A stretch of 63,455 nucleotides of DNA, counting the filler, from Bipalium vagum (taxonomy: Eukaryota), in NCBI GenBank assembly GCA_037834085.1. It is 3 parts of 3 records of this genome, joined end to end, with 100 filler letters (N's around TTAATTAATTAA, not from the genome) between each part and the next. Parts side by side here need not be neighbours in the genome. Positions count along the whole stretch, not along the records: positions 47,186 to 63,455 come from JBBMKC010119519.1; 2 more parts are not named here. One strand, given 5' to 3'. The notes beneath the pieces were generated by a model that was not told where the DNA came from, searched no databases, and saw nothing but the letters and a program-made list of their open reading frames with translations. Within the stretch, counting starts at the first letter, position 1, and each line of letters begins with the position of its first letter. Shown in pieces: positions 1 to 63,455 of this stretch. The translations under genes were made by a program, and so were the position numbers.

Positions 1-94
1 TCAAGCCGATAACAAATAAACAACAATTAAAGTTGGCAATTTCATTACCTACAAATTTCATACTACAAAACCTGATATATCCATTTATTTAAAT

Positions 95-902
95 GTAAAA
101 TGTCTAAATAAAATTCAAGAAAAGATTACAAAGAAGGCAAAAGTGTTCAAATTAACATACGGACAAGGGTTTGAGTCAACAGAGACGGTTAAAAGATAAT
201 TTCTAAAATTCAAAGATCAGACTTTTCAACCTTTATCATAATACTGGTTCTGGACGCCCATGTGGTTATGATGATCCTATTCTGAATATTTCAGAATGGG
301 CAGAAGTTATCCAAATACCACAGAGAACTATTCACAGATATTATACAAGAACTGGGAATCGTCAACTACTACGATATTTGGATTCCTGACAACTTATCAG
401 AAAGGGATCAAATATGTTGAGTATCGTCCTGCAATTCTTGTTGAAAGAAATGAGTATCTTACTTATTTAAAGCAAAATATAGCGAAAAGGGAGAAATAAT
501 TCAAATATGACATTGTCACGAGAAGATATTGTTTTCAGATAACAGATTTTAAACTGAATATCGAAACAAAATTGATGGGTGTTGTCTTACGTCATGATAA
601 TGCCAGACCAGATGTTTCAAGGATTATGCTCAAAAAAATCTGGGATATGGCTTGGATCTTATAACTCAACAACCATACCAACCTGACCCAGTTCCTTCAG
701 ATTACCATTTATTCTTATCCTTCCAAAATTCATTCGAGGTCATCAAAAAGCACTTGGATGACTTCTCTACCATAGAGGGATTTTTCAATTACCAGACCGA
801 TAGTGAAGAGTAATTAAACATAACGAAAAATATTTTGTTAAATTAAATTGTTAAAAACTGTTGATTTCTTTGATTTTGTTGGTCTTTCCAGATGACCTAA
901 TA
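95..902 (+). mobile_element. Decayed mariner transposon
   Basis: Interrupted frames give SGRP, WIPDNL (WVPHEL-like), HDNARP, PYQPDPVPSDYHLF (YSPDLAPSDYHLF-like); TIR-like end ...TTTCCAGATGACCTAATA at about 885-902. Confidence 0.85.
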
Positions 903-2400
903 CTTATTAAACAAGGTCTTTTGTATATTCTTATAGATAAACTTCATTCTTCAGAAACCCATTCGTTTGTCTTTTCTGGAATTTGATGATAATGTATTTG
1001 TATGAATAGTATCACTCGTATTATTGTTTAACGAATAATTACCTATTATACCATGCTTGTAAATCTTGTATATTACCTTAATTTTAATTTTTTACTAAAT
1101 AATAAAAGTGAACTTTCTTGCCGAAATGGAATAGATAAAACATAACGGTAAAAAAGTTTGGAAGTATTCTTTAAAAGTTTGAGAAAAAATCCGAAAACTG
1201 ACCAACCCCTTCCGTTTGGAGTTTTAAGACAGAGTGTCGCCAGTTATAAAATTATATAACAAAATCATTAAAAATGTTATTTCAATAAATCTTTCTGATT
1301 TTACATTTTTATGGGAAATTTTATCATGAAGTTGTGAAAAATATACGGTGTGATCTCCATGAAATCATAACATTGAACGTGGGGAGTTTTGAATAATGAA
1401 AAATGGAAAGGGTTTCTAATCCAAAACTTTAAATGTAGGCAATTGAATGCAATTATCACAAGTAATGGTTTCGCTTGTGTTTCACATTATTTTTTTCGTG
1501 CTTGTTGAAGGACTATTTCATTTTTCTGTTAAGTTATTTTATTTTTATCGTGACAGTTTAATTTTCTCTAAGGGAGATCTAACACATGTAATTATTAATT
1601 AGACGATTAACCTCCATCATAGTCAACCGTCCCGAGAGCACCTTACGTGTATAGGTCAATGTGAGAATGCCTTTATTTCTGATAGGAACACACAAATCCC
1701 ATTCGTTGGGCATGGTGTGATTCCTTAAAAATGATCATAATGTCTTTCGTATATTTTTCAACTTCCGATAGCTTTTCCAATTATGACTTATCTTTTTTAC
1801 TGCAGTGATAATGAAATTTTTCCCCTTCATATAGCAATCCTGCTGGTTGTTAATGGGTTTTGGTGTGATTTACTTATCCGATCATCTTGTAAGTGATCCT
1901 TGTGGTGATCGAAAATGCGACAACAATATTATAACAGAAAATTCTTAAATTTGTTCATAAATTATATAAATTTTTTTTATCCAACATTCAGAAATGATTT
2001 AGACCACTTCCTAAGAGAAACTGACATACATTATTAATGTATTCCTTGTATGATCGCAAGAAATGCATATACAAGAGGAAATTCTACAAATAATTCAATG
2101 CTTAAATTATATCAATTAATTAATTAATATAACAAAAATAATAAAACATTTATAATCACTTTTTTAGTTAATTCAATGTTGCAATTAATTAACATATTTT
2201 GGGAATTTTCACAATTAAGCTTATAAAATAATAATAGAATTAAATAATCGTCAAATTAAAGCTAAGAATATTGAGGAAAATATTTTTATTTATAATTAAT
2301 AATTAGAGTGACAAATTTAACAATATTCTAAAATGTTTAATTATACCTTACACCTCCTGGCATTGATGACCATCTCTATAAAACTTTTACAGAAAATTAT

Positions 2401-2600
2401 ATATTTTATTATTATTATTATTTATTATTATTATATTAAATATTATTATTATATGAAAATATTATTATTATTATATTAAAATATTATTATTATATATTAC
2501 TATATTAAATGTTATTATTATATTTTATTATATTAAAATATTATTATTATATTTTATTATATTAAAATATTATTATTATTATTATATATTATATATAAAT
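2401..2600. repeat. AT-only minisatellite (about 19-nt TATTATTATTATATTAAAA units)
   Basis: Degenerate tandem units read directly. Confidence 0.8.
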
Positions 2601-3885
2601 GATGTACTTTGAATATATTTCTTAATTTCGATAATTAATATGAAAAAAAGTGTTTCAAAAAAATTATTTACATTATTAATGGAAATCATATAAATAATAA
2701 GGAAATAAAAAATATTTTTCCACTCATTAATATCATTATGACAGGTTGCTGTCAAATAAGGAAATTATAATGACATTTGTCATGTTAACAATGATATTTT
2801 TATGGAGATAAAACACAAAGCTATTCTGATGTTTGGATAGCGGATACCTGAGGAGAGCTATGGTAGGTTGATAGTGATTGTTTAGCATAATGATTTATTG
2901 GTTGTTGATAAGTAAACAAGCGCATTTGACAATCAAGTCATGACTGTTAGTTATGATGAAGATTCTTTACAAATCGACTTCATTTCAATATTTTATGAAA
3001 ATATCTCCACATTCTTAAATCAATGAGGTCGGCATGTTTATGGATGATGATTTATATGATTGTATAGTTTAATGATGGTATTAATTATTAAATTGACAAT
3101 CTGTTTACTTTATCCGAATAAATTGATTTGGAGTTCGATAAATTTCGGTAAACAATTATTAGATGAATAATTAATTTCAAGGATTTATAGATCAATGATA
3201 TTGTAATCTACCATTTCAAGTACAGGTAAACATTACAGATATTATTGATAATTATAATCATCTTAATATTATTAAATTACATTTATTAATTTATATCTGA
3301 CGGAAATGTGATTCGACAAAATTAATTGTTAATTTAATGAAATTGATATCAATTATTAATTAATATTTTTTCCAAGATTGTTTGGGTTATTTCCTGATTA
3401 ATTTGAAATTAATTTCTGCCTAATTTTTATTCTGTTGATTATTATTAAAAATTAATTTAATTTCTGATAAAAAATTTATTTATTTTTATTTATTAATTTA
3501 AGGTGTTTTTTTGAAGAAATATATTGTTATGGTTATTATTATTAATTATTTCCAATAATTTAAATAATAAAATTATTTTATGCATTATATTGTTTAAAAT
3601 CATTGAAAACTATTTGTTTTTTATCCGATGTTATGATGTAAAGATATAATTTTTTATAAATCATTTATTATTAAAGTTTATTAGCATTCTGTAAGACCTC
3701 TTTCTGCCATCCACAGGAAACCTGTCAAAAAAACTTTTTCTTCGTAAGTGAAGCAAAATTCAAAGTAGCCTGCATGTGAGGAGTCAATCTCGATAAACTG
3801 AACAAAAAAATCAATTCCTGACTTAAACAAATTGTTATATTTCTTTCGTGTTACAATAACAAGACTAATAACAATAATAAAAAGT

Positions 3886-4185
3886 TTATTTTTGAAAAAA
3901 ATCATAAATTGTGGTTTGCTTTCTTGGTTTACTTAATAAATTCATCACAAATTTATCAAATCAATGAGTTTATTAATCTTCCGATAGATTCTGCACACCA
4001 AGCCTTATGGTCTATGCCAGGAGACCAAACAGTTTCTTCTATTTCATCTTCGCTAGATGAGTCAGGTTCAGTTTGAGTAAAAATCTGACAAATTTCAGAA
4101 ATTTTTAGGTCTGCTGTTGTCTGAATGTTTTCACCACCCAGCTCTGAAAATCCTCTAGCGTCAAATCAAACGATTCATTAGACAT
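3886..4185 (-). mobile_element. pogo/Tigger-like transposase C-terminal remnant
   Basis: Acidic segment ENIQTTADLKISEICQIF...SSEDEIEE, then a terminal PIP-box RKQTTIYDFFQK* (stop 3888-3886), typical of pogo-family transposase tails; frameshifted. Confidence 0.6.
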
Positions 4186-4959
4186 GCACTCTATTTCTTT
4201 CTCAAATATAAACAAAAATAAATTCCGCTTACAAAAATAATTCTTCATGAATGTTTTAAAAAATTTCTGGGATGTATAGTAAAGGTAATTAATGTGAATA
4301 AATGATTATTATCTGTGTGTATGACATATTGCGGAAAAATTTTAGCTTCCAAGCCAGCACTTTTATCGGTAAAAAGAGTTTTGATTGTTTGAAGTAAACA
4401 ATTTTATTTTTTACGGAAAAAATTTTCAAAAAAGATGACTTTATTATCACGGAAAAGGACAAAAAACTTCTCAGAAATAAATTTATATGGAATCTTTATT
4501 ATCAGAATACAAAACGGAAATCAATTGGTGACTTTTAAGCAAAATTAGGACTAAAATATAAAAGAAATTAATAAGAAGAAATCGGAATTTACGAAACGAA
4601 AGATCTTTAGAACGAATTTTATTAAATCTCCGCGAAAAATGTTCTTAAAAAATTGTTATAAAAATACTAAATGTGGTTAATTATTATGTTTAATGAAGCT
4701 TTTCTCAGTTTTTAATAAAATCTTTTTAACAAAAAGTTTGAACGAGAAAAAATAAAAGCAATTTTTTTAATTAATAAATTATTAATTCCTTGACGCATAT
4801 TAAGAATTTATATTTATTAAATATAATATATTATATGTATTATGTGTTTACATTAAAGTAAAAATAATGACATTCATTACTTTTATATGGAAATTTTTAT
4901 TTTAAATTAATATAATTATTAATCTTAGAACCATTATTAAGTATCCCGTAGATGTTCCA

Positions 4960-5480
4960 CTAAATAGACAGTAAAACTTTTTTGTATGAATATTTGGTTT
5001 GACGACTGATACTGGTCGTTCTTTAGCAGACAAACATTGACATTTGAGCTTTGGATTATCATAGAGGATACATTTCTCATCCCGGTTATGATTCGGTGCC
5101 AAAACGACTCCATTTGTTGTCTACTTAGCAATGAATTACAGATCTTTTTACGCTGTATTTTATTGGAATTTGAAAAAAGATGTGCAACTCAAACTCCCTC
5201 TCTCAAGACTTTTCCCATTTCTTTTAAATGATCATATACGGTTGATTTCGGTGCTCCAATGGCTTCTGCAATTTCCTCAAGGATTTGTCGTGGATCTGAT
5301 CCCACTATCGATTTTAAGGCGTCGAAATCTGTGGTAGATGGTCTACCAGATCTTGGGTCATCTTTGAGATCTATATTTCCATTTTAAAAATTTAAAAACT
5401 ATCGCTAAACTTTACGCATATCTAGGGAATTAGAATAGAGTGCATTCATATTTCCAGTAGCCACTGTTGCACTAATATTT
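4960..5480 (-). mobile_element. Decayed mariner transposase (N-terminal half)
   Basis: DLKDDPRSGRPSTTDFDALKSIV...EEIAEAIGAPKSTVYDHLKEMG; FWHRIITG/DEKCILYDNPK (TGDEKW motif) with frameshift. Confidence 0.9.
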
Positions 5481-8400
5481 TCTTCATAAATTCAAATAAT
5501 ATGCAATTCCGGAGATGGTCTTCTATTGGTTTATTGTCAGACATTTTTTTCAGTAAACGATCTAGAAAAATGATTTCCGACATCAATCAACTATAATATA
5601 TGTCCTTTAATTTAAAATAAAAATCTGTTCAAATACTCAAAGGGAAATTATATACTATTAGGTTGTTCAAAAACTAATGTCGTTTTTTAATATAGAACTT
5701 TGATTGATTAAAATAAAATAAATAAAATAATTGATTAAAAATTTATTTTAAAGAGAAGACATTACTTTTCGGAAAACCTAATAATAATATTCAATATCGA
5801 AAATATTTGTAAACTTATGAGACCTAAAAAAAATTTAAAATCTAAAATATTTTTAAATTTATCATAAAAAAAGTAAATAAATAAAAGAAAAATATATTGA
5901 AATAGTGAAAAAGATAATAATTTTATCCCTTTTTCAAGAAACATCTCGTAGAATTGTATAGAAATATAAATCTAAGTCGAATATGAAAAAATGAACTATT
6001 TCCTTTTTATTTATTTCTTATAACTAAGAGAAACCCTTTTTAAAAAGCATTTATAACTATTATTACTAACACTACGAAGGATGAAGACATATAAACAATT
6101 AATTGTTTTAATTAATAAATTTTAAAAATTGGATCTTGTTAAGGTATTATGTACTATGTATTACAATACAACGTCCGGAGTAATACAGTTGTAGTGTTTT
6201 TATAATTGGAATTATTCTTTTATAAACAATGTCATTTAAATTTTTCAAAATCTTTAAGAAAATGAACTTATTCATATCATTATCTATCACATAAGAGTTC
6301 AATTCACTGGAGAACTGCAAATAAGTACGCATGCAGAAAGACTTAGCTTTTATATCTAACAAAACTAGATGCATCTACCATCAAACTCTTGGTAAAATAG
6401 AATGTTCAGTTAACGCTTGTCAAGTTCAAAAAGCATTGAATATATAGGGCACTATAAAAGCAGGTAATTACAAAGGGGTGTACTAATATTCTATTGTAAA
6501 TAGTATATCCTTTTGTAAATTGGACTAGTATTATATTCTTAATAACAGAACAACCACTATTTCAAATAAAAAAACCTTTCGAGGACTTTTCATTAATTTG
6601 AACAAGCGGTTTATTACTGTTTTTTTTAATGTAGTTCTATACAGATCCCACGCGATGATTCTGGTCCCTTATATATTTATATAAATTTAATTTTTTTCTA
6701 TTATTTCCTTCTTATTTTATTAATAAAAAGGTGAAATAATTATGTCATAGTTAAAGAAATTATTATTCAACCATTTTGTTAAGTAATTTTTCGATCAAGA
6801 ACCTTATGAATAAAGAAGATATTGTTTATTTTATGAAGGGTTTTGCCAACTAACGAAGAATAATGTTTAAATGCGTGAGATAATAAGCTGCCTTCGTTAA
6901 CTTGGACTAGGGTTTGTGGATATAGATATTGCTTTGATTTGAGAAGGATTAAAATTATAAGTATTATGATTACGAGAATTATCTTATATTGTTTATCGAA
7001 TTTAAAAGGGTGCATAATATTTGATAATGTTTTAAGGGTGTCATTATGACATAAAGTGTGTTTAAAGTAAACATACGATTCAAAGATCCACAACATACAT
7101 GTATAATGAAATCAAAATCACTTTCATGATCAACATTAATTATCAAAATAGCAAAGATTACAGTTTATCTTTTTATCAAGAATATATTTTCATTAAATTT
7201 TTTCATTTCAATTATTATTATTTTGAAAATTAATATTTTGATAGAATTTTTGAAAATAGTGCCTGAGTAAGACTTGAAGGCACCTATAATAAAGGAAATG
7301 TGTATTTGATTGATATTAAGGTTAATTATAAAATATAAGTGTTTTGATATTCTTCACGAAGAGTGCAGAATATGGTAGATTTATAGGAAGATTGAATAAC
7401 ATGAATAAAGATTGATCATATAATTATGTATAAGGAGGTTAATAGAAATAGGGTTATGATAGCTATGGTACTATAAAAATAAGGAATAAATTTGCGTAAC
7501 ATTGAATTATTCGTTACATTAAAAGGATAACCCAAATCAATAAATATGAATAGGACTGCGTAATTTCTTAATTAAAATTTCTTTTAATCGAAGACAACAT
7601 ATATAAAAATGAAAATTACGTTAGTTTTATTTATTTTCCTTCGAAACAATTTCAGTTATATTAATTCAAAAAATACTTCAGTATTGATGGATGAACTATT
7701 ACATTCAATTATACATAAAATTATAAATAATTCAGGTTAATTTTATGATGTACTGCACACATTTTGTCCGTTTAATTCCTTTTTAAAATAAACGTATGAT
7801 TCTAGAACTTTATTTATGTAAACAAAAGTTTAAGTGTCAATAGCTTCAGACAAGTGGATCCAATAAGTCTAGGATAACATCTAAATCTCTGAAATAATTG
7901 AATTTAGTAGTGGATGTCCAATCTTCATCTGAGTTCTAACTTAATATCAAAGATTATTATCTATGTCCATATTTCTAAATCAAAATCGAATGATATTAAA
8001 ATAAAACTATTTATAAGAATTCAAATAATTAATTATTAAAAAAACTTAAATTTAAAAGGATTTTTATCTTAATTAAGTGAAAAATAAAATACCTCCTTGG
8101 TTCTATAGCACGATGTTATTTGAAATGACCTTTCTTTACTTTTTCTTTTTTCAGATTAGATTTTAATAGAACAAATAAAATAACTAATAAAAATCATATT
8201 TTAATTAAAAATCTTACATTACTTCATCTAACTAAATCAGAATACTAAAGATGTACAACAACCATTTTTATTAAGTTAATACTTAGACAGTTTTTATGGT
8301 ATTTTCAAAATACCTTAAATAGAAAAAAATTAAAAATTTACTAACCAAACATTTAATTGAATTTTATTAAAATAATTCAAAATACTAATTTTCATTAATA

Positions 8401-8727
8401 AATTTAACAGCTTTATTGTAAATTAATTAAAACTCACCTTAAATTTCTTTTACTTTATAGAGCATTTTTTAATAATTTGAATTTTTAATTTTTTAATTCA
8501 AGTCTTATTTTATATTTATAATTTATTATAATTATAAAATATAGTAATTATCATAAGTTTTCATTTAATTACTTTTAATTTTTATTAATTTTAATTCAGA
8601 ATGAAAATGTTTTTATATTATACATAGAGGCCGTTTGTTTTAATTGTTACATATAAATCAAATAAATTGAAAAAATATTTATTACTTGATTTTGACATGA
8701 TTTTGATTTTTAAATGATTTACTCGAA

Positions 8728-16062
<7,335 letters not shown>

Positions 16063-16345
16063 TGTGATCTCTCTCTCCATTCTTTGACGCTGTATGTTCT
16101 TGTTTCTTTCTCTCTGAGTGTGTGTGGTATGTGGTGCTTTCTGTACTTCTTTAATTTGCTTTTGACAGTTTTTTGGTCACAATAATCCATCTTAGATCCA
16201 ATCTTGACGACTTTTGGCTGTTGTGTAATGATAAAATAATATTCATCATTTCCGAGTCTTATTGATGTTGTCTTTTATTTTTATTATTATTATTAAGCAA
16301 TATTAAATAATAATATTATTAAATGTTATCTATTATTTTTTAAAA

Positions 16346-16350
<5 letters not shown>

Positions 16351-16429
<79 letters not shown>
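16351..16429. repeat. (TAT)n microsatellite downstream of AGAP
   Basis: Near-perfect trinucleotide run. Confidence 0.95.
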
Positions 16430-19356
16430 GATCAATTTTGTGTTTTACTATTAATAATTATTTCGTCTTTTATTGTTTCGATATTATTGGACTAATTTAA
16501 TTTTACGAAAATTAATTTTTTGTTAAAGGGTTGGAAGTTTTTATTGATTAATTTTTGTTATAAATTGATTATTTCTTCATTTTATATATTATTTTTATTA
16601 TTATTAATCAAAATAAATAAGATTGATTTTCTGTAGTCTTTTCCTAGTTGGAGGAAAGTTGATCAGTTTTAGTTGCGATCTGTGGCTTGTGGGAAATCGG
16701 GCAATGTTTTATTTTCATAGACCTCATTTTCTAATCAATTTCTGGTGTTGTATATAATCAATTGATCAGAGTTATCTATGACCGGTTTTGTTTTTTACTT
16801 TATTTGCGTTCCATTAAAGATTTCTGTTGTAAAAATTATTTCAATTTTCTATTCAGTTGCTGCCAATTGTGGCCAAATGATGCTGAATAATGTTTCCGAA
16901 AGACGAGTTTGATTGTAGAATGTGTCGGTTCTGTTTGTATTTCTTTCTTATATTGTTGCGCTGATTAAGATGATCCATTTATGTTTGATGCTAGGCAATC
17001 ACGCAGTTTATGATCTATGTATGATTTTTAATTGTTTTTTAAAGTTTTGGCGAATAGGTTAAAAGTACTTTAGAATGTATGATGTATGTTTTGTTTGAGA
17101 TGAAGCTGAAATAATTAAATTTAATAAATATCTACGAAAATAATAATTTTTAAAGGGAAAAAATTTCATATATATTTTATAAATTTTTATATATAAATCC
17201 ACTGAAACATTTATCAATTTTTATTGTTTATTTGTCGTATTGGTATTATTAGCATTAGTTTATTGTATAATATAAATATGTATAGCTAGTAAACATTTCA
17301 ATTTTTATATAGATTAGTTTATTATGATTAGTTAAAAATATAGTTTAGATTGAAAAGTATATTAAAAGTGATTAAGGTTCATTTTACTAGCTCATAAAAT
17401 TATTTTCATAAGTCTTTAAATATTAAATATGTTAATTCAGAATTGAAACAATCTTAATATAATGTGTTCAGAATTCTAATGATTTATTAAATTTGTTATA
17501 TTATTTCAATAAGTATCTCAAACCTGTTTTGTGGGCAACTCTACTGTATCAATTTAAATTGAAAAAAACTAAGTCACCACAGGATTTATAAAGCTGTTAG
17601 TGAACGAGCTCTATCAGTACATCAGTGTTAAAATTAGTTTAAACGATTTCCAGAGAGTAATGAAAATTTGGAAGATATTGAGCAAGACTATCGAACTTTT
17701 TCTGCGTATTTGAATTTTCTATAAAACCATGCAACGATTCAGGTTCGCGGCAATCAACTTGGGTACTTGAAAAAAGCTTTGGTTGCTTTTAGAGAACAAA
17801 CAACAATTTGCTTCGTATAAGGAAAATGTAAGTGTTGGCGTTTAAGTGAATGGAGCATGAAAATGTTATCTAACTCGTATGGATAGTGTGCTAATCACTC
17901 CTAATAATGAATGAAGACAAGACTTTATGTTTTAACTATTTTAAATGGTCAAAATGAAAATGGTTAATTAAAACAGAACATAACCTATACTTGGAAAAGT
18001 GTAGAGCTTGAAGAAAAACGAGTTAAGTTCATTGGATCGTGAGTTAAAGAAGTAACAAAAAAAAGATCAGGGCAGTTTTATTTTTTAGAAAGGCATGATA
18101 GGAAATAATATTTTCATTCTATAAATTAATTTCTCGAAAGTGAATATAATATATTCCCTTACCATGTAACTATCGAACTAGAATTTATATATTGTATTTA
18201 TAGTACGATAAAATAACTGGCCTTGTAATTATACTTTTTTTCTTCTCGTACACGTCAATTTTATTTTCTTTTAATTTTAATTCTTTATTTTTATACTATG
18301 TACACGTTGGTGCGTGTATTTTTTTAAAAAATATTATATTAATTTTATTTGTTTTCTAATTTTTGTTATCGTGATAATAATAATCATTTTATTATTATTG
18401 TTCAATATTCATTTTTCTTCTTTGATCGTTTGTGCTTAACAGATTAAAAACTGATCTCGATTATTATTGATTATTTTTATTATTCTCTCATTTTACATTT
18501 ATACTTCTCGAATATGTGGCGTGCTTATCACAACCAATATGACTCAATTCTACAATGATACAAAGGTTTGGAATTCTTAGCACTATTCATTTCACCTCTT
18601 TCATTGCATCTTAATTAAAATTTTCATTGTATTAGAATTTTGGTTAGTAATGATAAAGTAATTAAAAATACTTGAAATTATAAAGAATGTATCACATAAT
18701 TTGCAATAAATTATATTATCCTCAGTTCTTAAGAATTCCTAACTAAATTTCTGAACTATTTACTGTTTTTTCACACACTCAGATCTTGGATATTATGCTT
18801 TTTAAAATTTTCCTGCTATTATTAAAACAAATATCTTCATTTTAATGACTTGGATTTATTAACTTTTAAACAACATTAAAAATGTTGACTTTTAATTGAC
18901 GGTCAATTTTTTGCTTTTATTGATCTAAGGGTATTCTTTCGAAGACCAACCACATGGGCTGCTAGGCATGTGGAACTTATATTGTCAAAATTTGACCTTA
19001 TTTTATAAAAAAATCACAGATATGTTTAAAAAGCATGAGATAGATTGTTTATCCTCAGCACTAGTTTTCATCAGATTATTAATCCGTCTCCCGAATTATG
19101 ATGAGTTTCAGTCAGTATACACGATCTGTCAGAACATAGGCTGAAGAATTATGAAAACCTCAAAAAAGGATAAATAATTGGATTATAACAAAACCAGATT
19201 AGTTTTTTGATGGAATTCGGAAATATTTATAATATACTTTTGCTTTAACTGTTTTTTAATGCTATCGATTTTTTAAACCGTAACAACGGCTGATCAATAC
19301 ATGTACACATAATAATACTCTAGATTATAATTGAAATATTGTTAATATTTAAATAT

Positions 19357-19623
19357 CCGACTATTACTTATTCAGGTCAGTGCTCACTTTATACGCGGTA
19401 GACGCTTTGCAAATGATGATGAAGTTAGAAGTGGTTGCCAAGAATTCTTTAATTCTAAAGAAGCTGTTTGGTATGGGAAAGGCATAGGAATGTTGGCAGA
19501 ACGATGGATAAAGACCAAAGATTATGGAGGAATATACTTTGATGAATAAAATATTTTAAATTTGTTTTATTTATACAATAAATGATATATAAAAACCGAA
19601 CTTTTTATCTGGACACCCTAATA
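19357..19623 (+). mobile_element. Mariner 3' end with TIR
   Basis: SDYYLFRS..HFIRGRRFANDDEVRSGCQEFFNSKEAVWYGKGIGMLAERWIKTKDYGGIYFDE*, followed by AAAACCGAACTTTTTATCTGGACACCCTAATA. Confidence 0.9.
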
Positions 19624-20519
19624 TTAACTGATTCTGAGGTCTACTAAGTGAGTTGTATGTAAAAAATATTATTTAAGCAACGAAAATAAATAAATTAAGT
19701 AGTCTAAAACTCTTATTGAATCAGCAATCAAAGTAGAACAATCACGGTCAATCAAAATATTTCTCAGTAATTCATCAAAAAATATCAATGTCTTTCTCTT
19801 CATTTTTATCACAATGGTTCAAAAAATATTTTCAGTTACTACACAACTTCCTTGATAACAATGAAAATTAATGTTAATTTTTAATATTATAAATGTCCAA
19901 CTATATAACTTTTTGTTGACTTCGGTTCGGGTCTACAGGAGCACCAATCAACACTCAGAACTAGACAGGGATCCGAACACAATTCCTTATGGTCATCATA
20001 AGCTTACTTGAGTAGTGCCTTATCACTGTTGAGCGTCATCAAAATAATTTATCTCAAATAAATTTTAAAACTTAATAATATTATTATTATTAATAATTCA
20101 ATGAAATCTGTAATGTCATTGTTTTGGAAAATTATAGTAAGAAAAAATGTAATCTTTTTAATTTAAAATTTTTATGTGTCGAACTTTACGAATTAATGTT
20201 AGTAGTACATGAAAGATAAATATAGAATAATGACATCACAACTAACCTCAAATAAATGATACATTGTATTAATATTACAATATAGTAATAATATATATAG
20301 TAATAATACTATATAGTAATAATACAATATAGTTGAAACTCAAGCTGCCATATTTTTGGTACAAATTTTACTTGCACAGTAGCAAACTACTTCCCTCAAT
20401 ATGATTTTGATATGATTATCTGATTTTTGATGGAGATTTTATTGCTTTTTAATATAATTCTTTATTAAACATCTCTCATCGTCATAAATGCTAATATGAC
20501 CTCAGCAATATTGAGCATT

Positions 20520-20766
20520 TATGGTCGTTTTTAGAGATTCAAGTTAAAAGTCTATTACCGGCGCTATTGTATCTAAAAGAACTGGAGGATGTTTTAAAAG
20601 AAAAATGGGCTAAATTTCCTTTTGGAAACAATCACAATTTGTATGAATCAATACCTATGAGAATTAAGGCTGTAATTGCCGCATAAAGTGGATTTACAAC
20701 ATATTAAAATATATGTATTTTGTTTATTTTTTGAAGGTGTTTCCATTATTTTGTCCAACCCCTGTA
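20520..20766 (+). mobile_element. Tc1-like transposon 3' end with TIR
   Basis: KELEDVLKEKWAKFP...NLYESIPMRIKAVIAA*SGFTTY*, then GTTTCCATTATTTTGTCCAACCCCTG-TA. Confidence 0.85.
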
Positions 20767-20993
20767 TTTTCATTCTGATTTTTCTTCAGTTATTTTATCT
20801 AGTCTAAATAAAAGTTTTACAAAAATCAAATGAAAAACTCTAAATATAAAACGCGGTGTAAGACCTGTCCTTATGTAATTCGTCATTAAGTTAAGTACTA
20901 AAAGTAATAATAATAATACTATAGCAAAAGGAGAAACAAACCGAAATTTTATCATTACTCATATTTCAAAATAAATATTTTATTGAATACGTA

Positions 20994-21121
20994 NNNNNNN
21001 NNNNNNNNNNNNNNNNNNNNNNNNNNNNNNNNNNNNNNNNNNNNNNNNNNNNNNNNNNNNNNNNNNNNNNNNNNNNNNNNNNNNNNNNNNNNNNNNNNNN
21101 NNNNNNNNNNNNNNNNNNNNN
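20994..21121. other. Assembly gap (128 N)
   Basis: Run of N. Confidence 0.99.
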
Positions 21122-21647
21122 GGGAAGATAGAAGAATAAAGAGTAATAATACAGATAATAATATGAAGTGAAAGTTGGTTCAGTTCTTGAGAAGGAAATT
21201 ATAAAAATATAGAAGAATTAAAACAATATATGCACCATTAATTGCCATAATCTGTTTTCATCCATTTTACAAAAATATTCTTTTCCAGATGATTTTTAAG
21301 ATTTTTTCTTTTCTATCCAACCTATTTTTAAGGAAACGAAAAGATACTTATCAGAACTAACAATATGAGAAAAGTAATTATGACCTCCCACCAACATTGT
21401 GAATTTCTCTTACAATAAACTCAGTAATACGGAAACTTAAGTTATTATAATTACTGAATATAAAATGCATTATTTTTGACCATTGGTTTATTAATAACCG
21501 AAATAGATAATTATGTATTCTTTCTCAATTATAATATTTGCTTATAACTTTAAAATAAAAGGTATCATTTTTGTGGTTTATGTAAAATATTCGTTAAATA
21601 AAAGTTAAGAATAATGTTTAAGCAAAAAATCTTTTATATATGCCACT

Positions 21648-21911
21648 TTAAAATGCTCTTGACAATCTACGAAAGAAATTCATGAATAAGTTTCCTGGAG
21701 TGGATCTTTTATGTTTTATGGAATACTTGGTTTTTGAATCCTTTGCCTTGTTTAATTTTTTCTTGTGTCGACGAATTTTCGTGATAATTTGAACTAATAA
21801 ATTATCAACCATATGGTTTAAGACTGTAGAAACCTCGAAAAACTCTGCATCATAAATACTGGCGAGTCGTTTACCTTCTGTAATGTAATGAAAAAAAAAT
21901 CAAAAAAATCC

Positions 21912-21975
<64 letters not shown>

Positions 21976-23775
21976 AAGTTTAGCCACAATACTGATTATG
22001 AAGTAATACTAACATGAGTATTAAGTAAAAGAAAAAAAAATAAAACGTATTATAAAGATTAATTTAATGTAAGAAAAAAAGATTTTAAAAACAAGATAGC
22101 AAACATTTTCTAATTTTTTTTTATAGATAGAACGGACTTTATCCAATTTGATAAATATGAATTTATTTCTAATGGGAAAGATCACTAGCGATAAATATAA
22201 AAAATTGATTGTGAAACCTTTTAATAAGTCAATTCATTATGTATGTGGTATATGGTTATCACCATTAAATATTTCCAGACACTGAGGTTCTTTGCCATCA
22301 TTTCTAATAATAATGTTTGTTTTATTAAGCTGTTCAAAAAATTACTTCGTGTTTTTAGTAAAAATAAAGATAAAATTGTTACATGAAAACATTTGTAATC
22401 AATTTTTGATATGGATACCAGTTTGGGTATCCTTTAAGGTAGTTCATCTCTTCTTCTCCATTATTGCTGTCGACTGCAGTTACTATACCTCGTATTTGTT
22501 TCATCTTTCTTATTGTTTTTTCAAAAATGAGTTGTTTTTCTAACTTTTCAATAAAAAAACGAAAATTTCAATGTTGTAAATAATATTCATTCCTGTGAGA
22601 ATGTGTGGAATGAAAATATTGAGCTTTGAACTGAGAAATACCCGAGGTATTTCAAATGAGTGTGGATGGTTTAATTAGATAAATTTAAAATCTTCAATTT
22701 TCAGAAGGACAAGAATGTTACGCAAGCTGCAAGAAAAATTAAAAAGGTCATGAAGGTGATGCGGTTTTGATGATAGTAGCACAATATTGTCAATAATCTT
22801 TGAATTAGTTTATGGCCCTGGCTAAGGTAAGATCGTCAAAAGTTAGCCAAACAGGGTTTGGCACGAAACACAAAAATCGTTTGTTGGGATTAGAAATAAA
22901 TTATTTATTATAATTTTCTGTCTTTTAAATTTAAATTTTGAAATGCTTTCACAACATTTCTACACGACATTTATCTGACTAATATAGAATTATGAAAATA
23001 CTTTTAAATATGTATTTTATATACAAAGTCTATACTATAAATGATTGATATTTTGGAGAGTAAAATGAATCTTGATTGGTTGCTTTCTCGTCATTTTTTC
23101 GTTAAGGTTACTTCGTTAAGGTTACTTACCTCGTCATTTTTTCGTCATTTCTCGTCATTTTTTCGTTAAGGTTACTTACCTATTTAATTGTATAAGAAAA
23201 TGATGAAATATATCTGTCAACTGTTTTCAGGCATATATCAATATTATAGCATTCCTTAAGTTCCATTGTTTTTGTCCATCCAAGATCGTATTGGGTGGAA
23301 ATGGTTTTCTTCCAATTGTCTTATTCGGACTGAACCTTCATATATATTTTCTTTTCCGTATTCCTTAATTATGATATATATTGTGTAATATTTCACATTG
23401 AACAGAGAGACTATTTGCTTCTTCGAATTTCCTTTCAAATATGATATTACTATCAGTTTCCGTGTTTCATTTGTAACCGTCATCTGTCAGGTTTCTACAC
23501 AAATTTAGGTAATAGAAAATAATAGTAATACTTATACGTAATTTAGAAGTATACAAATACAAATTTAAAGACAAATTTTAAAAATGTAAAAGGTAATATA
23601 AAGGCATAAAGCAACAAATTAGAAATTGAAAGATAAAATTTAAAAATGACGTGACGAACAGTATAAGAATAAAAAAATAAAAGCTTTTTTATTAAAAAAT
23701 TAGTGTACCTTAACATACTTTAGCTGAGATCTAACATTAAAATAGCCGAATTTTTGTTTTACAAAAAGGATCGCA

Positions 23776-23824
<49 letters not shown>

Positions 23825-26608
23825 TGATTTTATGTGGATAACATCGAAAATTTATACTCATAACGGTTGCCTTCTCTTTAGTATATAATAAATACCAATG
23901 AGTATATAGTTAATGAGATACGTGGGAGAATTTAATGTAGCAGGTTTTGAATTAATGGAAATCTAATAAAAGCCACTTAATCTTAAGGCCATGGAGTGGA
24001 TCCACAATCAGACAATGGGATTTTTACTCAAATTTCAATTTGAATTCCCTTGGTTGGACCTGAAAATCATTAACCAACAACAAGTATAACAATGGCTGAG
24101 AGTAATACACCCACTCTTTTTTATTTATTGCCCATAAATTTAAGATTGTAGTCATAATAACGTTTCTATGATTATAGGAAAAAGAATGATTTAGTTTCTC
24201 AAAATCGCAATGACAATAATAATATTGGAAACATTATGAAAAATAAATAAATAATATAAAGGAAAATTGTTGTACAGTGCATAAAATTATGATCATTGTT
24301 GTTTACGGTATACTTAACGCAAACTGAAATCATAGAGGTGGAGTAAATGGTATCTGGATCATGTTCCTTTTCACACACAAAAACGCAATATATAGTTCCT
24401 CTATAATCAAAAGAGGATGGGAGAGTGGGAAAATAGTCGACCATCTGTAAAGGTGGAACTGACACAATTCCACTATTTCAGACATGCTATGGTTTTTACT
24501 TGAATTTCATAAGAATAATTCTTTTCTACCAGTTATTATGGACTGGCAAAAGATCTCGCTTTTTAATTAACTTTAAAACGAATACAAGTGAAACTATAAT
24601 AAATTTTGCTGAGCAATATAATAGCCATTTGTATTTTTAAGCTTTTCCGTTTTTGGAAACAGAAATAAGCTGAAATTTTTTTTGAAAAGAAATAGATAAA
24701 TAAACAAATTGTGATGATCATATCATCTGATTTAGAGTTAAACACTCATATGCTATAAAACACTTAGCGTACAACTTTTGTGAAAAAAATCAAGATTAAA
24801 GCAAAAATTTGAAAATGTAAACCAAATTTCATAAAAAGGGATAGCGTTTAATTCCGACACGATAGATATTTTAATCTTCATTCCAAAAGCCAAGATTTCC
24901 TTAAACCTGGAATATATGCACTGACAACGTGCCGACAGATGTGTGTTGATACTGTGGGAGCTTATTTTGATAAATAAAAGATTGTATAAAGCCTTTTCTC
25001 ACTTATTTTTGACAGCTAAAAATATATGCATGAACCTAGTGATATTTTATTTTATTATGTTGGGACATTTTTACAATTTATTGCAAAACGAGTTTGACTA
25101 CATGAAATCTTTTAGTCCAGAAGAGGACATAATTAAGTTTCTTTTTAAAATCTTTTAGGAACATTTCTCTAGGTTTTTGTGATGATTATTCAATTATTCT
25201 TAATCGTTTAATTCCATAATATTAAAATAAAATCATTATAAAAATAAAATAATTCAATGGTAATTGTTCAGTTAATCGACGTAAAATTGACATAAGTTTT
25301 CTGAACGGTGTAAAATAAACAACACTAAAATATTTGAATAAATGCTGCGTTTAATGTAAGAATATACAGTTCAATGAATGTACTAATGAGAAAAACTACA
25401 AATAAAGGAAGGAACTTCGAATGCAACATGCACTCGTAAAGGTGTGACATGAAAAAATGCTTCGGAAGATGTTTGATACTTTAAAATATTCTATATGGTC
25501 TAACTGAATGATTATCAATTTTACACGAAGTAAAATTGTTTTCTATTATTTCATTTTTGTTTAAATATGAATTTTTCAGAAGTTTTTTTTTGAAAGCTTC
25601 AAATACTTCAAATACATTAAACTGACGATCATTTAATGAAAATTGAAATAAGCTTAATAAATGAACTTAAAATTATGATTTGAATAAAATATTAGATTCA
25701 CTTTCACTTGAAACCTGCCGCAAGCGTTCCAGATCTGACTTTGTGGCCACAATTAATATCGCTGACGTTAGGAAGGACTCTGAAAGATCTTGAAGAATTT
25801 GGGTGCACCAATCGAAACTGTATTTGTCTTCTATTGAGTAGACCATAATATAAGCATCAGGAGATCTCTATTCAGAGAGATAATACAAGAGATAAATAGA
25901 GAGATAAACAAAATTCTAGTGAAACAAGCAATGAAATATGAATACATGACTTTTCAATTTTCTAACTTAGTTGCCCTATCTTTCAATCTCTGATTTTAAC
26001 AATTCTATGAAGTCGCAATTCATCTTTCCCAGAATCCCTAAGGGATAGTTTTACAATTATAATTACAAAATTGAAAAACTCAACAGGGATTTTTTAATTT
26101 AAAGATTAAATTTCTTGAAAAATGATCAAATTTATTTGCTTTGTTTCTGTTTAGAAAATTGAAAGTTTGTGATAAAAATTTCACAAAAATGAGTTAAAGT
26201 CACTTTTTAACAATACAAAACTGACAAATACCTCGAAGGCTTCAAGGGTTGTTGGAACATCAAAGTCGTGCAGTAAAAGATTCCATTCTTTGCCATCTAA
26301 ATCCACAGTTACTTGTCGAACAATATTACTTGACGGACCTATTTTATCTATTAATATCCATAATTTATTCTTGATTTTTGACGAACAAATACTTTATGTT
26401 AATGATAGCAGTAATTAAAATGTAAAGAACAATAACAATAATTGTAAAAATAAAAAAAATGATTATTTTTTTTATCGAAGTAACCCTATAAATATTTTAC
26501 GTTGTTTTTCAGAAATATCGAAAGTCATCAATTTAAAAAAGACAGTATCATTAGAAAATTTAAATTTTAGCAATTAATACTTGTCCCATGAAGAGGACTA
26601 TTACCTTG
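21648..26608 (-). CDS. Divergent RGK (Rad/Gem/Rem)-like small GTPase, 3' four exons; 5' exon(s) with P-loop not located
   Basis: Phase-compatible GT-AG exons on the - strand: 26608-26581 (QGNSPLHGT), 26338-26232 (PSSNIVRQVTVDLDGKEWNLLLHDFDVPTTLEAFE), 25867-25702 (RSPDAYIMVYSIEDKYSFDWCTQILQDLSESFLTSAILIVATKSDLERLRQVSSE), 21877-21648 (KGKRLASIYDAEFFEVSTVLNHMVDNLLVQIITKIRRHKKK...NLFMNFFRRLSRAF*). The Ras-fold strands and G4/G5 boxes are clear; the F-x-EVS-x-x-L-NH-x-VD-x-LLV pattern and basic tail resemble invertebrate RGK proteins. Absent from the ORF track. Confidence 0.85.
21912..21974. repeat. (AAT)n microsatellite in the last intron of the RGK-like gene
   Basis: Perfect trinucleotide run. 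Confidence 0.95.
23256..23483 (-). mobile_element. Tc1/IS630-like transposase N-terminal HTH remnant
   Basis: MTVTNETRKLIVISYLKGNSKKQIVSLFNVKYYTIYIIIKEY resembles the paired-like HTH of Tc1 transposases. Confidence 0.55.
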
Positions 26609-26829
26609 CTAATAAATTATTTAGAAAAAAAAAAATAAATTAATATCATAAAATAAAAATTGAAAAATTTTAAAGTTTTTTTATTTTACCTTTAAAATTA
26701 TTATAATTAGTCCGTTAAAACAAAACAGGTCTATACCGAATTTCATTCTTGAAATTTTCAAAGTAATAAAATCGTTAAGTTTTTTAAAAAATTCTATTCA
26801 CAATTTTTTTCACAAAAAATAGTTATAAA

Positions 26830-28265
26830 ATAAAGAATTGCCGGGGGATCATTGTACAATGGAATGTTTCAAAGTTTTTTGCTTTCTTGACAAAATTTGT
26901 TTTGGTAATCTCACGAAACACATAACTTAACTTATTGATGATTATTAACCATGTACGACTTCTTCTGACTGGTATCATGATATTTTTCGATAACATTATT
27001 TTAGCAAATTCATTTTCATCACCTGTTCATCAATTATTTAAAATGATCTATTTTTGTTGAGTTTGATAAGGAAATCGCAGAATTCAAAGCATTGTCTAAC
27101 GTGATTTTCCTAAACCTGATTTATTCTAAGCAATCCTTAATTGGAATGTTCTATGTACCTAATATGCTTGACTGTTGATAGTTGCATGTGATATATTGAG
27201 CTTTCTTGCAATGTAACGTGTTGTTTTGTGAAGATCATCATTGATTAAGTCTTTGATTTCTTCGTCGTTGACATCTAGTTGACGACCAGATCATTGTTTA
27301 CCTCTGAGTAAAAAATCACCCCTTCCAAATTTCTCAAATCAATTCCGAAAATGGCATTCTTTTAATGGATCCATTTCTTTAAAAGCTCGTGATGTATTTT
27401 TTTTCTTCATAATAAAATAAATGTAGATTTTGCCTCAAATGCATGTTCTGATAAGAAAAAAAGGAATAGAAACAAAGCAATCTATGAAATTAACTCACTG
27501 GTTGAAATTTGAATGTTGCGAAAATAACCACTTAAATCGATATCATCAAGCATGAGTACTTGAGTAATCAATTTTTTTAAATGGTCCCGATTTATAATGG
27601 TTCTCATAGAAGATGATATTTTTTGAAGAGTACAATGTAAACTGTTTATTTGTTGGCAGTAATGTTGAGAGTCAATAGTTTCGTCATTTTTCAAGAGGTT
27701 TCAATAAATGACTCCTAAGCAATCTCATCCATACTATAGAACCTTTTTTAAGAAAAGAACTGGTTTTGAGGTCGCAAGTGAATGTTGTCCATTCGATAAC
27801 CATTGTTTGCGATGATCAAGATGAGTGTATTCAACCCAATTTTAATTGGATACCACATTTATTTTCCAAAACGGATCTCGATCATGTCTTATGAGGTTTG
27901 CATTACACATTGTAACCTGCATGATCTTTATTTGTCCGATAAAGCATAGGGTTATCGTCTTCCGAATCTATATGATTTTCATATTTTATGTAAGTCCATT
28001 ATAATCGTCTTGCATGATAATCCTAAATTGTCGTAAATTCTTCAGTACTTTTTTTTGAGTTCTGATCAATCAATTGCTATAGATTGTCAACGTGGACAAC
28101 GGATGGATTGCCTGTACTCTGAAGATCTTCAAGACTTCTGTTGCCATTTTAAAATTGTCTAAACCACTGTTTGCATTGGCTAACAGAGTCCTTCATGAGA
28201 ATAGATTTTCAGAATCTTTCGTGAAGAATCTTTAGCTTTACTACTTTCGTCAACATATACAACAA
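26830..28265 (-). mobile_element. Two adjacent decayed mariner fragments (about 26830-27450 and 27560-28265)
   Basis: SGRQLDVNDEEIKDLINDDLHKTTRYIARKLNISHATI in the first; KNDETIDSQHYCQQINSL plus HTH-like remnants in the second; many stops and frameshifts. Confidence 0.75.
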
Positions 28266-28268
28266 GCA

Positions 28269-28867
28269 GTGCATGATGTGAGAAATTGCTATGGGAAGGA
28301 AGAAACTGCCTCACACGCCTTATGTAGCTGCATCTACATAATGCCTATGGTACGAAAAAGGCACAATGATGTACTCGATATCTTAGTTGATTTGTTGTCC
28401 ACATTTAAAAAGGAATGGGAAATACACGATGAAAAGAAAGGAATTTTTTCAGGAAAAAACTTAATTCCTGATATACAGCTAGTGAATAAGAGACTTAAAA
28501 GATACCTAATTATAGATGTCAAAGTCCCCTTTGAATCAAAGATTTCTATCAAGGGCAATGACGAAGCAAACCAGCAAAAATATCAGACTTTATTGGACGA
28601 AGCTCAATCCGAGCTCGGAGGGACATGGTACTACGATATCAGAACATTTATAATCGGAGCCGGGGTATCGTGGATCCCATCAAACTACCAAACATTTGGA
28701 GCATTTGGATTTATAATAACAGAAATTAACTCAATTATGGAAAAATGTGCAGCCAGGATGATCATTAATACCCATAATATCTGGAAAAAATTCATAGCCA
28801 GAGCAGAGACAAACATTTAAAAACGTCCCCGTGTCAATGACAACCATATCTTTGATTTGAAAAAAAT
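28269..28867 (+). mobile_element. 5'-truncated R2-superfamily (NeSL/Utopia-like) non-LTR retrotransposon: zinc knuckle plus restriction-like endonuclease
   Basis: ORF 28269-28820: CYGKEETASHALCSC (CCHC remnant), RHNDVL, PDI...IIDVKVPFE (PD-D motif), KYQTL, IIGAGVSW (GALGSW-like); short 3' region ending in an A-run near 28860-28867. Confidence 0.85.
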
Positions 28868-29625
28868 CACTGTTTTTGTTTTTAGTTTTTTGTTTTTTTA
28901 ATATTTTTACCATTAGGGTTTCAGTAAGAAATATCAAATTATTATCTAAATTTAAATGTGATACATATATGGTATTATTCAAAAAAATATAACAAATTTT
29001 AACAAAGAATTTAAAACAGATTTCAAATTATTTTATTAAAGTAAGTTTTTAAAAATTAAGTTTTTCAAAATAAATTGGTTACAATTAAATTTGATCCCTT
29101 ATATATAATAAAATGAAATATTTATATTAATAAATAATAAAAAATAATAATAATAATAAAAAACTATGATATAAACACTAAAATATGAAGACTTGTAATA
29201 CACTATTATAGTTATAAACCTAAATTATTTTTTTAAAATATATTTTATGAAAGCAAGTATGAATTTAAAGGGGTGAGTATTTACGATTTTTTAATTCAGA
29301 AATAATAGAATTTTTCTCAAACTAAAAATAATGCCTAATATTTCCTAATCTTGTAAAATTTTTTACATGACCTATATATTAAGAACTGTACTACAAAATA
29401 TTATTTATATCATGCATGAAAGGAATGATTCCAATAGTGTGAACTTTTGGTCTTATTTATTTTTAATAATTGATTGACTTAAAAAATTAAAAATAATAAT
29501 AATAGTGATAGGTGGAAAAATTGCATATTGAACGTAAAATTTATATTTTTAGCTGATTTAAGTGGACACTTCTGGTGTTATTAATGATATTAAGAACTTG
29601 AGATAAATATTTTGAGTGTTTCAGG

Positions 29626-29661
<36 letters not shown>

Positions 29662-29712
29662 GTAATAATAGTAATAATAATAAAAAATAATAATAATGAT
29701 AAATAATAATAA
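29626..29712. repeat. (AAT)n microsatellite
   Basis: Interrupted trinucleotide run. Confidence 0.9.
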
Positions 29713-30304
29713 ATTATTAAAATAATTATTATATCAAATGTTAATAATATTTTAACAAGAGTTTGAAAATAATTATAAAAAATTATAATTTCTTTGCACC
29801 ACAACTAAAATATTACGAAGACATCTTAAGTTTTTTTCAACAAAAAATTTATATTTAATTCATTTAGAAAATTCAATTACATTTTCTAGTTCTCTTGTAA
29901 AAAAAGTTTTTAAATTGAACCTCTTCAAACTAAAAATAGTACTTATTACAAATGGTAATAATAGTAATTTTTTATTAACTATTTATATAATTGCAGTATT
30001 TATTAAAATAATTTATATGAGCTAAATAATAAAGTAATTTAAATGTTTGTTCCAGAAATAAAAAACCGTTACAATTATTTTAATTCTGAAAATAAAATGA
30101 CCAAAAATAATTTTAATTTATGAATAAAAGTGTAGAGACTCACACCTTCGGACCAATCAATTCAATCAAATCCTTCAAAAACTTCGATCCCAAAGCAATC
30201 CAAATTTTCAAAACAATAACATTATTGATTTTAGTGATTATTTAGTGATACATTTGTTGTATAAAAAACAATATATAATTTGTGTAATTTTATTTATTTG
30301 TGAA

Positions 30305-30404
30305 NNNNNNNNNNNNNNNNNNNNNNNNNNNNNNNNNNNNNNNNNNNNTTAATTAATTAANNNNNNNNNNNNNNNNNNNNNNNNNNNNNNNNNNNNNNNN
30401 NNNN
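30305..30404. other. Assembly gap with artificial six-frame stop linker (44 N + TTAATTAATTAA + 44 N)
   Basis: The same 100-nt construct occurs twice in the window. Confidence 0.95.
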
Positions 30405-32897
30405 CGATATCACACATTGTCATTAATTTGTTTACTTTATTACGCTTAAATAAAAGTATTAAACCTAATATTGTTTTCTCAATTGATTTAATTATTACCG
30501 TACCGAACACAACCTAAAGCAACCTTCAACCGTTAAGACCTAAGAGATAATTAAGCTTCGACCTTAACATCATCGTTTTTATTAGGATCTTAACACATAT
30601 ATAAAAAGCTCGACCAAGCAGAAGAAAAATAGAAAACTACCACGTCAATTTACCAGCTTGTTCTAAAAATTTAGAACAAAGTCAATACGATTACAAAGCC
30701 ACAAGGATACTCCCATCTACAACTGTTGCGTCTACGGCCTACGACTACGAACCGTGATTCATTAGGCAATCATCTCACAGTCTTATCGCAAACCACATTT
30801 TCATTACAGTAAAATATGCCTTTGGTTTTTAAAGAATTATTTCTTTTTTGTATTGAGCTAGCATTTTAGAAAACTATTTTTTTAACCTTAAATAATTTTC
30901 ATAACTTTTCTTACAGTTAAGATTAAGTATCATCTACTAACATAATTTTCTGAATACTTAAATAAAATTTTAGTTGGACTTGTTTTATAATTAATACAAA
31001 GTCTTCATCATCTAAAGAAATATTTAAGTCGATTAAATTTTAATTTATTTTTTTGTATCGTATATCGGACTTGTTTTGTAATCAAAACAAATTCGATTAT
31101 AAGTAAAATAAATAAATACTCAGGCCAGGACATGAGGATCATATAATTTTTTATTTTCCCATCTCTTTCTGTTTTTGTTCTTAACTGACACTCTAGGTAG
31201 GGCGGTGAGTTAAGTTGTTTTTCCTATTGAGGACCTCTGAGCATAAGAGTGAGATGACTTTTTAACCTCAAACTAAAACTAACCCTGAAATAAGAAATTA
31301 TATTAAAATCATTCAAGGACGATCACCTGTATTTGTAAAATCCCTTTTTAATATAAAATATAATTTTGAAACACTTGAGTTCGATTTTAACCTTATTATT
31401 TAAACAATTTTCAACAGTAAAATAAAAAGCAACCTTCACCGTTAAGTCCAAATAACCCTTATTTTAAGCTCCACCTTCTACAAATTAGATTTTAACAATT
31501 TTATCTTCAAAAATGTTATAATCGATTATTGTTTTTTTAATTAACCTTATAATAATAATCTTATAGCTTTTATTGATTGATTCAAAAATCTGTTTTTATT
31601 TTATTCTGTGCTTTTTATTTAAATAAAAATAAAATAAAAGGATTTAATTAAAACTTATTTCCTATATAAAAAATAACCATTTTTACTATTTATAATAATA
31701 AATAGTATTAGTATTAGTATAATTATATATTATCATTTAAATTATTTTTTTGAAAATAATTGGATAAAAATTGAAATTAACAAAACAAATTAATTACAAC
31801 AGAGCAGTTAATTTTTGTAATCATTCGTGACTGCACTAGTTACATTATTTGAGGATCACTGAGATACTGATATTAAAATCGTGCAAGATGATTATCTTTC
31901 TTAAAAATTAACATTTAACATCATTTAGGAATTTTCTTAGAATATTGAAATCAATATTCATTCTGTAATTTGCAACATAATTAATTTTAATATTTATTAT
32001 TAATTTTTAAAAATATTTGTACTTGTATTTAAATTTATAAAACTTTAAATTCTCAGTTTTATTGTTGTTTACTACACCCTTTGAGAAACAAAAGATTCGC
32101 AATTTATCTATTATATGTCAAAAGTTGAGTGTAACGTATGGACAGGAACCAATTGACGTTATCTTATTGATAAATAGAATTATTGTGGATACGATTCAGA
32201 TGAGGGTGTTGACTAACTATTAATCGATTGTAAGGTGTTATGTGATTTATATTGACATTCATTTTAATGATTTGAGTTACGTTGAAAAAATTTTCGTATT
32301 GTTATTTTATTTAATTTCACTACAAGATCATCGTTGAATCTAGCCATTTAGAAAATATCAGATATATGTTACTCAGTTAACATTAAGATATTAACAGAAT
32401 ATTAAAATATATAAAATAAAGATCTCCAAGCCAACAATTAAAACTTTGCACTTTAATTTTCAGACATTTGAGGATTAGCTGACTTAACTGCTCAAATATA
32501 ATAAAAATAATTCTTACTTTCTAGAAACAGAAGATATTCAGATTATCAAAGATATCAAGAAACAACTCAAACATGGATGAAAAGGAGATCCTCATAAAAA
32601 TCTTATCGAACTTCAATTTATTTTGGAATTTTATTGTATTTATTTTACTCGAATACATAATTTTCAAATGTATGATTTTCAGATAATTTAAAAAACTATG
32701 AATGAAGTTTTCTTTTATTTTCAAATAAATAATAAAATAATCATTTAAAATTTCAAACCAATACTAATTTATTGATTTGCTAAAAGCGTGAACCCTAGAT
32801 TTAGAAATATTAGGTCGATGATAATAATAATAAAATTAAGTAAATATTAATTAAAAGACGCACTTTTAAAAAAAACTTGGTTAATTATTATATAATA

Positions 32898-32962
32898 TTA
32901 GATTGGTGCAAAAAAATGTCGTTTTTTGGCTGTAAAACGACATTATTTTTTCACCAACCTAA
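32898..32962. mobile_element. 65-bp palindromic mariner MITE (MADE1-like)
   Basis: TA|TTAGATTGGTGCAAAAAAATGTCGTTTT-8 nt-AAAACGACATTATTTTTTCACCAACCTAA|TA: two mariner TIRs with TA flanks. A related solo TIR lies at 5658-5686. Confidence 0.85.
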
Positions 32963-33029
32963 TATTATCTCGACGTCAACATAATGATAAAAATATAATA
33001 AATTAATAATTATTATAATTAATGAGCTA

Positions 33030-33642
33030 TTTGAGTAAATAGCCTTTCAAATGTAGAAATTAGCGGTCGTCAACCAATCTCTACGACTATATAAGGGGAT
33101 GATTCAGTACAGGAATTCACCCAAAATAAAATTGCGAAAAGAATTATTGCCATCTGTTTTTGTGAAGCTTATTTGTCTTGAAGAAGATTTTTTGCTTTGA
33201 AGAACTCTAAAGAATGTCAAAGATTATTTAATCTATCCAAACCGATTGTTTAATAAATCTGAAGATTTTATTTTCGGATAATTATTTTGTTGATAACGAC
33301 TACTGTGCAATAGGATTTTAAAATGGAGCCCATCGAATTTGGGAATCACTAGGGAACTCAACAGGACCTAGAGGACAAACTGGAAACCCATTATCACTCC
33401 GTGCGAGAAGATTCTTTATTGTTGTCATTTATATTTTGTTTTAATTGTCATTTACTAATATTTTATTTATTTGATTAACATTTGTTTGACGATCTTAAAG
33501 TTTAATCTAAGTAACATTCTCTTTGATTCTTTAGTGATTTAGTGTGATTTTGAATTTGATTTAATTATCTTATTAACATTATAATATTCCATTGACTCAG
33601 ATATTTGAAACAAAATCGTTTTTATAATAATTATATAATAAC
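33030..33642 (+). repeat. Dispersed LTR-like repeat, copy 1
   Basis: Shares AAATAGCCTT.....GTAGAAATT (about 33037) and the two-stem motif 33322-33392 with the 49.5-50.1 kb copy; TATATAA at 33088. Boundaries approximate. Confidence 0.55.
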
Positions 33643-35149
33643 AGTAATAATAACTTTGAACAAATAAATTACTGGATTATAAATAGCATCGTTGAAATTA
33701 TAATTTATCTTTAATTTAAGTTAAAAATCTTAATCAATATAAAAGAATTTTCAATGAATTTCACTTTATTAAGCCTATATATTTGAAGTTTTCTAAATAT
33801 TTAGCAAAGCGCAGTGTCTCACGTATAGAAGAAATAAAAAATTTGAGCAAAGATATTAAAATTATAGTAATTAGATGAAAGAAATTTACAAATAACCAAT
33901 TCACAAACTTTGTTTATACCTGAACAAAAAGAATAAAGCTAAAAACATTGAAATAAGTTAAAATTTGATTACTATATATGCATATATATTAAACATCTTC
34001 TTCACAATTTCTGAATTTCAAAATAATTAAAAACAAGAAGTAAAAAAAAATAATTGAATAACAAAAAATCTTTTAAGAAAAAAAATATAAATAACTTAAT
34101 CTTAATAAAGTACATTTTTCATATCTTTATATATCATCTTTTATATATCTATAATTTTTTATAAAATACTTTGAAATAACTGGAATAACTTACTTCATTT
34201 TCAATATTAATTCATAAAAATAAAATGTCGATTTCATCTCAAATTTTTCAAATAAGTAAATAAATTTCATTCGCGTAAACAAATTACATAACAATAACAA
34301 AATTACAATAATTTTACAATAATAAAAATTTTAAATTTATTATATTCGAAAACAATAGAGACTATAAGATTAACCATTGAAATTAAAAAATTTTAAGAAC
34401 TTGTTCTTAATAAATTACCAGCTTCATGTGCTTTAATTAAAAAATTTAATTTATATAAGTATGTATAAAGATTTTACTATTATCTTATTACTTATCTTAT
34501 TTTGTGAATATAGGGTTTTACAGCGATTTTCAACATTTTTCAATCATTTTCAAACAAATGCAACATTTTAAAATTAATTTCAACATTTGTTTATAAAAAG
34601 AAAATATAATACTTTTCAAAATATATTTATAATACTGAGTTCCTATTAATCATTTATAATTTCATTGTTCATGGATCTGTGAACATTTCGAAACTTTTTC
34701 TCCAATATCCTTCGTAATTTTCTTTAGTAATTAAACTTGCTGCTTTAGATATCTGAATTTCAGATATATTCAGAAAATAACACAAAAACACATATATATA
34801 AAAACTTAAAACACACTAAAACATTATAATGTTTTTCAGATCACCACATTGTCATTTATTGTTTTTGGTATAAATGGTGGTATCACATTTTCTCGTCTAG
34901 AAACAAAGAGATCAAGCTCTACCAGAGAGTTTCATGGCTTTAATTGTGTGGTAACGATCCACTTGGGTTGGTGTGGGAATTTCAGCTACTCTTACAGTAA
35001 CGGAATTGGTGCAGATAAGCACGTGAAAATTTTCTTTTAGATAGGGAACGATGTCCTTCAAATAGATTACTCCGGGGTTTTATATTAAATACAGCACCCA
35101 TTTTGTTTTACTGATAAATTGGCATTGATTGGGTATATCGGTGATTTCA

Positions 35150-35940
35150 AATCTTACAATGTTTGGACAGAAGAGATCTTCATGTTTCTCCATTGATTTG
35201 AATCCAAAAATTTATTCAGTCGATCAATTGATATTTTTCTGGTTGATGGTAGGTACATGAGGTAGAACGGAGTGTATCCCGTTCCCAAATGTACTGCATT
35301 TCTATCGCCGAATAAGCACGAGGCAATGTGTACATCCCAATCGTTTTGCTGTTGATTAATATAAAAGGATAACATGCTGGCTAATGTGTAATTGAATCTT
35401 TCACTAAGCCATCAGTTTGAGGGTGATAAGGTGTGGTATTTAATTTTAATATACCAAAATAGTTATTTATTGCCAATTTTTATTAATTTATATATTGCCA
35501 ATATTTTTGTATTGCCATTTTTTTATTGCAATTTTTAGTGGCACTCATGAATTCTCGTCCTCGATCTGTGAGTAGCTTTCTTGAAACTCCATATCGAAAA
35601 ACGAATTGTTCTACAAAAATTTTTTAGATTGTTTCGGTTTTTTGATTTTGGATAGGAAATGCTTTAGGCCATTTTGTTAAATAATTGCTCATTACTAGAA
35701 TGTGAACGTTACCTGAGGTTGTTTGAAGTAATGGACCAAAGATGTCCATAGCGGTCATTTCCATGGGAGCTGGAGGTACTGGCATAGGTTTTAATGGAGG
35801 TTTCATTTTTTGAAGTGTTTCTTCTGGTTTGGCATATCTTACAAGTAGTGCACCATTTTTTTTCTAAGAGATTCTTGATTTTGTTTTTCTATGTGATAAA
35901 TGGCCTCCCAATGTACCATCGTGATATTGTAACAATACTG
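35150..35940 (-). mobile_element. Ty3/Gypsy integrase relic
   Basis: KPPLKPMPVPPAPMEMTAMDIFGPL, NYLTKWPKAFPI, FRYGVSRKLLTDRGREF, TTPYHPQTDG..ERFNYTLASML, DWD...TGYTPFYLMY; stops and frameshifts. Confidence 0.93.
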
Positions 35941-37024
35941 ATTCTCAAAGAACACACTCTAAGCCCTTCCGATTTCAAAAGATCTCACGATCTACGTTAA
36001 GTTTTGAGCGTGTTAAACACTCATTTTATTATAAAACATCAAAAATTTAATAAAACCGTTAAATTTATTAAAATTATATAAAAATTTATTTTACAGTAAA
36101 TAATAAATTTTAATATATTTCTTTAAAATATTTTTTGATTTATTATTTATTATTTAATATAAATTAAATTTTAATCGTTACACTTATAATTAATAAAAAA
36201 ATATCTTTTAAACTTTATTATTATTTTAATTAAACAACAAATAGATGTCCAGCAAAGTTGTCAGAGCTCTCGATCGATCTAATATAAATTCCCCTTTGTA
36301 TCAGAAACTTTCAGTTTATTAAAAAGATCATTATCAAGTTTTTATAATAACGTTTCAACAGATTTTTTATATCTATCTTCGTTTAGAAAATATTGATGTT
36401 CGAATATTTAAAAATTCGACTAATAATAAAACCGCATATTTTTAAATTTTCAGAATCAAAATTTTTTTCTGATAGATCTTTGAATGTAGTTTAATATTTC
36501 TTCAACAAATTTTAACAATTATTTTAGTTCCTTTTTAATTAAATTACATGTGAAATTCGAATATTCTTCATGTATTCGAAACTAAAATATTTATTTATTT
36601 TACTTCTATCAGATGGCACTTCTTAAAATCTATACAGATTCAAAATTGACCGTGTCATAAAAAATTTTTCTTGTATTTCAACTTAATATCTTTTCTAGGA
36701 AAATAGTTATTCAGCGTCAAAAATGGTAAAAGCCAATATCTTATTGAAACTATTATTCTGCGTAGAAATTTTTGTGCACTAAGATAGAGAATTATATGCT
36801 GATAATTATCATAAAATAAAAAAATGTCATAGATTGACTTTCTGAGATATTACTAAAATCAAAAAAATCAATAATGGGATCAGAAATAATGATCGGTTCA
36901 AAATGAAAACAGATAGAGAATTTACTTTTGATCTAGATCATTTAAATAAATATTTCAAATAATACTTGTAAAATAAATTTTTCTATGCAAATAGTTTTAC
37001 GCGCGCTTATCTATGTAATTGATT

Positions 37025-37108
37025 AAAAACGGTATACGAATTTAGGGTTTCATTTCTTGAGTTAAAATAAAATTGAAAAAACGAAACCTAAAATCGTAAA
37101 CCGTTTTT
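37025..37108. repeat. Imperfect inverted repeat (about 30-bp arms), possible MITE or hairpin
   Basis: AAAAACGGTATACGAATTTAGGGTTTCATTT (37025-37055) versus the reverse complement of 37079-37108, AAAAACGGTTTACGATTTTAGGTTTCGTTT. Confidence 0.75.
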
Positions 37109-37641
37109 GCTTTAATTTTTTAAAATTTTAATTTTTAATTATATTTTGAAATTTAAAATACTAAATATAAAATACTAATAATATGAATTTTAATAATGGA
37201 ATAACTAATAAATCTTAAATATATAAAATAAACTAATATTAAAAGCCATAAAACTCTAAATAAAAACTATAACATTAAAAAATATTCAAATACATGACTT
37301 AACATGTCATTTAAGCATTTTAACGATGAATTTTGCTTGAGCAACATGTCATTTTAGGATTATCACATTCAATATTTGATGTTATTCATTTAATTTTCTA
37401 AATATTCACAATAATACTATGAATTAAATATATTCAAATTTACATTTATATACTGATAGTTTATTATTCTTATTGATTTTAAAATTTTTGTTTATTTCAA
37501 ATACTTTTACAAGACAACACTTATAAAGAAATTTAATGTGTGATATTTTAATTATTTCTTTGTTTATTCTATTCTTAATTTCTACATTAATTTATTTACT
37601 TTTATAAAAAAAAATAATATTTTATAGATTTTAATAAATAG

Positions 37642-37972
37642 ATGACTTCAAATATAAGTCCCGCGTGTGTAATTCATTTAATATTCAATCATTGCAAGCA
37701 GCCGAATTCTGATTTAGTTACTGCAGAAAGTGTTATTGAATATATAAAAACAAATCTAAATTATAATGTGAATTCTGTTTCCTTTGTTAATTTAAAATTC
37801 ATTTGGTAATTTAGAATGAAGAAGCAAGTCGGTTGCATTTTAATGAACTATTTCAATCTTTGAAAATCGCAGGTAAAGCTCAAAATGATTTGCTGAGTGC
37901 AAATGATTTTGAGAAAGTTTTCAAAACTTGGATTTTATCAGTTGATAATGAAAATGATCAGTCACCAAATGA
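37642..37972 (+). CDS. First two coding exons of a gene with an N-terminal paired EF-hand-like domain resembling KASH5/CCDC155 and LRMP (EF-hand_9 type)
   Basis: Exon 37642-37767, 47-nt GT-AG intron, exon 37815-37972 give MTSNISPACVIHLIFNHCKQPNSDLVTAESVIEYIKTNLNYNNEEASRLHFNELFQSLKIAGKAQNDLLSANDFEKVFKTWILSVDNENDQSPN. The F-x-x-C...V-x-x-x-x-V-I-x-Y...RL...L-x-x-SL...F-x-x-V-x-x-x-WI pattern follows the KASH5 N-terminus as I recall it. Homology judged by eye only. Confidence 0.6.
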
Positions 37973-39007
37973 GTATATTTATCTTATCTACATCTTATAT
38001 ATGTACATCTTATCTACATGAAAACTTAATTTCATTAAAATATATTTGTATCGTAATTAGTATTAAATTGTTTTTAAAATTATTGTTTAAAAATTATTTC
38101 AATTGAGATATATATTTCGTATGTAGTTTATAAAATATTTCATTTTTTAGGACTTTAAGTTAAAGACTGGTATTTTATTGAAGTTTTATCAGAGTTATAT
38201 TATTTATTCATATGTTGACATTGGATTAGATATAATTCGCGTACTTGAATGCTCACAAACAATCTTTCATCAATAAAAATGATTGACATTTATTGATCCA
38301 ACTATTTAACAAATAATAAAATGGTTCCATAAATAACTCTTCGAATTTTCAATCCAGTAGTTCAGAAATTATTAAATAATAAATATACATTATTAAAAAA
38401 TTGATTCCTCAAAATACTATTCACACTAATTTATGTATTATTTAAAGAATTAAAATTTCAAATTTTTTAATTTTTATGATATTATTATTCTCTGCAAAAA
38501 TAAATTAATGATAATAATTTAATAAATTACAAACGATTTATAAGTATTAACAAAGTATTGATAACTAGTTTAGTTAAAGATGATAAATGAAACCAACTTT
38601 GGTAAAATGACTTCATTAAAATGGATTTTTCTGATTAAATGTATATATACAAATTATGATTAATCTTGTTGAATTAAATACTTAATTTTAATTATATTAG
38701 TTTTTTGTATTTTTTGTATTAATATTCAAATAAGAGAAATAGTATCTGATTAAAATAATAATGAAAATTTAAGATATAATAATAAATTACTTTATTTTTA
38801 TTCATTATTTTCGTTAAATAATGTTCTTAATTATTATATTAATTGATCTAAGGATATTTTTGACCATGCTTAGTTTTAAACCATATTCTTAACCCCCTTA
38901 GGGTTTCATCAATGTTTTATAACCCATCACAACTAATCATGTCCATTTTCCATCCCATGATTTTTTCCAATTAATTAAAGGGCAATTAGAAAAACAACAA
39001 CAATTTA

Positions 39008-39265
39008 TTAATCAAACTTATTTAATAAATCAAATACGGCATTGGGATCTTTCTCAAGAAAATTATATCTCCATGTCCATCTGGCAAGTAAGACTTCAGT
39101 ACAATTCTATATATTCATCTCAAACATTTTTTCTTACTTTTTAATGTTTCCCAGATAGATTCAAGTTAATAGGCTTTCCACTTATCACTCAATATACATG
39201 ATCCTTTTTAAACCACGGTTCTTATAAACGGTAATCTTACGACCACGGTAACAAAGTGGTCGTAC
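39008..39265 (-). mobile_element. Merlin (IS1016/ISXO2-like) transposase remnant, internally deleted
   Basis: YRGRK, KGSCILSDKWKAY, LESIWETLKSK, KSYL/ARWTWRYNFLEKDPNAVFDLL*: ISXO2-type SD-x-W-x-x-Y, E-x-x-W and SYL motifs in the expected order. Confidence 0.7.
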
Positions 39266-40059
39266 TTCTATTGTTAACTAAGATAAAAAATATTTTCACA
39301 CAAAACAATTTTTATAGCATTTTTCTTAACATCTCGATGAAAAATTTTTTAAACCATTGACGACAATGTTTTTTGATAACCAATTGATGAGGTTTTATTT
39401 TAACCCAGTGCATTTGATCAAGTATTTTATCTAATCCAAGTTGGTTGAAAAGTAAACATGATCCGTTATTTTATTACTTTTGTTTTTATTATTTCTTAAA
39501 ATATAATAAATTAAATAAATTTTATTAAAATTGAAAGTAATCAATAATTGATTGTTATAGTTTTCTAGAAATCAATTGTATTCAATAAAATAGTAGTGTC
39601 CATGAAAAATGTTGAAAACTAAATATATTTGATAATATTTAAAAAAGTTATGATAACTAATACTTGTAAATGGGATGTAAAAAAAATTTAATTTAAACAA
39701 ATTTGTTAAATAATGGCCAAATAAATTGTCTTTTAAAATGTTTAACATTTAAATGAACACTACGATAAAATTTTTGTTTACTATTTTCTCTAATGACTTA
39801 AAATGGATTTCCAAACTCGAAAAACGTTGAAAACCACATATTAAAAACGCTTTATATGATCGAAACATCATTTTTTTGATAAAAACAAATGCGAAATATC
39901 TTTGAGAAAAATAAAAAAGAATTTGAATACAATCTGATTTGAAAGCCAGAGGTTTGAAAGGAGTGCCTTTTTCACAAAAGAGACGCGAATCAACATATGT
40001 AAACAGTCATTCTTGAAAACATTATGTTGCTCAATGCTAAAGAGAATTTTCCTGACCAA

Positions 40060-40150
40060 TGGATTTTTATGCAAAACAATTATCTGAATCACACTAGTAA
40101 AACATGGCTACAATCTAACATTATTGTCGTTCTTGAATGGCCAGCATATT
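40060..40150 (+). mobile_element. Tc1 DDE-domain fragment
   Basis: FMQNNYLNHTSKTWLQSNIIVVLEWPA matches FQQDND-x-KHTS...W...VLEWP. Confidence 0.55.
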
Positions 40151-41098
40151 AAACTATTTTCATTGATATTTTTAGTTTTTATGGATAAATTTAGTTTTGA
40201 AATTATTTTATTATTTAACAGTCGAAATAGTTACATGTAATTTGTTTTGAAGTCTTAAGTAATATTATTCTGTTCACTTTTTATTTTTTCCTTAACATTG
40301 GGGTACCTTTTACATTCATCATTGTTAGCTGCAATATCAACTAAATAGTTTGAACAATATATTTTTTGAGTGCTTTTTAAAACAATAATACTTAAACAAA
40401 TTTTCCCTTCCTCATAAATAAAAATATTGTGCCATTAAAAATCAAAATAACAATTATTTTAAAATGAATATTTAAAAAAAATTTACAATTAATTAAAAAT
40501 TTTAATTAGGCACAATATAAAAAATTAAAAATTAGGAACCAGTTCAAATACTCACAATCATAAAAGAATAATCGGAAATATTCAAATTTATAACAAATTA
40601 ATTTCAATTATAATTTTTTATTAACAATACTATTTTATTGAACACAGTTGTGTGTTCCGGAAGTGGAATGTCTGTTGCTTTTCTGAAAACTTAAAAATAT
40701 GCAAAGCAGTAAAATTTTTGATTATAATGTAATACTTTGTTGAAATAAAAGGTGTAACATTAATTTTTATTTTTTAATAATTTAGTTTAGAGAAAATATA
40801 ATATTATCCACATATCTTATCTTTTCAATATGTATTTGAAAATGAATTAGAGAACTAGTGTCTTTTTGTGATCAATAGTGATATTTATGTTTTATATCAC
40901 AAATAAATGTCTTAATTAAAAATTGGTTGACATTTACTGTGAGATTTACGACGTAATAAACATGAGGCTATTGTGAGAGCACACTATCAACTTCTATCAT
41001 TAACCCAGTCAGTTGCAGTATGTTAACCGTTGCATAAATATGCATTCTATAGCACGAGATCTTGTACAAATTGCATTAATCTTATTAAATATACATAG

Positions 41099-41710
41099 CA
41101 ACAAACGAAACTGATTTGAGACATTGTTTTTGTTCAAGGTTAAACAAATAATAATAATGATACTGGTTTCCAAGTTTTGATATTGTTAGCTCATTAACTT
41201 ATAGTTCGTTATGCCCAACTTTATGTTAGTGATTGCTCAATTTCTTTTCAACTTTTCATACAAATTCAAAAAGAATCATAATTATTGAAGTCATCACACT
41301 GATAAAAGAAGTGGAAGGGATATTCAGCACAGCCAGTAATCCTGATCTGTAATATTCATTTTTAAGAAAATCAAACTAATATAAATTTAAGTTTAAAAAT
41401 TTTTGAAAATTAAACTAATATTTTATTAATTTTTGTTGTTGTTTATCTTAAAAATGACAATAAATTGTTTATTCTTTCCAAGTCATTTACACCTTTTTTA
41501 CTTATCAAAAGATATAAATATGAACATTTTTATTTCAAGTACAATCAAATTTTGTTCCTTTTTAATATATTTTGAAAATTAAGAATTTGTTTTATTTTAG
41601 ATCTAGGTCTTTCAATCAGACTTTAATGTTCAACAGTACTCAAAATCGACTCAGTCGCAGTTTGACAAATTTAAAACAGAAGATCGATAGTGACCATAGA
41701 AAAATTTTGG
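41099..41710 (+). CDS. Tentative chain of small internal exons, possibly the continuation of the EF-hand-like gene
   Basis: Phase-compatible GT-AG exons 41099-41138, 41190-41224, 41291-41348, 41601-41710 read TNETDLRHCFCSSSLTYSSLCPTLFITLIKEVEGIFSTASNPDLSRSFNQTLMFNSTQNRLSRSLTNLKQKIDSDHRKIL with 51- and 66-nt introns. Links upstream and downstream are unresolved. Confidence 0.45.
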
Positions 41711-43599
41711 GTAAAAAATAATTCACAATAGTTTTTTCCGATAAAATAATTTTATATATAAAAGATAATTATTTATAAAATATTTATGAAAATAATAATT
41801 AGTTTTTTAACAATGATTGTAATAATAATAATAACAATAAATTATAATAATAAATAATAATAATTATGAGGAGGCTAATCAGACCTGCGGAATTTTTTAA
41901 TTGCTTATTTTAATTATTTTAAAATATTAAAGGTACGAATAAAATTTAAAAAATAAACTTATTTTTAAAATTTTGCACTGTTCCTTCATCAAGCACCTGG
42001 TTAAGTTTTGAGACAGTTTTATTTGTGCTTGTGTTATTTTTCCATTAGTAATAAATTATTGCTCTAATTTGTGATTTGTCCAGCGAAATTTTGGAGCACC
42101 TATTCCAGAGAATAATGGTTAATAACATTAATTATACAGTATACTTGAAACTCACATGTTTAAACAGCAAACTAAAACAAAGATAATTTAAATCAGTAGA
42201 TAAATGAGAATCCCAGGGGCTAACAAATTTTAACAACTAAAAAAACGAAAAAGTTCGTTACTTGATAATAAATAAATAAACGAGAATAACGATAATGATA
42301 AAATCAAATATTGAGAAAATAATAGTACCTAAAGAAGTGTATAATTTATATTTAAGAAATTTATTGTAATTTTCACAATACTTTCTTTCAATATTAAGTC
42401 AATAAAACATTGAAAGTTGTTTTAATAGAAAATCACTAAATAAAATAAATGTGTAAATAGTGTAGCCAAAGATTTTCTATTAGATCTTTGGAAGATTTAA
42501 TTAATTTATTACACTTGAATGATCATTATTTCAAAGTATAAAGTATTGTTTAATCTATATAATTTATAAAAAGTAATAAAACTAATTAAGCACAAAATAT
42601 TAAAAAAAGAAACGTCAATCATACTTGATAACTGTTACCTTTTTATTACTATTACATATCCAGTTGTTCTGGTTTCACAACTTTAAGCTTCTCAGCCTTA
42701 TTATTGTTCACCTATGTATAGAATTATTTTGCTTGATGCTTTTCAAATTATAAATTAATATTTGTAATGTTAATTATATTTTGCAGCATATAATTTATAT
42801 ACCATCTTTTTTCAAACAAGGCGCATATTATCTTCTGTAAGTTAAACCGGAAAATGTTATTATTAGGAATACTATTCCAATCTAAAATATTATTTGTTAT
42901 TTAATAATTAAAAAGGTGCACAAATGAAGAAATGAATTATTATTCCAATTTTAATTACATTTAATCTCTAATATTAATTATATAGTTGATGACTGATTTA
43001 GTTTTTCGCTTTCTTTATGAGATCAGTTATTTTCTAAAATGACTATAATTTAAATTTTTTAAATATAACCTTTTATGTACATACTTTATTGTAGTTAAAT
43101 ATTTATTGATCTGTTAATATTAAAGTTTGAAATCATATCAATCAAAGACATTTTCAATAACAATTCGAATATATATATAATCTTGTGAACATCATAAATT
43201 TATTTTTTAAATAGACGCATTTCAATTATTTTGAACTAATTTTTTCCAAATATTTATTATCAAGAAACATGTTTCGAACTATTATCAGTTCATCATCATC
43301 ATTAATATTTTAAACAACACACTTTATTTATCTAAACGTCGGTCTAATTTTTAATTTAAATATTTTGTAAAATTCTGAGTGGTGGAAATTATTATTTTTA
43401 ATTTTTAAAAAATTCTTTTCTCTCTTTAAAAAAAATTATATTCATTTTTAAAAAAAAATCTAAAAATTAATTAATCTGAGAAAACATTGACCACCAATTG
43501 GCTTTTACTTTCTCCAGTTTGAATATTGATCTCCGGTTGCCACTCTTTTATTAATAACGATTCGCATATCGATGTACTCTCTCAAAAGTGGTTTTCGCC

Positions 43600-44530
43600 A
43601 AGGCTTCCAAAAATAATTATTTACCGCTTCATAAGGAAAACCGCTTTCCACCAAGAAAATTTTTAAACTTTGGATACAAGTAAAAGATAGAGGGAGCCAA
43701 ATCGGTATGGTAGATGTTGAAGAAGTTCGTACTTTAACTCATTGATTTTTGCCATTTTTATTAATGCCGTGTGTGGAAGTACATTATTTTGATGAAAAAT
43801 AATTTTCTTTTTCTGCAAACCGGGTCTTTATTCATTAATGGTAGTATCCAAATTATTCAACAGTTTTAGGTAATACTCTCCATTGATTGTTTCACCTTTT
43901 TGAGAATATCGATCATAAGAATTCATTTTAGAATCCCAAAATATTGATGCCATAACCTTACCAATAGAGTGAACTCCCATCGCTTTTTTGGAGTTGAACA
44001 TTTCCGATGTTTCCACTGCATAGATTTGGTTTTGTTTTCTGGAGTGAAGTAATGAACCCATATCTCATCTGTGGTAACAAATCCTCGCACAAAATCAGTT
44101 TTATTCTTTTGAAAACGTGGCAAACTTGAGAAAGTTTCATTCTTACTTGTTTTTGTTCAACTATGAGCAAACAGGGCTCTCATCTTGCCATTAATTTTTT
44201 AATCTCTAATTCATTATTCAAAATAAAATGCATCAATTCAGTTGATATGTCAATTCTGTTAAATATATCTGATACCTTCGCTCAACGATCTTGGAGAACC
44301 GATTCATCTAAATTCATTCATTTAAATCAAATTATTACTAAAATTAATCTGAGTCATTTATATAGTGAAATTCCAGTGCATGTATATTTAATATAGTATT
44401 TTCAGATCTTTATTAATCTTTGTACAAATTGTACATTCAGTGTAATGTGATATTTTCAATTAAGATATTGATCTTATTATATTCACGTAATTTGGGTAAG
44501 CACTTTCTATCAGTCGGAAATTTAAATATG
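43600..44530 (-). mobile_element. Decayed mariner transposon
   Basis: FVTTDEIWVHYFTPE, SIGKVMASIFWDSK, KGETINGEYY, PDLAPSIFYLYPKFKNFLGGKRF. Confidence 0.92.
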
Positions 44531-44844
44531 ATGGGATTTTCCATTTTTAAAAGTGTAAAATAATGTTTTTTTTTAATATTTTAGAAAATAGTGTATACTT
44601 TTAAAATTAGATCTAATAAACAATTAAACAGTTTTATGTGGTGCTAAAAAAATAGTTATCTTTGTTTTATTTTTGTCGGGTATTATCATTATTAGGTTCC
44701 GAAATTTAAGAACCGTTTTTAAGAACTAAAATAAAAATTAAATAATTTAAACCTAAAACTAATTCAATAAAAGTAGTTTCCATTGCACCGACTGCAGAAA
44801 AACAAACCGACATCGTGATATTTTTTGGTATAATATCGGATTTT

Positions 44845-45056
44845 CGAAATGATGCTGAGTTTTGCCTGTAGTCGGTTCCGATCCCGTTTGGAGGCCGTCA
44901 TCGAAGCTAAAGGAGAATGGATTGAGTGACATTGAAGATAATCCTGTAAATTTTGAAACCTATAAATAAATTTTATAATTTGTTTGATCATTACTAAAAT
45001 ATATTCGGCTTTTGTTTTACTGATAATTTTCCCGATTTAAGTGGCGCACCCTGTAG
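44845..45056 (+). mobile_element. maT/DD37D-like transposon 3' end with TIR
   Basis: ACSRFRSRLEAVIEAKGEWIE*, then TTCCCGATTTAAGTGGCGCACCCTG-TA. Confidence 0.7.
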
Positions 45057-46055
45057 AGAACATGTTTTTGGTTGTAATTATCTCATTTTTGATAAAAGAT
45101 AGCAGAAATATATTTTAAGCAAATTATTATTAAGAGAAACATTAAATCTAGATGCAAAATATTTAAAATCCCTGCAAACATGTTTTAAGATAGATTTCTA
45201 TCTTAATTTGCATGGGTGCAAAAATGGAAACGATGTCAGAGTTATTTTGATTACATTCATTTTTCAAAATAAATATTTTATTTTTGTGTTTAGTTTCGCT
45301 TTATTATGTTAATTATCTGCATTTAATGATTAGATAACGTCAAGAATAATAGATTCACAAAGTGAATATTTTAATTTCCGTAAGTACAAGTAACAAAAAG
45401 TCATAAATAAAAATTAATTAAAAAAAATTCATTATGACTGTATATAAATTTACAAGACATGTGTAAAAAATTGATTTTTTATGATAAATAATTTGTGGAA
45501 ATATATTTCTTATAATAAATTCGGAATGTTGTCTTATATTTCAATTATTTTTTTTATAGTAAATATAATATCATTATGATTATTTTTAAAATATAGCAAA
45601 TCTCTGTAAAAATCTAATGATAAAGACATTTCTGAAATACTGCCCATTGTCTTATGGGATAAAAAACTCTAAAAAATTATTAAATAATTTTTATTAAACT
45701 AGTTCAAATTGATTTACAATTACATTTTTTCACCCTATTTACAAAACTTATTGAATATATATATATTTTTTGATCCAAGAAAAGAATCTATTCAAAAAAA
45801 ATTTGTTCACATAACTTTACGCAGATTTAGATTACACTAATAATTTAAATGGAATAAATTTGAACATGTTTTAGATTTCATGAAATTATTATATTAATAT
45901 ATTAAAAAATCGAATAATGAAAGTGTTCTATTAAAAACTATTAAAAATTAAAACTACAATTCATATTTCAGGAACAATTTATTTGAAATTTTGATTTTTG
46001 TATTTTATTATTTTATTCTTCGCTATTAAATATGATATAAATATAAAAATATATA

Positions 46056-47000
46056 CAGGGTTTTCCAAAAGAAGCTTTACTACTTTTAACATATTAAATA
46101 CTAAGTAGTTTTTGTTTAAATAAATTAATATTTAACATTATTCTAGCTAGACATCTGAAAATTAAATATGGATCGTTATAATATGCAACAATGGGCAGAA
46201 AATGTCAAAATATGTTATCAAAGCGGTAGTTCAATTTCAGTAACCGTTAAAAAATTAAATGCGAAATTTTGGAAAAACAAATGTCCATCAAAACCAACAT
46301 TTTACAGTCTGGTTAAGGCTTTTGAAACATTTGGCTCGGTAACAGATAGACCAAAATTTGGACGACCTCGATCTGCGCGTATACCTGAAAATATTGCAAA
46401 TACACGAGAAAGCATTGAAGACAATAAATGCACCTCAATCAGTCATAGGAATTAAACCTCTCAAAATCTAATTTGTCACGGATAATGCATGAAGATTTGC
46501 ATATGAAAGCTTAAAGAATCAGACGATCAAAGTCGCCTGAATTATTTTAATTGGTTGATAGAAAGATCAATTGTGGATCCTCATTTTTGGAAAAAAATCA
46601 TTATGACTTATGAAAGTCATTTTCACTTGAGTGAAGATGTTTTTAATAAACAAAATTGTCGAATTTGTGCAACAAAGTAACTCTATGTTTTGAAGGAAGA
46701 CGCATTACATTCGCCAAAAGTTACTGTATGGTGTGGGATATGGGCAAGAGTTGTAATTGGTCCATACTTTTTCGAAAATGCTGCAGGTAAAACAGTTACA
46801 GTAAGGGAGAGAGATATTGACACATGATAGAAACATTCCTACAATCAACCAAAAACTATTACACAACTCAAAGAAAACATTTCGGAACAAATCGCTATGA
46901 TCTCAATTGACTTATACCAAAAAGTTATGCTAAATTCCATAAAATAGCCCAAACTTGTAAGGCTGCCAGGGGCGGTCATTTTAATGATATATTTAAAATA
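46056..47000 (+). mobile_element. rosa/DD41D-like (Tc1/mariner superfamily) decayed transposon
   Basis: TA|CAGGGTTTTCCAAAA left TIR; MDRYNMQQW...FETFGSVTDRPKFGRPRSARIPENI; ESHFHL...NKQNCRI; LHSPKVTVWCGIWARVVIGPYFFEN. Confidence 0.85.
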
Positions 47001-47085
47001 TATTTTTTTGTAATATCTGTGTTTAAATAAAGGTATAAATAAAATTATTTGGCTTTTTAATTTTTATGTACGGAGAAATAGCGAC

Positions 47086-47185
47086 NNNNNNNNNNNNNNN
47101 NNNNNNNNNNNNNNNNNNNNNNNNNNNNNTTAATTAATTAANNNNNNNNNNNNNNNNNNNNNNNNNNNNNNNNNNNNNNNNNNNN
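47086..47185. other. Assembly gap with artificial six-frame stop linker (44 N + TTAATTAATTAA + 44 N)
   Basis: Same construct as 30305-30404. Confidence 0.95.
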
Positions 47186-47920
47186 GACCATTCATCTGAA
47201 GGATATCATCAATATTCAGAAGAACCAGACCATTCATCGGAAGAATATCATCAATCTTCAGAGGACCCAGACCATTCATCGGAAGGATATCATCAATCTT
47301 CAGAAGACCCGGACCATTCATCTGAAGGATATCATCAATCTTCAGAGGAGCCAGATCATTCATCGGAAGGATATCATCAATCTTCAGAGGAGCCAGACCA
47401 TTCATCGGTAGGATATCATCAATCTTCAGAAGACCCGGACCATTCATCTGAAGGATATCATCAATATTCAGAAGAACCAGACCATTCATCGGAAGAATAT
47501 CATCAATCTTCAGAGGACCCAGACCATTCATCTGAAGGATATCATCAATCTTCAGAGGACCCAGACCATTCATCTGAAGGATATCATCAATATTCAGAAG
47601 AACCAGACCATTCATCGGAAGAATATCATCAATCTTCAGAGGACCCAGACCATTCATCGGAAGGATATCATCAATCTTCAGAAGACCCGGACCATTCATC
47701 TGAAGGATATCATCAATCTTCAGAGGACCCAGACCATTCATCGGTAGGATATCATCAATCTTCAGAAGACCCGGACCATTCATCTGAAGGATATCATCAA
47801 TATTCAGAAGAACCAGACCATTCATCGGAAGAATATCATCTATCTTCAGAGGACACAGACCATTCATCGGAAGGATATAATCAATCTTCCGCAGAGCCAG
47901 ACCATTCATCTGAAGGATAT
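47186..47920. repeat. 42-bp minisatellite, about 17.5 units, with higher-order unit structure
   Basis: Unit GACCATTCATC(T/G)GAAGGATATCATCAATCTTCAGA(G/A)GACCC(A/G) repeated head to tail from 47186. Confidence 0.98.
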
Positions 47921-47923
47921 TAA
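47186..47923 (+). CDS. Partial (5' end in gap) 245-aa tandem-repeat coding exon, consensus (DHSSEGYHQSSEDP)n, ending in TAA
   Basis: Frame is open from the gap edge at 47186 to TAA 47921-47923. Several recurrent unit variants are synonymous in this frame (TCT/TCG, GAA/GAG, CCA/CCG, GAC/GAT) but change residues in the antisense ORF. Confidence 0.6.
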   Translation, partial: DHSSEGYHQYSEEPDHSSEEYHQSSEDPDHSSEGYHQSSEDPDHSSEGYHQSSEEPDHSSEGYHQSSEEPDHSSVGYHQSSEDPDHSSEGYHQYSEEPDHSSEEYHQSSEDPDHSSEGYHQSSEDPDHSSEGYHQYSEEPDHSSEEYHQSSEDPDHSSEGYHQSSEDPDHSSEGYHQSSEDPDHSSVGYHQSSEDPDHSSEGYHQYSEEPDHSSEEYHLSSEDTDHSSEGYNQSSAEPDHSSEGY

Positions 47924-49534
47924 GAAAATACGTCAAATAGTTGCAAAATAAAATTTTATCTTATTTCTCTTTTACTTAATTGTATAAGTAAATTTTTTTT
48001 AACTAAATTGGGAAATTTTCTTTGTTTGTTAGTTTTTGCACTATTTCTGATATTTTCTAAGAATCTTTCGTATTGTTTAAAAAGTATGAAAATATCATTT
48101 TTCAAGATTAAAGAATTCAAAAAAATTAACTATTGAAATCGAACATTTCATGATACAGCCTAATATTTATGTTGACTTAATCTGAAATCAATATAATTTA
48201 TTGTTTATAATTCTAAATTTTTACTAATAATATTTTTATTTCTTAAAGCATAAAAATTATTCTTTTTTTCTAAATTTCTAAGAAAAATAAAGATGTAAAA
48301 ATATTAAAAATTTACATTATTTCTTTTTTTTTGGTTTAAATTTTATCATAAACTTTTCAATTTTTAAATTACTAAGTTTTTAAAAACTAAGTAATCTCAA
48401 ATTTTATATTAAAATAATTAATTTTGTTGGGATTTGTCCAGAATGTGGAGATATGTGTGAATAAGAAATATTTCCTACATCATCCAGAAAAAAAAGAAAG
48501 ACAATTCCAAAAAGCAACTAATGGGAAAAAAGATAGGCAGATAGTGAAATTAATTTTGTTTGCTCTTAAGGGTTTTAAATTGATGCGTCTCAGCTTGACT
48601 CATATTAACGCTCTCGGTTTTCTATTGAGTTAATGGAAAAGGTTAGAAGAGAAGGAAATCCGTGAGATTTTTCTGTGATTTCTGTTAAAGATTTCACTAA
48701 TAAAAATTGGTATTAGGTTAATGCTTTTCACACATTTTAGCTAAATATAAAGACTTTTAAAGATATTTCTAAATGTTTTGTTATCTATTAAATGGAATTT
48801 AGACTTACTATTTTTACTTTTACATGAAGATGTGATTGTGTATAAAGACATTTTAAAATACGACTTGGGAAAAAGTAAAATTTGGAAGATAAGACATTTA
48901 TTTTTTGAAAAATATTTCACTTTTCTTGTAAGATTCATAGATTAAGACAGTCTCCTTTGACCACCTTGTTATTTTTATACATATTTGGAAATACTCACTT
49001 TTTCAGATTTACTTAATTTTAATTTTAAAATAAAAACCGGATCATTTATTTTATTCTCTCAATTTCGATTTAACAACCTTAATTCCCAATTATTTTTTTC
49101 CTAAATCTTTCTTTGCTTCTTTACAATTTATTTTAAAGGTTTTTTGGTTTTTTAAACTACTGTAAAAGCTCTTCTAGCTATTCTTTCCACTGTTTTCTAA
49201 CAATACCTGATAATATGCGTTTCCCTAAGTCTATGGTACTGAAATAATCAAATGAAATATTCTGATAATTGTTCTTTCTCTTTCTAATTTCTTTTTTATT
49301 TTATTCATGGTTGTTTTGAATAAAAAATTTTTACTCATTAATAGTAAATGTATACATTTCCAATATTTATTTTCTCAATTTTTCTTGTGTAATTATTGCC
49401 AAATTTATTAAGAAAAACAAGAGATTTTCTTAGTTAAATGATGAATCCAATCAACAATTAAATTATAATAACAAATTATTATAATAAATTATTAAGAACA
49501 AAGATAATAACAAATAGATTTTAGAATTAATCGT

Positions 49535-50130
49535 CTGTTGGAGAAAATAGCCTTCTAAAAGTAGAAATTGGCCGACAACTGCAATATTTAGTTCAGAAAT
49601 TCGCCGAAGAAAGAATAAACTTTAAAAATTATTTTTGCCAGGATTTCTAAACTTTTGCCAGGGAATTCACAAACGGGATTCACAAAATTTTGCGTTTGAA
49701 GATTCTCATTAAAGATTGATCGTAAGCATTTTTCTTTTACAAATACAAAAGATTTTTCAATGGATCCCGTTGAGTTAATGAACCCCTAGGTGACCGTACA
49801 AAGTCTAGAGGAAAACCTTGGGACCCCTTGACCCCTCAAATATGAAAAATGTTATTCTATTTTTTTCTTTAAGTATTTTTTTTTATTTTAAGCATTAATT
49901 ATAATAATAGCATTATATTATGAATTTGATTTTATTTTTTAGTACCTTTTAACATTGATTAAAATTATACTTAAGTATTTGATTAGCATTATAAATTGGG
50001 ATTACTTCGATTCATTGATGTTGATTGTAAGTAAAGTGTATTGTGTTATTTTGATTCACGAACACGGGAATAACTAAATAACCAGTCAGTGTTTACAAGC
50101 ACAACATTATTTTCAAGTTTAATTGTAACA
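49535..50130 (+). repeat. Dispersed LTR-like repeat, copy 2
   Basis: AAATAGCCTTCTAAAAGTAGAAATT at about 49545 and motif 49758-49830; possible end TGTAACA at about 50130. Boundaries approximate. Confidence 0.55.
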
Positions 50131-50981
50131 AAATAAAATTAGTTCTGATAGTTTTATATTAAGAAATGTATAATATAAAAAATCTTTTCTTTGTTTAGTT
50201 GTTTTCTTTTTTCTTAGTTTAAAAATGTTTCATAAACATTTCTTTGTTTGTGTGCAAAAAGTGCAACACAGACTGCATTAAAAGTTCAGATATTAAATGT
50301 CAACCAAGTTGACTTGATTATAACATTTAAACAAACCTGTGTCCTTTTTCTGGGGAAATATAATTGGTTATAATAAATTTAAATATAAATCAAGATTCTG
50401 AAAAAAGATTGTGGGATGAAATATAAGGAATTAGAACAATTATCTTATTGCACTTTGGACATTATCTTGTTTATATCATCATCCGGTTAATTGCCTTTTT
50501 CTTCCCTTTTCTGTTTTTTATCTGATCATTACACTGATCTCTTGTTATTCACCAATTTCAAAACATTAATAAAACACGCATTTTGATTTATTTCATCTTT
50601 GGTTTTAATTCAAAATACTATTTCCAAAGGAACATTAATTCTTTGAGTCGAAAAACATCAAATATTACATATACACTTGGATATTTACTTATTTTTGCTT
50701 ATTATTTTTTATTTATTATGAGTAGCATATCTCAAATGCTCTTGTGAATTTAATTATGAATCTGTTTTTATTTAATTTGAGAAAAATAATGTTCATTTAT
50801 TTATGGTATGCTACAAACGTAAATTGTTTTAAGATTCATCCAAACAATAATTACTGTAAGATTAATAAACAAATTAATTTTAATTTATCATATTTTGTTT
50901 AAAGAATTAAATTAAATTATATTAAAGGTCAAATTTTTTTTAAATAAGTTCACTATTTTATTAAAATAAGTTAAAATATCA

Positions 50982-53900
50982 ATGCCAGCTATATCTCATA
51001 AACATCATTTAGATAATTTGAGAGTATGTGTAAATAATTTATTATATAATAATATAAATATTAAGTACCAAAGTGGTTTTGGAAATGAATTTGCCAGTGA
51101 GCACTCAAAATATCCAAATTCGCTGCCAAAATCTCAAGTTAATATTCAAAACACAATTAATTTATTACCTGAGAATTTTTTTAGAACAATCCCCAAAAGT
51201 GTCCATATGGGTTATATGCTGAACAAATTTCAGGTACGGCCTTCACTTCTCCGAGACATGAAAATCAAAGAAGGTTTTAACTATGAATAATTAAATATAT
51301 AATATATATTATATTATAACATTTAACATTTAGATAAAATAATTTTCTGATATTTAGCTTTTGTTTTATCACATTTTAAGTTTAAATTATTTCATATAAA
51401 ACTATTTAAATATATAAAAATGAATCATTATATTTTCTTCAAAGTTGGCTGTATCGAATTCTTCCGTCTGTTGTTCATCGGCCTTTCAAAAATTACAAAA
51501 ACGCAATACTGTTTGTTAATGACTTTCAATCTTCAAAACCAAATCCCAATCAGATAAGATGGGAACCTTTCAAAACTTTCGGAGGCCTTGATAATCAAAA
51601 TGTTGATTTTGTTGATGGAATTCAAACCATTTCAGGAGCAGGAGATTCCCGAACTCGGAATGGAGTAATGATATATGTATACACTTTTTCCAAAAATATG
51701 GTTGATAAAGCATTTTTCAATGCTGATGGAGACTTTTTAATAGTTCCACAAGAAGTTAATAGCACTTAATTATGTTTATTTTACTAATTGATAAATTAGG
51801 GAGCTCTATCAATAGTTACAGAATTTGGAAAATTTATTGTGTCACCTGGAGAAATCTTTGTTATTCAACAAGGAATCAAGTTTGCAGTCAACCTATTAGA
51901 TTCGCTTTCTGCCAATGGATACATATTAGAGGTAATGGGGAACCATTTTGTTTTACCGTGTCTTGGTCCAATAGGAGCAAATGGTCTGGCCAATCCAAGA
52001 GATTTTCTGACATGTGAGGCTTGGTTTGACGAAGATGCTGTAATGATTTATTTTATGAAATATCTTTTCAGTCAATTTGCTTATTCTTAGGCTCGTGAGA
52101 CAAAATCATTTACAATAATCACAAAATTCCACGGTGAACTATTTGCTGCCGAACAAGATCATACTTGTTTCGATGTTGTCTCATGGCATGGAAATTATGC
52201 TCCTTATAAGTATGATTTAGGAAATTTCGTGGTTATTAACTCAGTATCTTTCGATCATATAGTAAGTAACTTGTCAATTTACATTACAAAATCTACTTTG
52301 TCTTACTCAGGATCCATCAGTATTTACAGTCTTAACCTGTCCTTCTTTGAAACCAGGTACAGCAATTGCTGACTTTGTAAGTTTTCCACCAAGATGGTCA
52401 GTACAAGAAAATACCTTTAGACCCCCATATTATCACAGTTAGATTTTTATGAATGCAAATTCCTCAGGATTATACTGTTATTATTATAATATAATATTAC
52501 TATTATTTTTTATATTATTATTATAATAACTTAGTATATTTCCCTTTTAATTTTTAATTTTATGATCATAATTAAATTAAATCAATAAATAAATAATAAA
52601 GAATTGAAAATCTCAGATTGTAATAATTACATTTCGTGAAAAAATTCATTAAAAAAATCATAAAATTTCATTAAAAAATCGAAATCCAGGAGTGACAGTG
52701 TGGTTCCGATCTTTTTACTTCGACACTACAGTAGCGGGTGCCAATTACCTAAACCTCTTGCAAAAATTTATTATGCCAATAATTAAAGAAGACTTTGGAA
52801 ACAAGGCTTTATTTTCAGCAAAATAGTACACTTGCACACTACTATCGTGGAGTGATGGAATACCTTGACAATAAAATATCATATACATATGTAGGTAGTT
52901 TGAAAGACAAGATTCAAAGGAATTTCTTCCTCGATCACAAGATCTAAGGCTATTGGATATTTTCCGGGATAATATGAAGGACAAAGTTTATAGCACAACA
53001 CAAGACTATTGAGGAACTAAAGAATGTACCAAAATTCAAAAGGAAATGATTATGGAAGTTTACCTCTCAAACGCTACCGATATCAACAATTCTTAAAAAC
53101 AGAGAGGGTTTTTATTTTTTATATATGCGTTAACAAATTATTAGGTCATTCAAAAAGTAATGCCCGTTTGCAAATATTTTGAAATAGTTATTTATTACAA
53201 AAAAATATTACTTAAATAAAAACACCGGTTATTAGTACATGAAATCAAATTTATTTTTGTTTAAATATATTTCTTTTTTAAAAAATAGCATCTGAAATAA
53301 GCAGTAAAATCAAACAATGTGTAATAGAATTTTTATGTAAATCTGTCGAAACCAATTTCGTTGTGAGATAAATTGAAAATAAGTCGGGGGATGTAGCTCA
53401 GCGGTCAGAGCAGTCTATGCGCATGTGAAGGTCCCGGATTCGAATCTCGGTATCTCCGATTAACTTTCAACTAACAGTCGTCAAAATTCACAAGAAGCTT
53501 TCCAATGTCTACAAAACGGAGACAATGTTGTCAGATGTAGTGTCAGACGATGAATATATTATTTTAAAAATGATGAATCTAATGTTTAAGACAAACAGAA
53601 GTGGAAGACTGGATTTCTTATTGTACATGCTCTTCATGATATTTTCACATATTTATATGTTTGATAGCTTAATACAATTACAAAATAAATAATTTAATTG
53701 ACTGAACAATTTAAGTTATGGAAACATTTTTATAACAAAAGGTAATATTTTTAAATCCTATTTTATTTCATGTATTAAATTAAATGAATATTATTTTGTT
53801 TAGGAAATTGCATGTCTGAATTCATGGGACTTATTTATGGCAAATATGAAGCTAAGGAAAAAGGATTTCAGCCAGGTGGTGCAAGTCTTCATAGTATGAT

Positions 53901-54102
53901 GATTCCTCATGGACCAGATGTCGATTGTTTTGAGGCTTGTTCAAATAGCGTTCTAAAACCAGAACGAATAAGTGAAGGAGCACTGGCATTCATGTTTGAA
54001 ACATCTTTGAGCTTGTCAATAAGTAAATGGGCTCAAGAACACAACATAGATAGCGATTACTATAAATGCTGGCAAGGATTAAAGAAACATTTTCTTAATT
54101 AG
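50982..54102 (+). CDS. HGD: Homogentisate 1,2-dioxygenase, 8 exons
   Basis: Exons 50982-51023, 51066-51137, 51185-51273, 51445-51754, 51800-52039, 52091-52261, 52311-52437, 53804-54102. Motifs [92 protein letters not shown] (Fe ligands His, Glu), PHGPD (third ligand His). Confidence 0.98.
52730..53110 (+). mobile_element. Tc1/mariner-superfamily (rosa/Tc3-like) catalytic-domain remnant in HGD intron 7
   Basis: [19 protein letters not shown] and [12 protein letters not shown]...MKDKVY (WPPRSPDL..KxxVY-like). Confidence 0.7.
53387..53458 (+). tRNA. Degenerate tRNA-Ala (CGC-like) / tRNA pseudogene inside HGD intron 7
   Basis: GGGGATGTAGCTCAGCGGTCAGAGC...GGTCCCGGATTCGAATCTCGGTATCTCC: acceptor stem with G3:U70 (Ala identity), intact D stem GCTC/GAGC, A and B boxes. 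The anticodon stem GTCTA/GTGAA barely pairs and the T stem has a mismatch. Confidence 0.7.
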
Positions 54103-55258
54103 GATATTTACTTTTAGAAATTAGGAAAAACTTTTGATTATTAAGTAAATTATTCTGGGTGCCAATTTTTGTTTATTGTTGATTTTAGCAAATATGCAAA
54201 CAGTTCAAAGGTCAATGATTTTTGTCGACGATAAATAATTGACGGAATAGCTGAAATTCTGTGATATTAACTTTGTGGAACCTTTGATCTAAGATCAGAG
54301 TAAAATTCATAGACTGTAGTATTTAGACTTGTTAAAAATTCTATCTAATATATTCTAAATTAATGATATATTGTAATATTTTAATCTTACTAGTGTGTAA
54401 GTAAACCATAAAATATTTTTGTTATACCTTTGTCATCTTGTGAAGATATCTGTTGACATATTTTATTCATTGTCAGATTTGAGCCTTACGCATACAAAAA
54501 ATAAAATAATTTTGTTTGATCTGATTATTTTTTAACTTCATCTTGTGATTAAAATTAGACTAGCAAAATGTTTTATCATAAAAATAAAATTGAAAGAAGG
54601 GAGTGAAAGAAATCAACATAATTAAACAAACAAAAGAATAATATTATCTGTAAATAGAAATATTCATCTCTAGTATAGACTTGTAGACTTTTATCTCCAG
54701 GTTTTTGAGCTATTTATTCCTCTGTTTTTCTTCTTTTTAGATCAACTTGGAAATTGAATCGTTCATGATCTTCCTGTAGGTCTACTGAAGAATTTTAATA
54801 TTGAAGGTTTTCTCTACTACTTGATCAGAAATAAGTCCAAATTTCTACATTTACTGAAGTAGAAAAAATATTTATTAAAGTATGCATAATGTTCTTTAAA
54901 ACCAAATTTACAAATAAGTTTCAGTTACATCAATTTATGTCTGATACATTAACTTTAGTTTGTTAAACTTTTCTGTGCTATGTTACATATCTCAGATGAA
55001 ATTAACACTTATACTATTAAAATACTACTGAAAATCTTAAAGACATTTAACTCAACGTTTATAAAAATTAGTAAATTTGGAAATTCTGTTAAGATATTTT
55101 TGATGAAAAGAATATTTTTATCCACAATTGCGAAATAAAATTTACTAATTATTATTTTTAAAAATCAATTTTCACGATAGTTTTATATTTCTCTCTAATC
55201 AAAGCTCCTAAAAAAAAGAAATCACTGATAAGTATCTCATAGACAACAAAGTCAAATA

Positions 55259-55870
55259 TGTTATTTAAGCTCGAAATCACTAATTCCTCACTATTTTATG
55301 TTGTGTTCGTTTTACTATTACAGTTACACAAATTTGAACTCGAAGGAATCCAAACTGCTACAAAATTTTTTGATCTCTATTCGCACCCCAAATTCAATAA
55401 AAACAATCACAGTAAAACTTTATTATACTTCATACGGAACCAACTACACAAATCATAAAAATCACAATCAATTGTCTAAATAAATCAAAGAGTCAAAACT
55501 GATCAAATGTCCGAAAATAAATTCACAATAATCACAAATTAACAAAAATGAACGATGAAATAATCTGTGATTAAAAACAGTATTTGATGTAAACAAAATA
55601 TAATTAAATTTAAAAGAAAATTAAAAATTAAGAATAAAAAAACAAAAATAAGAATATCCTCACAATGGGTTCCCGGTTCGTCTTCTAGGCCGTTTTCAGG
55701 TCACCCAAGCATCATAGATCCCATTGTGAATTTTTTTTGCATCGTCACCATAATGAGAAAAAATGTAAAAAGTGGAATAAACGATGATCTTCTCTTTTGT
55801 AACTCTCTTCCAAACAATGATAATCTTCTTTTCTGTAAAAGTATTTAAACTGATTTCTAATTTTTAAACT
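55259..55870 (-). repeat. Dispersed LTR-like repeat, copy 3 (inverted)
   Basis: Reverse complement of 55660-55729 carries the same two-stem motif, followed by a similar T/G-rich tail. Boundaries approximate. Confidence 0.45.
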
Positions 55871-56037
55871 TTTATATTGTGAATAATTTTAATTAATTTT
55901 AATATTTATTTTAAAATATTTTTTATTGGCATGAATTCTGACATTTAATGGCACAATATATTAATTTATTAAGAATGAAAAATTTGTTTAAGTATTATTG
56001 TTTTTTAAATAGGCATTCAAAATATATTGTTCAAACT

Positions 56038-56880
56038 ATGACTGATTTTGTTGATATCGCAGCTAACATGACGACCAACACCAGAGAACTCTTAGCCGAA
56101 TCACTCAGACCAGAAATATTTCGAAGATCAGATGATGTTGATAAGTTTCTGCACAAGTCTAAAGTTTATTTCGACATGTTGGGATTACAAAAATGTTAGA
56201 GAATAAGCCGTCGTTGGATTGATGGAAAAAAACGTCGAGAGAAGTATGAATTAAGAAATCCACAGACGGACTATGAAGAACGAATGAGAAAGGCATTCGG
56301 GAAAGTAAAATCACAGGTGAAGGACCTTAAAGAGGCCTTTAGTTATAAGCGTGGAGAAGAAGATGTGGACGTGTATGTAAAAATAATCTCGGAATTTGCT
56401 AACAGTTTAGTGGAGCGCACGTGGTACAAAGAAACGCTGAAAAGTGAATTATTGCCACATTGTTGGAATGACAAAGAGATGTGGAAACACTTACAAAGGA
56501 AGGAAGAGAAGGATTCAGAAGAAATTGTAAATAAAATGAAGAGATTTGATAAAAAAATGGTGCCAGAAGAAGTAAATATGGTATCTTATAGAGATGCGTT
56601 AAGAAAAAAAGTCAAAAGCTGAAAACCAAGCTATGCTTATCACAAGACGTATAATAATAGCGTCTAAAAATTGGAACCAGATATTAGCCAGAAAAACCCA
56701 AGTCAGATGTAGTATGTTACAGTTTTAAGAAAATAGGGAACATCAAAAAAGATTGTCCAAAACGAAATAGAAGAAAATGGTTCGCATGTGGTTCGGAAGA
56801 CCAAATTGTAACAGAGTGAAGTGCATTCGTAGTCATGGAAAGGGCCATCGTGAAAAAGACAGCTATACCAGTGAATCTAG
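56038..56880 (+). pseudogene. LTR-retrotransposon gag relic with degenerate CCHC zinc knuckles
   Basis: LRPEIFRRSDDVDKFL capsid-like start, in-frame stops, then CYSFKKIGNIKKDCP, WFACGSEDQI and KCIRSHGKGHREKDSY (decayed CX2CX4HX4C motifs). Confidence 0.7.
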
Positions 56881-57747
56881 AATAAGAGCTATCAGACAAT
56901 TATATACTTATGAGAGAAATAAAACAACAGAATATAGAAGAAGTAATGGATTTCAGAGAAATGTGAAGGTAAAATTCATGAAAGGAGATATAAATTTGAA
57001 GATAGATGAGGAAAAGCAATTGTTTGGCAAATCAAACAAATATAAAACAGGGTTTTACACCAACATTCAGAATCAAACACTTGGAAAAAATACTAGAAAA
57101 AATCACAAATTTGTGTATATTTTGAACTAATTGAACCACAGTTAGGTCGTATTTGTTTTTCATTAAAATTATTTCTATGAAATATATCTTTTATGTTTCA
57201 TTGTGATATCAAATACATTTTTGTCAATTGTATTGCATTCCAGAAAAAACATTAATTTGAAAATATAAACTAAATCTATGAACCAACTTTATCTTATTTT
57301 GAGTAGATTTAATGAAGTTATGCCTCAAATTTTTAAGAAAATGTTACATTTTTAGACTTTCTAAAATTTTTATTTATAAATTTATTTATAAAATTTTCAT
57401 ATTTTTTCTGGTTGAAAACGGATATTGGAATTTTTATAAAATCTGATTGTTTATTTCTAATTTGATTTCCATATAAGTGATTTCTAATAATATTAATTTA
57501 AAAATCAGTTTAACATTAAAATTAAAAATATTGAATTGCAATAAACACAACGAGTATTACATTTTATTAATTAATAAAGAAATTTTAAAAATAAATTTAT
57601 AAATAATTTTAGTAGTGAATGACTGAAATCAATTATTATAAAACTTACATTATTATTGTTGTTTAAATTAACACTATAAACTCTGATTATAATAGCAAAA
57701 TTTCAAATAGTTTCTAAGGCAAACATATTTAATGTTATAATTTAATA

Positions 57748-60700
57748 ATGACAAATGAAATTGAACCCCACATATTAGAAAAATATGAGATCAAAAAGCG
57801 ATTAGGAAAAGGAGTAAGTTTATCATAGACCCGATTAAGATTTTATAAAACAACACCGTTTTAAATTGACAGGCTTATGGAATTGTTTGGAAGGTAATTG
57901 ATAAAAAAACACAAGAAGTGGTTGCATTAAAGAAGATTTTTGACGCATTCAGAAATAAGACCGATGCTCAGGTAATGATAAAAAGTTACCGCCCCACTTA
58001 AATGTTTTCACTAATTTAGAGAACATTTCGAGAAATTGCCTTTCTGAAACAGTTCCATGGACATCCTAACATCATCAAATTGTATAATGTCCTAAAAGCA
58101 GAAAACGATAAAGATATTTATTTGACTTTCGAATTTATGGGTAATTCTTCAGATTTTAATATTTTTATCACCTTATTTCAATTATGAATTTTCTGGGAAA
58201 TCTAATATTTAATTGATTTCTCTTAATTATTCTGTTTTCAAAAATTTATTTTATCCACATTGCTTATAAAATTATTTTATTTAAGAGTAAAGTTGCGCCA
58301 TTAAACCCAATTGTTAAAAATATAATTAAAATACCTTTAAACATGAATTTTTTTAAAGACCTTCTCAAAAGTTGAAAATCCGTCTTACAACTGAGACACC
58401 AATTAAAATAACCCTAGACTTATTAAACAATCCAAAATATGAATTTTCGTAAGAAAATCTTTTTCATATATATACTTATGTAGGTTTATCCCTTAATATA
58501 TGGTCGCCCAAATTTGAAATAAGACCACAATGTTTATCAAATCTTTACTGTACCAAAAACAGAGCTGATAATATTTAATTTTGGTAAACAATTTTTTTAT
58601 TTTCTTTGATCTTTTGGAAAATCAAGTGTCATTTAATATATAATTATATACAATTGTCTTATTTCAGTATTGTGTATTTTAATTTTTAAAAAAGTTCTCC
58701 TAATAAGAGATATTCGAGAAAAATTGTTCCCGTCTTTTTCGTTAATTGATTATTATTTATTGTAAAGTGTAAAATGAGATAAGACGGCCTTCACTCTTTA
58801 CCTGTGTAACATAGATGAAGCGAGCGAGAAAGTAGTGGAGCTGAAATCATTTTATGTTAATGAATTTATCATTGATAAATGATCATGGTTTGTACCGTGC
58901 TTCCTTAACATGTTAAATTATTCCAAAATAATTCGGAATAAATTATTTTCCATTGTTATTCAGCATTCAGAGTTATTAAAAGTATCTAACATGTTTTTAT
59001 TTAATGATAAAACTGGTTTTATTTTTTGATTTAATTGAAAATGGATTTTGGGGAAATTTAAAAGAATTATAAATCGTGTATTATTATTTAAGATCACTAG
59101 CAACAGTTAATAATTAATCTTGATAATGATTGATATAATGATCTGCTGGAGAGTCAGGTGAATCCATTCAAAATCGTTTTAATATGAATCGCTCGAAAAA
59201 TTATGCAGTTCCTGCAACATAATATCTTATCTAATTTCAAGAAGGTCTTTTTATTCCAATGACTGTTAATGTAATGGTCATTTCGTGACTTCCTTTTGAT
59301 TGACTATCGACTAACGTTACTGTTCATATTAAATGATTTTTGTTATGATTAAAAGGAATATGTAACCTTTCGATAAGGTGACTTTTTAAGAAATTTATCT
59401 CATTCATATTTAATTAAATATTCTTTAAGAATTCTGTCTTATCATTATTATTATTATTATTTTATTTTTTTTATTATTATTTTTATTATTATTTAAGGTT
59501 TGTCTTAAAGAATATTTTAAAAAGTTTTTATTTCTTAGTTCATTTCATTTTGATTAATGTAATTTCGTAAAAATCGACTTTAAAAATATTTATGAATATG
59601 TGAAACAATCATTGACTTTTTACTAAATTTGTGAAAGATAGAGAATTTGATTTACTTTTTGATTTCTTCAAATTGATTAAGATTGAAAAATCAAATTTTT
59701 CAACATTTCCGAAATTTTAACTTAAAATGAAATTGAAACTTAACGATGAGTTCGAGGTTTTACCTAATGAAACTATATTTATTTTTTTAATTTCAGAAAC
59801 GGATTTACATAACGTAATTAAACGTGGTAATATTCTGAAAGATGTACACAAACAATACATCATGTATCAACTATTGAAAGCAACAAAATATTTGCATTCT
59901 GCCAATGTTATTCATCGGGATCAGAAGGTTTTTATTGATTCCAATTATTCAATTATATTTTTTGAACTATTCCTTTATGCAGCCTTCAAATGTGTTATTG
60001 GATAGTGATTGTTTTGTAAAACTGTGCGACTTTGGGCTGGCCCGTTCGTTATCTGAACGGGACTCGGTAAATCCTAATCAAAATTTACCCCCACTAACGG
60101 AGTACGTTGCCACTCGCTGGTATCGAGCTCCAGAAATTCTCATGGCTTCCCACAGATATACGAAAGGTGTAGACATGTGGAGTCTGGGCTGTATTCTTGG
60201 TGAAATGATTTTGGGCAAAGCTTTGTTTCCCGGTAAATCAACAATGAATCAGATCGATTTAATTATGACATATATACCGAAACCCGATAAAGAAGGTTGG
60301 GAATTTTTTATTAATATTGGTTTTATCATATTATGACATTATATATTCTGTATCTCTTTTTGAACATCAGAAGGCCTAATATTTCTAAACAATAATTGAA
60401 ATAATTTTATCATTGTCTATGAAATGAGTTATCTTCATTCTAAGAAGCTCGTTTTTGATGATGAATTTTTTAATTGATGTCAAATACTGATTGATTTTTC
60501 ATTTAAAGTGGCTTAGTATATTTTATAAAAAATTTACATCATATTTGACGGGTATAGAAGATGATCCAGTAAAAACTCAGCTAACGATGACCCTGTTTTG
60601 TAATGTGATATATTTGAAGATATCTTTAGATTATATATAACATGTTAAATTCTAATTAAATAATTATCATCAATCAATAATTTTCTCAAAATATCTCTTA

Positions 60701-62790
60701 ATGAAATCAATATTGAAAAAAGACATGATTTATTATCAATATTCAGACATCGAAACAATGCTGAAGGTTTATCGAGCAACAATGGTTACAAAAGTCAATA
60801 CAAGGTTAAAATTGCTCTTTTCATCAATAATTTCCAGATATTTTTTATTGTTTATTAAACTTTTTCTTTTTCAGACCTCGGAGGACACTTGAAGAGCTGA
60901 TTCCCAATGCTGATCCTAGTGCCATGGATTTGATAATTAAACTGTTACAATTTAATCCCGATAAACGTTGCACGATTGAAGAAGCACTGTCTCATCAATA
61001 CGTCAAAAGGTTAACGAAATTGTTTACACATTTGTTATGGAATTTATTTGAAAATACAGATTTCATAATACTGCTGAGGAGATATCAATGGGACATGATA
61101 TCATTCCACCTGTTGACGATGATATTCAATTATCTGTTGAAGAATACCGTTCTAAATTGTACAAAGTAAATTTTGTGGATTTTTGATATATAGAAACATA
61201 TCATTGAGTTCTGGATAATCTTTTCTTTACTACTTTGTATAATGACAAAAAACTTTAATAATATCTACCCATGCAAAACTATATTTTGTTAATGAAAAAT
61301 ATTATTTTAACCAGGAATTTCAAAATATAGAAAAACTAAGCTTAAAGATTAAATCTTAATCATAATAATTTTATGGAATTTATTATCCGATTGTTTATTA
61401 ATAAATATTCCTTTTAAGTGATTTTTCAAATCAATTTGGTGAAAAATATTTGTTCTATGCTTTTTTCAAATATTTTTTATGTAACATTTTTCGAAGTAAA
61501 GTCATGTAACTTTATTTCTAATTTATTAAGATCATTTCATATTTTATGTTAAAATATTATAATATTGATTTTATTGATACTGAACATTTTAAAAAAATTT
61601 TATTGAATAAATTAATCAATCATTGATTTATATTGAATTCTGCTACATTATTAATACTCCTAGTTGCATCTTCATTTCTATGACTGATTTAAGCATTGAT
61701 CTAAAATCTCGTCTTGACATCATCCTGGTTGCTGAATTTATTCACCATAATCAACGAAAATAAAAATTATTTATTTTGTTAAAAATTTACAATGGCCCCA
61801 TTAAAATTTTTCCTGACTCTTTCAAAGGTTTAACATTAAAATGATCGTTTAATTGTCTTGCAAATTAATATTGTCAACATTTTTTTTGTATAATAATTTT
61901 AAATAAGAAAAATTGAGTAAAAAATATCGGTACCACCTGATATCGTTAAATCAAACTTACCTTTTCACAGAATTATAATATTAAATTATTGAATATTTCC
62001 ATTTTGTGCCAAAAAAATAAGTTACCGGGGTTGCATCGATAATTCACGTAACTTAATTGATAGTCAATTTTTAATTAAATTCTATGAGAACATTATACAT
62101 TATATTTTATTCGGAATTAAATCTTTGAATTTTTGTTACTTTAGTAATGCAAAATTTCTAGTTGTGGATGGTCGAGTAATTTGTGTGTATATTAGTTACT
62201 GCAAAATTATTGGTACTGTCGATATTATTAAGATTCATAATTCATATTTAGTCTTATTGCTTAATTTACGATATATTGTTTGATAAGTTTGCTATGTGAT
62301 ATCCCTTAAAATTTAAAAATAATGTTTTATTAAAAATTAATAATGAAATTACTTTATTATTTTTTAAAACTTTATAAACTCATTTAAAAAATTCTTTTTA
62401 TTTGATGTTTTTAATTTTTAAATTTTTTTTTTAAATGTTACGGTTTACTAAAGAACCGTTTCGATTTCTCTAGTTTTAGAAAAATCTAATATTATTATAA
62501 TTAATTTTGTGCAATAAATTGACAGAAATTTAGCATGATTTCATTTATTTCAGTTCATTATGCAAAACAAAGCCCAAAAGAAAGCTAGAAAAAGAGCGTC
62601 TGCCAAAAATCAAGCCGCTGATCCTGACATCATGGAATGTACTTCGTCAACATATATACAATCGAGACCGAGCTCTAATTCCGTTCAAAACTCATCAGCG
62701 ACCGGCAACAGAAAGGTTGGAGACCATCAGACAAATCATGATTTTATGATGGAACCTGAAATGCACAAAGCAAACAAAGATTACGGCCAG
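57748..62790 (+). CDS. MAPK15: Mitogen-activated protein kinase 15 (ERK7/ERK8), at least 9 exons, probably continuing beyond the window
   Basis: Exons 57748-57813, 57873-57971, 58020-58140, 59797-59927, 59983-60295, 60747-60804, 60875-61009, 61060-61165, 62554-62790. [34 protein letters not shown], the MAPK15-typical [19 protein letters not shown] activation loop ([14 protein letters not shown]), [12 protein letters not shown]. Confidence 0.96.
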
Positions 62791-63378
62791 GTTGGAATTT
62801 TTGATATGGAATTGTAAAATAGATAAAATAAAGTCAAACACAAAATCGATTAATATTAGAGTTCGGAAGCTGTCATATATGTTCTAAAAGTAATGCTTAT
62901 TTTATTTGACTGAATGTTACTATTGAGATATTCTGACCACACAATTAGATCTTAAATTGTCAGATACTGACTTTTTCCTTTTAATCTTTAATCTTTATGA
63001 AGTAAGGTCTCAAAAGATTTTGTGTTTAGAGAATTTTAAAAATATTCTTCCGTCCCGGCTTGCTAAATCTATTTAGTTTTATTATCGCTTTTCACAATGC
63101 TGCAAACATATTTTTCTCTTATCTTCGATTGAATAATTAAGATCTACTTCGTCTTTTTTTTAGATAGATATATGCTTTATTCCGAAAAGTTTACCTCCTA
63201 ATGTGAATGTGAGATTCAATGAAGAAAGGTTTATGATTCTATTCCCATCAATCTTTAATCTTTATTAAACCATGTAATATATTGACCGTAAGGTTAGGTC
63301 TACAAGTCAAAAAAGTTCTTTAAATTTTAAAATGTATACAAAGAATATATCAAGAAATATCTTTTAAGAAATCAATAA

Positions 63379-63433
<55 letters not shown>

Positions 63434-63455
63434 TTATTATTATTATTATTATTAT
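63379..63455. repeat. (ATT)n microsatellite at window end
   Basis: Near-perfect trinucleotide run. Confidence 0.95.

Follow-up and report, generated by a model that had tools for sequence, protein, structure and literature searches.

A 42-bp tandem array at positions 47186–47920 (+ strand) of a 63,455-nucleotide stretch of Bipalium vagum DNA, referred to below as the window, is best explained as the 3′ stretch of coding sequence in a terminal + strand exon, which would encode the C-terminal tail of a disordered, acidic repeat protein specific to its lineage. We hold this explanation with somewhat better than even confidence. The product is probably a new example of orphan low-complexity repeat proteins, a common class. 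When the evidence is combined, support for coding on the + strand is moderate and not decisive. The preliminary description of this DNA had already interpreted the array as a + strand terminal exon, and that interpretation stands with modest backing from the codon-position pattern between half-units (P = 0.021), the count of silent variants (P = 0.082), and exon-like GC content and codon use.

Tandem-repeat analysis of the window defines a 42-bp period at 47186–47923 with 17.5 copies, 89% match and 0% indels. The + frame, a (DHSSEGYHQSSEDP)n-type repeat predicted to be disordered from AlphaFold models, is stop-free for 245 codons and ends at an in-frame TAA in unit 18 (47921–47923), confirming the period, the length of the open frame and the stop as originally described. 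On the minus strand one frame likewise stays open through the whole array and into the adjoining gap, and the other four of the six frames contain stops. The stop is followed after 23 nt by a weak candidate polyadenylation signal (AATAAA, 47947–47952, + strand) and then by T-rich sequence. Each of these is a weak sign of a gene end, as stops make up 7.4% of the triplets in the window and AATAAA lies within about 60 nt of 21% of all its stop triplets.

The order of the units, ABCDEF-ABG-ABCGF-AHI, is indicative of block duplications, and the degeneracy reported earlier for the last units is borne out by the location of five of the six singleton variants in units 16 and 17. The 42-bp unit is itself a duplicated 21-mer (22/42 identities at lag 21, P = 0.007), and this duplication is old. 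A 7-codon motif, x-[HQ]-S-S-E-[GED]-x, was doubled to 14 codons, with the two halves diverging mainly at third positions, and the array then grew by single-unit and block duplications.

The explanation that competes most directly with a coding exon is a non-coding minisatellite, in which slippage and unequal exchange of whole units keep frames open without selection. This is a serious but less likely possibility. Such a minisatellite could possibly have a degenerate triplet repeat (CAT/TCA, GAA) as its origin, or a dead piece of coding sequence or of a transposon, and the block-duplication structure with its degenerate edge, as well as the transposon debris to the left of the array, are consistent with it. 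The open + frame proves little, because at least one frame remains open in 72% and at least two in 32% of 20,000 column shuffles of the 42-column unit alignment, as expected for a minisatellite, and because the minus frame is open too. Evidence against a minisatellite comes from the composition and distribution of the repeat. The GC content of the array (0.42) is far above that of 30 other tandem arrays in the window (0.02–0.33; chosen among 51 repeat rows after removal of triplet repeats and of rows that overlap), and it is reached by 18 of 1190 other 735-nt segments, the top six of which are exons of the AGAP-like gene described below. Furthermore, the unit pattern matches at 17 places in the 63-kb window, each of them inside the array, with no second copy elsewhere in the window, and the array ends in an in-frame stop.

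Comparison of the two half-units of the repeat modestly favors the + frame. In this frame the half-units differ at six of seven third codon positions, and at two of seven first and two of seven second positions, a third-position excess that counts against a minisatellite (hypergeometric P = 0.021, or about 0.04 once both open frames are taken into account) and that is also seen when averaged over all 17 units. The sole other frame that shares this wobble column has stops in every unit. Residue identity between the half-units in the + frame (3/7) is not significant (P = 0.13–0.33).

Variation among units has also been examined in both open frames, a count that the preliminary description had proposed as a check. 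Of the 14 distinct variant alleles, the + frame has five that are silent (P = 0.082) and the minus frame four (P = 0.73), and the severity of substitutions, measured as BLOSUM loss, is mild in the + frame (P = 0.064) and not in the minus frame (P = 0.86). The other nine alleles change residues in the + frame, as do four of the five singletons at the degenerate edge. The statement that several recurrent variants are silent on the + strand was partly upheld. Three of the eight recurrent alleles are silent in the + frame (two in the open minus frame), the other five are residue-changing (E>V, G>E, S>Y, and D>E twice), and the GAC/GAT difference included among them is a singleton in unit 5. The recurrent variants do not constitute independent evidence, because they were spread by block duplications.

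Codon use was compared with a model of 1574 codons from three host genes, among them the gene for homogentisate 1,2-dioxygenase (HGD), which served as the codon and splice training set. GC content by codon position (1/2/3) is 0.63/0.40/0.22 in the array vs 0.48/0.38/0.24 in HGD. The codon adaptation index (CAI) is 0.773 for the + frame and 0.681 for the minus frame, with values of 0.69–0.77 for the three host genes. A CAI as high as that of the + frame occurs in 48 of 4000 column shuffles, and in two of 4000 a single open frame equals the array in CAI and silent count together, which counts against a minisatellite. The CAI signal fades to a weak one under fairer nulls, as it is matched by 1100 of 5000 dinucleotide shuffles, and by 35 of 259 GC-matched non-exonic 42-mers (a result favorable to a minisatellite), compared with 15 of 46 exonic blocks. 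Triplet periodicity in the array is pronounced (P = 0.0013) and is matched by 47 of 5000 dinucleotide shuffles, a number that rises to 385 of 5000 when lags 18–21 are left out. Because it is weakened in this way and exceeds that of real exons, being reached by one of 111 exonic blocks, the periodicity was not counted in favor of coding. Periodicity above that of real exons is instead what short internal repeats, and not ordinary coding sequence, would give in a minisatellite.

Searches for homologues of the array product were uniformly negative, as would also be expected for a minisatellite. A representative protein library of 1.84 billion sequences returned 130 matches at E ≤ 0.001, with identities of at most 46%. 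All 130 were scanned for motifs and none contains three or more HSSE motifs; the 33 in which the repeat stretch was inspected are unrelated 7- or 14-residue repeats. In a 90%-clustered protein set, searched with an 84-residue query against proteins of 148–2000 residues, five of 5375 candidates matched and none contains the array unit. No match to the array product was found in Pfam at E ≤ 0.01 or among PDB sequences, and a literal search of the literature with five unit motifs found none. The ESM Atlas returned the same generic repeat clusters for both frames (top score 0.84, recognition 870). These missing homologues are weak evidence of novelty, because the host's own HGD is also absent from the set and because repeats assemble poorly.

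The product predicted from the + frame is rich in Ser (27%), Glu (18%), His (14%), Asp (11%) and Tyr (9%), contains 5.7% Gly and no Lys, and has a pI of 4.2. It contains 39 S-x-E sites. Among the 17 whole units, nine have exactly two such sites, six have three and two have one, while 16 have two His and all 17 have one or two Tyr, in agreement with the earlier statement that most units carry two S-x-E motifs, two His and one or two Tyr. The occurrence of two S-x-E sites per unit is not clearly above the expectation from composition (P = 0.079). The sequence SSEE is present in variant units, and Ser occurs in pairs only. AlphaFold models of the + product lack secondary structure (mean pLDDT 47.7), and no hydrophobic segment is found in the array product before the stop. 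The array thus shares with lineage-specific low-complexity repeat regions a 14-codon in-frame period, block duplications, a degenerate edge and predicted disorder. It is set apart from those known by its unit, which was found in no database sequence searched; the matches retrieved are other 7- or 14-residue repeats.

These properties suggest how the C-terminal tail of such a repeat protein could work. The protein would start in or beyond the gap at 47086–47185, and its repeat part would be an unfolded polyanion with a charge of about −68 at pH 7 before modification. The two S-S-E motifs in each unit are candidate sites for an acid-directed kinase, and the two His, together with the carboxylates, are candidate ligands for metal ions. 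The most likely mode of action would be that of a spacer or matrix tail that is phosphorylated at many sites, binds metal, and undergoes condensation or cross-linking with Ca, Mg, Zn or Cu. The consensus for the kinase CK2, which acts on intracellular proteins, is S-x-x-E/D, and the S-S-E-D/E of the array fits it. An intracellular acidic tail with predicted CK2-type phosphorylation is one tentative version of the proposal. The extracellular version, in which the tail would belong to a secreted phospho-matrix protein of a granule, capsule or mucus, phosphorylated by a Fam20C-type kinase, is analyzed here as slightly less probable still.

A secreted protein of this kind, phosphorylated by Fam20C and cross-linked through His and DOPA in an eggshell, cocoon or glue, was the specific proposal of the preliminary description, and it would be a sub-case of the terminal-exon explanation. 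We regard it as doubtful. The 39 S-x-E sites and the His and Tyr contents noted above are in its favor, and an excerpt of PMC11714710 gives the Fam20C motif as S-x-E/pS. Phosphoserine glues are known from the sandcastle worm and caddisfly (PMC9999432, in part), and cross-links of DOPA with His or Lys have been proposed in flatworm shells (PMC11727788 and PMC5544531, both in part). Against it, the product has no Lys and 5.7% Gly, is strongly acidic, and has no match to a TES domain or any other Pfam family in the array part. A scan for a signal-peptide exon upstream of the array gave chance-level candidates only. The sole signal-peptide candidate, a short ORF at 34461–34514 (+ strand) that opens with ATG and combines a hydrophobic stretch with a splice donor, was rejected as chance-level because the window contains 21 ORFs of this kind.

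Comparison with known secreted proteins reveals partial likenesses. Typical trematode vitelline proteins, as described in sections of PMC11727788, contain about 12–15% Tyr and a TES domain. Similar to these proteins, every unit of the array contains Tyr and His, the residues of DOPA–His cross-links, but the array differs in having 9% Tyr, no Lys, a strong acidity and no TES match. Planarian capsules are quinone-tanned and require yolk-gland factors that are described as uncharacterised in passages of PMC5544531; array motifs are absent from 12 supplementary files of that paper, a weak result as its tables may hold no sequences. The sandcastle worm protein Pc-3 and caddisfly H-fibroin are, like the predicted array product, Ser-rich polyanions with interspersed Tyr and a potential to bind Ca or Mg once phosphorylated. 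According to portions of PMC9999432, Pc-3B consists of blocks of 6–12 pSer separated by Tyr and the caddisfly protein contains (pSer-X)4. The array has neither long poly-Ser nor (S-X)4, and its Ser residues are paired and account for 27% of the product. It is likewise unlike the polycationic DOPA glues with high contents of Lys, His, Gly and Tyr, and unlike Pc-3 with its approximately 70% pSer (PMC9999432, in part). Short-read assemblies are broken by the large repeat regions of the Macrostomum proteins ap1 and ap2, a likeness to the array, but the excerpted text of PMC8621496 describes Gly/Arg/Lys-rich repeats in ap1 and repeats of 221–255 residues in ap2, and neither feature is present in the array. 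Overall, the composition predicted for the array does not match that of trematode eggshell proteins or known glue proteins, and the literature on flatworm repeat, glue and shell proteins provided context only and no relative of the array.

The likeness to Fam20C substrates of the casein and osteopontin kind lies in disorder, acidity and dense S-x-E sites, with SSEE present in variants of the array. The array differs from them in its perfect tandem repeat and invertebrate context and in that no homology was found, and for the array product both phosphorylation and secretion are hypothetical. The array may also resemble the N-termini of statherin and histatin. A casein- or statherin-like secreted design reached independently in an invertebrate lineage that has been poorly sampled, with two S-S-E, two His and one Tyr per 14 residues in at least 18 repeats, is conceivable at a low level of confidence. 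Such a protein might serve as a glue triggered by metal or as the matrix of a capsule or granule, its single chain combining phosphate with imidazole chemistry and possibly also with that of catechol.

The consequences depend on which explanation is correct. If the + frame is the coding frame, an ORF caller that prefers the longest frame would put its annotation on the wrong strand, and a repeat protein specific to this lineage would either go unnoticed or be given a mistaken but confident β-solenoid model. If the product is also secreted, its simple 14-residue phospho-Ser/His/Tyr unit would be a candidate for a metal-responsive material, either adhesive or shell-forming. Neither a minisatellite nor an intracellular tail would be out of the ordinary. 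Because animals commonly have orphan proteins rich in repeats, even a positive case would add a new example and no new principle.

Coding by the minus strand was also considered and is improbable. The open minus frame at 47187–47957, a (ILPMNGLGPLKIDD)n-type repeat, runs into the gap; an ATG and a site resembling a splice acceptor lie at 47909. On this explanation an exon starting at 47909, head-to-head with HGD, would encode a 14-residue hydrophobic and acidic repeat predicted to form a β-solenoid. In addition to the frame being open over the whole array, the acceptor at 47909 has a score of 7.3, within the range of 22 true acceptors (0.6–13.5), and the codon log-likelihood of the minus frame (0.47 bits per codon) is nearly equal to that of the + frame (0.51). 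The acceptor score, however, is reached by 160 of 5266 AG sites in the window (1.26 per kb per strand), and no upstream exon above threshold was found on the minus strand in 47960–50980. The minus frame also lacks the excess of silent sites (4/14, P = 0.73), its half-units have one of seven residues in common, and its variants place Pro, Leu and Gln in one column and Gly, Val, Ala and Asp in another. The best AlphaFold model of the minus product is all-strand (pLDDT 78, pTM 0.74), but the five models vary widely (pLDDT 78, 67, 54, 50 and 34) and the solenoid has no PDB match at E ≤ 0.001. When given 78 random repeat sequences, AlphaFold2 has been found to return confident β-solenoids for 32 of them (PMC11795689, in part). 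The predicted solenoid was dropped as evidence on account of this bias, the spread of the models and the missing PDB match.

Returning to a + strand terminal exon, the 5′ context of the array is interrupted at 47086–47185 by what is taken to be an assembly gap, made up of 44 N, a 12-base spacer with stops in six frames and 44 N. It lies directly 5′ of the array, consistent with the earlier remark that the 5′ part is cut off. The same form of spacer is repeated at 30305–30404, and the gap at 20994–21121 is plain N. ORF callers report false starts and ends at the six-frame-stop spacers. The gap at 47086–47185 probably hides further units and 5′ context, because the contig ends on both sides of it are repeats. 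The left contig end is a decayed Tc1/mariner-type transposase region (46159–47085, + strand) with broken frames and a Pfam DUF4817 match on 46159–46452 (E = 1.7e-7); of 327 inverted-repeat pairs, the 25 longest include no right inverted repeat of the mariner before the gap. Exon scans from 21 to 51 kb found no start, acceptor or partner exon tied to the array.

An unannotated-looking gene that starts at 37642 is a separate one or, possibly, the upstream part of the array's own gene. Its first two candidate exons (37642–37974, + strand) are separated by a 47-nt GT-AG intron, and 41601–41710 (+ strand) is a phase-compatible possible third exon. The product may resemble the EF-hand N-terminus of KASH5/LRMP-type proteins, which are dynein-adaptor-like. 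If the array were the last exon of this gene, mariners would lie in its introns and the array would encode an intracellular acidic tail. The gene is on the array's strand, 9.5 kb upstream of it, with two clear exons, a third in compatible phase and no convincing 3′ end before the gap. We consider this joining quite improbable, since the KASH5/LRMP assignment is tentative, and the two exons searched separately gave no Pfam, protein or PDB match. Its missing exons could also all fall within the gap. Moreover, the C-terminus of KASH proteins is formed by a transmembrane segment and a KASH peptide (PMC10071310, in part), and the array has neither. Coding on both strands, with a disordered phosphoprotein on the + strand and a β-solenoid on the minus strand, is rated as very improbable because two open frames arise in 32% of the shuffles.

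HGD (50982–54102, + strand) has eight exons and encodes 449 residues. Its ATG at 50982 lies 3.06 kb downstream of the array, close to the distance of about 3 kb given originally; for the functional link through tyrosine catabolism that this proximity had brought to mind, nothing was found beyond the distance itself. In a protein search with HGD, 4224 of 8000 candidates matched, and identity to named animals reaches at most 71% over the last exon. In a tree built from 37 of 120 listed matches, HGD groups with a record designated P0001 (79% identical, support 100/100). The region 50982–51023 encodes a short His-rich N-terminus that is common to P0001.

The window as a whole is AT-rich (GC about 25%) with AAT repeats, and 10 of 21 measured introns are 42–59 nt long. 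An AGAP/centaurin-gamma-like gene with at least 13 exons and GC-rich 3′ exons lies at 8728–16063 (+ strand); translation reading indicates GTPase-like, PH, ArfGAP and ankyrin regions, and Pfam gave ArfGap only. Exons of an RGK/Ras-like small GTPase were recognized at 21651–26393 (minus strand) by translation reading, with no Pfam match on single exons. A 194-codon ORF at 28236–28820 (+ strand) resembles the end of a site-specific non-LTR retroelement that carries the endonuclease, and no Pfam match was found for it. Other remnants of mobile elements include a Tc1 HTH fragment (23259–23486, minus strand), an integrase-like LTR remnant (34900–35900, minus strand), a mariner remnant with a Pfam Transposase_1 match (43500–44350, minus strand), a gag-like remnant (56000–57100, + strand) and, within the long intron of HGD, a second Tc1/mariner-like remnant (52680–53100, + strand). 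The same intron contains a tRNA-like sequence (53386–53458, + strand), which is probably a pseudogene or the head of a SINE because ARAGORN finds no tRNA in the window. Finally, a MAPK15/ERK7-like kinase with a TEY motif is located at 57748–61170 and possibly 62539–62800 (+ strand); it matches Pfam Pkinase, and the MAPK15 label comes from translation reading.
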